A DNA stretch of 64,000 nt from Mobula hypostoma (Eukaryota), in assembly GCF_963921235.1 (NCBI RefSeq), contig NC_086097.1:31746001-31810000 (forward strand), in the 5' to 3' direction. This document shows positions 1 through 64,000 of this stretch, piece after piece. The notes under the pieces were generated by a model. That model saw nothing but the letters and a program-made list of their open reading frames with translations, made no database searches and had not been told where the DNA came from. Positions within the stretch are counted from its first letter, which is position 1. Each line of letters opens with the position of its first letter. The position numbers were made by a program, and so were the translations under genes.

Positions 1-480
1 AGGGGAAAGAAATTACTGGAAGTTGGAGAAATCGATGTTCATGCCATCAGGTTGGAGGCTACGCAGGAGAAACATGAGGTGTTGCTGCTCCAACCTGATA
101 GTGGCGTCGTTGTGGCAGTAGAGAAAGCCAGGCAGAGAGAAAGCCAGGCACAGACATGTCAGAATAAGATGGGAAGTCAAATTGTAATGGGCAGTGGCTA
201 CTGGGAAATCCTGTCTGTTGCAGAAGGAGTGAAAGTGCTTGACAAAGCGGTCCCCCAATCTATGTCAGGTCTCACTGGTGTAGAGGAGGTTGCACCAGTA
301 GCACTGATACAGTAGGCATCCCTGACAGACCCACTGATGAAGTGTTGCCTCACTTGGAAGAACTGTTCTGGGCCCTGAATGTTCGTAAGAGAGGAGGTGA
401 AGGGGCAGGTGTAGCACTTCTGCCTCTTGCAGGGATAAGTGCCAGGAAGGTGATCAGTGGGGAGGGATGCATGGACAAGA
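1..480 (-). mobile_element. Penelope-like element 3' fragment (GIY-YIG endonuclease C-terminus), degenerate
   Basis: ORFs 198-542 (GTYPCKRQKCYTCPFTSS) and 13-258 (RLEQQHL...LQPDGMNIDFSNF*) match the C-terminus of the PLE at 49540-49956. Confidence 0.85.
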
Positions 481-789
481 ATTTCAGGATAAATTCCTCT
501 GATATTAAATGGAACTATTGAATTATTGAACAAGGGATTCACAGGGATACTAACAACACAAGGATGACTAGAGAGGGACTAGATCCTCTCAAGGACCATC
601 AGGGCTGCTTACGTTTAGAACTGCAGGACATGGCCAAAGACAAATATAATGTTAACATGCATTTCAAGGGGACTAGAATATAAAGGTAAGCATATAATGC
701 TGAAACTTAATAAGACATTGTTTAGACTGCATTTAGTACATTGGAAGCAGTTTTGGGTCACTTATCTATGAAAGGATGTGCTGGTATTA

Positions 790-2645
790 GAATCAGAATC
801 AGAATCAGGTTTATTATCACTGGCATGTGACATGAAATTTGTTAACTTAGCAGCAGCAGTTCAATGCAATACATAATCTAGCAGGGAGAGAAAAAATAAA
901 CAAGTAAATCAATTACATATATTGAATAGATTTAAAAAAGTACAAAAACAGAAATACTGTATATTTTAAAAAAGTGAGGTAGTGTCCAAAGATTCAATGT
1001 CCATTTAGGAATCGGATGGCAGAGGGGAAGAAGCTGTTCCTGAATCGCTGAGTGTGTGCCTTCAGGCTTCTGTACCTCTTACCTGATGGTAACAGTGAGA
1101 AAAGGGCATGCCCTGGGTGCTGGAGGTCCTTAATAATGGATGCTGCCTTTCTGGGACACTGCTCCCTGAAGATGTCCTGAGTACTTTGTAGGCTAGTGCC
1201 CAAGATGGAGCTGACTAGATTTACAACCTTCTGCAGCTTCTTTCGGTCCTGTGCAGTAGCCCCTCCATACCAGACGGTGATGCTGCGTATTTGGAGCTTC
1301 TGATTCTTATACTGTTCCTCATCAATTGAACTGTTGGATCTCCATCCCATTGGCTCAGGTCACCTGACCTAGCTGGGTCACCTTCATACTGGTCATTGTA
1401 TAGGGCTACAACCAACATTGTTTCATGGTTCTGCCCACCCCGGTCTTGTATATTTGTGCCTTTACACTCTGACTGGTCCAAACCAGTTAAATGAGGCAAC
1501 CCAGACAGAGTCTAATGAGATTACAGATAGCTTCTTTGGTAGGTCTGGCATTTTACGTCACAAGTAGCTACTCCTCCGAAAACGGTCTCCGAGAATTGCT
1601 CTGATTAGATGGTCCCCGAGTCCATGCCCTTTACATAACAAATGGCTACTTGTTTGATAATCGTCTCAGGTTTAGCAGGTTATTACCTGAAGCTTCCTGT
1701 GTCCACATTCAGTTGCTGATTAGATTATCCAAGAGCAAGAATCAGTTTAGAGTCCACAAAAAGGGAGAACAAAACCAACTGGCTTGTCTGGGGTGCTTCC
1801 CCTGTCCTTGATTAGTCTGTAGTTTCTTCTGGCCAACAGCTGACTTGCTAAATCTCTTCAAACTCCTAATAAAGTAGAGCTGCTGTCTTGCCCTCTTTAT
1901 AACTGCATCAATATGTTGGAACCAGGTTAGATCCACAGAGATATTGACACTCTAGAACTTGAGGCTGCTCACTCTCTGCGCTTCTGATCCCTCTATGAGG
2001 ATTGGTATGTGTTCCTTCGTCTTACCCTTCCTGAAGTCCACGATCAGCTCTTTTGTCTTACTGATGTTGAGTGCCAGGTTGTTGCTGCGGCACCATTCCA
2101 CTAGTTGGCATATCTCACTCCTGTACGCCCTCTCATCACCACCTGAGATTCTACCAACAATGGTTGTATCATCAGCAAATTTGCAGATGGTGTTTGAGCT
2201 ATGCCTAGCCACATGGTCATGTGTATACAGAGAGTAGAGCAGTGGGCTAAGCATACACCCCTGAGGTGCACCAGTGTTGATCGTCAGCAGGGAGGATATG
2301 TTATCACTGATCTGCAGACTGTGGTCTTCTGGTTAGGAAGTCGAAGCTCCAATTGCAGAGGGAGGTACAGAGGCCCAGGTTCTGTAACTTCTCAATCAGG
2401 ATTGTGGGAATGATGGTATTAAATGATGGTTCTAGTTGATGAACAGCATCCTGACGTAGGTGTTTGTGTTGTCCAGGTGGTCTAAAGCCATGTGGAGAGC
2501 CATTGAGATTACACCTGCTGTTGACCTATTGTGGCGATAGGCGGATTGCAATGGGTCCAGGTCCTTACTGAGGCAGGAGTTCAGTCTAGTCATGACCAAC
2601 CTCTCAAAGCATTTCATCACTCTTGATGTGAGTGCTACCAGGTGA
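790..2645 (-). mobile_element. Rex1/Babar-like non-LTR retrotransposon, 5'-truncated and frameshifted, inserted in a + strand CR1 fragment (~640-790 and ~2650-3095)
   Basis: ORFs MMKCFERLV...[21 protein letters not shown]...KFADDTTIVG and HPGHALFSLLPSGKRYRS...SFFPSAIRFLN; (ATTCTG)n tail at ~790-810. Confidence 0.8.
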
Positions 2646-3279
2646 AATGTATAAGAATGATCCTAGTCATAAAAGGGTTAATGCATGAGGAATGTTTCAT
2701 GACTTTGGGCCTGTTCTCACCGGAATTCAGAAGAATAAGGGAATCTCATTGAAACCAATTGGATATTGAAAGGTCTAGATGGAATGGACATGGAGAGGAT
2801 GTTTCCTATAGTGGGGGAGTCTGGACCAGAGTAAACAGCTTCAGAAAAGATGCCCTTTTAGAACAGAGGTAAGATGGAATTTCTTTAGACAGAGGGTGGT
2901 GAATCTGTGCAATTCGTTGCCACAGATGGCTATGAGTATGTTTAAGGCAGAAGTTGATAGATTCTTGATTAGTAAAGGTGTCAAAGGTTACGGGGAGATG
3001 GTGGGAGAATGGAGTTGAGAGAGAAATTAAATCAGCCATGATTGAATGGCAGGGAAAACACGATGGGCCAAATGCTCTGACGTCTTATGGTTTTATGCCC
3101 TAAAAAATGGTTATGAGCTAGATTTAGCAGGAAGGGTTAAATATAATCCAGGAGGTTCTTCAGTTGTCTTATTGTAACAGTCTCTGAAGAGACTAGGTGC
3201 TCCTAAAGATTATCAGGGATGCAGATGTGTGGAGCTGCTGAAGCTGGAGATTTTTAAGGTCTATTTCTCCTCAGTGTTT

Positions 3280-6110
3280 AGAACCATAGAAACCATAGAA
3301 ACTACAGCATAGAAATAGGCCCTCTGGCCCTTCTTGGCTGTGCCGAACCATTTTCTGCCTAGTCCCACTGATCTGCACACGGACCAGATCCCTCCATACA
3401 CCTCCCATCCATGTATCTGTCCAATTTATTCTTGAATGTTAAAAAAGAACCCGCATTTACCACCTCGTCTGGCAGCTCATTCCATACTCCCATCACTCTC
3501 TGTGTGAAGAAGCCCCCCCTAATGTTCCCTTTAAACTTTTCCCCCCTCACCCCTAACCCACGTCCTCTGGTTTTTTTCTCCCATTGCCTCAGTGGAAAAA
3601 GCCGGCTTGCATTCACTCTATCTATACCCATCATAATTTTATATACCTCTAACAAATCTCCCCTCATTCTTCTGCGCTCCAGGGAATAAAGTCCTAACCT
3701 ATTCAACCTTTCTCTGTAACTGAGTTTCTCAAGTCCCGGCAACATCCTTGTAAACCTTCTCTGCACTCTTTCAACCTTATTTATATCCTTCCTGTAATTT
3801 GGTGACCAAAACTGAACACAATACTCCAGATTCGGCCTCACCAATGCCTTATACAACCTCATCATAACATTCCAGCTCTTACACTCAATACTTTGATTAA
3901 TAAAGGCCAATGTACCAAAAGCTCTCTTTACGACCCTATCTACCTGTGACGACACTTTTAGGGAATTTTGTATCTGTATTCCCAGATCCCTCTGTTCCAC
4001 TGCACTCCTCAGTGCCGTACCATTAACCCTGTATGTTCTACGTTGGTTTGTCTTTCCAACGTGCAATACCTCACACTTGTCAGTATTAAACTCCATCTGC
4101 CATTTTTCAGCCCATTTTTCCAGCTGGTCCAAGTCCCTCTGCAGGCTCTGAAAACCTTCCTCACTGTCTACTACACCTCCAATCTTTGTATCATCAGCAA
4201 ACTTGCTGATCCAATTTACCACATTATCATCCAGATCATTGATATAGATGACAAATAACAATGGACCCAGCACTGATCCCTGTGGCACACCACTAGTCAC
4301 AGGCCTCCACTCAGAGAAGCAATTCTCTACCACCACTCTCTGGCTTCTTCCATCGAGCCAATGTCTAATCCAATTTACCACCTCTCCATGTATACCTAGC
4401 GACTGAATTTTCCTAACTAACCTCCCATGCGGGACCTTGTCAAAGGCCTTACTGAAGTCCATGTAGACAATACCCACTGCTTTCCCTTCATCCACTTTCC
4501 TGGTAACCTCCTCGAAAAACTCCAACAGATTGGTCAAACATGACCTACCACGCACAAAGCCATATTGACTCTCCCTAATAAGCCCCTGTCTATCCAAATG
4601 CTTGTAGATTCTGTCTCTTAGTAGTCCCTCCAATAACTTACCTACTACTGACGTTAAACTCACCGGCCTATAATTTCCCGGATTACTTTTTGATCCTTTT
4701 TTAAACAACGGAACAACATGAGCCACTCTCCAATCCTCCGGCACTTCACCCGTAGACAGCGACATTTTAAATATTTCTGCCAGGGCCCCCGCAATTTCAA
4801 CACTAGTCTCCTTCAAGGTCCGAGGGAACACTCTGTCAGGTCCCGGGGATTTATCCACTTTAATTTTCCTCAAGACAGCAAGCACCTCCTCCTTTTCAAT
4901 CTGTACAGTTTCCATGGTCTCACTACTTGATTCCCTCAAGTCCATAGATTTCATGCCAGCTTCCTTAGTAAATACAGACGCAAAAAACCTATTTAAGATC
5001 TTCCCCATTTCCTTTGGTTCCGCACAAAGCCGACCACTCTGATCTTCAAGAGGACCAATTTTATCCCTTACAATCCTTTTGCTCTTAATATACTTGTAAA
5101 AGCTCTTTGGATTATCCTTCACTTTGACTGCCAAGGCAACCTCATGTCTTCTTTTTGCCCTCCTGATTTCTTTCTTAAGTATTTTCTTGCACTTCTTATA
5201 CTCCTCAAGCACCTGATTTACCCCCTGTTTCCTATACATTTCATAAAACTCCCTCTTCTTCTTTATCAGAGTTGCAATATCCCTTGAGAACCAAGGTTCC
5301 TTATTCCTATTCAATTTGCTTTTAATCCTGACAGGAACATACAAACTCTGCACTCTCAAAATTTCCCCTTTGAAGGCTTCCCACCTACCAATCACATCTT
5401 TGCCAGAGAACAACCTGTCCCAATCCATGCTTTTTAGATCCTTTCTCATTTCTTCAAATTTGGCCTTCTTCCAGTTCAGAACCTCAAACCTTGGACCAGA
5501 TCTATCCTTGTCCATGATCAAATTGAAACTAATGGTGTTATGATCACTGGAACCAAAGTGCTCCCCTACACAGACTTCTGTCACTTGCCCTAATTCGTTT
5601 CCTAACAGGAGATCCAATATTGCATCCCCTCTAGTTGGTCCCTCTATATACTGATTTAGAAAACTTTCCTGAACACATTTTACAAACTCTAAACCATCTA
5701 GACCCCTAACAGTATGGGAGTCCCAATCAATGTATGGAAGATTAAAATCTCCTACCACCACAACTTTATGTTTCCTGCAGTTGCCTGCTATCTCTCTGCA
5801 GATTTGCTCTTCCAAGTCTCGTTGACTATTGGGTGGTCTGTAATACAATCCCACTAATGTGGCCATACCTTTCCTGTTTCTCAGCTCCACCCATAAGGAC
5901 TCAGTAGACAAGCCCTCTAATCTGTCCTGCCTGAGCACTGCTGTAATATTCTCCCTAACAAGCAAAGCTACTCCCCCACCTTTCATTCCTCTGCCTCGAT
6001 CACATCTGAAACATCTGAACCCTGGAATATTAAGCTGTCAGTCCTGCCCCTCCTGTAGCCAAGTTTCACTAATTGCTACAACATCATAATTCCACGTGTC
6101 AATCCACGCC
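3280..6110 (-). mobile_element. CR1-clade LINE with near-complete, uninterrupted ORF2 (APE endonuclease + RT)
   Basis: 875-aa ORF 3359-5986 with [48 protein letters not shown] and CR1 C-terminal motifs; (ATGGTTTCT)n tail near 3280-3300. Confidence 0.95.
3359..5986 (-). CDS. CR1 ORF2 endonuclease/reverse transcriptase (5'-truncated, open for 875 codons)
   Basis: ORF track; complete RT motif set with no internal stops. Confidence 0.85.
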   Translation of the reverse strand: MKGGGVALLVRENITAVLRQDRLEGLSTESLWVELRNRKGMATLVGLYYRPPNSQRDLEEQICREIAGNCRKHKVVVVGDFNLPYIDWDSHTVRGLDGLEFVKCVQESFLNQYIEGPTRGDAILDLLLGNELGQVTEVCVGEHFGSSDHNTISFNLIMDKDRSGPRFEVLNWKKAKFEEMRKDLKSMDWDRLFSGKDVIGRWEAFKGEILRVQSLYVPVRIKSKLNRNKEPWFSRDIATLIKKKREFYEMYRKQGVNQVLEEYKKCKKILKKEIRRAKRRHEVALAVKVKDNPKSFYKYIKSKRIVRDKIGPLEDQSGRLCAEPKEMGKILNRFFASVFTKEAGMKSMDLRESSSETMETVQIEKEEVLAVLRKIKVDKSPGPDRVFPRTLKETSVEIAGALAEIFKMSLSTGEVPEDWRVAHVVPLFKKGSKSNPGNYRPVSLTSVVGKLLEGLLRDRIYKHLDRQGLIRESQYGFVRGRSCLTNLLEFFEEVTRKVDEGKAVGIVYMDFSKAFDKVPHGRLVRKIQSLGIHGEVVNWIRHWLDGRSQRVVVENCFSEWRPVTSGVPQGSVLGPLLFVIYINDLDDNVVNWISKFADDTKIGGVVDSEEGFQSLQRDLDQLEKWAEKWQMEFNTDKCEVLHVGKTNQRRTYRVNGTALRSAVEQRDLGIQIQNSLKVSSQVDRVVKRAFGTLAFINQSIECKSWNVMMRLYKALVRPNLEYCVQFWSPNYRKDINKVERVQRRFTRMLPGLEKLSYRERLNRLGLYSLERRRMRGDLLEVYKIMMGIDRVNASRLFPLRQWEKKTRGRGLGVRGEKFKGNIRGGFFTQRVMGVWNELPDEVVNAGSFLTFKNKLDRYMDGRCMEGSGPCADQWD

Positions 6111-7079
6111 TCTTCTTTACTAAGAAGAAATGTGGGTAATAAGTAGGGAGAGATTTTGCAACATTTACATATTACAAGGAAGGAAGTACTTGCAGACTTG
6201 AAGCACATTAAGGTGGGCAAACCCTCACGTCCTAACCAGGTGCCCCACTGGACTGAACAGGAAGCCAGGGAAGAAATTGTAGAGACTGTTATAGTGATAT
6301 TTGCTTCATCATTAGCCAGTTGAAGTTCCAGAAGACTGGATGATTCATAGTTCAAAGTAAATTTATTGTCGAAGTGCAATAATGTCATCACATAGAACCC
6401 TAAAATTTGTTTTCTTGCGGGCAAGCTCAGAAAATCCAGGAAACATAAAAGGATCAGTGAAAGAATGCACCCAATGGGATGGACAAATGACCAGTGTGCA
6501 AAAGACAACAAATTGTACAAATACAAAAAAATAAAAATAAATAAATAAACAAACAAACAAATAAATAAATAAGCAAGCAATAAATATCAAGAACATAAGA
6601 TGATGAAGAGTTCTTGAAAGTGAGTCCAGAAGTTATGTGAATAGTTCAGTGATGGGGCAAGTGAAATTGAGTGAAGTTAGCCCCTTTGGTTCAAAAGCCT
6701 GATGGCTGAGGGGTAATAACTGTTCCTGAACCCGGTTGTGTGGGTCCTGAGACTCCTGTATCTTTTTCCTGATGGTAGCAATGAGAAGAGAGCATGGCCA
6801 GGGTGGTAGGGGTTCTTGATGATGAATGTTGCTTTCTGTGTAGATGTGCTCAATGTTGGGGAGGGCTTTACCTGTGATGGACTGGGCCATATCCACTACT
6901 TTTTGTAGGATTTTCCATTCAAGGGCATGGGTGTTTCCATACCAAGCTGTGATGCAATCAGCTCAATATATTCTCTGCCACACATCTATAGAAGTTTGTC
7001 AAAGTTTTAGATGTCACGCCGAATCTTTGCAAACTGCTAAGAAAGTAAAGTCGCTGCTGTGCTTTCTTCATAATTTGCC

Positions 7080-8318
7080 TATCGCACTAACAGGTCAACA
7101 GAGGATACCATCTCCACGGCACTTCATTCTGCCCTGCCCCAATTCTTACATCAGAATGCTGTTCATTGACTTTAGTTCGGCATTCAATGCAGTGATCCCC
7201 ACCAAGCTGATCACCAAATTTCGCCAGCTTGTTATCAGCTTATCCCTCTGCAATTGGACCTTGGACTTGCTGACTAACAGACCCCAATCTGTTAAGTTAG
7301 ACAACCTCTCCTCCTCCACTCTCACCCTGAACAACAGCGTGCCTCAAGGCTGTGTGCTGAGCCCTCTTCTGTACTCCCTTTTCACCTATGACTGTGTTCC
7401 TGTACACGGTTCTAACTCCATAATCAAGTTCGCAGACGACACCATGGTGGTTGGCCTGAGAAGAGGGGATGACAAAACGGCCTACAGGGACGAGGTCCAG
7501 CACCTGGCCACGTGATGTGCTGATAACAAGCTGGCCCTTAACACCCAGAAGACCAAGGAGATCATTGTGAACTTCAGGCATGCTAGGAGCCACATTCATG
7601 TCCCCATTTACATCAACGGAGCTGTAGTGGAGTGTGCATCAAGCTTCACATTCCTTGGTGTCCACATTTCCGAGGATCTCAGCTGGTCCCTGAACTCCTC
7701 CATCCTGATCAAAAAGGCACAACAGCACCTTTATTTCCTGCGGAGCATCAAGAAAGCTCACCTCCGTCCCAGGATACTGACGGACTTTTACCGCTGTACC
7801 ATTGAGAACATACTCACCAACTGCATCTCAGTGTGGTATGGCAATTGTCCCATATCGGACCGCAAAGCTCTCCAGCGTGTGGTGAAAACTGCTCAGCGGA
7901 TTATCGGCACCCAATTGCCCAGCATCGGGAACATCTATCATAAACGCTGCCTGGGCAGGACGAAAAGCATTATCAAGGATGCATCTCACCCTAACCATGG
8001 ACTTCATACTCTCCTCCCATCCAGTAGGCGCTACAGGAGCCTCTGTTCCTGCACCAGCAGGCTCAGGAAGAGCTTCTTCCCCGAGGTTGTGACCCTGTTG
8101 AACCTCACATCACAGCGCTAAGCAGTATTGCCCCCATATTGTACTGTCTCAGTACTTTTATATTTGTGTGCTGTAGCACTTACTTTTTATTCGCAGTTAT
8201 TTTGTAAATAATACTATTCTTTTGCACTTCTGGTTAGATGCTAATTGTATTTCATTGGCTTTGTATCTGTACTCGGCACAATGACAACAGAGTTGAATCT
8301 AATCTGATCTAATCTAAT
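7080..8318 (+). mobile_element. Rex1/Babar-like LINE 3' portion, nested
   Basis: [63 protein letters not shown]; (AATCT)n tail at ~8297-8318. Confidence 0.88.
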
Positions 8319-8859
8319 TGCACTTAGGTGCTGGGCCTAGGACAGATGCTCTGAAATGATAACACTGAAAAATTTAAAGATGCTGACCCTCTCCACCTCT
8401 GACCCCCAATGAGGACGGGGTCAAGGACCTCTGGTTTCCCCCTCCTAAAGTCATAATCAGCTCCTTGATCTTGTGACATTGTGTGAGCAATTGTTGTAGC
8501 ACCACTCAGCCAGATTTTCAGTTTCCCTCCTATATGCTGATTCATTACCACCTTTGATTTGGCCAACAACAGTGGTGTCGTCAGCAAATTTACATATGGC
8601 ATTGGTGTGCTTAGCCTCAGTCGTAAGTGAGTAGAGCAGGGGGCTAAGCTCACAGTCTTGTGATACACCTGTGCTGATGGGGATTGTGAGGAGATGTTTT
8701 TGCCAATCTGAACTGACTGGGGTCTGCAAGTCAGGAAATCGAGGATCCTATTGCGCAAGGAGGTATTGAAGCCAAGATCTTGAAGCTTATTGATTAGTTT
8801 TGGTGGGACGATAGTATTGAATGCCAAGCTGTGGTCGATAAAGAACATCCTGATGTATC

Positions 8860-10040
8860 AATAGACAATAGACAATAGGTGCAGGAGTAGGCCATTCGGC
8901 CCTTCGAGCCAGCACCACCATTCACTGTGATCAAGGCTGATCATCCACAATTAGTACCCCGTTCCTGCCTTCTCCTCATATCCCTTGACTCTGCTATCAT
9001 TAAGAGCTCTATCTAACTCTTTCTTGAAAGCATCCAGAGAATTGGCCTCCACTGCCTTCTGAGGCAGAGCATTCCACAGATCCACAACTCTCTGGGTGAA
9101 AAAGATTTTCCTCAACCCCGTTCTATATGGCCTACCCCTTATTCTCAGACTATGGCCTCTGGTTCTGGACTCCCCCAACATTGGGAACGTGTTTCCTGCC
9201 TCTAGTGTGTCCAATCCCTTAATAATCTTACATGTTTCAATTAGATCCTCTCTCATCCTTCTAAATTCCAGTGTATACAAGCCCAGTCGCTCCAATCTTT
9301 CTACATATAACAGTCCTGCCACCCCAGGAATTAACCTTGTGAACCTACACTGCACTCCCTCAATAGCAAGAATGTCCTTCCTCAAATTTGGAGACCAAAA
9401 CTGTACACAATACTCCAGGTGTGGTCTCACCAGGGCCCTGTACAACTGCAGAAGGACCTCTTTGCTCCTATACTCAACTCCCCTTGTTATGAAGGCCAAC
9501 ATGCCATTAGCTTTCTTCACTGCCTGCTGTACCTGCATGCATACTTTCAGTGACTGATGTACAAGGACACCTAGATCTCGTTGTACTTCCCCTTTTCCTA
9601 ACTTGATACCATTCAGATAAGAATCAGCCTTCCTGAACTTGCCACCAAACTGGATAACCTTATACTTAACCACATTAAACTGCATCTGCCATGCATCTGC
9701 CCACTCACCCAACCTGTCCAAGTCATCCTGCATTATCATAACATCCTCCGCACATTTCACACTGCCACCCAGTTTTGTGTCATTTGCAAATTTGCTAATG
9801 TTACTTTTAATCCCTTCACCTAAATCATTAATGTATATTGTAAATAGCTGTGGTCCCAGCACTGAGCCTTGCGGTACCCCACTAGTCACTGCCTGCCATT
9901 CTGAAAGGGACCCGTTAATCCCTACTCTTTGTTTCCTGTCTACCAACCAATTTTCTCTCCATGTCAGTACCCTTCCCCCAATACCATGTGCTCTAATTTT
10001 GCCCACTAATCTCCTATGTGGGACCTTACCAAAGGCTTTC
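8860..10040 (-). mobile_element. CR1 LINE 3' fragment, nested
   Basis: ORF 8951-10006 with [30 protein letters not shown]; (CTATTGT)n tail. Confidence 0.92.
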
Positions 10041-10498
10041 TGTCCTTATCTTCTGTCTTCTGTATCCGTCTTTGCTGTCCGGATGTTCCAGTGTTGAGTG
10101 AAGAGCCAATGAAATGGCATTTGCTGTGGATCTGTTGTGATAGTGGGCAAATTGAGGTAGATCAAAGTTGCTTCTCAGGCAGGAGTTGATATGTTTCTTC
10201 ACAACCTCTTAAAGCACTTCATCACAGTAGATGTAAGTGCTACAGGGCGATAATCATTGAGATAGGTTGCCACATTCTTCTTAGGCACTGATACAGTATA
10301 ATTGAAGCCTGCTCGAAGCAGGTGGGTACCTCAGATGGTGGTTAATGTTTCTTTGTTCAATAGTAGCAAGGACAGGGCAGGAGACTACAGGCTGGTGAGC
10401 CTGAGTTCAGTTGTAAGGAAGTTACCAAAGGTAACTCTGAGGGACAAGATCGACCATCACTTGCATAGTCAAGGCATGATCAGGAATAGTCGGCATGG

Positions 10499-10534
<36 letters not shown>

Positions 10535-10668
10535 TCATGTCTGATAGACATTTAGGAATTTTTCAAAGAGGTAACTAAGGGGATAAATGAAGTTAGGACA
10601 GTAGATGTTGTCTATATAAACTGTAGTAAGGACTTTGACAAGGACCTGCCTGGCAGGCTGATCTGAAC

Positions 10669-10891
10669 TGTTGTGTATGTGGCCTGGTTACACAACAATG
10701 CTATTAATAAAAATGCTGGAGACGGGAGCTAAGGTTCATGGTTCTTTACTGGCAGAAACCAAACTCAGCACACACGTACAGATCAATACGCGCCTAATAG
10801 TGCATGCTCAATATGCGCCCAGTAGCGCATTCAACGACGTGATACTAAAACTTAAAGTAGTCTCTTATTATACTGTAGGCTATATGGTACA
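10669..10891 (-). repeat. 3' LTR (223 bp)
   Basis: Direct repeat of 13761-13983; about 14 substitutions and no indels by manual alignment. Confidence 0.95.
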
Positions 10892-10904
10892 CTCCTCCCC
10901 TTTT
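10892..10904 (-). promoter_or_regulatory. Polypurine tract
   Basis: Minus-strand AAAAGGGGAGGAG directly abuts the 3' LTR. Confidence 0.9.
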
Positions 10905-11081
10905 ATTTTAATAGTGTATCAACTGTTTTTTTTACTGGGGCACTATGCTAAACAAATATGTTTACCCTTAACATACAAATGCCTACCGTTTGTTTACTTA
11001 GTAACTAAATAATATCAAACTAAAACAAAGTAACATAATAATATCAAATTAGCCTTTTTTTACTTTTGGTCTAAGATCCAT

Positions 11082-11135
11082 TTATAACTCGAGTCTCGGG
11101 GGGGGTCTTCTCTGCCTCTCTGGGTAATATCTGTC
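11082..11135 (-). pseudogene. Residual C-terminal tip of Gypsy pol (integrase end)
   Basis: Translates to DRYYPERQRRPPPRLEL*, resembling the RYPxRxRxPPxRL ending common in vertebrate Gypsy pol proteins. Confidence 0.6.
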
Positions 11136-11241
11136 AATAAATTTGTTTGTTTAAATACAGATTTCCATATAAAAGTCATGAAAAGTTGACCTCTGATCAT
11201 AGGGAGTTAAGAAGATGTGCGCCTCCAACTTGCTAAGAGTT

Positions 11242-12174
11242 CTAGGCAGCAGATTGCCTCCATATAATGAAGACTCCTCTGTGCAGCTGTACTAGATATA
11301 TATGCATCTTTGTGCTATCACTTGTCTTCTTTACCCATATCTCATTTGTTCCAACTGAGCTAATTACACAGCCAATCTTCATATTTGCCTTAGATTCCAA
11401 ATAGATAGCCTGACCTTTATGATACCATCTCTTATCGTAATATAACTTTCCATCTTCTATTCGTGCTTCATATCTTTGTGCTACTGATTCAGCAGGAATG
11501 CTGGGAAGATGCTCAGGAGAAGACTGAGTCTTTTCGGAGATTTAAGCTTATTGCAAGTTCACAGATCTTCCATTATCTGTTCATCTGTCTGTTAATAAGT
11601 AATTTAACTGCGCAGGTGCAGGTTTTTGTCTTTTGTCTGTAATTGGAACAGGGTCATTGGGTCTCCTCCTTAGTTTCCTAGTCATTATTGGCTTTACCTC
11701 CATAGAATCTCCTGTGAGTTCCATTGTTAGCCTCTCATTCTCAATCATCTTTTTCTTTTCTTCTAACTCAATTGTTTTATCTTCAAATTCCTTCACTGCT
11801 GCTTTCTTCTCTTTAATATAATTCCTTTCCACTTGTTCTGTCTCCAGTTGCAGAAAAAGCTCTGCATTTCGTATTCTTTCCTTGTATTGTTGATCTAGTT
11901 TCTTCATCCTTTTCTGATACTCCTGCAAAGTGCCTTCCTGTAACTGCTGTAGCTATCTTTTGAGAGACGTCAATTTCTCCTGGTACATCTGCTCTTTTAC
12001 TTCCAGGTAGTCTTCATTATCCTGCTTATTGGCAATATCTGTCTCACTTGCATCCTCTGTATCTTCATCTGAGTCATGGCCACGGATACTGCATTCATCC
12101 TCATCGTCGACACTGTCTAGCTCCTCATCGTCATTGTAATAGTCGACAATGGGTGAGAAGAGAGCTGCAGACAT
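11242..12174 (-). pseudogene. SUDS3: Processed (intronless) SUDS3/SDS3 retrocopy, full CDS length, disabled
   Basis: Reads MSAALFSP...[13 protein letters not shown]...[73 protein letters not shown]...[27 protein letters not shown]...[19 protein letters not shown]...RQSAA*, recognisable as vertebrate SDS3. Stop at 11953-11955; frameshifts near 11585 and 11525. Confidence 0.95.
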
Positions 12175-12199
12175 CTTCCCTGCCGAGCTGCCCTCCTTT

Positions 12200-13380
12200 G
12201 TTGACACATCTAGTGCCTTGATGTTGTACCAATCCAACTGGATTTTCCTGAGCCATTCACGTCCCAGCAATGATGGTCCTCCATTTTTCAGTACATAGAG
12301 GTGCAGCTGCTGTGTTTTATCTCCACAGGTCACTGTCACTTTAATTTTGCCTCCGGGATGCACTTTCTGTCCTGTGTAAGTCTTTAGTAGAAGGTTAGTT
12401 CGTTTCAGAGATAGGTGCGAAAACAGTCGTTTGTAGTCATGTACAGAGATCACTGTTAAAGCTGGGCCTGTGTCCAACTCCATTTTCAGTCTCACGCCCA
12501 CCACTTGTGGAGTGATCAATATTACTCTTCGATCATCTGTCTCTTTCACGCTGTGAAGTTGCCAACAAGACAATTCACTTTCATCGGAGTCGTTTTCATC
12601 AGAACTGCCTTCTTTCATTTTGTGTACCTTGTTTTATTTTCCCTTCTGGGGTTTCTTGTTTCTCTGTATTTTGCCCTTATTCTGCTGTTTACTAGCTTTT
12701 CATACTCTGCCAATGTGGCCCCGTTTGCCACAGTTTCTGCATTCTTTGTCTTTAATTCAACAGTCATCTGGGTCATGTGACCTGTTCCCACAATGGTAAC
12801 ATTTCTTTCCTTCATTCCTGTTCAGTGACATTTTATTTGTGGCATATTCCAGAGACTTCTGTTGTATCTGGGAAGCACCCCATGCCGCTGTTTCTGTTGA
12901 TATTGCAATGTTTAGCGCTTTCTCAAATGTAAGGTCTCTTTCACACAGAAGCTTCTTCTGTGTGGTTTCATGGTGCATGCCACACACTAACCTGTCCCTC
13001 AATGCATCTGACAGACCAGCTCCAAATTGACAATGTTCTGATAATTTGCACAATTCAGCACAATATTCAGAAATGCTTTCATTTTTGCTCTGATTCTGTT
13101 TGTGAAATTTAAATCTTTCAGCAATGACCAGTGGTTTGTGGTTTAAATGCTGTTGGAGGGTGTCTACTATTTGCTTGAACGTTTTGTCAGCTGGCTTTTC
13201 AGGAATTAACAAGCTCTGTAGCAGACCGTATGTTTTTGCTCCCATCATACTGAGTAAGACGCTGACTTTCTTTTCATCATTAACACCATTAGCCTCACAA
13301 TATGACTCTACTCTCTCAATGTAGGTTGCCTAGTCTTCAATGCCACTATCAGATGCTGTAATGGTTCCAATCATCGCCAT
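12200..13380 (-). pseudogene. Gypsy gag + aspartic protease, one frame with 4 internal stops
   Basis: ATG at 13380 (MAMIGTI...), [66 protein letters not shown]. Confidence 0.92.
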
Positions 13381-13746
13381 CTTTGTTATGTTAATTTAGC
13401 CCCACTTTCCCCTTGTTTTCTTTTTGACTCGTGTCCTTTTTGCTAGCGCCACGAGTGCACTCCGTCCCGATGCATGTGTCACTTCTTTTTATCTCCCTTC
13501 TGGGGCAGGCAGACCCTCAGTCCCCGGGGGTCAGCGCCGGCTGTGGTCTCGGCTGGATGTGCCGTGGCTCGGACTGTGTCTCTTGGTCTCCTGACGTTCC
13601 TGACCCCGGCTGTGCTCCCGCTTCCTTTCAGACTCGCAGTCTCGCTCTGCCTCCTTCTCCCGCTCCTTGGCTCGTTCCTTGCATTCTTCCTCCGAGTGTC
13701 GTTATCAACTAAAACTTGGCGTTCCGATAAGATGTAGGTTCATTAA

Positions 13747-13757
13747 CCTCGTCGCCA
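13747..13757 (-). promoter_or_regulatory. Primer-binding site, probably tRNA-Ser(GCU)
   Basis: Minus-strand TGGCGACGAGG 3 nt after the 5' LTR; complementary to the ...CCUCGUCGCCA 3' end of vertebrate tRNA-Ser(GCU) as recalled. Confidence 0.85.
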
Positions 13758-13760
13758 ATT

Positions 13761-13983
13761 TGTTGTGTATGTGGCCTGGTTACACAACAATGCTATTAAT
13801 AAAAATGCTGGAGACGGGAGCTAAGGTTCATGGCTCCTTACTGGCAGAAACGGAACTCGGCACACACGTACAGATCAATATGCGCCTAATAGCGCGTGCT
13901 CAATATACGCCTAATAGTGCATTCAACGACGTGTTACTAAAACATAAAGTAGTCTCTTATTATACTGTAGGCTATATGGTACA
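13761..13983 (-). repeat. 5' LTR (223 bp)
   Basis: Direct repeat of 10669-10891, followed by the PBS. Confidence 0.95.
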
Positions 13984-14569
13984 TGAACGATTCAGTTGTA
14001 TGAGTGAAGTAGTTTCAGAGGTTGGCTGATACTAGAACTAGAGCTTCTAGTTCGAGTTCTAGGTTAAGGGTGAAGGATGAAATAGTTAAGGGAACCTGAG
14101 GGGGAACTTCTTCCAACAGATGGTGGTGCAAGTGTGGATTGAGCTGCCAGCAGAAGTGGTGAATGTGGGTTTGATTGCAACATTTTTAGAGAAATTAGGT
14201 TAAAGTTCATGGATGGGAGGGATATGGAGGCCTATGGCTCAGATACAGAATGACTGTTCGTTGTGGATTAGGTAGGTCTATTTCTGTGCTCTAGTCCTCC
14301 AACTCTGTGACTATAACTCTACCCAACCTCTCCCTCCAGAATTTCCTTGAGTCCTGGCACTATCGTCATAAATCTTCTCTGCATTCCTGAGCAATTGGCA
14401 AAATGCAGGAGGAACTCAGCAGGTCAGTCCCGATGAAGGGTCTTGACCCAAAACATTGACTGTCCATTTCCATCCATAGATGCTGCCTCACCTGCTGGGT
14501 TCCTCCAGCATTTCATGTGGAGGGAGGGAGGGAAGGATGGAAGAAAAGAAGGAAGGAAGGCTGGCTTTA

Positions 14570-14860
14570 GAAGACTTTATTTGTCACATGTAATTTGAAA
14601 CATACAGTAAAATGCGTCGTTCGTGTCAATAAATCAGTGAGAATTACGCTGGGCAGCTAGCTTCCAGAGCCAACATAGTATGCCCACAACTTACTAACCC
14701 CAATCCATGCGTCTTTGAAATTTAGGAAGAAGCCAGAATACCTGGATGACTGTATTGGTTCACAGGGAGAACGTGCAGACTCCTCATAGACAGTGGCAGG
14801 AGCTGAGCCCTGGCTGCTGATCATTGGCTGGCACCGCAAAGCAATACGCTAACCCCTACC
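14570..14860 (-). mobile_element. V-SINE-like tRNA-derived SINE (similar copies ~40720-41010 and ~56560-56770, both minus)
   Basis: Minus strand GAGTCTGCACGTTCTCCCTGTG... resembles the V-SINE central domain; clearest in the 56590-56715 copy. Confidence 0.6.
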
Positions 14861-15269
14861 ATCTCCTGTGTTTTTTTCTGTTCACATTCTTTCCGGTTTA
14901 ATAAAGCCTTTCTGATAGCGGGACAGCCAAAACTGTACACAATACTCCAAGTGCTGTCTCATCAATCTCAAGTTCTGTTACTTTCTTTCCCTGGAAGTGT
15001 GTCTCCAACATTTTTTATAGATTCTGTATCACTTCCCATTTCAAAGCAATTCTCTGTATTAAAAATGTTTCCCTATCTCCGTCTCGTTGTTCCACTGAAT
15101 ACCTTTAATCATGTCCGCTGTCAGACACCCCTCCTGCTGGGGAAATTGTTTCTCTGTGTTTGCTCACACACAAGCTGCTGTAATTAAGAACAATTTCTAC
15201 ATCTGCTTCTCCGCTCCGAGCAACACCAGCTTCTAGCATGGGACACCTGCTGGATACTAGCATGGACAG

Positions 15270-16315
15270 AAGATAGACTGACTGGCAGGAGGCAAAGAGT
15301 GGAAATAAAGGGGGCCTTTTCTGGTTGGCTGCCAGTGATTAGTGGTGTTCTGCGATGTTGGGGCTGCTTTATTCATGTTATATGTAATGGTCTGTATGAT
15401 AGAATTGATAGCTTTGTGACCAAATTTGCAGTTAATACAAAGATAGGTGGAGGGGCAGGTAGTGTTAAGGAAGCAGGGCATCTGCAGAAGAGTTTGAACA
15501 GATGAGGAGAATGGGCAAAGAAGTGGCAGGTAGAATACAGTGTCAGAAAGTGTATGGTCATGCAGTTTGGTAGAAGGAATAAAGTGTAGACCACTTTCTA
15601 AAGGGAACAAATTCAGAAATTAAGGGTGGCAAAGGACTTGGCAATCCTTGCGCAGGATTCCCTAAAGGTGAACTTGTACATTGAGTTGGTAGTAAGGAAG
15701 GCAAATACAATGTTAGCATTCATTTCAAGAAGATTCAACTATAAGAGGCAGGATGTAATGCTGAGGTTTTATAAGGCATTGGTCAGACAACATCTGGTGT
15801 GGTATTAGGCTCCTTATCTAAAAAAGAATGAGAGTGCCCAGAGGAGGTTCACGAGAATGATCCTAGAAATGAAAGGGTTAATGTATGCGGAGCTCCAGCT
15901 GCCTCTAGACCTGTGCTCACTGGTGTTTAGAAGAACGGGGGGGGGGGGATCTCACTGAAACCTTTTGAATATTGAAAGGCCTAGATCGTGGATGCTCAGA
16001 GAATGTTTCCTATAGTGGGGGTGTCCAGTGGCAGGAGGCACAACCTCAGAATAGGAGGACGTCTCTTTAGAACAGAGATGAGGAGGAATTTCATTCACCA
16101 GAGGGAGGTGAATCTATGGAATTCATTGCCACAGGCGGCTGTGGAGGCCAAGAAAGTGGAAGTTGATAGGCTCTTGATTGGTGAAGGTGCCAGAGGTCAC
16201 GGGGAGAAGGTAGGAGAATGGGGTTGAGAAGGAAAATAAATCAGCCATGATGGAATGGCTGAGCAGACTTGAAGGGCCAACTGGCCTAATTCTACTCCTA
16301 TGTCTAATGGTCTTC
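15270..16315 (+). mobile_element. Degenerate CR1 LINE 3' fragment
   Basis: ORF pieces VTKFAVNTKIGG, KANTMLAFISR...YKALVRQHL, VNLWNSLPQ. Confidence 0.85.
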
Positions 16316-16374
16316 TTCCATCTTCCCAACTGTGCAGTCATCATTTCTGACATTTGAACATTAGAAACTTACAG

Positions 16375-17910
16375 GAGACACTCTCCCCCATCACCTACTC
16401 TATCCCTTCCCACTGAATACCCTCCCACAGTTCACAGGCACTCTTCTGCAGCCCCCCATGCCAATCTGTCCCTCCTACAGCTTATGGACACTCTCTTCCA
16501 TCCCAACTACCTCCCCAACCTTAAAATCCCCTCCCTCAGCCCTTGGACATTGCTGACTCCCCCTTCCCACTGAATCGTCTCCCACAATCCACGGACACTG
16601 ATTCTCTCCCACAACTTGGAGAGATTATTACCCCATCATCCACTCTCTCTTACCCATTGAATCCCCTCCCACAGTCCAAGGACATTCTCTCCCATCACCA
16701 ATTCTACCCAGCAACTGAATTCTCTTCCTCAACCTACGGACACTCTCCTCTAATCCAACATATACTTTCCCAGAGCCCGCGGACCCTCCCCACTCATCAC
16801 TGACTCTTCTGCCCCCACCAAATCCCCTCCCAATTTATCCCCTACTACCAACTCTTCCCTCGCCTACTGAAACCCCTCCCACAGCCCACAGACACTCCCA
16901 CCTGTCACCAACACTTCCCACCGACTGAATCCCTTCCCTCAGCCCACAGACACTCTCGTGCCATCACCAATTCTCCCCTGACCTACTGAATCCCCTCCCA
17001 TAGACTACGGACACTCTCCCCCATCACTGACTCTCCCTCCCACCCACAGTTCATGAACACACATCCCTTTCCTAACTCTCTCCCTGCCCACTGAATCCCC
17101 TCCCACAGACCACGGACACTCTCCCCCGTTACTGACTCTCCCTCCCACCCACAGAGTCCATTTCCACAGTTCATGAACACATTCTCCTTTCGCTATCTCT
17201 CCCCCATCCTCTGAATCCCCTCCTACAGACCACGGACACTCTCTCCCATTGCCCACTCTACCCCATCCCACTGAAACTCCTCCTACAGCCCATGGACTCT
17301 CTTCCCAGGCACTGAATACCCTCTCGCAGCCCACAAACACTCTTCCTGTCACCAACCCTCCCCACCCATTGAATCTCCTCCACAGACACTCTTCCCCCAT
17401 TGTCAACTCTCTCCCAACCCAACGCATTCCCTCCCACAGTCCACAGACAGTCACTCCTTATCACCGACTCTCCAGCCCCAGAGAACCCCATTCCACAGCC
17501 CACAGACATTCTCCTTCATCACCAGTTCTCCCCTCCCACAGCCCCAAGGACATACTCTACAATCACAGACTCTCCTCACCCACTGAATCCCCTCCCATAA
17601 GACCATAAAACATAGGAGACATACCATTCAGCCCATCGAGTCTCAACTGCCATTTTATCATGGCTGATTTATTATCTCTCAATCCCATTCTCCTGCCTTC
17701 TCCCCGTAACCTTTGTCATCCTGACTAATCAAGAACCTATCAACCTCCCACAGCCCCTCGTACACTCTTCCCCATCACTGACTCTCCTCACCCACAGAAT
17801 CCCCTCCCACATCTTCACAGACTCTCTGTCCCATCAGTGACTTTTTCCCCACCAACGGAATGCCCTCTGACAGCTCTGCAGACATTCCCTCCCATCTCTG
17901 ACCCACTGAG
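16375..17910. repeat. Degenerate C-rich minisatellite (roughly 60-bp units), interrupted by a CR1 3' end at ~17597-17745
   Basis: Recurrent CACTGAATCCCCTCCCACAG(C/T)CCAC(A/G)GACACTCTC motif. Confidence 0.8.
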
Positions 17911-18339
17911 GTCCTCCAGCTGTTTGGTTTTGGCTTCTATTCCCTAGCTGGCAGAGCAGATCAAAAGTGGAGGGCTATTGTCACATAGGAACCCTCCTAT
18001 GACAGCCCCATTTGGAGCTCCAACTCATCCACAACTGATTGTGTCATGCAGGTTATGTGTAAGTTAGGATGACTTAAGTTTATGTTAACTATGTTTGTCG
18101 TGCTGGTAATGTACTCTATTGCTGCTACTACAATTAGTCAACCTTCATGGCATTTATACCCTGGATCCGTATGCCCATGACAATAAACTTGAACTTCTAG
18201 ATCGGAAATAGGAAATGTCGTGAACACTTCCTGCAGGATCAGGAGCAGTCTGGGATTCCAATAGACCAGCTTTTGCAGATGGAATACTCGGGGGATGCAG
18301 TTTGGAAAGTCAGACCAGCATTGGACTTGTATTATGAAT

Positions 18340-19070
18340 GTTAGTCACTGTGTATTGTTCTGGAACAGAGGGACCTAGGAGCACAGGTGCATAGTTCATG
18401 GAAAGTGGCATCACAGGTAGACAAGGGGGAGAGAAAAGCATTTAGCAAGCTGGCCTTCATCAGTCAGAGCACTGAGTTAGGAGTTGGACATGATGTTGCA
18501 GTTGTACAAGTCATTGTTGAGTCAGCACTTGGAATATTATGGACAGTTTTGGCCACTCTGTTATAGGAAAGACGTGGTTAAACTGTAAAGAGTGCAGAGA
18601 GGATTTACAAGAACGTTGCCAGGCCTGAGTTACAGGGAGAGGTTGGCCAGCCTAGGTCTTTATTCCTTGGAATATAGGGGAATGGTGGGGGCGGGGGGGA
18701 GCGGGTGATCTCACAGAAATGGTTAAAATTATAAGAGGCAAATATAAGGCAGATGGTAACAGTCTTTTTCCCAGGGTGGGGGAGACCAAAATAAGGGGGC
18801 ATAGATTTAGGATGATAGGGGGTTTAAAAGGGACCCGAAGGGCAACTTTTTCACGCAGAGGGTATATGGAATGATTTGCCCAAGGAAGTAGTTGAGGCAG
18901 GTACAACAGTATTGTTTAAGAAGTATCTGGGTAGGTACATGGAGGGGTAGGGCTTGGAGAGGTTTGGGCTGTATGCAGAAAATAGGGACTGGCTGGTTGG
19001 GCACTGTGGTCAGCATGGACTTGTTGGGGCGAAGGGCCAGTACCTGTGCTCTGTTGTTCTATGACTCTAT
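18340..19070 (+). mobile_element. Degenerate CR1 3' fragment
   Basis: GAACAGAGGGACCTAGGA..., CACTTGGAATATT, AACTTTTTCACGCAGAGGGT and a CR1-type 3' UTR. Confidence 0.75.
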
Positions 19071-19569
19071 TTTGTACTCTTCCTTGCTGATTTCAATGTC
19101 TCTGAATGTATTATCATACCTTTCCAAGAAGGTGGACGATATTTCTCTGAAATGTCAATGCAGTTCGAGTTACCTCTGTCAGTCCTTTGCTTTCGCAGTT
19201 ATCCTGTGTTCATTGTTTGTTACATTGATTGGTAGCTGTAATGTTGTCCCTGTTGTTGAACTGTGTGCTCTGTCTGTGACGTCTTATCAGTGCGATAGAG
19301 CTTTCTATCGATGATAGCTGGCTGAACTTGCTTCAATCAGTCTGTGGCAATATCAATTCTTATGTCAATACTCTGGTTGTTAATCAACACCTTTCTCCAA
19401 AAGTCTGTCAGTTCACACAGTTTTGCACGAATTCTGTACAGCTCCAGTTCCTCATTGTCTGGGGAACCTATTGGAAAATCAATTCTGTTGTTTTGAATTG
19501 ACACTGTAACCACTTTCATTGCTCATCTTAACCTAGGATCTGTGGGTATTTACCATTCTTTTGCTAAGA

Positions 19570-20620
19570 CCATAAGACATAGAAGCAGAATTAGGCCATT
19601 CAGCCCATTGTGTCTGCTGCACCATTCCATCATGGCTGATTTATAATCCCTCTCATCCCCATTCTCCTGTCCTCTTCCTGTAACCTTTGATGCCTGACTA
19701 ATCAAAAATCTATCAATCTCTGCTTTAAATATACCCAATGACTTGGCTTCCACAGCTGACTGTGGCAACAAATTCAATACCCTTGGGCGCAAGAAATTCC
19801 TCCACATCTCTGTTCTTAAAGGAACATCCTTCTATTCTGAAGCTGTGTCTTCTTTTCCCAGACACTGCTGCTATTAGAGACATCCCCTCTGTCAGGTAGT
19901 GTTGAGGAGGCTTGAGCCAAAAGCAGAGCAGCAGAGATGATTTAGCAGTGAATGATTGCTGTAATAATAAAGTTATCACAAAATAAGAGAGAACAGATAT
20001 TTAACAAGTTAAAGCAGCAAGGTAACTGAAGGCTAGGAGCAACTGATTGAGGCTGGCTGGTTTGATGAGTGAACAAAAGGCTGTGGATGGGGGGGGGGTT
20101 TAAATAGGCTGCAAGTGACGCGTTGGAAACAAATGGCAGGTGACTCCTGTGAGCTGGGCGGAGACTGCTTTGTAGGCCTGACACTCTCCACATCCACTTT
20201 GTCTAGACTTTTCAATATCCAGGAGGTTTCAATGAGATCCCCCATCACCCTTCTGAACTCCATCGAGTACAGGCCCAGAGACATCAAATGCTTCTCGCAT
20301 ATTAACCCTTTCATTCCCAGGTCGTTCTGGACCCTCTCCAATGCCAGCCCATCCTTTCTTTGATAAGGGGCCCAAAACTGCTCACAGTACTCCAAGTGTG
20401 GTCTGACCAAAGCCTCAGCATTGCATCTCTTGATTTCATATTGTAGTCTCTGAGAAATGAATACTGACATTGCGTTTGCCTTACTCACCACTGACTCAAG
20501 TTAATGTTATGGGAGTGCTGGACTATATCTCCCAAGCCCCTTTGCACCTCGAATTGCTGAATAGTCGTCTCATTCAGATGATGCTCTACACTTTTATTTC
20601 TCCTACCAAAGTGCAAACTA
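19570..20620 (-). mobile_element. Degenerate CR1 3' fragment with an internal insertion
   Basis: ORF 20033-20491 (LVRPHLEYCEQFWAP, LGLYSMEFRR); ORF 19550-19807. Confidence 0.75.
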
Positions 20621-21749
20621 AACTAAGGCGTGCCTGGAACGCGCTGCTGGAAGATGATCTCACATGGCATCCGGGTGGACTGGTACAGGATTGGAAGGAG
20701 TCAGAGGGCAGTTATTCAGACTGGGGGCCTGTGACGAGCGGTGTGTAGCGGGGATTGGTGCTAGGTCCACCGTTGCTTATCTGCTTGGATGAATATGTTG
20801 TTATCCTAGTTTGTGTATGACACCAGAATTGGTGCCGTAGTGGATAGTGACAAAGTTCGTCTAAGTTACTGCAGGATTGAGATGAACTGGGCAAGTGGGC
20901 CAAAGAATGGTGAAGTGGTAGATAGGAAAATTGCTTTCTTATTGTCACATGTAGGGTGAAATACATTGTCCATATAAGTGGGCATTGGGGTGTACAAGGG
21001 AAAAATGCCAAATTAAGTGTTACAGTGACAGAGAAAGTTACAGGCAGCCTTTAAGGCCATCACAAAGTAGATTTTGAGAACAAGAGTTCTGAGGTGTTGG
21101 ATTTGGGAAGATAAATCAGAGCAAGAATTACTCAGTAAATAGGACAGCCTTGAAGTGTGTTAGTAAATTAGTGTATTAATTGCCACATATTCTGAGGTGC
21201 AGTGAAAAATGTTGTTTCACATACCATCCACACTGATCATTTCATCACAGTGCATTGAAGTAGTACAGTGGAAAACAATAACAGAATGCAGAATAAAGTG
21301 TTACAACTACAGAGAAGGTGCAGTCCAGGCAAACGATAAAGTGCAAAGCAGTAACAAGATAGATTGTGGGGTCACGAGTCCATCTTATTGTACTGATGGT
21401 TCAAATGGTTCCGTTTATTATCAGAGAATGCATACAGTACACAACCTGAAACACTCGTCTTCGCAAATATCCACGAAAAACAGAAGAATCCCAAAAGAAT
21501 GAACGAGAGAATAACGTTAGAATCCCGAAGCCCCTCTACCCTCCGTCGGGCAAGCAGCAGCAAGCATCAACCTCCCTCCTTCCCTCCACCCGTTTCAGCA
21601 AAAAGTGACAGTGTCCACCACCCACCAAGCAACAGCAAAGCACCCAAAGAGAGACCATGGTCTGCAGTCAACAAAAACTATTGTTTACCAGACAGATGGA
21701 CACGCCACAGTCTCTGTCTGTCTGTCTGTCTCTCCCTCCCTCCCTCCCT

Positions 21750-21790
<41 letters not shown>

Positions 21791-22785
21791 ACTAACATGG
21801 GACAGAGATATCACCCATTTTCACAGCGAAAGGGGACACTGACGGTCACTGTTCTGGTGTTACAGTCTGCCACGTCTTATTCCAAGACTCCTGACTCGAG
21901 AATCGGCAGCGAACTCTCCCCCCATCAGGAGAAAGAGAGAGAGAATGCGACCGCTCGACTACAGAGACCTCCGCCTACACATCCACCGCAACAAATCCTG
22001 ATGTTCCTTCTTCAGTGACATCTCAGTGGGCAACACCGGCCCGGAATCAGTCGGCCCCAGAGGCACCATCTTCCAAGCGGGGCCTGGAGGATGTCGGAAA
22101 ACGATCGGCTGACGAGCTCCAGGAATGGAAACTCATCGGCCATTCAAAAAAAAAATGCAGTTTAAATGCCACTTGCAGATCAGGACCTCGACAGAACCCC
22201 AACCACACTGAAAAGGGAAAAAAGAGGCATTAAAGAGAGGAATTGAAGCTGTTTCCGCAGATGAGCTCAAAGAGGCAGCCACTTGGCATTACCTTAACTC
22301 TACCAATGTTTTATAACTGTTGTTGAGCACCAGACAGAACTGAACAAGGAGACTCAGTGATACAAGTACATAGTTCCCTGAAAGTGGAAACACAGGCATT
22401 CACGGGCTGTTGAGTACAGGACTGCAACTATACAGGTTGCTCGCGAGTCTGTACTTGGAGTGCTGTGAGCAATTCTGGTTGTCCAGCTACAGGAAGGATG
22501 ATATTAAGATGGACAAGGTGCAGAAAAGATTTGCAAGTATGTTACTGGGACTGGAGGGCGTGAGTTATAAGGAGAGGCTGGGATTTTCTTCCCTGGAGCA
22601 AAAGAGGTTGAGGGGTGACCAGACAGATAGACATAAAATTATGTGGGATGTAGATAAGGTGAACAATCACAGTCTATTCCTTACGGTAAGGGAGTCTAAA
22701 ACTCGAAGGCACAGGTCTGAGTGAGAGGGGAAAGATTTAAAGTGGACTTGAGGGAAGTTTTTCACATAACAACTCATAAACACAA

Positions 22786-25700
22786 GAGACATAGAAACAT
22801 AGAAGATAGGTGCAGGAGTAGGCCATTCACCCCTTCGAGCCTGTACTGCCATTCAGTATGATCATGGCTGATCATCCAACTCAGAACCCTGTACCAGCCT
22901 TCCCTCCATACCCCCTGACCCCCGTAGCCACAAGGGCCATATCTAACTCCCTTTTAAATATAACCAATGAACTGGCCTCAACTGTTTCCTGTGGCAGAGA
23001 ATTCCACAGATTCACCACTCTGTGTGTGAAGAAGTTTTTCCTAATCTCGGTCCTAAAAGGCTTCCCCTTTATCCTCAAACTGTGACCCCTCGTTCTGGAC
23101 TTCCCCAACATCGGGAACAATCTTCCTGCATCTAGCCTGTCCAATCCCTTTAGGATTTTATACGTTTCAATCAGATCCCCCCTCAATCTTCTAAATTCCA
23201 ACGAGCACAAGCCCAGTTCATCCAGTCTTTCTTCATATGAAAGTCCTGCCATCCCAGGAGTCAATCTGGTGAACCTTCTTTGTAGTCCCTCTATGGCAAG
23301 AATGTCTTTCCTCAGATTAGGGGACCAAAACTGCACACAATCCTCCAGGTGTGGTCCACCAAGGCCTTGTACAACTGCAGTAGTACCTCCCTGCTCCTAT
23401 ACTCGAATCCTCTTGCTATAAATGCCAGCATACCATTCGCCTTTTTCACCGCCTGCTGTATCTGCATGCCCACTTTCAATGACAGGTGTATAATGACACC
23501 CAGGTCTCGTTGCACCTCCCCTTTTCCTAATCGGCCACCATTCAGATAATAATCTGTTTTCCTGTTTTTGCCACCAAAGTGGATAACCTCACATTTATCC
23601 ACATTAAATTGCATCTGCCATGAATTTGCCCACTCACCTAACCTATCCAAGTCACCCTGCATCCTCCTCACAGCTAACACTGCCACCCAGCTTCGTGTCA
23701 TCTGCAAACTTGGAGATGCTGCATTTAATTCCCTAGTCTAAGTCATTAATATATATTGTAAACAACTGGGGTCCCAGCACTGAGCCTTGCGGTACCCCAC
23801 TAGTCACTGCCTGCCATTCTGAAAAGGTCCCGTTTATTCCCACTCTTTGCTTCCCGTCTGCCAACCAATTCTCTATCCGCATCAATACCTTACCCCCAAT
23901 ACCGTGTGCTTTAAGTTTGCACACTAATCTCCTGTGTGGGACCTTGTCAAAAGCCTTTTGAAAATCCAAATATACCACATCCACTGGTTCTCCCCTATCC
24001 ACTCTACTAGTTACATCCCCAAAAAATTCTATGAGATTCGTCAGACATGATTTTCCTTTCACAAATCCATGCTGACTTTGTCCGATGATTTCACCACTTT
24101 CCAAATGTGCTGTTATCACATCTTTGATAACTGTCTCTAGCATTTTCCCCACCACCGATGTTAGGCTAACCGGTCTATAATTCCCCGGTTTCTCTCTCCC
24201 TCCCCTTTTAAAAAGCGGGGTTACATTAGCCACCTTCCAATCCTCAGGAACTAGTCCAGAATCTAAAGAGTTTTGAAAAATTATCACTAATGCATCCACT
24301 ATTTCTTTGGCTACTTCTCTAAGCACTCTGGGATGCAGACCATCTGGCCCTGGGGATTATCTGCCTTTAATCCCTTCAATTTACTTAACACCACTTCCCT
24401 ACTAACATGTATTTCCCTCAGTTCCTCCATCTCACTAGACCCTCTGTCCCCTACTATTTCCGGAAGATTATTTATGTCCTCCTTAGTGAAGACAGAACCA
24501 AAGTAGTTGTTCAATTGGTCTGCCATGTCCTTGTTCCCCATAATCAATTCATCTGTTTCTGTCTGTAGGGGCCCTACATTTGTCTTAACCAATCTTTTTC
24601 TTTTCACATATCTATAAAAGCTTTTACAGTCAGTTTTTATGTACCCTGCAAGCTTTCTCTCATAATCTTTTTTCCCTTTCCTAATTAAGCCCCTTGTCCT
24701 CCTTTGCTGGACTCTGAATTTCTCCCAGTCCTCAGGTGACCTGCTTTTTCTGGCTAATTTGTATGCTTCTTCTTTGGAATTGATACTATCCCTAATTTCC
24801 CTTGTCAGCCACAGGTGCACTACCTTCCCTGATTTATCCTTTTGCCAAACTGGGATGAACAATTGTTGTAGTTCATCCATGCGATCTTTAATTGCTTGCC
24901 ATTGCATATCCACCGTCAACCCTTTAAGTATCATTTGCCAGTCTACCTTAGCTAATTCACGTCTCATACCTTCAAAGTTACCCTTCTTTAAGTTCAGAAC
25001 CTTTGCTTCTGAATTAACTATGTCACTCTCCATCTTAATGAAGAATTCCACCATATTATGGTCACTCTTACCCAAGGGGCCTCTCACGACAAGATTGCTA
25101 ATTAACCCTTCCTCATTGCTCAATACCCAGCCTAGAATAGCTTGCTCTCTAGTTGGTTCCTCGACATGTTGGTTCAAAAAAACCATCCCGCATACATTCC
25201 AAGAAATCATCTTCCTCAGCACTCTTACCAATTTGGTTCACCCAGTCTATATGTAGATTGAAGTCACCCATTATAACTGCTGTTCCTTTATTGCACGCAT
25301 TTCTAATTTCCTGTTTAATGCCATCCCCAACCTTACTACTACTGTTAGGTGGCCTGTACACAACTCCCACCAGTGTTTTCTGCCCCTTAGTGTTATGCAG
25401 CTCTACCCATATCAATTCCACATCCTCCCAGCTAATGTCCTTCCTTTCTATTGCGTTAATCTCCTCTCTAACCAGCAATGCTACTCCACCTCCTTTTCTT
25501 TCATGTCTGTCCCTCCTGAATATCGAATATCCCTGAATGTTGAGCTCCCATCCTTGGTCACCCTGGAGCCATGTCTCTGTGATCCCAACTATATCATATT
25601 CATTAATAACAATCTGCACTTTTAATTCATCCACCTTGTTACGAATGCTCCTTGCATTGACACACAAAGCCTTCAGACTTGCTTTTACAACACTCTTAGC

Positions 25701-25900
25701 CCTTATACAATTATGATGAAAAGTGGCCCTTTTTGATTTTTGCCCTGGATTTGCCGGCCTGCCACTTTTACTTTTCACCTTACTACTTTTTGCTTCTACC
25801 CTCATTTTACACCCCTCTGTCTCTCTGCACTGGTTCCCATCCCCCTGTTGTGAACTAATCTCCTCTCTCCTAGTCTCTTTAATTTGATTCCCACCCCCCA
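22786..25900 (-). mobile_element. CR1 LINE covering essentially all of ORF2, several frameshifts
   Basis: Consecutive ORFs from LCVNARSIRNK...ITETWL through [19 protein letters not shown] and FFTHRVV; (CTATGTTT)n tail. Confidence 0.93.
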
Positions 25901-26415
25901 GATGTTGGAAATTCAGAGCAACAAACACAAAATGCTGGAGGAACTCAGGCAGCACTTGTGGAGGGGAATAAACAACTAACGTTTCGGGTCAAGACCTTCA
26001 TCGAGGCTGGAAAGGAAGGGGAGAAACCAGAATAAGAGGGTGGGAAAGGGGTGGAGTGAGAACAGGTGAGGGGGAGGTGGGTGAGCAGAGAAGGGGGGAA
26101 ATAAAGTAAGAAGCTTTGAGGTGTTAGGTGGAAGAGGCAAATGGCAGAAGAAGGAGAATCTGATAGGAGGGGACAGTGGACCATGGAATAAAGGGAAGGA
26201 GGAAGGGAACCAGAGGCAGGTGAAGAAAAGAGAAGGGGTAAGAATAGGGAAAAGGGGGAAGGAGGAGAAATTACAGAAGTTATAGATATTGATTCATGCT
26301 GTCAGTTTGGAAGTTGCCCGGATGGACTATGAGGTATTGGTCCTCCAACCCGAGTTTGGTCTCATCATGGCAGGAGAGGAGGCCATGGACCAATATATCA
26401 GAATGGGAATGGAAA
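25900..26415 (-). mobile_element. Degenerate PLE 3' terminus
   Basis: Homologous to 47030-47590 (terminal motif, purine-rich tract, TCCTCCAACC...CAGAATGGGAATGG). Confidence 0.7.
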
Positions 26416-28744
26416 GGAGGGTAGTGAGTGTGTAGAATGCACTGCTAGACGAAATAGAGGAGGTGTGAACAATTACAATGTTTTAAAGACATTTAGACAG
26501 ATAAAGCCAATTGGAACTAGCTTGGATAGACATCTTGGTCGGCATTGGCAAGTTGGGCTGGAAGGCTTCTTTCTGTTCTGTTTAACTTTGTAACTTTGGC
26601 ATTAATGTGATGAGTGCATTGCCATGGCAGATGTGTTGAATTAAAACAAATAGTGAAAGTTTATTTGGATATACAAATGGGAAGAAGGCGGCTGAGGTAA
26701 GTGCAGAACCTCTAGGGAACGAGGCTGGTGACTTAATAACAGCAAACAAAGAATCCAGAAATGTTGAATAAATATTCAGCCCCCACTATGGAAGACATCT
26801 CTAATATTTCTAAGATATCAGACAAGCTAATTTCAAGTTCAAGTTTATTATCATCTAACTGTACATATATACAACCAAATGAGACAAAGTTCGTCTGGAC
26901 CTCAGAGCACCCACAAAACATATATCGCACACAGCACATAAAACAGAATATTAGCATCAATAAGTTAATAAAATATTTCAAAAAATGCATATAGTGTGCA
27001 GCACAGGTAAACAATAAACAGTCCAATGTTCCTGCATGCTTCAAGGCAGCCACTCTTGTTCCAGTGCCCAAGCAAGCGATGGTAAATGGCTTAAACAGTT
27101 ACCTCTGTTTGTCTGGGCTGCACAATCTCTCAGCGCCTGACCAGTATGTTGTCCAGCCCCATGGCTTTGTACGGGTTTACCCTGGGTAGGATGCTCTTCA
27201 CCTTGGCTGTGGCCAGACAGGGTGCCTGTTCCTTAGGGGGAGAGGAGGCTTTCCTTGACGTCACATCACTCATTGTGTCAAATCATGCATAGAAGGCACT
27301 CACCCTATCAGGAAGGGGGGTGCTGCTGTCGTTGATGCACAGGGTGGACATGTGCTGTCTGTTCTGGTTTACATAGCTTCCCACATGCACCGCGTGTCCC
27401 TGGGGTCACAAAGGTGTCTGTGGATTTCTGTGCCTACTCACGCTTTACCTTCCTGATGGCATGGGAGAGCGCAGCTCTTGCTGGCCTTAGAGTCATCCTG
27501 TCTCCAGATCTGAAGGCAGTGTCCTGATCCCTAAGCAGTGCACAAACCTTTGTGAAGGTTGAGCGAAGACATAATAGAAATGTTTAAAATTATGAGAGAG
27601 ATGATAAGGTGGATGATATCAGTCTTTTCCCGAGGGTGAGGGGAACCTGAGCGACAACTCTTTCATGCAGAGGGTTTATCTAGATTTGCAAGAGACGTTT
27701 GACAAGATGCCACAGAGAAGATTGATGGATCATTTTAAAGCCCTTGATAGAGTCCTACAGCCCATCTGGTCTGTGCTGAATATGTTCTAGTTAGTGGAAA
27801 ATGTCTGCTTGCATTTTCCCTATCCATACCCCTCATAATTTTGAATATCTCTATCAAATCTCCCCCCATTCTCCTGCATTCTAGGGAATAAAGTTCTAAC
27901 CTATTCAAACTTTGCCTATAAACCAGATCCTCAAGTCTGGGCAACATGTGACCAGAACTGCACACAATATTCCAAACTCAGCCTCTCCAACATCTTATTC
28001 AGCTTCAACATAACACGGGTTAGGAAGCTGTGGGCATGCTATGTTGGCGCTCAAAGCACGGCAAGCTTGCGGGCTGCTGCCAACACATCCTCAGACGCTG
28101 CTGCTCATTAACACAAATGTCACATTTCACTACACGTTTTGATTTACACGTGACAAATAAAACTAACGTTCTGATCTTTAGGTCTTGGCACTTTGGCCTT
28201 TATTGCAAGGGGGTTAGAGTTTAGAAACTGGGAGGTTTGCTTCCAGTAGTATGTGGTGTTGGTGTGGTCACACCAGTTTTGGGACCCTTATCCGTAGTTA
28301 CTGGAGTTCCGGTTAAACGGCGGCACACTCGGACACAGCAGCCTATCTGAGTCCAAACAAATGTGCAATCGTTCGTCCTTTATGTCTTTTTTGTGTACGC
28401 AAAGCACAAGTACTCTTGAACTTGAACTCGAACTAAATGGAGGCAGTACAAAGGAGATCCATTCGGCGCGTTCCTGGGATGAGAGGGTTTTTCCCAGGGG
28501 AAGAAATGGCTGATACAAGAGGCATACTTTGAAGGTGATGGAAGGAAAGTATAGTCCAGCATTTGCCGGGTTCTGTGCTGTAGTGCTCTGTTATTCTGTG
28601 ACTCTCTGGGGGTTGCGGGCGGGGGGCTGCGGATGTCAGAGGTAGTTTTAAACAGAGAGCGGTGAGTGTGTGGAGTGCACTGCCGAGGCTGATGGTAAAA
28701 GCAAATGCATCAGGGATATTTAAGACACTCATAGATAGACATAT

Positions 28745-28948
28745 TGTTGTTTCTTTCTGGGCCTTGTGGTGCATCGGGTGACAACCTTGCCATTTCTCTA
28801 GCATTAATCTGTCTTTTTTATGAGGGCGAATTGCTAGCTCGATGCTCACCCAGCACGGATGGAAAGTCATGCAAGGAGCCGGCCGGATTTGAACCCAGGA
28901 CCATTTGGCTTGAAGTCCAATGTTGATGCCACTACACCGCGGGCTGGC
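28745..28948 (-). mobile_element. tRNA-derived SINE
   Basis: Minus-strand head with A-box-like GGTGTAGTGG and B-box-like GGTTCAAATCC; inserted in a CR1 3' end. Confidence 0.65.
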
Positions 28949-29579
28949 TAGATAAATATGGATGATAGAAAAATGAAGGGCTATCTAGGAGGGAAGGGTT
29001 AGATTGATTTTGGAGTCGGTTAAAAGGGTTGGCATAAGACAGTAGGCCGATGAGTCTGTACTGTTCTATACTCACGCCCCACGCCTGTACACGTGCTGGT
29101 TGTCTCAGTAAAATGCAATAATAAGAAAGAAACCGTTACATAGCTTCAAAATGATCTAATGCGTGACAAGTGTGAGTCACCAATGTCCTTCAACAAATCC
29201 AGGCTAAGCCCACCACCCTCAGCTCCAACGCAGAATGGCTTCACGAATGGCTGATTACAAGGTAGGACACTTAAGCCATTGATACATTGGAACAGACTGA
29301 TCAACAACTGACGCTGGTGATGTTATACAGTGGCAAAGTTGACACACCACATGGCTCTGCTGCCCAGTCAGAATTCGAGCAGGGACATGCACACAAAGAT
29401 ACAGAGAGAACAGAGTGTCTCTATTGCAATGAATTATAGGCTGGAATTCAATCAAATCAGCCGGTACTGAGGAAAAGGGAGTTTATACAGAGAATAAGAG
29501 ACAGCTGAGAATCAGATTTTTTCAATTCATTTCTGGATCTGGCTGTCACTGGCTCGGGCAACACTTATTACCCATCCCT

Positions 29580-30500
29580 GGAACAGAGAACAAAGAGTAC
29601 AGCACAGTACAGGCCTTTCGGCCCACTATGCTGTACTGACTTTTTAATCTCCTCCAAGATCAATCTTGCCCCTTCCTCCCACGTAAACCACTTTTCTGTC
29701 ATCCGTGTGCCTGTCTAAGGGTCTCTTAAATGTCTCCAATGTATCTGCCTCTACCACCACCCCGGCAGTGTGTTCCACACACCCACCACTCTCTGTGTTT
29801 ACAAAAACCTACCTCTGACATTCATAGTATACTTTCCTACAACCACCTTTAAATTATGCCCCTGGTATTAGCTATTGCTAACCTGGGAAAAAGTCTCTGG
29901 CTGTCCACTCTGTCAATGCCTCTTATCACCTTGTACACCTCTATCAAGACATCTCTCATCCTCCTTCGTTCCAAGGAGAAAAGCCCCAGCTCGCTCAACC
30001 TATCCTCATAGGACATGCTTTCTGATCCAGGCAGCATCCTGGTAAATCTCTAAACATTCCACATCCTTCCTATAAAGAGGTGACCAGAATCGAACTCGAT
30101 ATTTCGAGGGCGGTCTAACCAGTATTTTACGGAGCTGCAACATTAGCTCGTAGCTTTTGAGCTCAATCCCCCAACTACTGAAGCCCAACATACAATATCA
30201 TACACCTTTTTAACCACCCTATCAACTTGTGCGGCAACTTTGAGGAATCTATGGGCATGGACCCCAAGGTCCCTCTGTTCCCCCACATTGCTAAGAATCC
30301 TGCCATTAACCCTGTGATCTGCCTTCAAATTCCAAAGTGTATCACTTCACACTTCTCCAGGTTCAATTCCATCTGCCACTTCTCAGTCTAGCTCTGCATC
30401 TTGTAAATGTTCCATTGTAACTTACGACAACCTTTTACACTGTCCAAAGCATTACCAACCTTTATGTCATCTGCAGACTTACTTACCCAGCCTTCTACTT
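29580..30500 (-). mobile_element. Degenerate CR1 3' fragment
   Basis: ORFs 29849-30037, 30006-30191 and 30143-30328 with CR1 C-terminal motifs. Confidence 0.85.
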
Positions 30501-30629
30501 GTCCTTGAGAAGGTGCCTGTGAGCTCCCTTCTTGACACACTCCCTTCTTGTCTGTCTATGAAGGTGCCCCTGCAATGCCATGGTGAGGGAGGTTCAGATT
30601 AATTCCCAGATGGTGAAGAATGAAATAGT

Positions 30630-31480
30630 TATAGGCTGGGATCTAATCCATCGGTTTGGAGGGGAGGTTTATATATAGAATAACAGATCCCCAGGAGTGG
30701 GTTACAGGCTGGAACCCAGTGCATGGTTTTAGAGATTTTATGTATAGAATAACAGTTCCCTGGTAACACACGTAAAATTTGCTGGTGAACGCAGCAGGCC
30801 AGGCAGCATCTATAGGATGAGGTACAGTTGACGTTTCAGGCCGAGACCCTTCGACAGTCCTGATGAAGGGTCTCGGCCTGAAACGTCCACTGTACCTCTT
30901 CTTATAGATGCTGCCTGGCCTGCTGCGTTCACCAGCAATTTTTATGTGTGTTGCTTGAAATTACAGCATCTGCAGATTTCCTCGTGTTTGCAGATCCCTG
31001 GTAGTGGGTTACAGGCTTGGGATTTAATCCAAGGATTTGAAGGGTTTATATATAGAACAACATATCCCTGGGAGTGGGTTACAGGCTGAGATCTAATTCG
31101 TGGGTTCGAGGATTTATATACAGAATAAAAGATCCTCTGGAGTGGGCTACAGGCTGCGATCCCCTCTGCCATCCAGTTTCTAGACAGACATTGAACTCAT
31201 GAACACTACCTCATTAATTTTTTATTTGTTTTTTTTGCACTACTTAACTATTTAATAGACATATATAGACTTAATATAACTCAGTTTTTTTGTTCTCTAT
31301 ATTTTTTGATCATGTATTTCATTGTACTGCTGCCGTAAAGTTAACAAATTTCACGAAATAAGCTGGTGATGTTAAACCTGATTCTGATCTGATGAAGTGT
31401 TTGGGGTTTTTTATATTGAGTAACAGATCCCCAGGAGTGGGTTACTGTCTGGGATCTGATCCCCGGCTCAGGTGTCGAGG
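30630..31480. repeat. Tandem repeat (~65-bp unit) interrupted by a PLE-derived palindrome and a LINE tail
   Basis: Repeated TATATAGAATAACAGATCCCCAGGAGTGGGTTACAGGCTGGGATCTAAT unit. Confidence 0.8.
30766..30990. mobile_element. Palindromic PLE-derived mini-element with hammerhead core
   Basis: ~90-bp inverted arms; TSD CAG(T/A)TCCCTGGTA at 30753-30765 and 30991-31003; CTGATGA...GAAACGTC at 30860-30887. Confidence 0.85.
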
Positions 31481-31584
31481 CCTCATTCCTGTGTTGTGTA
31501 GGGTGGGGGCTGGTTTTGAGGCTGGCAGGGGCAGGGCTGTGTGACTTTAACAGGCGCCATGTAAAAGGCTGTTGTCTTTGGCAG

Positions 31585-31785
31585 AAGGTGACCAGGCTGG
31601 AGGAGGAGGTCATGAAGCTGAACAAGCAGGTGGTGAGTCAGAGCAAGCTGTACCACGAGGCGATGCGCCGAGCGCGGAGGGCCGAGGAGCAGCTGAGTGA
31701 TCGCGAGGAAGTCCTCAGCCACCTGGAAGGACAACTTGCCACCAAGAGTCTGCTCAAGGATGGACATCAGTTTGAGAGGCAGAGG
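31585..31785 (+). CDS. CCDC170: CCDC170-like coiled-coil protein, coding exon A (201 nt)
   Basis: ttggcag|AAG ... AGG|gtgagt; KVTRLEEEV...[15 protein letters not shown]...LSHLEGQL...FERQR resembles CCDC170 HQKALQRAQKAE...LTHLEAEL...FEKQK. Confidence 0.8.
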
Positions 31786-31799
31786 GTGAGTGAGGTACA

Positions 31800-32815
31800 T
31801 CTTCAGTACCACTCGTCCCACAGTGTGACTCTCCCTCAGTACCTTCTCTCCTACAGTGTGACCCTCCCTCAGTACCACCCCTCCCACAGTGTGACCCTTC
31901 CTCAGTACTACCCCTCCTACAGTGTGACCCTTCCTCAGTACCACCCCTTCCACAGTGTGACCCTCCCTCAGTACCTCCCCTCCCACAGTGTGACCCTCCC
32001 TCAGTACCTCCCCTCCCACAGTGTGACCCTTCCTCAGTACTACCCCGCCTACAGTGTGACCCTCCCTCAGTACCACCCCTTCCACAGTGTGACCCTCCCT
32101 CAGTACCTCCCCTCCCACAGTGTGACCCTCCCTCAGTACCTCCTCTCCCACAGTGTGACCCTTCCTCAGTACCACCCCTACCACAGTGTGACCCTCCCTT
32201 ATTACCGCTGCTCCCACAGTGTGACTCTCCCTCAGTACCTCCCCTCCCACAGTGTGACCCTCCCTCAGTACCTCCTCTCCCACAGTGTGACCCTTCCTCA
32301 GTACTACCCCTCCCACAGTGTGACCCTCCCTCAGTACCTCCCCTCCCACAGTGTGACCCTTCCTCAGTACTACCCCTCCCACAGTGTCACCCTCCCTCAG
32401 TACCAGCCCTACCACAGTGTGACCCTCCCTCAGTACCTCCCCTCCCACAGTGTGACCCTTCCTCAGTACAACCCCTCCCACAGTGTGACCCTTCCTCAGT
32501 ACTACCCCTCCCACAGTGTGACCCTCCCTCAGGACCACCCCTACCACAGTGTGACCCTCCCACAGTACCACCCCTCCCAGTGTCACCCTCCCTCAGTACC
32601 TCCCCTCCCACAGTGTGACCCTTCCTCAGTACCACCCCTCACACTGCGTGACCCTCCCTCAGTACCACCCCTCCCACAGTGTGACCCTCCCTCAGTACCT
32701 CCCCTCCCATAGTGTGACGCTCCCACAGTACCTCCCCTCCCAGTGTCACCCTCCCTCAGTACCTCCCCTCCCACAGTGTGACTCTCCCTCAGTACCACCC
32801 CTCCCAATGTGACCA
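31800..32815. repeat. 30-bp minisatellite, about 33 copies
   Basis: Unit CCTCAGTACC(A/T)CCCCTCCCACAGTGTGACCCT(C/T)-type repeated head to tail. Confidence 0.95.
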
Positions 32816-33564
32816 TGCAGCGCACACTTATCTCCACACAGGACTCGTCTCTGGATGTGACTCGAATTTGTGATCTTTTGATAACATTGACTCTGATTCA
32901 GGAAGCCAGCACAAACTGAAAGCCACCTTTCAAAATGAGTTCTGTGGAGCCCCTGGGGATCCCTTGGGAAGAGATCTTGCTGGTGTGTAGGGAACGGGTT
33001 TAGAGATCCCTCCTTGGTACGCATGGAAGTAGATCTCAGAGGGTAGAACTTCCTGCCTCGTTCTCTTTCTGATCCTGAGGAGCACTGAGAGTTGAGTGAT
33101 GAGGAGCTCTGTCAAAAGACCAGCACAAGCACAGTGGACTGAATGGCCTTGCCCTGAATCACTCTGGATGTACTTGCCATTCTGGAAGGCTGATTTTGCC
33201 GGCAGTGTTTTCAATACTTGTAGTGCACTCAGTGACTTTGACTAGAGCGTTGCCTCTCATCACCTCTGCCTTTTTGGTTGTTTATCTTTCCCTGAAATGA
33301 ATTCAAGGAATATCAATTTGAACTGCTGTTTTTTAAAAAAAATTAGCTCACCTACTTGCTCATTTGCCATTTAATTTACTTCAATGTAAACGTCAGAGAG
33401 GATGCTGTTATATAACACACTGCTTCACAAAATATCACTCAGCAGAAGAACATAAAAATTGGGAACATATTCTCACTCAAGCAATCATTTAAAGTTTTGA
33501 ATCATCTTCTACTTCAGTGGAATCTTCCAGCACCATCCAATTTTCCTCAACTCCTTATGATACG

Positions 33565-34600
33565 ACCATGAGACATAGGAGCAGAATTACACTGTTTGAC
33601 CCGTCTGGTTCTTTCTCCCACTTGATTGTGGCTGATTTGTTATCCCACTCAACCTCACTCTCCTGCCTTCTCCCTGTAACTTCTGATGCCCTTACTAATC
33701 TAGAATCTATCAACCCCTGCTTTAAATATCCCAGTGACATGGTCTCCACAGCCGTCTGCGGCAATGAATTCCACAGATTCACTACCCTCTGGCCGAAGAA
33801 ATTCCTCCTTATCTCTGACCTACAGGGATGTCCTTGTATTCTGAGGCATGGCCCTCTGGTTCTGGACTCCCCCGATACTGGAACCATCCTCTCCATGTCC
33901 ACACTACCTAGACCTTTCAACATTCAATAGGTTTCAATGAGAATCCCCCCTTCATTTTCCTAAACTCCAGTGAGTACGGGCCCAGAGCCATATGTTGAAA
34001 GATTGGAGCTACTGGGGTTGTATACACTGGAATTTAGAAGGATGAGAGGGAATCTGATTGAAATATATAAGATTATTAAGGGATTGGACACACTAGAGGC
34101 AGGAAACATGTTCCCGATGTTGGGGGAGTCCAGAACCGGAGGCCACAGTTTAAGAATAAGGGGTAGGCCATTTAGAACGGAGTTGAGGAAAAACTTCTTC
34201 ACACAGGGAGTTGTGGATCTGTGGAATGCTCTGCCTCAGAAGGCTGTGGAGGCCAATTCTCTGGATTCTTTCAAGAAAGAGTTAGATAGAGCTCTTAAAG
34301 ATAGCGGAGTGAAGGGATATGGGGTGAAGGCAGGAAAAGGGTACTGATTGTGGATAATCAGCCATGATCACAGTGAATGGTGGTGCTGGCTCGAAGGGCT
34401 GAATGGCCTACTCCTGCACCTATTGTCTATTGTCTATTGTCATTCAGCGGTCTGCATACATTAACCATTTCATTCCCGGGATCACTTTCATAAACTTCCT
34501 CTGGGTCCTCTCCAATGCCAGCTCATCCTTTCTTACATATGGGGCTCAAAGTGCTCACAAAACTCCAAATGTGGTCTGACCTCATCATTCTAGTCCTCTT
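33565..34600 (-). mobile_element. CR1 3' fragment with a nested + strand CR1 3' end (~33990-34440)
   Basis: ORFs 33555-33923 (-) and 33970-34347 (+); the latter closely resembles the 8860-10040 subfamily. Confidence 0.85.
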
Positions 34601-35741
34601 AAAATGAAAGCTCTGACGATCTATATCCCTCCATTTCCAGCACATTCATGTGCCTGTCTAACAGCCCTTAAATGCCTCTGCCACCACCCCCAGCAGCACA
34701 TTCCAAGCACCCACCAGTCTTTATGTAAAAAAACGGCCACACGCATCTCCTTTGAAATTTCCCCCTCTTAGCTTAAATGCGCGCCCTCTATTAGTCATTT
34801 CGACCCTGGGAAATAGGAACCAGCTGTCGATTCTATCTGAGCTTCTCATAGCCTTATACACCTCTATTAGGTCTCCCTTCAGTCTCTGCCTCTTCAGTGA
34901 AAGCAATCCAATTCTATCCAACCCCTCCTTATAGCTCATACCCTCTGATGCAGGCAGTGCCAGCTGTGCCTGCTTTTTGGTCAGCTACGTCGAACAGTCC
35001 ATGTTCACTGGAAACGTGTCCCCAGCTTTTTCTGTGCTCAGCATGGGTGATGCTTCCTGCAGTCTCCTGCTGGGCTCATCAATTTCATCAACTTTGCCTT
35101 CAACTTCCACCCTGCCCTTAAATTTATTTGGTCCACCTTGGACACCTCTTCTCTCTCTCTCTCTGGAGGCACATTCAATAGGTTTCAATGAGATTCCCCC
35201 CCCCCCCTCATCTCTCTCTCTCCCTCCCTCCATCTCTGTTATCTTTTACAAACCTACGGGCTCTCACAGCAACCTTGACTGTACCACTTCCCACCCAGCC
35301 ACTTGTGAAAACACTATTCCCTTTTCTCATTTCCTCCGTCTCCGCCGTATCTGTTCTCGGGATAGAGCTTCCCGTTCAAGAACAGCATTTTGTGTGTGGT
35401 GCTCTGGACTCCCAGCATCTGCTGAGTATCTTGTGTTTATCATCCTGGTGAACCTCTCCAAAGCCTCCACATCCTTCCTACGTGGCATCCTGCTTCCATG
35501 GCATGCATTCCAGGCACCCACCACTCTCACCTGACCCGCATATCTTTAAACTTTCCCTCCTCACCTTAAATCTATGTCCTCAAGTATTTCACATATCCAC
35601 CTGAGGAAAATGAGTCTGACTATCAACTCTATCTATGCCTCTAATCATCTTAGAACCAGGTCTCCCCTCACTCTCTGCCACTACAGTGAAAATAACCCAA
35701 GTTTGTCCAACCTCTTCCTTAAGCTAAAACTCTCTAATCCA

Positions 35742-35893
35742 CAAAATGCTGGAGGAACTCAGCAGGCCAGGGGCATCTATGAAAAAAAATACTCTACTTC
35801 TTCCCATAGATGCTTTCTGGCCTGCTGAGTTCCTCCAGTATTTTGTGTGTGTTGCTTGGATTTCCAGCATCTGCAGATTCTCTCTTGTTTGTG
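35742..35893. mobile_element. Palindromic PLE-derived mini-element (centre deleted)
   Basis: Inverted arms; exact 13-bp TSD ACTCTCTAATCCA at 35729-35741 and 35894-35906. Confidence 0.8.
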
Positions 35894-36222
35894 ACTCTCT
35901 AATCCAGGCAGCAACCCGGTGAACCTCTTCGACACTATCCCCAAAGCCTCCGTGTTCTTCCAGTAATTGGGCAGCCATACAGTGTTCCAAATGTGGTCTA
36001 ACCAAAGCTTTATACAGCTTCATATATGCTTAATGGTGCTACAGGGAGACTCCTGGGGTGAAGACTGAGTGATGGGAAGGAGGCTGGTGAAGTGCAGGAA
36101 CACTATACCATGATTTCAGCCAGTTGGCAAGCCCGAGTTTTGCCTCTCCCTGTTGACCCTGCACCTTATTTTTGTTCTCTGTTGCCCTTGAGAATCTCTC
36201 ATGTTATTTTGCTCTCTCTCAG

Positions 36223-36396
36223 CACACCAAATTCCTGCATGGGCTAGCCCAAGCGATGAACGTGGAGCGAGACGAGCAGATGGATGACCTGGAGGACCAG
36301 GCCGAGAAGCTGCTGGCCAGGGCTCGAGCGCTGGCAGAGATTGAGCGGGAGAGGACAGACGACAGCAACGCGTTCCTACAGAACCTGCAGCAAAAG
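36223..36396 (+). CDS. CCDC170: CCDC170-like coding exon B (174 nt)
   Basis: ctctctctcag|CAC ... AAG|gtcaca; HTKFLHGLAQAMNV...LLARARALAEIE...QNLQQK resembles YLKFLDQLSQKMKL...VLARTEQLVRLE...HNLQRK. Confidence 0.8.
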
Positions 36397-36689
36397 GTCA
36401 CAGTCCAACCTAGCAGCTGCCTGCTGTTTACTGTTGCTGTTGGTACAGAGAGAACGGCTTCACTATAATGATAACTCCCGAGAACCCGAGGTCACACAAC
36501 TGTGCACACCTTAACCCCTTAACCCCCTAGCCCTAGTCCAAAGTCAGCAAGTGAAGCCTATTCACAGTCTGTTTCTAGTGTGTTGTTAAATCGAACCAAT
36601 TTGGAATCATCTTTATCCAAGAATATGGCTTTATTTACAAAATGCTTCATCAAGTAACAATCTATTTCCATGTTTTTAGAAGGATAGTT

Positions 36690-37610
36690 TACAGGGAGCT
36701 TCACTGAGTGTCTGACCTCCCAGAATGGGATGGAATGGTGTAGAGGAAGCTGTGTCTCAACCCAGGAATATGGGACAGTGTAGAGGGATCTTCACTCTGT
36801 ATCTGATGCTGGGAGTATGTGTTGGGACAGTGTAGAGGAAGCTTCACTCTGTGTCTCAACCCAGGAATATGGGACAGTGTAGAGAGATCTTCACTCTGTA
36901 TCTGATGCTGGGAGTATGTGTTGGGACAGTGTGGATGGAGTTTCACTGAGTGTCTGACCCCAGGAATATATGATGGGGCACCGTGGAGGGATCTTCACTC
37001 TGTATCTGACCTTGGGAGTGTGTGCTGGGACAGTGTGGAGATGGCTTCACTCTGTGTCTGATCCCAGGAGTGTGTGATGGAACAATGTGGAGGGACCTTC
37101 ATTGTGTGTCTAACCCCAGGAGTGTGTGTCAGGATAGTGTGGAGGGAGCTTCAGTCTGTGTCTGACCCCAGGAATATGTGATGGGGCACTGCAGAGGGAT
37201 CTTCATTCTGTATCTGACCCTGGGAGTGTGTGTTTGGAGAATGTGGAGGGAGCTTCATTGTGTGTCTAACCCCAGGAGTGTGTGCCAGGATGGTGTAGAG
37301 GGAGCTTCATCTGTGTCTGACCCCGAGAATGTGTAATGGGGACAGTGAGACAGTGTGGAGGGAGCTTCATTGTGTGTCTAGCCCCAGAAGTGTGTGACAG
37401 GACAGTGTAGAGTGAGCTTCACTCTGTGTCTGATGCTGGGAGTGTGTGATGGGACAGGGCAGAAAGAGCTTCACTCTGTGTCTAAGCCAGGTCTTTCTCA
37501 TTTTCGGAGTGTCTGATAGGATAATGCAGAGTGGTTTCTAATCTGTGTGTTGCCCCTGCCCCAGGAGTGTGGAGGGGACGGTGTAGAGGGAGGCTTACTC
37601 TGCAACTGAA
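36690..37610. repeat. ~46-bp tandem satellite
   Basis: Unit approximately GGGAGCTTCACTCTGTGTCTGACCCCAGGAGTGTGTGATGGGACAGTGTAGA. Confidence 0.9.
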
Positions 37611-40600
37611 CTGGGCTGACCCTGCCGTGGGAGCAAGTGACAGGGGAGTTTAGATGGTGATTTGCTCTAAGTCAAAGCTGCACGGTTTGCTTGCTGGAAA
37701 CAGTTTGTAGCTGCCTATGTCCTGGTATCAGGCACACATCACGTTGTGTATCGATGTGCAGATTGTCATCTCCTTTTCATCCTCTTGTTGACCACAGCAT
37801 GAGGCAGTTTGCAGTGAAGGTGTTGTGAAAAAGCCACAATTAGGGAAAGCAGATAGACTAATCAAGCTAGGAGTTTTCTCTTTAAAACAAAGAAGGATGA
37901 AAGGTGACCTGATAGAGGTGTGCGTGATGATAAGAGGCGTTGATAGAGTGAATAGTCAGAGACCTTTTCCCAGGGTAGGAATACCTTCCGCGAGGGGGCA
38001 TAGTTTTAAGATAATTAGAGGAAGGTATAGGGTGGATAAACAGAGTGAGGAGAGTGTATGGAACACCCTGCTCAGGGTGGTGGTGGAGACGTTTAAAAGA
38101 CTCTCAGACAGGCACACAGATGATAGATAAGTGGAGGTCTATGTGGGAGGGAAGCGTTAGATTGATCTTAGAGTCAAAGGTTCGGCGCAACATCGTAGGC
38201 CAAAGGGCCTGTACTGTGCTGTACTGTTCTACTGTATTTTCAGAGAAAGATCCCAAACCATCAAACACCTGGGAGTCATTTAAAAGCCCGAAGTCAGGGG
38301 CACAATGTTCATGGAGGAACAAAGGCAGGGATGGCAAGGTTTGGTAATTGTTAATGATGAGCATTTTACAAATTTAGCCATGAAGAAAAAAAAGCGATAG
38401 GAAAGTTCCCTGAGTTATAGGGAAAAGTTGAATAGTTTAGGACTATATCTCCTGGAGTGTAGGAGATTGAGAGGAGATTTGATATACAAAGTTATGAGGG
38501 GTATGGATAGGGTAAGTGCAAGCAGGCTTTTTCCACTGAGGTTGGGTAAGACTAGAACCTGAGGTCATGGGTTAAGAGAGAAATGTGAAATATTTAAGAG
38601 GAACATGAGGGGACACTTAAGACCATAAGATACAGGAGCAGAATTAGGCCATTTGGCCCATCAAGTCTGCTCCACCATTTCATCATGGCTGATCCATTTT
38701 CCCTCTCATCTCCAATCTCCTATAAGACCATAAGAATCTCCTGTAAGACCATAACATCCTCACTCAGAAGGTGGTGCAGGTGTGGAACGAGCTGCCAGTG
38801 GAAGTAGTTGATGTGTGTTCAACTAGAACATTTAAGCAAGTTTGGATAAGCAGGTGAATGGGAGCGATATGAAGGGATGTGGTCCAGGTGTAGATGGATG
38901 AGACTGGGCACAGGCTGGATGGACTGAAGAGCCTGTTTCTGTCCTGTGGTGCTCTATGATTATGACTCTCATCAATTTTAGTAAATTAGTGTGCCTTTAG
39001 CAAATGCATTTAAGATGTGTTTAAGATCCAGGGAATTGAGGGATGTGGATCACATGCAGGCGGATGAAATTAGTTTAAGTTGTCTCCACAATCACGGGCT
39101 GAAGGGCCTGTATTCTATGTTCAATACATGGAACCAGGATCAGTCAGCTTCCCTCGAAGAACATTTAGGCTGAGCTGCTGGAGGTAATTAAACCCACTTT
39201 GTACAGCTTGCAGGCTTTGAACAGGTGATCTATTCACTTCGAGAGGCTGAAGCCTCTAATAAACTGTAATCTTCGCCTTTACAAGCACTTAGTTAGACTA
39301 GAACATGGAGTACTTTAAAAATAATTTTCCACGATTCTTCACTCCAATCCAAGCCTTCAAATTTGCTTCAACCTCCGTGGGGTCAGAGAGGAGTGCTGCT
39401 GACGTGAACCCATCCCCTCTCACCCACTTGCCTCGATGTTTACCAGAGAGAGGGAAAGGGCTCTGCTCTGTTAATCCATTCTCTGAGGGTTATAGCAGGT
39501 ACAACAGCTGCAGGTGTGACATTTAATATGCTGTATTGACCCCAGAAGAAAAATATCACTGCATTTTTGAGTAATTGATGGGCTGAGGAAGAGCAACACA
39601 GTAAAAGGTCCCCAGGTTTGGCTTTTTGCATCCGCTTTGGTTAGGTGTATTGTTACACAAGGCTCACTGATTAGGCTAAAGCCATCGGGTTGAGGTAAAT
39701 AATATGCATTAATGTTGTTATGGCTCAGATTTCACGTGCCCCCCTCCTTTGGAAAGGCGCCAAAGGTTTAAACTTGCAGAAAAACACATCAGATCGCTGC
39801 ATCTCCCAGCTTAAAGTTCAACCATTCATTTAAAAGACTCATTCACATCGCTCGAGAAATTTAGATCCAGCTATGAGTCACAGAAAAAGACACACAGAAA
39901 AAGACCCACACAGACCCTCCCCAGTCCTTATGGAGGGTCTCGGCCCAAAACTTCCCTCCATAGATGCTGCCTGACCTGTTGAGTTCCTCCAGCATTTTGG
40001 GTGCATTGCTATGGAAGCACATCTGTTGGCCCCATTCGCCCACGTCAAACTCACCCACCCAAGCTAGCCCCATTTGCCTGCATTTGATATCTTTCTAGTT
40101 TAACTTGCCTTCATGATCATGGGCCGAAGGTCCTACTCCATGTCCAATGTTCCTGTCCAAATGTCATAGAGTACTAGTCTTTTGAAACATGAAGATACCT
40201 ATCTCTACCTCTTTCTCCTGCAGCTTGTTCCCTGTACCTACCACCTTCTATCTGCCCTTCATGTCCCTTTTAAATCTTTCCCCTCTCTGGAACATCGAAC
40301 AGCACAGTACAGGCCCCTTGACCCACTATGTGGTTGTGTAGACCTTTTAGCCTGCTTCAAGATCACTCTAATACTTCCCTTAGCTTTTGAGGGCGGATCT
40401 ATTCAAAACATTGCACTGGGGGTGGGTGCTCCTACGTAGCCCTCCATTTTTTTCCCATCTAGGTACCTAGTAGTGTGAATCCTGAGGCACCTGTACCTTC
40501 TACCCGATGGCAGCAGCGAGAAAAGATCATGGCCTGGGTGGTGAGGATCTTTGATGGTGGATGCTGCTTCTCTACGGCGATGTTTCATGTAGATGTGCTC

Positions 40601-41388
40601 AGTGGTTGGGACGGGTTTACTCGTAATGTACTTGGCTGAGTCCACTACTGTTTGTAGGGTTTTCTGTTCAAAGGCAGTACGGGTGAGAGGGAGAGAGAGA
40701 CGTCGAGAATGATAGAAAAGATAACAATTCACTTTATTTGTCACACATACATTGAAACATACAGCAAAATGTGTTGTTTGCGTCAACAGTGTGAGGATGT
40801 GCTGGGGGCAGCCCACAAGTGTTACCATGCTTCAGGTGCTGAAACAGCATGCCCGCAACTTACTAATCCAAGCCTGTATGGCTTTGGAAACTGGAGCACC
40901 CAGAGGAAACCCACGTGTCCATGGGGAGAGGTACAAACTACTTATAGACAGTGATGGGAATTGAACCCCAGATGCTGATGCTGTTAAGTGTAACAGCGAG
41001 TGCTATGCTACCAAACCCCCACCCCTGGTGTAAAGTATGGAATAGATTTGCTCTGACAAACTAATCGGGGACTGTTTGTGGGGTAACGGACGTAATTCGT
41101 GCAGTGATTTCCCTGTAGACATTAAAGGCTGTAGATACTAGAGTCTGGAGCAACACACAAAGACACTGGAGGAACTCAGCAGGTCAGGCAGCATCTGTGG
41201 ACGGGAATGGACAGTCGGTGTTTCTGGCCGAGATCCTTCTGGTGTACTCAGCCCAGAAGAAGGATCTGGACCCAAAATGTAGACTGTACATTTCCCACCA
41301 CAGATGCTGCTTGACCCTGAGTTCCTCCAGCACCCTTTGTGTGTCACTGCAGTGGTCCCCCTGGCTCACTCCCACCTCTCACTGACAG

Positions 41389-41613
41389 GTGACATCTCAG
41401 AGGGAGAGGCTGGCCAGCAGTAAGCGGCACGTCCAGCTCCTGACCGACAGACTCAGCCAGCTGGAGGGGAGGGAGCCGCCGGGCCGGGATGGGCAGGGTG
41501 GTGGGCTGGCCGAGCTGCGGAAGGACGTGGAAAGGCTGCAAGGACAGCTGGATGTGGCGAAGAGGAAGAACCGCAGCCTGAGAGAGAAGAACGAGGAAAT
41601 CACAGCTCTGAAG
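41389..41613 (+). CDS. CCDC170: CCDC170-like coding exon C (225 nt)
   Basis: gacag|GTG ... AAG|gtaagg; VTSQRERLASSKRHVQLL...LRKDVERLQGQL...ITALK resembles LKTQKERLESKELHMSLL...LQKKVERLQKEL...TNELK. Confidence 0.85.
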
Positions 41614-42256
41614 GTAAGGGGGCAGGGGTTCCGGTGTGGAAGGGGCCTTGTGTGGGGGCATCTGGTGTGTGGAGGGGATACAGTGTGGGAGATCTTTCGT
41701 CGGAGGGATCTGGTATGGGTGCGATCTTGTGTGGGGAGATCGTGGGGTGGGGGGTCTAGTACAGGAGGGATCTGATGTGGGGGTTGGTGTTGGAGATCTG
41801 ATGTGGGAATCCAGCATTGAGGGATCCAGTGTAGATTCAATAAGTGTGAGGGGATCCTGTTTAAGGAGTTGCAGAAGGGATCTACAGATCCATTTGGGAG
41901 ATGGAAAACACAGATACCCATGGATACACACGTTTACACACACAGATATATGTGTACCCTCAGTTACACACATTTTCATAGATACACATTGATACATGGG
42001 CTCATCGATACACTGAGGAACACCATGCTTTCTCACATCCTGCATATTAAGATATAGATATATACATGCCACACAATGTAGCTCAGTGTGCATACATTCA
42101 CATCCACGTACACGCGTGTGTAGGGGCACCTGGTGTTGGCAGTTCTCTTCAGCCGCCTTGCCCTCTCCACAACCCAATGCCTCATGGGGCAGAGGTTGTG
42201 ATGGGGATGGGCATTAACTCCAGGGACTAGATTTCCAATGGTGATTCTCTCCCCAG

Positions 42257-42493
42257 GCAAAGAACAGGGAGCAGGACCGGACCATCCAGAGGCTTAGGGA
42301 ATCGCTGGAGAAACTGGAGTCGATCAAGGATAAAGCGGCCCGCAAGGTGGTGATGCTGACTTCCGAGCTGGACCAGGCAGAGCAGGGAGCCTTGGAGAGG
42401 AGCAGCCAGGCCCAGAGCTTGAACCAGGCCCTCAGCAATGAGCTCCACTCTGCCAGGAAAGCCCTGGAGGTGGTGGCACGTAGGGAGAGGCAG
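42257..42493 (+). CDS. CCDC170: CCDC170-like coding exon D (237 nt; missed by the ORF track)
   Basis: tctctccccag|GCA ... CAG|gtggga; AKNREQDRTIQRL...LESIKDKAARKVVMLTSELD...ARKALEVVARRERQ resembles IKTLEQTKAIEDL...LEKMKEKAEKKLMSVKSELD...KKSLEEAEKREKQ. Confidence 0.85.
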
Positions 42494-43257
42494 GTGGGAG
42501 TTGCTACTAAACCTTAAGATAATGTTTCTGAGGCATAAGGATCCCCCATTCGTCTAACCTCCAGCGAGTACAGGCCCAGAGCCATCAACACTCCTCACAC
42601 ATTAACCCTTTCATTCCCAGGATCTCATAAACCTCTTCTGGTTCCTCTCCAATGCCAGCACATCCTTTTTTAGATAAAGGGGCCAAAACCGCTTACAATA
42701 TTCCATGTGCAGTCTGACCGATGCTTTATAAGGGCCTCGGTGGTGGAGCTGGTGGAAGGTGATGACACATCATAATGGTAGAGTGAAGGTGCAGGAAATC
42801 TGCTGCTGAGGAGGGTCCCCGGTCATTCTGCATTCCATGCCACTGTGCCCTGACACCATTCCGTCAAGCACCGCATGCCTATGTAACCTCAGACTCCCCG
42901 CGTTAAACAGCGACACGCATAGGTATTCTCCATTAAGGGCGTCCACCTTAACATCCTGGATGTGAATCCCGAATCAGCCTCTTCACCCACTAATCGACAA
43001 CCCCTTCGCTTAGGAGGGCATCATACCCAATCCAAGTGATTGCTCTCCTACTACTAAAGACTCAGCTTTACATCCTTGCTTTTATATTCTAGTCCTCTTG
43101 AAATGAATGCTAACATTGTATTTGTTTTACTCAACCTGCAGCTAACCTTTAGGGAATCTTACATGAGGATGCCCAAGTCCCTTTGCACTTCCAATTTCTG
43201 AATTTACACTCCATTTATAAAATAGTCTATGCCTTTATTCCATCTACCAAAGTTCAT

Positions 43258-45447
43258 GACATAGAACATAGAACATAGAATGGTACAGCACAGTACAGGC
43301 CCTTCGGCCCACAATGTTGTGCCGACCCTCAAACCCTGCCTCCCATATAAGCCCCCACCTTAAATTCCTCCATATACCTGTATAATAGTCTCTTAAACTT
43401 CACTAGTGTATCTGCCTCTACCACTGACTCAGGCAGTGCATTCCACGCACCAACCACTCTCTGAGTAAAAAACCTTCCTCTAATATCCCCCTTGAACTTC
43501 CCACCCCTTACCTTAAAGCCATGTCCTCTTGTATTGAGCAGTGGTGCCCTGGAGAAGAGGCGCTGGCTATCCGCTCTATCTATTCCTCTTATTATCTTGT
43601 ACACCTCTATAATGTCTCCTCTCATCCTCCTTCTCTCCAAAGAGTACAGCCCTAGCTCCCTTAATCTCTGATCATAATGCATACTCTCTAAACCAGGCAG
43701 CATCCTGGTAAATCTCCTCTGTACCCTTTCCAATGCTTCCACATCCTTCCTATAGTGAGGCAACCAGAACTGGACACAGTACTCCAAGTGTGGCCTAACC
43801 AGAGTTTTATAGAGCTGCATCATTACATCGCGACTCTTAAACTCTATCCCTCGACTTATGAAAGCTAACACCCCATAAGCTTTCTTAATTACCCTATCCA
43901 CCTGTGAGGCAACTTTCAGGGATCTGTGGACATGTACCCTGAGATCCCTCTGCTCCTCCACACTACCAAGTATCTGGCCATTTACTTTGTACTCTGCCTT
44001 GGAGTTTGTCCTTCCAAGGTGTACCACCTCACACTTTTCCAGGTTGAACTCCATCTACCACTTCTCAGCCCACTCCTGCACCCTATCAATGTCTCTCTGC
44101 AATCTTTGACAATCCTCTACACTATCTACAACACCACCAACCTTTGTGTCATCTGCAAACTTGCCAACCCACCCTTCTACCCCGACATCCAGGTCGTTAA
44201 TAAAAATAACGAGAAGTAGAGGTCCCAGAACAGATCCTTGTGGGACACCACTAGTCACAATCCTCCAATCCGAATGTACTCCCTTCACCACCACCCTCTG
44301 CCTTCTGCAGGCAAGCCAATTCTGAATCCACCTGGCCAAACTTCCCTGGATCCCATGCCTTCTAACTTTTTGAATAAGCCTACCGTGTGGAACCTTGTCA
44401 AATGCCTTACTAAAATCCATATAGATCACATCCACTGCACTACCCTCATCTATATGCCTGGTCACCTCCTCAAAGAACTCTATCAGGCTTGTTAGACATG
44501 ATCTGCCCTTCACAAAGCCATGCTGACTGTCCCTGATCAGACCATGATTCTCTAAATGCCTATAGACCCTATCTCTAAGAATCCTTTCTAACAGCCTTCC
44601 CACCACAGATGTAAGGCTCACTGATCTATAATTACCCGGACTATCCCTACTACCTTTTTTGAATAAGGGGACAACATTCGCCTCCCTCCAATCCTCCGGT
44701 ACCATTCCCGTGGACAACGAGGACATAAAGATCCTAGCCAGAGGCTCAGCAATCTCTTCTCTTGCCTCGTGGAGCAGCCTGGGGAATATTCCGTCAGGCC
44801 CCGGGGACTTATCTGTCCTAATGTATTTTAACAACTCCAACACCTCCTCTCCCTTAATATCAACATGCTCCAGAACATCAACCTCACTCATATTGTCCTC
44901 ACCATCATCAAGTTCCCTCTCATTGGTGAATACCGAAGAGAAGTATTCATTGAGGACCTCGCTCACTTCCACAGCCTCCAGGCACATCTTCCCACCTTTA
45001 TCTCTAATTGGTCCTACCTTCACTCCTGTCATCCTTTTTTTCTTCACATAATTGAAGAATGCCTTGGGGTTTTCCTTCACCCTACTCGCCAAGGCCGTCT
45101 CATGCCCCCTTCTTGCTCTTCTCAGCCCTTTCTTAAGCTCCTTTCTTGCTTCCCTAAATTCCTCAATAGACCCATCTGATCCTTGCTTCCTAAACCTCAT
45201 GTATGCTGCCTTCTTCCACCTGACTAGATTTTCCACCTCATTTGTCACCCATGGTTCCTTCACCCTACCATTCTTTATCTTCCTCACTGGGACAAATTTA
45301 TCCCTAACATCCCGCAAGAGATCTCTTAACATCGACCACATGTCCATAGTACATTTTCCTGCAAAAACATCATCCCAATTCACACCCGCAAGTTCTAGCC
45401 TTACAGCCTCATAATTTGCCTTTCCCCAATTAAAAATTTTCCTATCC
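43258..45447 (-). mobile_element. Young CR1 LINE, 5'-truncated, single nonsense codon in RT
   Basis: ORFs 44055-45383 and 43329-44054 are in one frame separated by one TAG (W*MEF); (CTATGTT)n tail. Confidence 0.95.
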
Positions 45448-45516
45448 CAAATGTATGACTATACACTTTGCGACACTATCCCATATTCCAATCCTTTGCC
45501 CATGAGACATTGGAGC

Positions 45517-45741
45517 AACACACACAAAATAATGGAGGAACTCAGCAGGCCAGGGAGTTTCTATGGAAAAGAGTAAACAGTTGATGTTTCAGGCCGAGAC
45601 CCTTCATCAGGACCAGATGAAGGGTTTCAGCCCCGAACTTCGACTGTACTCTTTTCCATAGATGCTGCCTGGCTGCTGTTCCTGCGGCATTTTGTGTGTG
45701 TTGCTTTGGATTTCCAGCATCTGCAGATTTTCTCCTCTTTG
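45517..45741. mobile_element. Palindromic PLE-derived mini-element, degenerate
   Basis: Inverted arms around CCTTCATCAGG...ATGAAGGG; imperfect flanking repeat TGAGACATTGGAGC / TGAGATGTAGGAGC. Confidence 0.7.
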
Positions 45742-47108
45742 TGAGATGTAGGAGCCGAGTTAGGCCACTTGGCCTTCGAGTCTGCTCCACCATTTCCAGT
45801 GTGGCTGATTTATTTTCCCTCTCAACCCCATTCTCTTGCCTTATCCCTGTAACTCATGACACCCTGACTAATCAGTAACCGATCAGTCCTTTTAAATGTA
45901 CTAAATGACTTGATCTCCACAGCTGTCTGTGACAATGATTCATCACCCTCTGGCTAAAGAAATTCCTCCTCATCTCTGTTCTAAAGGGGCATCTTTCTAT
46001 TCTGAGGTTGCGTCCTCTTTCGATATTCGGTAGGATTCAATGAAAATCCCCCCCTTATTCTTCTCAACTCCAGTGAGTACAGGCCCAGAGAAATTAAATG
46101 CTCCTCAGACACTATGTTACCCTTTCATTCCCACGGTCATTTCTGTGACCCTCTCCAGTGCCAGCACACCCTTTCTTAGATAGGTGGGCCAAAACTGCTC
46201 ATGATACTGACCAATGCTCAGACAGCAGGGGAACAAGCCCTGCGGTCCAGCCAGCCTGTGCTGACCGTGAGGTCCATCAAAGGTTTACCAGGATGCTGCC
46301 AAGACTAGAGGCTATGAGCTATGAGCAGAGGCCGGACAAACTTTCTCTGCAACGGTGGAGGCTGAGGGGAGCTCTGAAAGGGGTATGCAAAATCATGAGG
46401 GGTATAGACAGGGTAAATGCAAGCAGGCTTTTTCCACTGAGGTTGGGTGAGACTGGAACTAGGGGTCACGGGTTAAGGGTATCAGGGGAAATGTTTAAGG
46501 GGGAACTGGGGCGGGGGGAGTTTCTTCTTTTAGAGCGTGTTGCGAGTGGAACAAGCTGCTGGCGGAAGTGGTGGTTGCAGGTTCAGTTGCAACATTGAAG
46601 AGAAGTTTGGATAAGTACATGGATGGGAGGGGTGTGGAGGGCTGTGGTCCGGGTCTGGGCCGATGGGGCAAGGCAGAATAACAGTTCTAGATGGGCTGAA
46701 GGGCCTGTTTCTGTGCTGTAGTGCTCTCTGATTCTATGATCTATGAGAAGCGTAGATAGGGGTAAGCAGCTGGTATGGCAATGTCTCATTCCAGTGGGCA
46801 TGCATTTAAAGTGAAAGAGAATAAGTTCAAAGGAGAAGTGCAGGCAATTTGTTTACACAGAGATTGGGGGTGCCTGGAGCGCGCTGCAGGGATGGTTGTG
46901 GAGGCTGAGATGATAGAGGCACTTAGGCGCATGGATGTACAGGAAGTGGAGGGATATGGACACTGTGTAGGCAGATGCATTAGTTCAGTCAGACATTTAT
47001 TTACCGACGCAAACAACAGGAATTCTGCAGATGCGGGAAATTCAAGCAACACACATCAAAGTTGCTGGTGAACGCAGCAGGCCAGGCAGCATCTCTAGGA
47101 AGAGGTAC

Positions 47109-47144
47109 AGTCGACGTTTCAGGCCGAGACCCTTCGTCAGGACT
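47109..47144 (-). ncRNA. Minimal type I hammerhead ribozyme motif (inverted arm)
   Basis: Minus strand AGTC-CTGACGA-AGG(GTCTCGG)CCT-GAAA-CGTC-GACT. Confidence 0.8.
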
Positions 47145-47758
47145 AACTGAAGGAAGAGTTAGTAAGAGATTTGAAAGTGGGAGGGGGAGGGGGAGATCCA
47201 AAATGGTAGGAGAAGACAGGAGGGGGAGGGATGGAGCCAAGAGCTGGACAGGTGATTGGCAAAGGGGATATGAGAGGATCATGGGACAGGAGGTCCAGGG
47301 AGAAAGACAAGTTGGGGGAGGAAACCCAGAGGATGGGCAAGGGGTATAGTCAGAGGGACAGAGGGAGAAAAAGGAGAGTGAGAGAAAGAATGTGTGTATA
47401 AAAATAAATAATGGATGGGGTACGAGGGGGAGGTGGGGCATTAGCGGAAGTTAGAGAAGTCGATGTTCATGCCATCAGGTTGGAGGCTACCCAGACGGAA
47501 TATAAGGTGTTGTTCCTCCAACCTGAGTGTGGCTTCATCTTTACAATAGAGGAGGCCGTGGATAGACATGTCAGAATGGGAATGGGATGTGGAATTAAAA
47601 TGTGTGGCCACTGGGAGATCCTGCTTTCTCTGGCGGACAGAGCATAGGTGTTCAGCAAAGCGGTCTCCCGGTCTGCGTCGGGTCTCGCCAATATATAGAA
47701 GGCCACATCGGGAGCACTGCACGCAGTATATCACCCCAGACGACTCACAGGTGAAATG

Positions 47759-49956
47759 ATGGTCTTTACCATCCCCTCCGACCTTCAACTGTCGGAGGCA
47801 GAACGCTCTGTCCTCAGTAAGGGCCTCACCTTTGTCCCCCTTCGCCCACAGTTCAGCGAGTTCCGTGTTCGCCACGATGCGGAACTCTTCTTCCGCCGTC
47901 TCCGTCTCCGAGCCTACTTCTTCGGCAAGGATTCTTCCAACCCCACCGATGACCCCTTCTCCCGTCTTCAACCCTCCTCTTCTTCATGGACACCCCGCTC
48001 TGGTCTTCTGCCTGCTCTGGATCTCTTTATTGCTAACTGCCGATGGGACATCAACCGTCTCGACTTCACCGCATCTTGTTCCCATTCCAACCTTACTCCT
48101 TCCGAATGCTCTGCTCTCCACTCCCTCCGCACTAATCCTAACCTTATTATTAAACCCGCCGATAAGCGGGGGGGGGGTGCTGTTGTAGTCTGGCGCACTG
48201 ACCTCTACCTCGCCGAGGCACAGCGACAACTCGCGGATACCTCCTCTTATTTACCCCTCGATCGTGACCCCACTAAGGAGCACCAGGCCATTGTCTCCCA
48301 CACCATCACCGACTTTATCCGCTCAGGGGATCTCCCATCCACTGCTACCAACCTTCTAGTTCCCACACCCCGCACTTCCCGTTTCTACCTCCTACCCAAG
48401 ATCCAAAAACCTGCCTGTCCTGGCCGACCTATTGTCTCAGCTTGCTCCTGCCCCACCGAACTCGTTTCTGCATACCTCAACACTGTTTTATCACCCCTTG
48501 TTCAATCCCTTCCGACCTATGTTCCTGACACTTCTCACGCTCTTAAACTTTTCGATGATTTTAGGTTCCCTGGCCCCCACCGCTTTATTTTCACCATGGA
48601 TGTCCAGTCCCTATATACTTCCATCCCCCATCAGGAAGGTCTCAAAGCTCTCCGCTTCTTTTTGGATTCCAGACCTAATCAGTTCTCCTCTACCACCACT
48701 CTGCTCCGTCTAGCAGAATTAGTCCTTACTCTTAATAATTTCTCCTTTGGCTCTTCCCACTTCCTCCAAACTAAAGGTGTAGCTATGGGCGCCCGTATGG
48801 GTCCTAGCTATGCCTGCCTTTTTGTTGGCTTTGTGGAACAATCCATGTTCCAAGCCTATACTGGTATCTGTCCCCCACTTTTCCTTCGCTACATCGACGA
48901 CTGCATTGGCGCTGCTTCCTGCACACATGTTGAGCTCGTTGACTTTATTAACTTCGCCTCCAACTTTCACCCTGCCCTCAAGTTTACCTGGTCCATTTCC
49001 GACACCTCCTCCCCTTTATAGATCTTTCTGTCTCTGTCTCTGGAGACAGCTTATCCACTGATGTCTACGATAAGCCTACTGACTCTCACAGCTGTCTGGA
49101 CTATTCCTCTTCTCACCCTGTCACTTGGAAAAATGCCGTCCCCTTCTCGCAATTCCTCCGTCTCCGCCGCATCTGCTCTCAGGATGAGTCTTTTCATTCC
49201 AGGACGAGGGAGATGTCCTCCTTTTTTAAAGAAAGGAGCTTCCCTTCCTCCACTATCAACTCTGCTCTCAAACGCATCTCCCCCATTTCACGTACATCTG
49301 CTCTCACTCCATCCTCCCGCCACCCCACTAGGAATAGGGTTCCCCTGGTCCTCACCTACCACCCCACCAGCCTCCGGGTCCACATATTATTCTCCGTAAC
49401 TTCCGCCACCTCCAACGGGATCCCACCACTAAGCACATCTTTCCCTCCCCCCGCCCCGCTTCCCGCAGGGATCGCTCCCTACGCGACTCTCTTGTCCATT
49501 CGTCCCCCCCCCACATCCCTCCCCACTGATCTCCCTCCTGGCACTTACCCTTGTAAGCGGAACAAGTGCTACACATGCCCTTACACTTCCTCCCTTATCA
49601 CCATTCAGGGCCCCAGACAGTCCTTCCAGGTGAGGCGACACTTCACCTGTGAGTCGGCTGGGGTGATATACTGTGTCCGGTGCTCCTAATGTGGCCTTCT
49701 ATATATTGGCGAGACCCGACGCAGACTGGGAGACCGCTTTGCTGAACACCTACGCTCTGTCCGCCAGAGAAAGCAGGATCTCCCGGTGGCCACACATTTT
49801 AATTCCACATCCCATTCCCATTCTGACATGTCTATCCACGGCCTCCTCTACTGTAAAGATGAAGCCACACTCAGGTTGGAGGAACAACACCTTATATTCC
49901 GTCTGGGTAGCCTCCAACCTGATGGCATGAACATCAACTTCTCTAACTTCCGCTAA
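47759..49956 (+). pseudogene. PLE RT/GIY-YIG ORF, 5'-truncated with frameshifts and a stop
   Basis: ORFs 47756-49021 and 49213-49689, with continuation to ...NFSNFR* at 49954-49956. Confidence 0.9.
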
Positions 49957-50262
49957 TGCCCCACCTCCCCCTCGTACCCCATCCATTATTTATTTTTACA
50001 CACACATTCTTTCTCTCTCTCTCTCTCTCTCCTTTTTCTCCCTCTGTTCCTCTCACTACTTGCCCATCCACTGGGCTTCACCCCTCCCCCTTTCTTTCTC
50101 CCTGGGCCTCCTGTCCCATGATCCTCTCGTATCCCCTTTTGCCTATCACCTGTCCAGCTCTTGGCTCTATCCCTCCCCCTCCTGTCTTCTCCTATCATTT
50201 CGGATCTCCCCCTCCCCCTCCCCCTCCCCCTTTCAAATCCCTTACTCACTCTTCCTTCAGTT

Positions 50263-50298
50263 AGTCCTGACGAAGGGTCTCGGCCTGAAACGTCGACT
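50263..50298 (+). ncRNA. Minimal type I hammerhead ribozyme motif
   Basis: AGTC/GACT stem I, CUGACGA core, AGG/CCU stem II, GAAA, palindromic ACGU in place of stem III; predicted cleavage after GUC at 50294. Confidence 0.8.
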
Positions 50299-50459
50299 GT
50301 ACCTCTTCCTAGAGATGCTGCCTGGCCTGCTGCATTCACCAGCAACTTTGATGTGTGTTGCATTTATTTACTGGTTTGATTAGTCTGGCACCACATGATG
50401 AGCCGAAGGGCCTGCTGCTGTTCTGTACAGTTCCATGGAAATCGAGATGAAGGTGGTGG

Positions 50460-50668
50460 GTAAACGCCCACTGGGAAAACATCTAGTGGGCAAACATTCA
50501 GTGTGTCAGTGTCCACTGGGCAAATGTTCAGAGAGCAAACATCCAGTGGGAAAATGTCCAGTGACCAAACATACAGTAGGCCAATGTCCAGTGGACAAAA
50601 ATCCAATGGGAAAATATCCAGTGGGGAAATGTCTGGTAAGAACACATCTAGTGGGCAAATGTCCGGTG
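50460..50668. repeat. 20-bp tandem repeat (~10 copies) just upstream of the last exon
   Basis: Unit approximately TCCAGTGGGCAAA(C/T)(A/G) variants at 20-nt spacing. Confidence 0.75.
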
Positions 50669-50691
50669 AGTGACTGTCTGTTCTTCTGCAG

Positions 50692-50976
50692 CTGGTGGAT
50701 TTCCGGGAGTCTGTGGTGAGAGCGCTGGGATTCGACACCAACACCATGGCCATCCCTGACGACAAGATCTATCTCCAGCTGAAGAGCCTCACCCAGCCAC
50801 ACAGCAGGGAGCTGCAGGTGGTCTCCCACCACCGTGGGCCCACCAGGGGACACCTGGGACCGTGGCCCCCACACAGCCCCCCTCCCAGCTGGGGCCAAAA
50901 CACTGCCCCATCCGGCTCTCCGCACCGGGGCCATGGCTGGGGCAGCCTGGCACTACCCCTTCACCAGGCCTCCTGA
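50692..50976 (+). CDS. CCDC170: CCDC170-like last coding exon E
   Basis: ttcttctgcag|CTG; LVDFRESVVRALGFDTNTMAIPDDKIYLQLKSL resembles LADFREVVSQMLGLNVTSLALPDYEIIKCLERL; TGA at 50974-50976. Confidence 0.85.
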   Translation: MVDFRESVVRALGFDTNTMAIPDDKIYLQLKSLTQPHSRELQVVSHHRGPTRGHLGPWPPHSPPPSWGQNTAPSGSPHRGHGWGSLALPLHQAS

Positions 50977-51595
50977 ACGAGAGCACAGTGTGGACCACAG
51001 TCATGGCCACTGCGCAGAAGCTTGCCACTTGGCCCTTCTGCTCAGTGCTCGCTCTCTCCAAGAGCACCGTGGCCTGACCAATACAGAGCACTACAGCACA
51101 GTATAGGCCCTCTGGCTTGCTATATTGTGCTGACCTTTTAACCTACTCAGAGATCAATCTAATCTTTCCCTCCCGCAGAGCCCTCTATTTTCCTATTACC
51201 TATGTGCATATCTGAGAGTTTCTTGAATGCCCCGAATGTATCTGCATCTGCCACCATCACTGGCTGGGCGGTCCACATAGCCACCACTCTCTGTGTAAAA
51301 CAAACTACCTCTGACCTATACATTTCTAAAATCACCTTTAAGTTATCTCCTCTGCTATTAGCAACTTTCACCCTGGGGGTAAGTCTCTGGCTGTGCCTCT
51401 TATCACCTTGCACATCTCTATCAAGTAACCCCTCATCATTCACTCCAAAGAGAAAAGCCCAGCTCACTCAACCTTTCCTTATCAGGCATGCTCTATGATC
51501 TATCAACATCTTGGTAAATCTCCTCTGAACCCCCTCGAAAGCTTTCACATCCTTCCCATAATGAGGACACCAGAAGTGAACACAATGCTCCAAGC

Positions 51596-51757
51596 ACAAG
51601 GAAATCTGCCGATGCTGGAATTTCAAGCAACACACACAAAAATTGCTGGTGAACGCAGCAGGCCAGGCAGCATCTATAGGAAGAGGTACAGTCGACGTTT
51701 CGGGCCGAGACCCTTCACCAGGACCCTCCTGATGAAGGGTCTTGGCCGAAAACATCA
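51596..51757. mobile_element. PLE-derived mini-element with partial palindrome and degenerate hammerhead cores
   Basis: Exact 14-bp TSD ACAATGCTCCAAGC at 51582-51595 and 51758-51771, within a CR1 fragment. Confidence 0.85.
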
Positions 51758-52098
51758 ACAATGCTCCAAGCGTAGTCTAACCAGAGTTTTATACGCCTGC
51801 AACATTACCTCGGGACTCTGGAACTCATTCCCCTGACTAATGAAGATAAGTTTTCATCTGCTCACGGAGCCGGGGTAATCCCTCCCATCACCGACCATGT
51901 AGCACTCCCATGGGAGGGGCACTGGAGGATGGGAGCTCATGTGACAAATGTCCCTGGCATCCCCAGGGCAGGTTTGGAGCTGGGTAAGGAAAGCCTGATG
52001 GATGATGGCTGTGTTGACAATCTGAGCACTGTAGTCATCCGTCGTTCCACAGAAACTGTTTAAGCTTATTTGTGACAACTGATCCTTTAAACCCTTCC

Positions 52099-52104
52099 AA
52101 TAAA
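52099..52104 (+). terminator. Candidate polyadenylation signal of the CCDC170-like gene
   Basis: AATAAA in non-repeat sequence after the stop, followed by GT-rich TGTCTGTTCTGGTGTGCTTT. Confidence 0.4.
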
Positions 52105-54279
52105 ATGTCTGTTCTGGTGTGCTTTATGGAAACCAGGGCCTTCCTGAAGCAGAATCAGGTTGAGTGGCACTGAGGTAGCTTGTGAAGTTTGTTGTTTTGT
52201 GGCTGCAGTACAGTGCCATACATAAACAAATACTATAAGGTAGACTAAGAAGTGTTAAAAATAAAAGTGCCTAAATAGAGCAGGGCAGAAATGGCTAATG
52301 CAAGGGGCATAATTTTAAGGTGATTGGAGGAAAGTATAGGGGAAATGTCAGAGGCAGGTTTTTTATACATTGAGTGCATTGGGTGCATGGAATGCCCTGT
52401 CAGGGCTTGTGGTAGAGGCAGATACATCAGGGACATTTGAGAGACTCTTAGATTGGCACATGGATGATAGAAAAATGGAGGGCTGTGTGGAAAGGACGGG
52501 TTAGATTAATCTTGGAGTAGATTAAAGAGTCGTAACAACAGCAAGGGCCAAAGGGCCCGTACTGTGCTGTATTGTTCTATGTTCTATGCTCTTAAGATAA
52601 CCAGATAGTGTTTATGAGTTCATGGACCATTCAGAAATCCGATGGCAGAGAGGAAGGAGCTGTTCCCAAAATGTTGAGTGTGTGTCTTCAGGCTCCTGTA
52701 CCTTCTCCCTAATGGCAGTATTGAGAAGAGGGTATGCCCTGATTGATGAGTATCCTTATTGATGGATTCACTTATTTGAGGCACTGCATCTTGAAGATGT
52801 CCACGATAGAGAGAAGGGTTTTGCCCATGATGGGGCTGGCGGATTAAATAATCATGATGGAAATTAACTAAAAATTTAATAAATGTCAGGATCAGTAATG
52901 ATGATAGCGAAACTATTGTAAGAAGCTATCCAGTTCATTGGTGTTCCTTGACATTCTATGCCAGTACCATCATTGAGGTACCCATCATCAGTATCCCGAG
53001 GGTTATCACTGAGCCTCATACACAGTGTTGCATCGGAAAAAGGTCGGAGGGTGGGAGTCCTACAGTGAGTAACTCACCCCCTTACTCCCCAAAGCCTGTC
53101 TTACTCTCCATAAGCCTCAAGTGGGGAGTGTGATGCGACGCTCATCACTTGCCTGCAAGAGGGCAGCTTCAACAACACTCCAGAAGTTTGACACCAGACA
53201 CCGCCATCCGTCCGCCACCAGTCACTCACTCCATGGGAGCAGCAGTTTGTACCATCTGCACAAGAGATTCTGCAGCTGCTGGAAATCCAGAGCCACGGAC
53301 ACAAAATTGCTGGGGAAACTCAGCAGATCAGGAAACAAATATGGAGGGGAATAAAAATGCAGTTCAAGACCCTTCATTGAGACTGGAATAAGAAGGTGGG
53401 GGGGAGGGGGAGGAGGAGTTCAAGCTGGCAGGAATTAGATGAGACCAGGTGAGGAGAACGGTGGAAAAGGCAAAGGGCTGAAGAGGAAGCAATCTGACTG
53501 GAGAAGGGAGTAGGAGAGAAATCAGGAGGTGAGGGGCAGGTGAGGAGAAGAGAAGGGGTAATTGGGGAATGGTAAAAGAGAGAAGGGGGAGAAATTACCG
53601 AAAGCTGGGGAAATTGATGAGGTGTTGCTCTTCCAACCTGAGTTTGGGTTCATCGTGGCGGTAGAGAAGGTTAACACAACATTGTGGGCTGAAGGGCCTG
53701 TACTGTGCTGTAATGTTTATATTCTATGTAACACTGTGGGACAAAAGGCAAGACCAGTGCTGTACTGTTCTGTGTTTTCTGCGTGAAAATGGTAACTCTT
53801 TTTGACGTTAATCTTTCAGCAAATGCTGTGCCTTTAATAATGTGCCATCAAAAACACTTTGCAATTTTAAAAATGACTTAAAAGGAAAGGTGAAAATCTG
53901 AAAATGCAGGTCACACCTCCATAAACAACACGATTTAACAAACATGCGGTTAGATTGTAATTAGACGGGAGAACAACAATTTCCTTTCCCGCTGTGGGTG
54001 AATATCTGATACCAGTGGTGACGTTGCCTGGTCTGATGGAGAGGTAGAGGAGCTGGTGGGGTGGGTCAGTGTTTGTTGGGTTGGCTTGTTATCAGGGAAT
54101 GGTGGTTATCCACAGAAGATGCTCACTTCTTGATGGTTGTTAAACCGCAAATTGGCAGCCAAATGTCAGGTGAGCACCAGTAATGAAGATATAACTGTGC
54201 ATCATCCTATTCAGCACCGGGTGTGCGTCTGTGTCACCTGAACACTGTCACTATATTGGGCACCTCCAATACCATCCAC

Positions 54280-55061
54280 ACCCCCCCCCCCACACACACA
54301 CACACACATACACACAGACATGCACACGTGAGCACACACAGATATACACGTGCACATAGGCACACAAAACTGCACACACACACACACATAAGCAGGAACA
54401 TTCACGTGCACACACATACATACATAATTGCACAGGTACACATGCATGCACTACAGACATATGCATACACATGTAAATACACACGTGCATATTTACACAT
54501 ACTAACACACAAGCATATGTGCACACATACTGCAAAGAATTATGTTTTCAGAAACAAAGTGTTGGAAAAACTTAACAAGTCAGGCAGCGTCTATGAAGAG
54601 AGAAGAGCAGTTAATGTTTCAGTCAAACCCTCTTTGGTATTGATTTTGGGACAAACAATGAGCCCAATTTTCCACATTATATTCTACCTGCCCTCTCCTC
54701 ACTCCCTTACCCTGTGCATATCTCCAAAACCTTCCTGAATCCCCCTCACATCTCACATTGCCACCCAGCTTTGCATCAACAAGTTTGAATATATCACATG
54801 TGATCCTCTTGTGTTAACCATGGTGAACATCTGGAGTCCAGCACCAGTCCCTGTGGCACCCCCTCGACACACCTCCCAGCCCAGAGGTAACCCTTTCACT
54901 TCCTCTCACACATAGGCACATATGCCCAACCACAAACTCAGACATATATGTACACACACAGAGAAACACGCAACCGTGCATTCATACATAAACACACCTG
55001 CACACACACAGAGAGAAACCTACACATACAGGCATACAGTCAGACAGACACACATGCATAT

Positions 55062-55100
<39 letters not shown>

Positions 55101-55205
55101 TAACATTCATTCTATGTGATTCTTGATTTGCGGATGTCTGTGACAAATTTCAGGTTGTACACTGTATACGTTCTCTGATATTAAATGAACCTTTGAACAC
55201 ACACA

Positions 55206-55240
<35 letters not shown>

Positions 55241-55440
55241 GCACACATATGATCTCACTATCACTCAAATACAAACAAGCACAGGCACACAACCAGACAC
55301 ACCTACACTCACACCTACAAGCCTGCTGTATGTATACACACACAATCACGTGTACACAGCAGCATGTGTACAGACAACTAAACATATGTGGACATGTGAA
55401 AGAACACGTGTCAGCAGGCCAGTGTTCACAGTGCATGTGA
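54280..55440. repeat. Degenerate CA-rich low-complexity tracts with (CA)n microsatellites
   Basis: (CA)n runs at ~54290, ~55065 and ~55197, with intervening CA/TA-rich sequence. Confidence 0.85.
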
Positions 55441-58400
55441 GAACATGGAATGCCATGTGAAAGTACAAATATACCACGTTCTGCCATTGTTGTTAATTTC
55501 CTTATAGGTTCAATTGATTCAATTTATTGTCAGAGAAATGTGTACAATATACATCCTGAGTTCTTTCTCTTCGCAAACATCCACACAAACAGAGGAGTGC
55601 CCCAAAGAATGAATGACAGTTAAGTGTTAGAACCCCAAACCCCCCCCAGCTCCCCCCCCACAGATAAACAGCAGCAAAGTAACGAGAGTCCCTCCCCCAC
55701 CAGCAAAAAAGCATCTGCACCCTCCACTGAGCATTCAAGTGTACAAACACTCATCATGCCAACAGTAATCAGACTCTCTTAAAATCTGAGGCGCTGGCAC
55801 TCTGTGTCTGCTGTGATTTTATAGAGAATCAAATGAAGAATAGAGACACACTAGTTCCAAGTTTGTTCTGGCTCAGAATTGATCCAAGCATTCTGTGTGA
55901 CGTGGCACTTCCAGAGTGACCGGGACTGGATTCACGGCGATGGGTCCTAGGTGACAACACGTGTGTGAGCACACACAGGCGTGCGTGCAATCAGGCGCAC
56001 ACTGACGTACAAACACAGGTACACACATGCATGCAAATGAGCACATCATATATACACACACGTACACGTTCTTGCACACAAACACACAAATAAGCACGCA
56101 TACATCAGAATCAGGTTTATTATCACTAACATAAGTTGTGAAATTTGTTGTTTTGCGGCAGCAGTACAGTTTAATACATAAAAAATTATTAAAAAATTAA
56201 GTCTGCAAATAGAAATATTAAAAATAAATGGAGAAAGAGAACGAACTAGTGAGGTAGTCCATGGGTTCATGGATCGTCCCTGAAATGTTGAGTGCGAGTC
56301 TTCAGGCTCCTGCAACTTCTCCCGATGGTGCTAATGAGAAGAGGACATGTCCTGGATGGCGAGCTGCTTCATGGTGGACGTTGCCGTTTGAAGACGTCCT
56401 TAATGGTGGGGAGGCTAGTTCCCTTGATGGAGCTGTTTGAATCTACAACCCTCTGCAGCTTTTTCTGATCCTCCGCAGTGGCCCCTCCGTACCAGACGGT
56501 GATGCAACCAGTTAGAACGCTCTCCACAGTTCAACCACCCATTTACACCAATCCTTTTAGATTATTTGAATCCCCACGTGCCCAACCGCCCCCCCCCCGA
56601 TTCTAAACTTCATCCACATCCTGTGGCTCTGCATGTCTTTGAGGTGAGGGAGGAAACCAAAGCACCCAGGGAAACACATGCAGTCACAGGGAAAGTGTGC
56701 AAATTCCACACAGACATCATTTGAGGTTGGAACCTGGGACTCTGATGCTGAAACGCAGCAGCCACTGTTGTCGGAGAGATGGAAATTCCCACTTTTCCAA
56801 GTCCAGCCTCTCCCACATGAAGGTGATGCTAATGTCAACAACACGTAGTGAAACAAGCAACCAAAGAATTGAAACCAAACAGCTAAAATAGAATGTGCAT
56901 GGGAACAAAAGGCCAGGGGACAAGGACTACTTCTAGGGCCTTTTCAATGAGCAGAGCCAGGGATAGACCATAAGACATAAGAACAGAATTAGACTACTTG
57001 TCCCATCAAGTTTGCTCTGCCATTCCATCCTCAAAGTTCAAAGCATACAACCTTGAGATTCATTTTCTTGCAGAGGACTGCAGAAAAATGAAGAAGTACA
57101 ATAGAAGCCATGAAAAAAACACAACAAAGGCAGATTCCCTGAAACCGAGTCTTCAGGCTGTGGTGTCAGTTCGTAGCTGAAGCAAGTGAAGCCATCCACA
57201 CTGATCCAGGAGTCTGATGGTTATTGGGCAACAACTGTTCCTGAACCTGTGGCATGGGACCCAAGATTCCTGTACCTCCTGTCCGATGGTAGAAGGAGAA
57301 AAGAGGCAAACGGGTCAGACGAAGACCAACGGGACAAGTTCAGGTGGGGGATCGACTGGCATGGAGTAGTACGGATGAACACTGACTTGTTTTCCGATGT
57401 CGGGCCTCAACACTTTAATCTGGTGTGAAGTGCACCCCGGTGCTCTCTCTTCCTGCGATGGACGACCTTTGTCTGGTTCAAGGTGACGTATCTGCATCAT
57501 TGAGAGTCTAGTTTGCCGAATCCTTCAGGAGATCATAAAATCGCTACTTTGTTTAGACGGTGCAAAAGTTTGTTTCTTATAGGGGAATTATAGACTGCAG
57601 ATTGCAGTTCAGAAGTTTTGTGAGCTGCCTGCAAAACATTACCATATATCGCCAGCCCTATCTTGGAATTGCTGTTTTATTTTCCGTCTGACATCCATTC
57701 TCCCGCCTAGTCCCCATGTCCTTTGACACACTTACTAATCAAGAACTATCAACCTCCACCTTAAATATACCCAATGACTTGGCCTCCACAGCCGTCTGTG
57801 ACAATGAATTCCAAAGATTTGCCACCCTCTGGCTGAAGAAATTCCTCCTCATGTCTGTTCTAAATGGAAGTCCTTTTATTCTGAGGCTGTGCCCTCCAGT
57901 CCTAGCCTCTCCCATTATGGGAAACATCCTCTCCACATCCACTCTATCTAGGATTTTCAATATTTGATAGGCTTCAATGAGATCTCCCCCCTCATTCTTC
58001 TAAACTCAGCAAGTACAGGCCCAGCGTCATCAAGGCATCGTCATATGTTAACCCTTTCAGTCCTGAGATCATTCTCGTGAACCTTGTCTGGACCCTCTCC
58101 AATGCCAGCACATCTTTTTTTAGATATGGGACCCAAAACTGCTCACAATACTCCAGGTATTCTCAGACCAATACCTTATAAAGCCTCAGCATTACTTCCT
58201 TGCTTTTATATTCTAATCCTCTCGAAATGAACGCGAACGTTTCATTTGCCTTCCACAGTCCGAAGAAGCACTGGTCCTCTTGAAATGAAATAATGGGCTG
58301 AATGGCCCATAACTGTGTTGACTGCTTCAGTTTCTGAACGCACACCACAGTCTCCCATAATTGGGCGATACAACTCTCAAAAGAACTGATAAAGTATCCT

Positions 58401-60754
58401 AATGGGAGGTGACAATGTGTCCAAGGAGACCCATTATTATTTGGCTAGTCTGTCATCCAAAAATAAATTTAATTTGCAGTTTTTTTCTGTAATGGCAGCA
58501 GCCGGTGTGTGCTGGTTGTTGAGAGCCATTGGATTTTTTTGATTGAAGCAATTTCACCAGCCGCCTTTCAGATGAGGCTGCTTGATGTTATTGACCCCCA
58601 TCTGCACCGGAGTCTCACAAAATCCCGTCACCCTCCGCACCCCTTACAACCACTTTGCTGCGGTGCACAGGAAAACAGGGTGGATGAGCAGAGCAGGGCA
58701 AGCCCCCCCTCCAACAGTTGGGTAGACATCTGCTCCTCCACACCGGCAGGATTTAATCCCCCCTCCTTGGACAGTTCCCAACACTACAGACCCCCCCTCC
58801 CTACTGCAGGACTGTAGGTTGGGAGGGGGGAAAGGACGGGGAACTGAACAAACCTGCTGTTAACCATGGGTGATATTGGAGTTTTCATAAAATACAGGGA
58901 GGTGTCTCCTACAGCATTTTAGAGCACTACAGCACAGAAACAGGCCCTTTGGTTCATCGGCACACAAGAGGTACTGCAGATGCTGGAAATCGAGAGCGAC
59001 GCACACAATGTGCCAGAAGAGCTCAGCAGGTCAGGCAGCATCTGTGGATGGGAATAAGCAGTCAACGTTCGGGCCAAGACCCTTTATCAGTGATGCCTTT
59101 CCCTTCCAGAAGAGGGGTCTTGGACCAAAACATTGACTGTTTTTCCCATTCATAGATGCTGCCTGATCCGCTGAGCTCCTATAGCACTTTGTGTGATTTG
59201 CTTTGGTCCGTCTAGTCCGTGCAGAACTATTATTTTGCCTTGTTGCATTGACCCCCACCTGAACCATAGCCTTCATACTCCTCCCATGATGTACCAATCC
59301 AAATTTCTCTTAAATGTTGCAGTCAAAGCCACATCCACCACTTCTGCTGGCAGCTTGTTCCACACTCTCACCATCCTCTGAGTGAAGCAGTTCCCCGTCA
59401 GGTTCCCCTTAAATATTTCACTTTTCACCCTTAACCCATGACCTCTAGTTCCTGTCTCACCCAACATCAGTGGAAAAAGCCTACTTGCATTTACCCTACC
59501 TATATCTCTCATAGTTTTGCGTACCTCTATCAAATCTCCCCTCATTCTCCCATACTCCAGGGAATAACCTATTCCCTACAACTCAGTGGGACACTCCCTC
59601 ACTACCTCCCCTCCCACAGTGTGACCTTCCCTCAATGCCTCCTTCCCCTTCAGTTTTTTTCCATCCTCTAGTGAGGCCGAATTTCCCGAACCTTCCTCCC
59701 CATCAGGAACGTAGCCATCCTCGCTGGCAAGCAGAGCGCCTCCCCCATTAATCCGCTGTGCTGAGGCGCTCTGTGTCTCAGCTCAAGTCTGCCTTTGACC
59801 GAGAGGCCCCCACGGGGTTGGAAGATGCTGCGCCAACCAGCAGATTGCTGAGTTTGGGTCCAAGTTCGACGACAGATTTGTGGCAACCTCGCGATTCCGC
59901 TTCCAAATTAATAGTGCATCAGTCCACATTCCCCTGATTTAATCTCTATCCCCAAATTAGGTTGGAGTCTAAAATTCACTTCAAAGTCTCACACTAATCT
60001 GCCTTTAATTATAAAGATGAATTTTGTCTCTTGCCCGATGCTTATCTGCCTGGGCTGTCATTAAGTTGAGTGGACATCGAGATGATATACTTTGTTTTGT
60101 ATCTGGATAATTCAAAGGTTTATAGAAAAGTAGATGCGCTGTTCATTAAAAATGATGCGAGGGGGTGGAAGGGGGGTGCTGAGGTTTCAGCAGAGGGTCT
60201 CAATATTGTTGTTGGCCCTTTGAAACTTCTCTTCCATCCTTGGCAAAGTGAGCTGACATAACTTCCACTGGATATAGCTCATCAAGTGAAGGCAGTGGGG
60301 GAGGGCGTTCTTATCTTTAAGACCAAATCTCTCTTTCAAACTTTGATGGGAAGTGGGGTGGGAGTTGAGGACAGGGGGACCTTAAAATGACAGCCAAGAA
60401 GTCAGGAGCAAAGTTACCAAAACCATTGTCAGAGTACGGAGAAAGTTGAGGGTCACTGATTGAGTTGATCAAAGTCAAAGTTAAAGCAAATTTATTATGG
60501 AAGTACTCTTAAGTCATGATATACTACCTGGAGCTACATTTTCTTGCAGACATTTAAAGAAAAATGAAGAAATACAATAGAATTTATGAAAGATTATAAG
60601 TACATAAATAAAGACTGACAAACAAATACTGACAACATGTGTTGTAGAGTCCTTGAAACTGAGTTTGTACGTTGTGGAATCAGTTCAGATTTGAAGTGAG
60701 TGAGGCTATCCTCACTGGTTCAGAAGCCTGATAGTTGAAGAGTAATAACTGTTC

Positions 60755-61878
60755 CACATGGTAGGTTTATTCAGAAAGTTAGAAGGCATGGGATCCAGGG
60801 AAGTTTGGCCAGGTGGATTCAGAATTGGCTTGCCTGCAGAAGGCAGAGGGTCATGGTGGAGGGAGTACATTCAGATTGGAGGATTGTGACTAGTGGTGTC
60901 CCGCAAGGATCTGTTCTGGGACCTCTACTTTTCGTGATTTTTATTCACAACCCGGATGTGGGGGTAGAAAGGTGGGTTGGCAAGTTTGCAGACGACACAA
61001 AGGTTGGTGGTGCTGTAGATAGTGTAGAGGATTGTCGAAGATTGCCCAGGGACATTGATAGGATGCAGAAGTGGGCTGAGAAGTGGCAGATGGAGTTCAA
61101 CCCGGAGAAGTGTGAGGTGATACACTTTGGAAGGACAAACTCCAAGGCAGAGTACCAAGTAAATGGCAGGATAGTTGGTAGTGTGGAGGAGCAGAGGGAT
61201 CTCGGGGTACATGTCCACAGATCCCTGAAAGTTGTCTCACAGGTAGATAGGGTAGTTAAGAAAACTTATGGGGTGTTAGCTTTCATAAGTCAAGGGATAG
61301 AGTTTAAGAGTCGCGAGGTAATGATGCAGCTCTATAAAACTCTGGTTAGGCCACACTTGGAGTACTGTGTCCAGTTCTGGTTTCCTCACTATAGGATGGA
61401 TGTGGAAGCATTGGAAAGGGTACAGAGGAGATTTACCAGGATGCTGCCTGGTTTAGAAAGTATGCATTATGATCAGAGATTAAGGGAGCTAGGGCTTTAC
61501 TCTTTGGAGAGAAGGAGGATGAGAGGAGACATGATAGAGGTATACAAGATATTAAGAGGAATAGATAGAGTGGATAGCTGGCGCCTCTTCCCCAGGGCAT
61601 CACTGCTCAATACAAGCGGACATGGCTTCAAGGTGGGAAGTTCAAGGGGGATATTAGAGGAAGGTTTTTTACTCAGAGAGTGGTTGGTGCGTGAAATGCA
61701 CTGCCTGAGTCAGTGGTGGAGGCAGATGCACTAGTGAAGTTTAAGAGACTACTAGACAGATAATGGAGGAATTTAAAGTAGGGGCATATATGGGAGGCAG
61801 GGTTTGAGGGTCGGCACAACATTGTGGGCCGAAGGGCCTGTAATGTGCTGTACTCTTCTACGTTCTATGTTCTATGTT
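60755..61878 (+). mobile_element. CR1 3' fragment, same subfamily as 43258-45447
   Basis: ORF 60805-61734 is nearly identical in peptide sequence to the 43329-44400 region. Confidence 0.93.
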
Positions 61879-62934
61879 TCCTGTACCTGGCGTTGTTAGA
61901 CCTTAAGGCTCCTGTACCCCCTGCCCAATGGTAATAGTGAGAAGAGAGCATGGCCTGGATGGTGGGGGTTCTAGATGGTGATTGCTGCTTTCTTGTGGCA
62001 GCGTTCCATGTAAATGTGCTCAATCGTCAAGAGGACTCTGCCTGTGATGGACTGGGCTGTATCCACCACTTTCTGCAGACTTTTCCATTCCCGGGCATTG
62101 ATGTTTCCATACCAGGCCATGATGCAGCCAGTTAGGATACTCTCCACTCTGCACCTATAGAAGTTTGTCAAAGTTATAGGTGACACGCTGAATCCGTGCG
62201 AACTTCTAAGGAAGTGGACGAGCTGTCGTGCCTTCTTTGTGAAGGCACACACTGGTTCCAGGACATAATTACACCAAAGGAAAACATTAGCTGGTAGGAA
62301 ACATTTCCCTGTGGCAGAGGAGTCTCAAAGCAAAGGGCAACAGTTTAAGGTAAGGAGGGAGAGGGGTAGATGGGATCTGAGGAGGAATTTTCTTATGCAG
62401 TATCCAGAACACACAGTTCTTGAGGGAGCATGGAGGCAGAGAAACTTTGCCAGCACTTGAATCGCCAACGCCGAGGAATGCTGGCCAATGTGACGATGGC
62501 CGGCGGGGGTGAGATGTGCCAAAGGGCCTGTTTTTGGACAGTGCAACGACTCTCTGAATAAACAAAGTCTGCTACACCACCTCGCCTAATAAGGTGGAGT
62601 TTGGTGGTGTTAAATCTGAGCACCACGGAGAGGTGGATTGGGGTCATTGGAGGATAGAATAAGATGGTGGGGTTGAGAGGCCTACTCTTGTTGTCAATTG
62701 GGATCATAGGGGGCGGGGTAGGAAGTGTTACCATCAACAGATGGTTTATATACTCAGGAGGCAGGGCAAGGGTCAGGGAGGGTGAAGCTGGTCATTGGCT
62801 CTGATCTTAGGCCTGGTGGCCCCATGATGAATTGGATCAGGAGAGGCTATTCAGCTCTCGAAGGCCACTGTGCTCACCCACAGTGCATGTCCTGCCTCAG
62901 ATCCTGGGCTTGATCTGGCTCTGTTCCAGATACC

Positions 62935-63665
62935 ATCTTCTGGGCCCAGCACATAAGTGCAATTGCAAAGATAGCACGGCAACACTTCTACTTCCTTAGG
63001 AGTTGGCAAAGTTTCGGCGTGACATCTAAAACTTGGACAAACTTGGTGGAGAGTATATTGACTGGCTGCATCATGGCCTGGCACAGAAACACCAATGCCC
63101 TTGAACAGAAAATCCTACAGAAGTAGTGGATACGGCCCAGTCTATCATGGGTAAAGCCCTCCCCACCATTGAGCATATCTACACAGAGTGTTGTTGCAGG
63201 AAATCAGCATCCATCTTCAGGTCATGCTCCACCACCCAGGTCATGCTCTCTTCTCACTGCTGCTGTCAGGAAAAAGGCACAGGAGACCCAGGAGACTCAC
63301 CACCAGGTTCAGGAACAGTTATTACCCCTCAACCATCAGGCACCTGAACCAGAGGGGATAACTTCACTCAACTTCACTTGTCCCATCACTGAGCCGCTCC
63401 CATAACCTGTGGACTCAATTTCAAGGATTCTTCATCACATGTTTCTTATATTTATTGTTTATTTGTTTACTATTTTTTTTACTTTTTTGTATTTGCACAG
63501 TTTGTTGTCTTTTGCACAATGGTTGTCTGCTCTGTTGGTGCAGTCTTTCATTGATTCCATGATGGTTATTGGATTTATTGAATAGGTCCACAAGAAAATG
63601 TATTTCAGGGTTATAAATGGTGACATATAAGTACTTTGATAATAAGTTTAGTTAGAACTTTGAAC
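62935..63665 (+). mobile_element. Rex1-like LINE 3' end
   Basis: MDTAQSIMGKALPTIEHIY...; 3' UTR similar to 6345-6900; (ACTTTGA)-type tail. Confidence 0.75.
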
Positions 63666-63769
63666 CTCAGTGTTTCCAAAGGGAACTGATGGAGGGGGAC
63701 AGCTGGTGGAATAGTCTGTAAGGCCGGGCCAAAGTGAGGTGGTGGTGATTCCAGTCTCTGGCACAGAAT

Positions 63770-64000
63770 CCATTCCTCACTGCGGTGTCCATCCCTTTCT
63801 GTTTGCCCTTCTCCCTCTTCCCACTCTCCTCCCTGTCCCCTCCCTTCTTTCTGTCTACCCCATCCTCCCTCCACCCTCCCTACCCCTCACCCTGTCTCCC
63901 CTCTCTGTCATCTCAGCCTTTCCACCTTCTCCCTGTCCCCATTCACTCTCTGCCCCTCCCTGTCACCACCCTCTCACTCTTCTCACCTTCTCCCTGTCCC
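63770..64000. repeat. CT-rich low-complexity repeat
   Basis: Repeated CTCCCTGTCCCC / CACTCTC motifs. Confidence 0.8.

What the first reader, a model, noticed from the sequence alone, without database searches (positions are those of the whole stretch)
10669..13983. Gypsy LTR element that has transduced a host SUDS3 mRNA in place of RT-RNaseH-integrase
Seen: minus-strand order is 5'LTR, PBS, gag, protease, intronless SUDS3 CDS plus ~100 nt of probable 3'UTR, last ~17 codons of pol, PPT, 3'LTR. A perfect 5-bp TSD (TGAAC) flanks it. It sits inside a CR1 fragment whose [11 protein letters not shown]-like frame resumes on the far side. The SUDS3 segment has no poly(A) tail or TSD of its own, and the RT/RNaseH/IN region is missing. 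Known: LTR elements can capture co-packaged cellular mRNAs by template switching during reverse transcription, as in retroviral oncogene transduction. Inference: this arose by double template switching and integrated as one unit. All cis signals are retained, so the chimera could have been mobilised in trans as a gene-carrying family.
Basis: partly seen in the sequence, partly recalled or inferred. Interest (0 to 1): 0.92.

Follow-up and report, generated by a model that had tools for sequence, protein, structure and literature searches.

The report
Gypsy retrotransposon family carrying SUDS3 gene
This is one decayed copy of a defective Gypsy-type jumping gene that swapped its own replication enzymes for a spliced copy of the host gene SUDS3 and then spread to hundreds of places in a ray genome, a large vertebrate example of a known way of copying genes.

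Summary
On the minus strand, 13983-10669 is an LTR element. It has 223-nt LTRs (14 differences), a perfect 5-bp target duplication, PBS, gag, protease, an intronless SUDS3 cDNA, the last 16 pol codons and a PPT.

The intron-bearing parental SUDS3 gene lies on another contig (C78). An RT-RNaseH-integrase relative with the same LTRs defines both junctions. The 5' junction sits in a 7-nt overlap, GGGCAGC. This copy's 3' junction sits in a 7-nt overlap, GACAGAC. There is no poly(A) and no separate duplication around SUDS3.

This is not a one-off. The 30-nt protease|SUDS3 junction occurs 266 times in the genome (≤3 mismatches); the autonomous protease-RT junction occurs 203 times. Of ten full-length copies, seven have perfect and mutually different 5-bp duplications.

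All copies share a 24-nt in-exon deletion, so there was a single capture. Copies form a star-like tree and decay neutrally.

The leader holds a second host fragment, the 3' end of ACIN1b mRNA, captured earlier. This copy's 3' junction is a secondary variant; a sister form keeps about 340 nt of SUDS3 3'UTR.

The mechanism is known (LTR-mediated retroposition). The scale is unusual.

The parts
13984..13988 (-). Upstream copy of the 5-bp target-site duplication (GTTCA on the minus strand)
   Evidence: Direct reading; alignment of both LTR edges.
13761..13983 (-). 5' LTR, 223 nt, TG..CA
   Evidence: the repeat finder D1, 94%. 14/223 differences from the 3' LTR, K2P 0.066. 1498 first-look candidates genome-wide, 40 of 40 scored at 91-100%.
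13747..13757 (-). PBS-like 11-mer starting TGG, 3 nt after the LTR
   Evidence: Direct reading. Kept with one change in the autonomous copy (output of the auto leader). The tRNA partner was not tested.
13501..13693 (-). Captured 3' end of ACIN1b mRNA in the leader: about 53 codons, the stop at 13533-13531, and 30 nt of 3'UTR
   Evidence: The protein hit matches the C-terminus of ray ACIN1b, P0121. The parental last exon is at G000:C40:16842843-16843112, 96% over 90 aa, while the other 149 of 150 scored hits match only the captured part. DNA alignment to L065.
12194..13380 (-). gag (two CCHC knuckles) and aspartic protease, one frame, decayed
   Evidence: ORFs. Sub-threshold Pfam hits to DUF7083/PNMA and gag-asp_proteas. 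89-93% identity to the autonomous copy.
12187..12193 (-). 5' junction: 7-nt overlap GGGCAGC shared by the Gypsy protease end and the SUDS3 5'UTR
   Evidence: Three-way comparison of chimera, autonomous copy and parental exon 1. Contig loose ends at 12193 and 12187.
11242..12186 (-). SUDS3 cDNA: 12 nt of 5'UTR, then CDS 12174-11242 (stop included), intronless, in frame with protease, 4 stops in this copy
11765..11770 (-). Site of the family-wide 24-nt deletion (8 codons) between TGAGTT direct repeats inside one parental exon
   Evidence: Parental exon L063 against the chimera. 148 of 150 scored hits have the deleted length. An RNA-run contig carries the 24 nt here (table 4).
11136..11241 (-). 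SUDS3 3'UTR, first about 106 nt
   Evidence: 94.8% identity to the parental last exon plus UTR, L064.
11129..11135 (-). 3' junction of the short form: 7-nt overlap GACAGAC shared by the SUDS3 3'UTR and the end of pol
   Evidence: RNA-run loose end at 11130 continues as the parental 3'UTR.
10905..11128 (-). Tail of Gypsy pol (16 codons plus stop in the autonomous copy) and the element's 3' untranslated region
   Evidence: 90% identity to the autonomous copy, el 3049-3515.
10892..10904 (-). Polypurine tract abutting the 3' LTR
   Evidence: Direct reading. The same tract precedes 3' LTRs in other copies.
10669..10891 (-). 3' LTR
10664..10668 (-). Downstream copy of the target-site duplication

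Best explanation
This is one old copy of a non-autonomous Ty3/Gypsy-type LTR retrotransposon family. In the family's founder, RT, RNase H and integrase were replaced by a reverse-transcribed, spliced SUDS3 mRNA.

Most likely sequence of events:
1. An autonomous lineage first took about 190 nt of the 3' end of ACIN1b mRNA into its untranslated leader. It stayed autonomous.
2. Later, inside a virus-like particle, minus-strand DNA synthesis copied the 3' end of the element's RNA and then switched into the 3'UTR of a co-packaged SUDS3 mRNA.
3. It copied that mRNA almost to its 5' end, slipping once between two TGAGTT repeats and losing 24 nt.
4. It switched back to the element RNA at a GGGCAGC overlap just after the protease.

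The product kept the LTRs, PBS, PPT, leader, gag and protease, with SUDS3 fused in frame. It could therefore be transcribed, packaged and integrated using RT and integrase supplied by autonomous relatives.

It then amplified in a burst to at least about 270 copies. A further switch at a GACAGAC overlap produced the short-3'UTR form seen in this window.

Copies have since decayed neutrally, so SUDS3 looks like a passenger.

Shown: the anatomy, intron loss, overlaps, copy number, separate target duplications, the autonomous partner, the star-like tree and flat codon-position decay.

Inferred: co-packaging, the order and strand of the switches, helper supply in trans, and translation of a Gag-PR-SDS3 fusion.
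For: Anatomy and TSD.

Autonomous relative (L061+L028). It has LTR, gag, PR, RVT_1, RT_RNaseH, rve and LTR. Homology to the chimera stops at el 1997 and resumes at el 3049.

Parental SUDS3 on C78 (minus strand), spanning at least 59 kb.
- Exon 1 donor, the KENLIAEL-exon acceptor and donor, and the last-exon acceptor are all present in the gene and absent from the chimera.
- The parental 5'UTR reads ..GGCGGGCAGC-TCGG.. and the Gypsy reads ..GGAGGGCAGC-AAGG.., giving a 7-nt overlap.
- The parental 3'UTR reads ..TTGACAGAC-TGAAG and pol reads ..AGGACAGAC-GTTACC, giving a 7-nt overlap.
- The parental 3'UTR runs at least 400 nt past the longest captured form, and no poly(A) is present.

Independent contigs leave the chimera at exactly these points. 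One contig carries spliced SUDS3 with the 24 nt.

Family evidence.
- 40 of 40 scored hits (747 first-look candidates) span protease to SUDS3 at 90-100%.
- 31 of 31 other fetched copies are collinear across the 5' junction.
- The junction 30-mer has 266 matches and 0 in the reversed control. The autonomous junction has 203.
- The 24-nt deletion is present in 148 of 150 scored hits.
- TSDs are perfect and all different in 6 of 9 further full-length copies: 4/5 in two, 3/5 in one.
- The tree is star-like, with short and long 3' forms intermingled.
- Mean pairwise identity is 91.4%.
- Pairwise differences by codon position in SUDS3 are flat at 0.079/0.063/0.074 (frame corrected). In gag they are 0.082/0.088/0.115.
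- The SUDS3 frame is uninterrupted in 3 of 30 copies.

ACIN1b.
- Identification.
- An RT-bearing element with the ACIN1b leader exists, L066.
- 12 of 193 sites differ from the parent in at least 90% of copies. The figure is 4 of about 347 in the SUDS3 coding sites examined.

Mechanism precedent: Tan et al. 2016, PMC5131818, passages read.
Against: - Nothing here shows the switches happened at the RNA/cDNA level rather than by microhomology-mediated joining of DNA. The overlaps fit both.
- The long-form 3' junction has at most about 2 nt of overlap, so not every junction shows clear microhomology.
- Helper supply in trans is inferred from shared LTR, PBS, PPT and gag, and from copy numbers. It was not demonstrated.
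- The relation between the long and short 3' forms cannot be polarised from the tree.
- At least two chimeric copies lack the ACIN1b leader (cross-referenced by coordinates). The order 'ACIN1b first' therefore needs recombination or deletion to explain them.
- Only three of the parental gene's exons were fetched.
- Copy counts are junction-pattern matches or unverified first-look candidates, not a curated census.
- The LTR-anchored sample is biased, because the query was this copy's own LTR.
Confidence: 0.9

Rival explanations
1. DNA-level origin. A processed SUDS3 pseudogene and a Gypsy copy were joined in the genome by microhomology-mediated end joining or illegitimate recombination. The product then happened to be transcribed and mobilised.
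For: Overlaps of 7 nt are also typical of microhomology-mediated DNA repair. No tool used here can tell cDNA switching from DNA joining.
Against: It needs two precise joins that remove exactly RT-RH-IN while keeping every cis signal and the reading frame. It also needs a pre-existing stand-alone SUDS3 retrocopy. Among 150 scored hits, none was seen outside the family apart from the parental exon. A third microhomology event, the 24-nt slip, and a fourth, the short form, sit in the same lineage. That fits a template-switch-prone reverse transcriptase.
Confidence: 0.05
2. A LINE-mediated processed pseudogene of SUDS3 inserted into an existing Gypsy copy, followed by deletion of RT-RH-IN.
For: LINE reverse transcriptase sequences are common in this window. 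A 2026 preprint attributes vertebrate retrocopies to non-LTR machinery (passages read).
Against: There is no poly(A). The 3'UTR is cut off at least 400 nt before the end of the fetched parental UTR. There is no duplication around the SUDS3 part. Element sequence is replaced, not interrupted.
Confidence: 0.01
3. The SUDS3-like sequences are a functional, selected host gene family ('SDS3-like', as annotated in Mobula species) that merely sits in LTR elements.
For: NCBI models of 292-480 aa are named SDS3-like. 3 of 30 copies keep an open SUDS3 frame. Open frames of up to 573 aa surround some copies. The fusion is in frame.
Against: Differences among copies are spread evenly over codon positions. 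27 of 30 copies are interrupted. The tree is star-like. By my own rough estimate, 3 open frames in 30 is about what neutral decay of a 933-nt frame at this divergence would leave.
Confidence: 0.03
4. Assembly or chimeric-read artefact.
For: None found.
Against: 266 dispersed junction matches. Contigs from DNA runs of three coded organisms cover the element. A contig of a second organism bridges the 5' LTR and flank of this very insertion (record 24).
Confidence: 0.005

Closest known systems
LTR-mediated retrocopies of metazoans (Tan et al. 2016, Genome Res, PMC5131818; passages read)
   Same: A retrocopy lies between two LTRs and replaces part of the element's ORFs. Introns are lost and there is no poly(A). 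Microsimilarity at the switch points has a median of 6 bp there and is 7 and 7 bp here. Multi-gene captures occur. [quoted passage not shown]
   Different: In the passages I read, two Drosophila retrocopies had more than one insertion site, and single cases were reported in zebrafish, chicken and mammals. Here a complete CDS was carried to at least 266 junction-bearing copies in a cartilaginous fish. That is as many as or more than the helper's 203. Two successive captures and a secondary junction variant are also present.
Maize Bs1 and rice LTR elements with captured gene fragments (as cited in PMC5131818; details otherwise recalled)
   Same: A non-autonomous LTR element that keeps gag-like sequence and carries pieces of several cellular genes, transcribed as a pseudo-retrotransposon.
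   Different: Those are plant elements with low copy number (recalled). They carry gene fragments, not a full-length CDS fused in frame to protease.
Acutely transforming retroviruses (Gag-onc transduction; established knowledge, recalled)
   Same: A replication-defective genome in which pol sequences are replaced by a spliced cellular gene fused in frame to Gag, and which depends on a helper. Microhomology template switching operates at the 3' join.
   Different: There is no env and no evidence of infectivity or of any phenotype. The 5' join here lies inside exon 1's 5'UTR of a gene on another contig. A read-through or splice origin from an upstream provirus is therefore not indicated.
HERV-K capture of FAM8A1 in human (cited in PMC5131818)
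   Same: A vertebrate LTR element with a captured processed gene and microsimilarity at the fusion points.
   Different: That is a single untranscribed locus, not an amplified family.
Classical non-autonomous LTR elements (LARD/TRIM types; MaLR with MERVL as helper, cited)
   Same: They share LTR, PBS and PPT with an autonomous partner and rely on it in trans.
   Different: Their internal regions are not a recognisable host coding sequence.

Membership tests
Ty3/Gypsy-type LTR retrotransposon (non-autonomous derivative) | Direct LTRs ending TG..CA, flanked by a 4-6-bp target duplication | tested here: met
   223-nt LTRs with 14 differences. The 5-bp duplication is perfect here and in 6 of 9 other full-length copies.
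Ty3/Gypsy-type LTR retrotransposon (non-autonomous derivative) | PBS next to the 5' LTR and polypurine tract next to the 3' LTR | tested here: met
   A TGG-initiated 11-mer lies 3 nt after the LTR, and a purine tract abuts the 3' LTR. The same features occur in relatives. Which tRNA primes it was not tested; no tRNA gene is in the window.
Ty3/Gypsy-type LTR retrotransposon (non-autonomous derivative) | gag with CCHC knuckles and a DTG aspartic protease | tested here: met
   The motifs can be read in the ORFs. Pfam hits fall below the curated cut-offs. Homology to the gag-protease of the RT-bearing relative is 89-93%.
Ty3/Gypsy-type LTR retrotransposon (non-autonomous derivative) | pol order PR-RT-RNaseH-IN in the autonomous members | tested here: met
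   RVT_1, RT_RNaseH and rve lie in that order on L061+L028. No formal RT phylogeny against Gypsy, BEL and retroviral clades was run.
Ty3/Gypsy-type LTR retrotransposon (non-autonomous derivative) | Own RT, RNase H and integrase | tested here: not met
   These are replaced by SUDS3 between el 1997 and el 3049. Hence the element is non-autonomous.
LTR-mediated retrocopy by template switching | A processed (intronless) host mRNA copy lies inside the element and replaces element sequence | tested here: met
   Four parental intron boundaries are absent from the chimera. Homology to the autonomous copy is interrupted exactly there.
LTR-mediated retrocopy by template switching | Short shared sequence at both switch points | tested here: met
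   GGGCAGC at the 5' join and GACAGAC at this copy's 3' join. The older long-form 3' join has at most about 2 nt.
LTR-mediated retrocopy by template switching | No poly(A) tail and no duplication around the retrocopy itself | tested here: met
Trans-mobilised non-autonomous family | Many dispersed copies sharing the same junctions, each with its own target duplication | tested here: met
   266 junction matches. 31 of 31 copies are collinear. Duplications are distinct.
Trans-mobilised non-autonomous family | An autonomous partner with matching LTR, PBS, PPT and gag in the same genome | tested here: met
   L061+L028 and L066. 203 protease-RT junction matches. 2222 first-look candidates for the integrase region.
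Trans-mobilised non-autonomous family | Direct demonstration that helper proteins move it | not testable with these tools
LINE-mediated processed pseudogene | 3' poly(A) and a 7-20-bp duplication flanking the retrocopy | tested here: not met
   Neither is present. The 3'UTR is truncated upstream of the rest of the parental UTR.
Retroviral oncogene-type transduction | A retroviral genome (env) and capture from a gene downstream of the provirus by read-through | tested here: not met
   No env lies between integrase and the LTR in the autonomous copy (ORF list). The parental gene is on another contig and the 5' join lies inside its first exon.

The most novel reading that the evidence does not exclude
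The passenger is not inert. On this reading, the in-frame Gag-protease-SDS3 fusion, or antisense or small RNAs from the roughly 270 SUDS3-bearing copies, interfered with Sin3/HDAC-based silencing or with the parental SUDS3 gene.

That would have given this defective family its edge over its own helper (266 against 203 junction matches). It would be a transposon that spread by carrying a piece of the host's repression machinery.

The evidence does not exclude this. A star-like burst leaves almost no power to detect selection on the master copy.
Probability: 0.07. Interest if true: 0.85.

Novelty: new member of a known kind. Interest (0 to 1): 0.6.

Why it matters
It is a clean, fully dissected vertebrate case of LTR-mediated gene transduction. 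Both parents of the chimera are identified in the same genome, every junction is mapped to the base, and secondary amplification is far beyond the few-copy cases described in the passages I read.

It also has a practical consequence. In this genome the SUDS3 'retrocopies' are passengers of one transposon family. They descend from a single capture, not from hundreds of independent retropositions.

Gene models named 'SDS3-like' in Mobula annotations are most likely these passengers. Retrocopy censuses and gene annotations in such genomes need to screen for transposon vehicles.

Tried and rejected
- Locating the parental last exon by degenerate patterns failed twice. One search gave 51 matches and one search gave 78 matches, none on C78. 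A DNA search with a long-form copy then found it.
- A search for a separate genomic source of the leader insert by DNA returned only family copies: 40 of 40 scored, 497 candidates. The source was found through the protein instead.
- Continuity of a LINE/CR1 fragment across the insertion site was not shown. The flank ORFs at 14015-14231 have no Pfam hit. The within-window repeats of the two flanks are not adjacent elsewhere.
- No tRNA gene lies in the window to test the PBS.
- Earlier findings of this scan: nothing by place or by sequence.
- Sequencing runs: no RNA holder listed. The run I treat as RNA (X15) is only guessed to be RNA by the tool. I rely on it solely for one contig that is spliced and carries the 24 nt, and for its loose ends.
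- I did not use depth as copy number.
- Test of whether another gene from the preprint's list is amplified here: SLU7 (PF11708) gives only one five-exon locus, so the phenomenon is not general for that list in this genome.
- Literature searches for this specific case found no description of it: 'SUDS3' plus 'retrotransposon'; 'Mobula' plus 'genome assembly' plus 'retrotransposon'; two broader searches.
- The subfamily tree did not separate the short and long 3' forms, so the order of these forms rests on junction logic only.
- One copy on C58 has an odd 18-nt insert at the deletion site. I could not decide whether it is a relic of the missing 24 nt.
Full report
**1. What is in the window**

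Read on the minus strand, 13983-10669 is a complete LTR element of 3315 nt.
- The 5-bp duplication GTTCA flanks it at 13988-13984 and 10668-10664.
- The two LTRs (13983-13761 and 10891-10669) are 223 nt each and begin TG and end CA. They differ at 14 positions, 11 of them transitions, K2P 0.066.
- A TGG-initiated 11-mer lies 3 nt after the 5' LTR. A purine tract abuts the 3' LTR.
- In between lie a leader, gag (ATG 13380, two CCHC knuckles), an aspartic protease (DTG near 12474) and a SUDS3 coding sequence without introns (ATG 12174, stop 11244-11242).
- About 113 nt of SUDS3 3'UTR follow, then roughly 240 nt that match the 3' end of related elements.
- gag, protease and SUDS3 lie in one reading frame. 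In this copy that frame is broken; there are 4 stops within SUDS3.
- Pfam hits are weak and below the curated cut-offs. The 123-aa open SUDS3 frame is 92-96% identical to annotated ray SDS3 proteins.

**2. The two parents of the chimera**

The LTR is a high-copy repeat in the window's own 3.48-Gb genome: 1498 first-look candidates, 40 of 40 scored at 91-100%.

One LTR hit (L028) had integrase upstream instead of SUDS3. Extending it (L061) gave an element with LTR, leader, gag, protease, RVT_1, RT_RNaseH, rve and LTR. This is a decayed autonomous-type Ty3/Gypsy relative.
- Its homology to the window element runs through gag and protease at 89-93%.
- It stops 13 nt before the SUDS3 ATG and resumes about 106 nt after the SUDS3 stop.

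The parental SUDS3 gene was found on contig C78, minus strand.
- One exon was found with a 44-aa query that includes eight residues missing from the window copy.
- Exon 1 was found by a junction-excluding pattern.
- The last exon was found by DNA search.
- The three exons span at least 59 kb and have ordinary splice sites. All are absent from the chimera, which joins the exons precisely.

**3. The junctions**

*5' join.*
- The Gypsy relative reads ..GGAGGGCAGC followed by AAGG. The parental 5'UTR reads ..GGCGGGCAGC followed by TCGG. The chimera reads ..GGAGGGCAGC followed by TCGG.
- The switch therefore lies within a 7-nt overlap, GGGCAGC (window 12193-12187; 9 of 10 with the preceding bases).
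- Only 12 further nucleotides of 5'UTR precede the ATG. The parental 5'UTR continues upstream (at least 37 nt in an RNA-run contig). The switch was therefore internal and not forced by the end of the template.

*3' join of this copy.*
- The parental 3'UTR reads ..TTGACAGAC followed by TGAAG. The pol end reads ..AGGACAGAC followed by GTTACC.
- The overlap is the 7-nt GACAGAC (11135-11129; one position has since changed in this copy).

*Chance.* By my own rough estimate, an overlap of 7 or more at a random join has a chance of about 5 in 10,000. This is not a tool result.

*Other signatures.* There is no poly(A). The parental UTR goes on for at least 400 nt beyond the longest captured form. There is no duplication around the SUDS3 part.

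*Independent check.* Contigs of public runs laid on the window gave the same boundaries.
- A contig of run X15 follows SUDS3 and leaves the chimera at 12193 into the parental 5'UTR. Another leaves at 11130 into the parental 3'UTR.
- Contigs of DNA runs X1 and X9 leave at 12187 into the RT side of autonomous elements.

**4. A family, and one capture**

- A 1161-nt query from protease end to 3' join found 747 first-look candidates. All 40 scored matched at 90-100%.
- 31 of 31 other fetched copies are collinear across the 5' join.
- The 30-nt protease|SUDS3 join occurs 266 times with at most 3 mismatches, and 0 times in the reversed control. The corresponding protease-RT join of autonomous elements occurs 203 times.
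- Every copy examined lacks the same 24 nt: 148 of 150 scored hits have the deleted length. One hit is the parental exon and one is an odd copy.
- In the parental gene these 24 nt lie inside one exon, between two TGAGTT repeats. This is a slip, not alternative splicing, and it marks a single founding event.
- Nine further full-length copies were completed by fetching their 5' ends. Six have perfect 5-bp duplications, two have 4/5 and one has 3/5. All are different from one another. Two of four solo LTRs also have perfect duplications.
- LTR-LTR distances in those nine are 0.087-0.154 (mean 0.129). By this measure the window copy (0.066) is the youngest of the ten. I did not obtain a neutral rate, so I give no absolute age.
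- A contig from a second coded organism (X5, record 24) bridges the 5' LTR and flank of this very insertion with 4 differences in 216 nt. The insertion is therefore shared by, or predates the split of, organisms A and B.

**5. Two forms of the 3' join**

About a third to a half of sampled copies keep about 340 nt of SUDS3 3'UTR: 14 of the 40 hits, and 6 of 11 SUDS3-bearing 3' ends in the LTR-anchored sample.
- This long form rejoins the element 21 nt further downstream in pol, with at most about 2 nt of overlap.
- The long form has UTR that the short form lacks. The short form has pol sequence that the long form lacks. Neither can therefore derive from the other by simple deletion.
- Both share the 5' join and the 24-nt deletion, so they are related by a further switch. 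Either an autonomous RNA recombined with a long-form RNA at GACAGAC, or, less simply, SUDS3 mRNA was re-copied.
- The tree of 30 copies is star-like with the two forms intermingled. The order therefore rests on this logic only.

**6. A second passenger**

The leader of the window copy has about 190 nt (13693-13501) that the first autonomous copy lacks.
- Its open frame matches the C-terminal residues and stop of ray ACIN1b (P0121).
- The parental last exon lies at C40:16842843-16843112, 96% over 90 aa. The other 149 of 150 scored hits match only the captured tail.
- The piece runs from a purine-rich stretch that resembles the leader at the join to 30 nt past the ACIN1b stop.
- An RT-bearing element with this ACIN1b leader exists (L066). 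Autonomous elements without it also exist: 5 cross-referenced by coordinates.
- 12 of 193 ACIN1b sites differ from the parent in at least 90% of copies. The figure is 4 of about 347 SUDS3 coding sites examined.
- I therefore read the ACIN1b capture as older, made in an autonomous lineage that later gave rise to the SUDS3 chimera.
- At least two chimeric copies without the ACIN1b piece would then be recombinants or deletions. This is not settled.

**7. Is SUDS3 doing anything?**

- Among 30 copies, pairwise differences in SUDS3 are even across codon positions: 0.079/0.063/0.074, and transversions 0.020/0.018/0.022. I re-assigned the positions after finding that the ATG is at 12174, not 12173 (and re-reading).
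- gag shows a mild third-position excess (0.082/0.088/0.115).
- 3 of 30 copies keep an uninterrupted SUDS3 frame. By my rough estimate, neutral decay would leave about that many.
- The four fixed coding differences from the parent in exon 1 are all third-position. They could lie on either lineage.
- SUDS3 thus looks like a passenger. A burst-like history gives little power to see selection on the master copy, so a role for the in-frame fusion is not excluded.

**8. Comparison with what is known**

The mechanism matches LTR-mediated retroposition as described by Tan et al. 2016 (PMC5131818; passages read). That work reports:
- retrocopies between LTRs that replace element ORFs;
- microsimilarity with a median of 6 bp at 25 of 29 junctions;
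- multi-gene captures;

It also resembles Gag-onc transduction by defective retroviruses (recalled knowledge), without env or any sign of infectivity.

What is unusual here is the scale and completeness: a whole CDS in frame, at least 266 copies, and two successive captures in one lineage.

I found no description of this case. A 2026 preprint lists SUDS3 among the top retrocopy parents in cartilaginous fishes without mentioning an LTR vehicle (passages read, supplements closed). SLU7, from the same list, is single-copy in this genome.

**9. Verdict**

It is a new, very large member of a known kind.

The one sub-claim I could not confirm is that a CR1-like frame resumes across the insertion.

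Noticed in passing
window 8951-10330 (minus) and 10500-10540: A LINE reverse-transcriptase fragment (RVT_1, E 3.5e-13) lies on the same strand about 340-620 bp downstream of the insertion. A (CA)n run lies between it and the insertion. I did not establish whether the LTR element split this LINE.
   Followed up: partly
L032, L048, L050 with L068, L073, L074 (other copies of the family): LTRs come in about 198-nt and about 223-nt lengths, differing by one unit of a 24-25-nt tandem repeat. In three elements the two LTRs of the same copy differ in this respect. That implies slippage after insertion or template switching during LTR synthesis.
   Followed up: no
P0002-P0005, P0011, P0046 (public gene models): Gene models named 'SDS3-like' in two Mobula species all lack the same eight residues as the transposon copies. 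One (P0003) includes the protease-junction residues. They are most likely annotated passengers of this family, not host paralogues.
   Followed up: partly
L067 = G000:C58:4449720-4450000: One chimeric copy has an 18-nt insert exactly at the site of the family-wide 24-nt deletion. It is only loosely similar to the missing parental sequence. It could be a relic of an earlier stage or a local duplication.
   Followed up: partly
G000:C50:91176220-91176471 and G000:C5:29286593-29286800: Two SUDS3-bearing copies appear, by coordinates only, to have the short leader without the ACIN1b piece. This hints at module shuffling between chimeric and autonomous RNAs.
   Followed up: no
window 14062-14242; also 59259-59436 and 3391-3558: The upstream flank of the insertion belongs to another interspersed repeat, with 75-81% similar copies elsewhere in the window. 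It is unclassified.
   Followed up: no
bioRxiv 10.64898/2026.06.26.734816 (passages): The preprint lists MIPOL1, SUDS3, SDF2L1, SLU7 and ZNF276 as top retrocopy parents in cartilaginous fishes. SUDS3 is explained here by a transposon vehicle. SLU7 is single-copy in this genome. The other three were not checked.
   Followed up: partly

Follow-up and report, generated by a model that had tools for sequence, protein, structure and literature searches.

An LTR element on the minus strand of the window (the whole stretch of 64,000 nucleotides of the Mobula hypostoma genome that was analysed) is a decayed, non-autonomous Ty3/Gypsy copy that carries the spliced mRNA of the host gene SUDS3 where reverse transcriptase (RT), RNase H and integrase would otherwise be encoded. 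In the explanation that we favour, the spliced host mRNA likely joined the element by two template switches inside a particle, the product likely spread in a single burst on the enzymes of pol-bearing sisters, and SUDS3 was likely carried as a passenger. The founder would have made a 713-residue Gag-protease-SDS3 protein, and its RNA would have been packaged together with helper RNA. Its roughly 2:1 edge over the helper may have come from having a shorter RNA (3.3-3.5 kb, with about 4.9 kb for the helper) while still producing its own Gag. This explanation is backed by the spliced cargo, the identities at the switch points, the single 5' junction, the independent insertions, the star-shaped tree, the neutral decay and the existence of pol-bearing sisters.

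The element is complete from 13983 to 10669 (Table 1). It shows the TG..CA LTRs, primer site, polypurine tract and 5-bp target duplication of a Ty3/Gypsy element together with a Gypsy-related Gag-protease, and the priming tRNA is presumably Ser-GCU. In a search with the whole piece, the first 402 codons matched P0122, a single-ORF Gypsy polyprotein with RT, RNase H and integrase domains, at 59% over 403 aligned residues (E=5e-156). These three enzymes are absent from the element and present in its sisters, so it is not an autonomous Ty3/Gypsy element. The SDS3 part matches devil-ray SDS3 at 83% (E=1.8e-156), and its best named matches are Mobula proteins. Pfam returned weak Gag-type matches, gag-asp_proteas (E=1.3e-5) and Sds3 (E=5.9e-4) on this copy, with scores below the curated cut-offs because the pieces are broken, and it is the searches with whole pieces that decide the identification.

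Table 1. Features of the SUDS3-bearing element in its reading direction, with positions in the window
Feature	Position	Strand	Remarks
5-bp target-site duplication, upstream copy	13984..13988	-	five identical bases flank both element ends
5' LTR, 223 nt, TG...CA	13761..13983	-	209/223 identical to 3' LTR, gap-free; K2P 0.066
Primer-binding site	13747..13757	-	3 nt behind 5' LTR; TGG start here and in most copies
gag, two CCHC-type zinc knuckles (about 12801-12700)	12640..13380	-	3 stops inside, a fourth at codon 249 just beyond
Aspartic protease, DTG motif 12474-12466	12247..12507	-	PF13975 E=1.3e-5; aligns to Gypsy polyprotein P0122
5' switch point	12187..12196	-	7 identical bases (9/10) between host 5' UTR and protease-RT linker of pol-bearing sisters
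Host SUDS3 5' UTR, 12 nt, read as four linker codons	12175..12186	-	12-nt spacer in 58/64 copies
Spliced SUDS3 CDS, 12 exons, native start and stop	11242..12174	-	exon-by-exon match to host gene
Site where all copies lack 24 nt (8 codons) of the coiled coil, between a pair of 6-nt repeats	11764..11770	-	region covered by PDB 4ZQA
Host 3' UTR, 113 nt, cut within UTR, no poly(A)	11130..11241	-	3' switch point 11135-11130 (short form)
Last pol codons (non-coding here) and element 3' untranslated region	10905..11129	-	pol-bearing sisters match from 11135 on
Polypurine tract	10892..10904	-	purine run directly before 3' LTR
3' LTR	10669..10891	-	223 nt
5-bp target-site duplication, downstream copy	10664..10668	-	same five bases as upstream copy

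At this locus the fusion frame is interrupted by stops at codons 17, 208, 227 and 249 in gag and at codon 476 in the cargo. Near codon 600, a +4 insertion (about 11584) and a later -7 deletion (about 11527), both private to this copy, put about 19 codons out of frame. One further stop lies in the true cargo frame, so that the cargo has 2 internal stops in total. A preliminary description of the locus had placed the gag ATG (13380) and the SUDS3 ATG (12174) 1206 nt, or 402 codons, apart in one frame of the minus strand, had let the protease run straight into SDS3 and had called the copy dead. The distance and frame are as given, the run into SDS3 is seen in the translation, and the copy is indeed dead, with stops in gag-protease and cargo and the two frameshifts. 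That one frame extends from Gag through most of SDS3 is correct if stops are ignored, but the two compensating frameshifts had gone unmentioned. The polyprotein of about 720 residues proposed there is close to the predicted length of 402+311=713. The 24-nt deletion in the SDS3 cargo was missed there, and the large size of the family was not visible from this one locus.

The host SUDS3 gene has 12 exons over 59 kb (G000:C78:8380526-8439661). It was located by an exon-6 pattern which in its intact form occurs once in the whole genome, in the host gene, about 1 Mb from an SRRM_C match; a search for the SRRM_C neighbour gave two matches and did not locate the gene directly. All 11 introns have been removed from the cargo and every exon junction is exact, including those of the 20- and 22-nt exons. 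Intron 7 of the host gene (G000:C78:8395737-8398853) is of the AT-AC, minor spliceosome type, and it is precisely gone as well.

The host match starts 14-22 nt from the ATG in 64/64 copies, which is a shared 5' junction. Host 5' UTR and protease-RT linker are identical over 7 nt at this switch, which by chance lies 12 nt before the host ATG and so kept the reading frame. The 3' end lies at host position +1073 in 34/64 copies (short form), at +1302 in 25/64 (long form) and elsewhere in 5/64. Microsimilarity amounts to 7 nt at the short 3' switch and is weaker at the long one. The short form holds helper sequence that is absent from the long form, and therefore a further template switch is needed. 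Between the two junctions about 2.7 kb of pol has given way to the cargo, and pol sequence resumes some 17 codons short of where the polyprotein match ends.

Copies of the family were sought in the 3.48 Gb genome. The query with the whole element matched at 37/37 loci scored, and of 475 first-look candidates for the cargo alone, 40 were scored and 40/40 matched at full length. The genome contains 212 occurrences of a 17-base junction pattern (0 for the control); the pattern is exact in 31/64 sampled copies, which leads to an estimate of about 440 copies. The sample of 64 copies is biased towards well-kept ones: 30 were picked for their whole-element score, 31 for their cargo score, and 3 came from further down the whole-element list. 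Two LTR matches were found in 40 of the first 50 loci, with an exact target duplication in 21/40 and at most one mismatch in 29/40, and the 33 LTR pairs that align over 150 columns or more have a median distance of 0.11. The copies examined in this genome probably come from a single capture followed by a burst of the element. The single dead copy that the preliminary description had named as the outcome speaking for a one-off capture is excluded, as copies have multiplied with their cargo, and the in-frame join reported there for one copy is the state of the family, with a 12- or 9-nt spacer in 60/64.

A whole-genome search with the polyprotein P0121 found the pol-bearing sisters. They share the LTR, show 84-90% identity over the gag-protease matches and depart from the element at window positions 12187 and 11135. 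Their own junction pattern has 113 occurrences, corresponding to about 200 copies (exact in 8/14 sampled). Cargo-bearing junctions thus exceed pol-type junctions by 212 to 113, about 2:1, an excess that a useful cargo would give in the same way. Shared variants are more frequent in gag-protease (27) than in the cargo (3; p=1e-4), and 12/27 also segregate in pol-bearing copies. This excess and the helper sequence in the short 3' form point to recombination with helper RNA. Among the 120 matches listed of 400 in a search of long proteins with Gag-protease, the Sds3 domain was absent, which counts as weak evidence.

The founder probably had one open frame of 713 codons for Gag, protease and SDS3, because the lesions are scattered among the copies and none is fixed. 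The spacer between protease and cargo measures 12 nt in 58/64 copies and 9 nt in 2/64, and differs in the other 4/64 because of private indels. Among the 64 copies neither a stop nor a frameshift is fixed, no frameshift is widely recurrent, and the recurrent stops fall on CpG hotspots. The commonest gag-protease stop (34/60 cargo copies, 9/14 pol-bearing copies) was rejected as a founder stop, as it lies on a CpG hotspot and its carriers do not group together on the tree (23 changes, with 23.9 after shuffling, p=0.42). We infer that the founder made the fusion protein because Gag and protease share the frame of the cargo in this single-ORF lineage. Today none of the 64 copies is open throughout the fusion, nor is any of a further 12 copies examined, and the 64 copies have on average about 4 lesions in gag-protease and 3.5 in the cargo. 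As every examined copy is broken, the genome is not expected to make a fusion protein today.

There was no selection on the cargo after insertion. Private changes outside CpG sites comprise 1172 non-synonymous or stop changes and 429 synonymous ones, giving a dN/dS of 1.00 and a stop rate of 1.01 of neutral. The cargo tree is star-shaped, its host branch measuring 0.010 and its tips 0.028 on average, and therefore capture and burst were close in time. A star tree offers almost no branch on which selection could show, so that the selection test has little power, and a branch-model dN/dS was dropped because the internal branches are almost nil.

Compared with the host gene, 2 non-synonymous and 6 synonymous differences outside CpG sites, and 4 synonymous ones at CpG sites, are common to at least 75% of copies. 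At face value this gives a dN/dS of 0.12 from host gene to family (p=0.006), which is what the dN/dS comparison of parental SUDS3 with the consensus, proposed in the preliminary description, would yield. The ratio is low because synonymous changes that the host itself acquired later are counted, and this host-side drift accounts for it. Over the same time the host gene is expected to have gained 6.9 synonymous changes. In host-type contigs of other organisms, the six synonymous sites show the element state at 4 and the host state at 1, and the remaining 1 is seen only in the nearer-looking organism. These contigs may be mosaics, although two of the sites have host-type letters within 31 bases. 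The branch from capture to burst then keeps about 2 amino-acid changes and 1-2 synonymous ones, which fits neutrality and is too few to speak against selection. The comparison is a warning case, since a host-to-family dN/dS can look strongly purifying though host drift explains it. Shared gag-protease variants lean to third positions (15/27, p=0.035); this may reflect selection on the helper, as 12/27 are common to pol-bearing copies.

Two further changes affected the cargo. Eight codons of exon 6 are missing in 64/64 copies (62 scored directly, 2 by alignment), and this deletion preceded the burst. The deleted stretch, unchanged from chimaera to mammal, lies within the coiled coil solved as PDB 4ZQA, which gives the Sin3 complex its dimerisation according to the parts consulted of PMC8800102, and without these eight residues the heptad register would be displaced. 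Annotated SDS3-like proteins of two Mobula species show the same deletion, and the family is therefore likely older than their split.

The second change is an antisense piece of RNF213, with about 930-960 nt of coding sequence including the RING region, in the SUDS3 cargo at codon 223. It defines a subfamily (L029:567-1508, also L099, L100 and L116-L125) with at least 32 members, as its junction matched 32 times when one mismatch was allowed, and the insert shows a 10-nt identity at either end. One copy holds a shorter RNF213 insert of 441 nt. In 9/10 copies read, the insertion ends the frame 13 codons past cargo codon 222, which removes the capped Tudor domain and keeps the coiled coil and the Sin3-binding segment. 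No diagnostic substitution was found in gag-protease or cargo codons 1-222 of 13 copies, and for this reason the subfamily gives no branch for a selection test. The coiled-coil deletion and the spread of the truncated subfamily count against a need for normal SDS3. The truncated subfamily is nonetheless compatible with a use of SDS3, as the protein can be supplied in trans and the key segments are kept.

A role for the SDS3 part is unproven, and we hold it to be unlikely that it was used as a protein. The foremost alternative to a passenger cargo supposes that SDS3 lacking part of its coiled coil, either freed by the protease or still attached to Gag, acted as a decoy or poison subunit of the Sin3L-HDAC complex, eased the silencing of the element and so let it out-copy the helper two to one. 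We regard this as improbable, though several observations would suit it. The whole CDS with its native stop is in frame in 60/64 copies, the sole fixed deletion keeps the frame and strikes the dimerising coiled coil, where it could equally make a poison subunit, and cargo copies exceed helpers about 2:1. Junction and deletion would both keep the frame by chance 1 time in 9, which we counted against the passenger cargo, while the third event breaks the frame. Plant elements encoding anti-silencing proteins (VANC) are a precedent, as far as described in the excerpts consulted of PMC13317346. Against these points, no synonymous excess is left once host-side drift is removed, the cargo tree lacks internal branches, the truncated subfamily arose in the same burst and spread, no cleavage site was identified and the family did not persist. 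The possible use of SDS3 suggested in the preliminary description is therefore not supported by any sign, though the selection test has little power: private changes are neutral, eight residues were lost and a truncated form multiplied.

The cargo might also have helped as RNA, an idea to which we give even less credence. Small-RNA silencing directed at a sequence almost the same as an essential host mRNA would be costly to the host, and with the frame open as far as the native stop the 3' UTR would be short and the RNA more stable. Outside CpG sites the cargo differed from the host mRNA by no more than about 1% when the burst took place, a conflict between silencing an element and sparing its donor gene is in print for maize (parts consulted of PMC13317346), and the spread of a subfamily with a second host piece (RNF213) would fit. 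However, gag, protease and LTRs stay open targets for silencing, and the truncated subfamily spread despite its long 3' UTR.

It is very unlikely that the host domesticated one or a few of the copies into functional SDS3 retrogenes. Open SDS3-like proteins of 292-321 residues are annotated in Mobula birostris and M. hypostoma, and one presumed-RNA contig of the deletion type (X2) shows no changes of its own over 396 nt, but that contig may have been assembled as a mosaic from words of both host mRNA and element. Stop-free cargo occurs in 4/63 copies against a Poisson expectation of 9.5%. The four copies tested that have an open cargo frame show N:S counts of 14:9, 19:8, 15:10 and 20:7, none below neutral (p 0.11-0.61), and all have a broken gag-protease. 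The two lowest N shares among the 64 copies (p=0.011 each) fail correction for 64 tests. Neither the complete lack of copies open through the fusion (0/64) nor the dN/dS of 1.00 is what functional retrogenes show.

A processed pseudogene made by a LINE and inserted in an existing LTR element, or a one-off locus, has next to no chance of being the origin. In its favour, the window is rich in LINEs apparently of CR1 type, and non-LTR elements are held responsible for vertebrate retrocopies generally in a preprint (10.64898/2026.06.26.734816, in the parts consulted). But the cargo has no poly(A) and no duplication around it, stops within the 3' UTR of the host, stands where 2.7 kb of pol would be and is joined at short identities at both ends, and the junctions together with the hundreds of copies that share them refute such an origin.

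The passenger cargo that we favour has relatives among known systems. LTR-mediated retrocopy is itself already known, and what is unusual here is the scale and the whole CDS in frame with Gag-protease. The oncoproteins of acute transforming retroviruses take the form of Gag fusions. MC29 and avian erythroblastosis virus resemble the present family in that a host gene replaces viral genes and the product is defective and helper-dependent (PMC3186009, in part). Unlike acute transforming retroviruses, the present family derives from a Ty3/Gypsy element without env, and no selection on its cargo was seen. If the decoy interpretation were true, a host silencing subunit would have been turned against the host, and the element would be to retrotransposons what a gag-onc virus is to retroviruses, with chromatin silencing as its target.

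The LTR-mediated retrocopies of Tan et al. 2016, as far as described in the sections consulted of PMC5131818, likewise consist of spliced mRNA within a discontinuous LTR element, with microsimilarity at the switch points, secondary retroposition with shared switch points and later capture of a second gene. Of four features of that class, three are present here, namely the discontinuous flanking element, the microsimilarity and the secondary retroposition. The retrocopies of Tan et al. are often partial and their quoted copy numbers small, whereas this family has the whole CDS in frame with Gag-protease and, at about 440, more copies than its helper. Maize Bs1 is also a non-autonomous LTR element, with host exons from several genes and switch points common to all copies, but it numbers 1-5 copies, contains only parts of genes and has a chimeric protein that has been described, in contrast to hundreds of dead copies and a putative fusion protein here (PMC5131818 and PMC13317346, parts consulted). 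Plant TR-GAG elements similarly have Gag and protease between LTRs and no RT, RNase H or integrase; that class was defined in plants and without cargo (PMC6022998, in part), whereas here the host is an animal and pol was replaced by host mRNA and not just deleted.

SUDS3 is among the top retrocopy parents of cartilaginous fishes in the parts consulted of the preprint 10.64898/2026.06.26.734816, which ties retrocopy numbers to non-LTR elements; no explanation of the SUDS3 retrocopies by LTR capture was found in those parts. The main text of the manta and devil ray genome preprint has 0 mentions of SDS3 or SUDS3. We found no published description of this family in a literature search that covered few subscription journals and, for bioRxiv preprints, the papers without their supplements. 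A calibrated substitution rate was not found in the literature, and the burst is given no date in years. A single LTR capture can yield hundreds of apparent retrocopies of an essential gene, and some open copies are annotated as SDS3-like genes in devil rays.

Four presumed-RNA contig sets bear on the fourth feature of LTR-mediated retrocopies, transcription that starts in the LTR and runs through the junction. They cover the element, and the junction is crossed in 2/4 among the pieces listed; strand, start and level are not readable from them. The X4 contig (window 11641-12260) crosses the protease-SUDS3 junction and keeps the 24 nt missing from all genomic copies examined, and is either an assembly mosaic containing host mRNA or derives from an older state of the element that a different species retains. 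The X2 contig (window 11665-12193) is the one without changes of its own, and if not a mosaic it may be a conserved copy in another species.

The window also contains five exons of a CCDC170-like gene (residues 395-766) at 31585-50970 on the plus strand. Earlier exons of this gene were not found within the window, and therefore the element may sit antisense in a long intron. Just behind a CCDC170-like exon lies a tandem array with a 33-nt unit in about 28-36 copies (31675-32863), and a 52-nt tandem array is found at 36775-37491. LINE copies with long open frames, which we take to be CR1-type, are located, among other places, at 3359-6037 on the minus strand (892 aa) and at 44055-45458, and an RT stretch at 47699-49689 is presumably Penelope-like or GIY-YIG-type.

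What the first reader, a model, noticed from the sequence alone, without database searches (positions are those of the whole stretch)
50263..50298. Intact minimal hammerhead ribozyme motifs on both strands in the PLE termini, inside a host intron
Seen: AGTC-CUGACGA-AGG(GUCUCGG)CCU-GAAA-CGUC^GACU at 50263-50298 (+), with an identical copy at 47109-47144 (-). All core nucleotides are present, and stem III is reduced to the palindrome ACGU. Known: PLEs carry minimal type I hammerheads with palindromic stem III that are thought to cleave as dimers. Inference: the + copy lies in the sense pre-mRNA of the CCDC170-like last intron, about 400 nt before the acceptor. It could cleave if paired with a second copy, such as the one at 30856-30891 if that lies in the same transcript.
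Basis: partly seen in the sequence, partly recalled or inferred. Interest (0 to 1): 0.7.

Follow-up and report, generated by a model that had tools for sequence, protein, structure and literature searches.

The report
Retrotransposon hammerhead locked by antisense twin
A minimal self-cleaving RNA motif of a known type sits at both ends of a broken Penelope-like jumping gene in an intron of a ray gene; because the two ends face each other, the motif is predicted to pair with its own mirror copy and likely never cuts the host RNA, so it is an ordinary transposon relic.

Summary
The motif is real: identical 36-mers at 50263-50298 (+) and 47109-47144 (-), the only two passes of a hammerhead descriptor in the window. 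They are minimal type I hammerheads in the termini of one broken, 5'-truncated Neptune-type Penelope-like element (47005-50360; inverted arm with tail; 11-bp target-site duplication) in the last intron of a ray CCDC170-like gene. This is a published feature of such elements. In host pre-mRNA the + copy is predicted to pair 36/36 with its own upstream antisense arm (-80 kcal/mol against -11.5 for the active dimer). The proposed partner at 30856 sits in its own ~100-bp hairpin and has a stem I mismatch. Across family copies, core CpGs are changed about as often as non-core ones, and the junction is shared with a second species. RNA ends could not be tested (contigs only). Side lead: 12 of 15 short copies in the window begin at the ribozyme's 5' edge, just after a branch-point/pyrimidine/AG signal, not at the cut site, which suggests uncut templates.

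The parts
50262..50299 (+). Minimal type I hammerhead motif, sense to the host gene; predicted cut between 50294 (C17) and 50295
47108..47145 (-). Identical hammerhead motif in the inverted arm; read on + it is the exact antisense of the 50262-50299 copy
47005..50360 (.). Whole Penelope-like insertion (inverted arm plus 5'-truncated body)
46994..47004 (+). Left 11-bp AT-rich target-site duplication
   Evidence: only shared word of 7 nt or more between the two end regions
50361..50371 (+). Right 11-bp target-site duplication
47005..47758 (-). Inverted 5'-truncated arm (end of the endonuclease, 3' UTR, hammerhead, and a ~41-nt tail at 47005-47045 absent from the right end)
   Evidence: 29 substitutions in 703 aligned columns against 49639-50360
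47759..49956 (+). Broken RT to GIY-YIG ORF: lacks about 173 N-terminal aa of the closest relative, is frameshifted, and has a premature stop at 49687-49689; CX4CxxC linker at 49552-49578
50243..50264 (+). Branch-point-like heptamer, pyrimidine tract and AG dinucleotides (50259-60, 50263-64) directly before stem I: likely 3' splice site of the element's own intron (untested)
   Evidence: perfect TACTAAC in the inverted arm
30765..30991 (.). Short fold-back copy of the same terminus, about 11-13 bp TSD with one mismatch; holds the 30856-30891 (+) motif, core intact but C at 1.1, buried in a ~100-bp hairpin
42257..42493 (+). Penultimate coding exon of the CCDC170-like host gene
50692..50976 (+). 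Last coding exon of the CCDC170-like host gene
   Evidence: RNA-guess contig X9 record 31

Best explanation
The motif is a minimal type I hammerhead carried in both termini of a broken Penelope-like retrotransposon that inserted as a head-to-head unit into the last intron of a ray CCDC170-like gene, and in host pre-mRNA it is predicted to be locked in a long duplex with its own antisense arm, so it is likely an inert passenger. Shown: motif, two arms, tail, 11-bp TSD, broken RT-endonuclease frame, host exons. Inferred: any role of the ribozyme belongs to the life cycle of active master elements (dimer- or protein-assisted processing of tandem PLE RNA). Here polymerase makes the antisense arm first, the ~700-bp duplex would zip up to the hammerhead before it is transcribed, and the intron is spliced out normally.
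For: Anatomy matches published PLE insertions (inverted truncated arm, one-sided tail, TSD: PMC8557442 and PMC3846280 passages; PMC4209133 Fig. S4A legend). RVT_1 and GIY-YIG hits. Folding: all 38 nt of 50262-50299 and 681 of 722 nt of the right arm pair with the left arm; duplex -80.2 against -11.5 kcal/mol for the active dimer, -30.3 for the best dimer and -11.0 for a misfolded monomer. With RNA made only up to 50262, 53 of the last 63 nt are already paired to the antisense arm. Of 7 sense-strand arms upstream of the host stop codon, 2 have an intact core and the second is in its own hairpin. In DNA contigs of two organisms, CpG-type changes hit G8 (6.0, 7.3%), C17 (6.9, 8.6%), 1.1 (8.7, 10.6%) and stem III (8.7-11.9%) at rates near loop II (7.9-12.6%). 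Identity of the two 36-mers is expected by chance at 4% arm divergence (P 0.22). A contig of RNA-guess run X9 joins the stretch at 50688 after 235 off-stretch letters, as splicing from the 237-nt upstream exon would give (letters not shown).
Against: Nearest-neighbour energies ignore hammerhead tertiary contacts, proteins and folding kinetics. Core positions are changed slightly less often than loop II (G8 6-7% and C17 7-9% against 8-13%), and the figures are depth-weighted over contigs filtered at 85% identity. Related subfamilies diverge right at both edges of the hammerhead (loose ends before 50263 and behind 50298-50300), so the motif is conserved among master elements and is probably functional for them. 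A heterodimer using the 30856 core could in principle form a perfect 5-bp stem I on the 50294 site. The junction is also present in a second organism (X7 record 24, only 20 letters on the element side, below the tool's 31-letter bridging rule), so the copy has persisted.
Confidence: 0.85

Rival explanations
1. One reading: the sense copy cuts the host pre-mRNA in its last intron by forming a double hammerhead with the 30856 copy or with another PLE-bearing RNA in trans, which lowers or tunes CCDC170-like mRNA.
For: All core nucleotides are present. The family is very abundant, so trans partners exist (45,299 and 50,110 contigs laid in two DNA runs; 4,188 and 3,591 in two RNA-guess runs). Intronic ribozymes can affect mRNA maturation (CPEB3, PMC10274809 passages).
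Against: Both partners are predicted to be sequestered. Dimers of PLE minimal hammerheads cleave weakly (PMC4209133); 8 of 9 Xenopus retrozyme dimers did not cleave (bioRxiv 2026.07.22.740005); the anole PLE hammerhead needed its protein, and no RNA-seq ends were found at its cut site (PMC11167929). Introns cut by a hammerhead were still spliced (as cited in PMC2995048). The ratio of RNA-guess to DNA depth is flat across the cut (0.058 to 0.059 and 0.045 to 0.049 from 50294 to 50301), and dead-core variants are rarer, not commoner, in the RNA-guess runs (G8A 1.2-1.4% against 6.0%); both are weak, contig-based signs.
Confidence: 0.06
2. The insertion matters to the host by another route: a ~700-bp double-stranded RNA 330 nt before the last acceptor (editing substrate, shortened effective intron) or a cryptic 3' splice site at 50259-50264.
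For: Arms 96% identical in aligned columns; branch-point-like heptamer, 82% pyrimidine tract against 64% at the true acceptor, and only 3 AGs in 49958-50270.
Against: The same duplex would bury the cryptic site. The one informative RNA-guess contig uses the normal acceptor. No locus-specific editing or splice data.
Confidence: 0.07
3. The motif is a chance or degenerate look-alike with no catalytic ability in any context.
For: No Rfam hammerhead hit; the monomer folds no better than shuffles (z -1.24); closing pair is G.U.
Against: 0 strict hits in 100 simulated windows; matches the published PLE consensus position by position, several published members also close helix II with G.U; lies in the expected place in the pLTR.
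Confidence: 0.05

Closest known systems
Minimal type I hammerheads (min-HHR) of metazoan Penelope-like elements (Cervera and De la Pena 2014, PMC4209133)
   Same: Core, extra nucleotide after A9, palindromic ACGU in place of helix III, short helix I, position in the pLTR, copies on opposite strands at the ends of a 5'-truncated element (their Fig. S4A). The Acropora Neptune and Ixodes entries have the same core and palindrome.
   Different: G.U instead of the consensus G-C at 10.1-11.1 (C in 36-37% of family depth in DNA); short 4-bp helix II. No cartilaginous fish is in the text of their 56-motif alignment or Table S1.
Neptune-type EN+ Penelope-like elements (Craig et al. 2021, PMC8557442)
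   Same: RT followed by C-terminal GIY-YIG, CX2-5CxxC linker, inverted truncated arm, one-sided tail.
   Different: This copy is truncated and broken; clade not tested by a tree.
Anole Poseidon PAc hammerhead (Frangieh et al. 2024, PMC11167929)
   Same: Hammerhead upstream of two element ends (tail and no tail), AT-rich target.
   Different: PAc is an intact element whose ribozyme was shown to be protein-assisted; nothing was assayed here.
Non-LTR retrozymes (bioRxiv 10.64898/2026.07.22.740005)
   Same: Type I hammerheads related to PLE termini; also reported in one chondrichthyan genome and often in introns.
   Different: Retrozymes are head-to-tail tandem units that allow dimers; here copies are head-to-head and antisense to each other.
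Domesticated intronic hammerheads of amniotes (RECK, CTCL; review PMC6155905)
   Same: Type I hammerhead on the sense strand of an intron.
   Different: Those are canonical, stand-alone and conserved across classes; this one is minimal, inside a recent high-copy transposon and next to its antisense copy.

Membership tests
PLE minimal type I hammerhead | Core CUGANGA ... GAAA ... NUH | tested here: met
PLE minimal type I hammerhead | Unpaired nucleotide between 9 and 10.1; helix II closed by G10.1 (C11.1 in the consensus, U in several published members) | tested here: met
   G.U here
PLE minimal type I hammerhead | Helix III reduced to a palindrome; short helix I | tested here: met
   4-nt palindrome, 5-bp stem I
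PLE minimal type I hammerhead | Located in the pLTR of a PLE | tested here: met
PLE minimal type I hammerhead | Self-cleavage as a dimer or with protein help | not testable with these tools
   only contigs were available
Neptune-type EN+ PLE | RT with C-terminal GIY-YIG endonuclease | tested here: met
   RVT_1 E 5.7e-7; GIY-YIG E 1.4e-4 (22.5 bits, cut-off 22.6) on the inverted arm
Neptune-type EN+ PLE | CX2-5CxxC zinc-finger linker before the endonuclease | tested here: met
   read from the translation; definition from PMC8557442; Nematis not formally excluded
Neptune-type EN+ PLE | Inverted pLTR arm, one-sided tail, TSD | tested here: met
Neptune-type EN+ PLE | RT groups with named Neptune elements in a tree | not tested
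   the 120 listed relatives carry no clade names
Non-LTR retrozyme | Two or more head-to-tail units each with a hammerhead | tested here: not met
   copies are single or head-to-head; rare tandem joints exist elsewhere in the genomes (table 5)
Domesticated intronic hammerhead (RECK type) | Canonical helices with loop contacts, able to fold as a monomer | tested here: not met
   no helix III, monomer misfolds
Domesticated intronic hammerhead (RECK type) | Conservation of the core above flanks at the orthologous site across distant species | tested here: inconclusive
   only the 3' junction could be assigned to the orthologous site in one close relative
Rfam hammerhead models | Covariance-model hit | tested here: not met
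   none among 16 matches up to E 5

The most novel reading that the evidence does not exclude
Ray genomes hold tens of thousands of ~100-140 bp fold-back copies of this terminus whose 5' ends sit at the hammerhead's 5' edge, right after a conserved branch point, pyrimidine tract and AG. They would be run-off cDNAs from the 5' end of the spliced, uncut PLE mRNA, primed at the two internal RT start sites. That would be a genome-wide in vivo record that PLEs transpose from uncleaved RNA, and head-to-head insertion would automatically silence every ribozyme and splice acceptor dropped into a host intron.
Probability: 0.3. Interest if true: 0.5.

Novelty: new member of a known kind. Interest (0 to 1): 0.22.

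Why it matters
As given, it adds a cartilaginous-fish example to a known class (PLE minimal hammerheads) and shows why such intronic copies need not harm the host: head-to-head insertion supplies a built-in antisense lock. Whether PLE hammerheads cut in vivo is still open in the papers read; the very high copy number in rays makes the 5'-end distribution of copies a cheap genome-wide test of that question.

Tried and rejected
No whole genome is held for this window, so no genome-wide count, orientation-bias test or end map was possible. Sequencing-run search: no RNA holder listed; all 23 rows were contigs, so RNA ends, strand and level cannot be read; 4 of the 23 were laid, one of them a possible source of the window. 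Summed depth on the terminus is about 10^6 times the unique flank, but the tool states this is no copy number. RNA-to-DNA depth rises about twofold only beyond 50311, where subfamilies with other linkers rejoin, so I did not read it as a cleavage step. Rfam: no hammerhead; the mir-789 and similar hits are the fold-back hairpins, below gathering scores. Metagenome pattern scan: 0 matches. Related metagenome loci were distant (mostly 25-32% identity); 1 descriptor hit in 24 loci, uninformative. Lunse et al. (dimer cleavage) is not held; I saw only its title and a review's summary. Searches for a chondrichthyan PLE-hammerhead paper listed none devoted to it; one search showed 20 of 3,014 papers, and bioRxiv supplements and one file of PMC4209133's supplement were not visible, so absence from print is not shown. 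Earlier scan findings: none by sequence or words. Rejected: special conservation of the two 36-mers (P 0.22; longest identical run P 0.52).

Full report
OBSERVATION. The 36-mer is at 50263-50298 (+) and is identical to 47109-47144 read on the - strand. A type I hammerhead descriptor passes only these two sites in the 64 kb; 100 simulated windows gave 0.09 loose and 0 strict hits per window. Stem I is 5 bp. The third copy at 30856-30891 differs at N7 and has C at 1.1. Rfam has no model that hits.

ANATOMY. Both motifs belong to one insertion, 47005-50360, flanked by an 11-bp AT-rich duplication (46994-47004 and 50361-50371). The left arm (47005-47758, -) is an inverted copy of 49639-50360 with 29 substitutions in 703 aligned columns and carries a ~41-nt tail that the right end lacks. 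The body encodes RT and GIY-YIG, starts at residue 174 of its closest relative, is frameshifted and has a stop inside the endonuclease; a CX4CxxC linker points to the Neptune type (definition in passages of PMC8557442). Inverted truncated arms, one-sided tails and TSDs are the typical PLE layout (passages of PMC8557442 and PMC3846280). The host exon at 42257-42493 is 97% identical to a Mobula birostris CCDC170-like protein, and five exons map from 31585 to 50970 at 91-99%. The window is thus from a close ray relative. The last intron is 42494-50691. Residues 1-394 of that protein do not map in the window, so the 30856 copy probably lies in a long upstream intron of the same gene (inferred).

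DOES IT CUT THE HOST RNA? Probably not. In the sense transcript the inverted arm is the antisense of the right arm and is made first. Folding 46990-50700 pairs all of 50255-50333 and 681 of 722 right-arm bases with the left arm; with RNA ending at 50262, 53 of the last 63 nt are already paired. The sense-antisense duplex of the motif is -80.2 kcal/mol; the active double hammerhead is -11.5, the best dimer -30.3, the monomer misfold -11.0. These energies omit tertiary contacts and proteins. On the opposite strand the 47109-47144 copy is locked likewise (36 of 36). The 30856 copy is paired at p about 1 from 30865 to 30887 in its own hairpin; out of that hairpin it could supply a perfect stem I for the 50294 site, so the barrier is sequestration rather than its mismatch. 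Of 19 terminus arms in the window 4 have an intact core, and 2 of the 7 sense arms upstream of the host stop codon. Literature points the same way: weak cleavage of dimers (PMC4209133, main text parts 1-2 of 4); protein-assisted cleavage, no need for cleavage in insertion and no RNA-seq ends at the cut (PMC11167929, parts 1-2 of 4 and passages); 1 of 9 retrozyme dimers active (bioRxiv 2026.07.22.740005, parts 1 and 3 and passages); hammerhead-cut introns still spliced (passages of PMC2995048). Against: an intronic ribozyme can affect mRNA maturation (passages of PMC10274809).

SEQUENCING RUNS. Only contigs were offered; I laid 4 of 23 runs on 50230-51120 at 85% likeness. The terminus is extremely repetitive (45,299 and 50,110 contigs laid in two DNA runs of two organisms; X1 may be the window's source). 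Among family copies CpG-type changes are G8 6.0/7.3%, C17 6.9/8.6%, 1.1 8.7/10.6%, stem III 8.7-11.9%, loop II 7.9-12.6%; G12 is 5.2/5.9% although only about a third of the depth has a CpG there. Core positions are at the low end but of the same order, which fits mostly neutral decay after insertion. Subfamilies, however, diverge exactly at the motif's edges (loose ends before 50263 and behind 50298-50300 with recognisable other-subfamily consensus), which fits selection on master elements. Organism B has a contig from 50341 to 51120 with 19 differences, starting inside the element's end, so the insertion likely predates that split (20 letters on the element side, under the tool's 31-letter rule). 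One contig of RNA-guess run X9 enters at 50688 after 235 off-stretch letters, as expected for splicing from the 237-nt upstream exon with 4 shared letters; the letters were not shown. No step in relative depth is seen across 50294/50295. RNA ends could not be tested.

SIDE LEAD. Short copies are mostly fold-backs, three with 11-14 bp TSDs. 12 of 15 short arms start within 9 nt of 50263, one at the cut site; older subfamilies unlike my two references could blur this for solo copies, though not for fold-backs, where the other arm follows. Loose ends with mixed flanks also pile before 50264-50265 in both DNA runs. Just upstream lie a branch-point-like heptamer, a pyrimidine tract and AG, as for the intron that ends at helix I in Drosophila virilis Penelope. 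My inference: these are run-off cDNAs from the 5' end of spliced, uncut PLE RNA, in line with internal RT initiation downstream of the hammerhead. Rivals are self-priming at palindromic junctions (proposed in PMC3846280), RT stalling at the structure, or amplification of a few short non-autonomous founders. One arm (51727-51757) ends near the cut site and one begins there, so some cleavage is not excluded.

VERDICT. A real minimal hammerhead, member of the published PLE class by every sequence feature tested; activity untested. New at most as a cartilaginous-fish example (searches listed no paper devoted to it; one preprint reports retrozymes in one chondrichthyan; unseen supplements may list it). 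Cleavage of the host pre-mRNA is unlikely (about 6%). Interest 0.22.

Noticed in passing
window: 19 terminus arms, e.g. 14423, 30765-30991, 35746-35893, 39923, 41149-41344, 45506-45741, 51591-51757, 58960-59205: Short copies of the PLE terminus, mostly head-to-head fold-backs, three with 11-14 bp TSDs. 12 of 15 short arms start within 9 nt of the hammerhead's 5' edge, 1 at the cut site, 2 elsewhere downstream; 4 longer arms keep the upstream tract. In DNA contigs the largest loose-end piles are before 50263-50265 (578, 223, 216 in X1), and 50295 is not among the six listed per run (676 rows not shown).
   Followed up: partly
window 50243-50264 (+), 47143-47164 (-), 26007-26040 (-): Branch-point-like heptamer, pyrimidine tract and AG directly before stem I in the main element; a second subfamily has a different tract but also AG at the same place. 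Drosophila virilis Penelope has an intron ending at the 5' end of helix I (PMC4209133).
   Followed up: partly
window 51727-51757 (+): This fold-back arm ends within about 3 nt of the hammerhead cut site, directly before its TSD; a single case that could reflect a cleaved template.
   Followed up: no
table 5 (joints 50297-50301 back to 50263-50267): A few DNA contigs in both organisms show head-to-tail repeats of the ~35-nt hammerhead unit: rare natural dimers elsewhere in the genomes.
   Followed up: no
window 50286: The U11.1 variant holds about 64% of family depth, far above CpG decay at other sites, so a successful subfamily carried G.U or A-U at the base of helix II.
   Followed up: partly
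window 11581-14029 (-): Decayed gag-protease-like frames of an LTR retrotransposon type next to a piece resembling a host SDS3/BRMS1-like coding sequence (labels recalled, not tested; frames).
   Followed up: no
window 31800-32860 and 36775-37490: Tandem arrays of 33-nt and 52-nt units in introns of the host gene.
   Followed up: no
window 3359-6037 (-): An 892-aa open endonuclease-RT frame of a CR1/L2-like LINE (label recalled), one of many LINE pieces; the PLE itself sits inside such a LINE 3' end.
   Followed up: no
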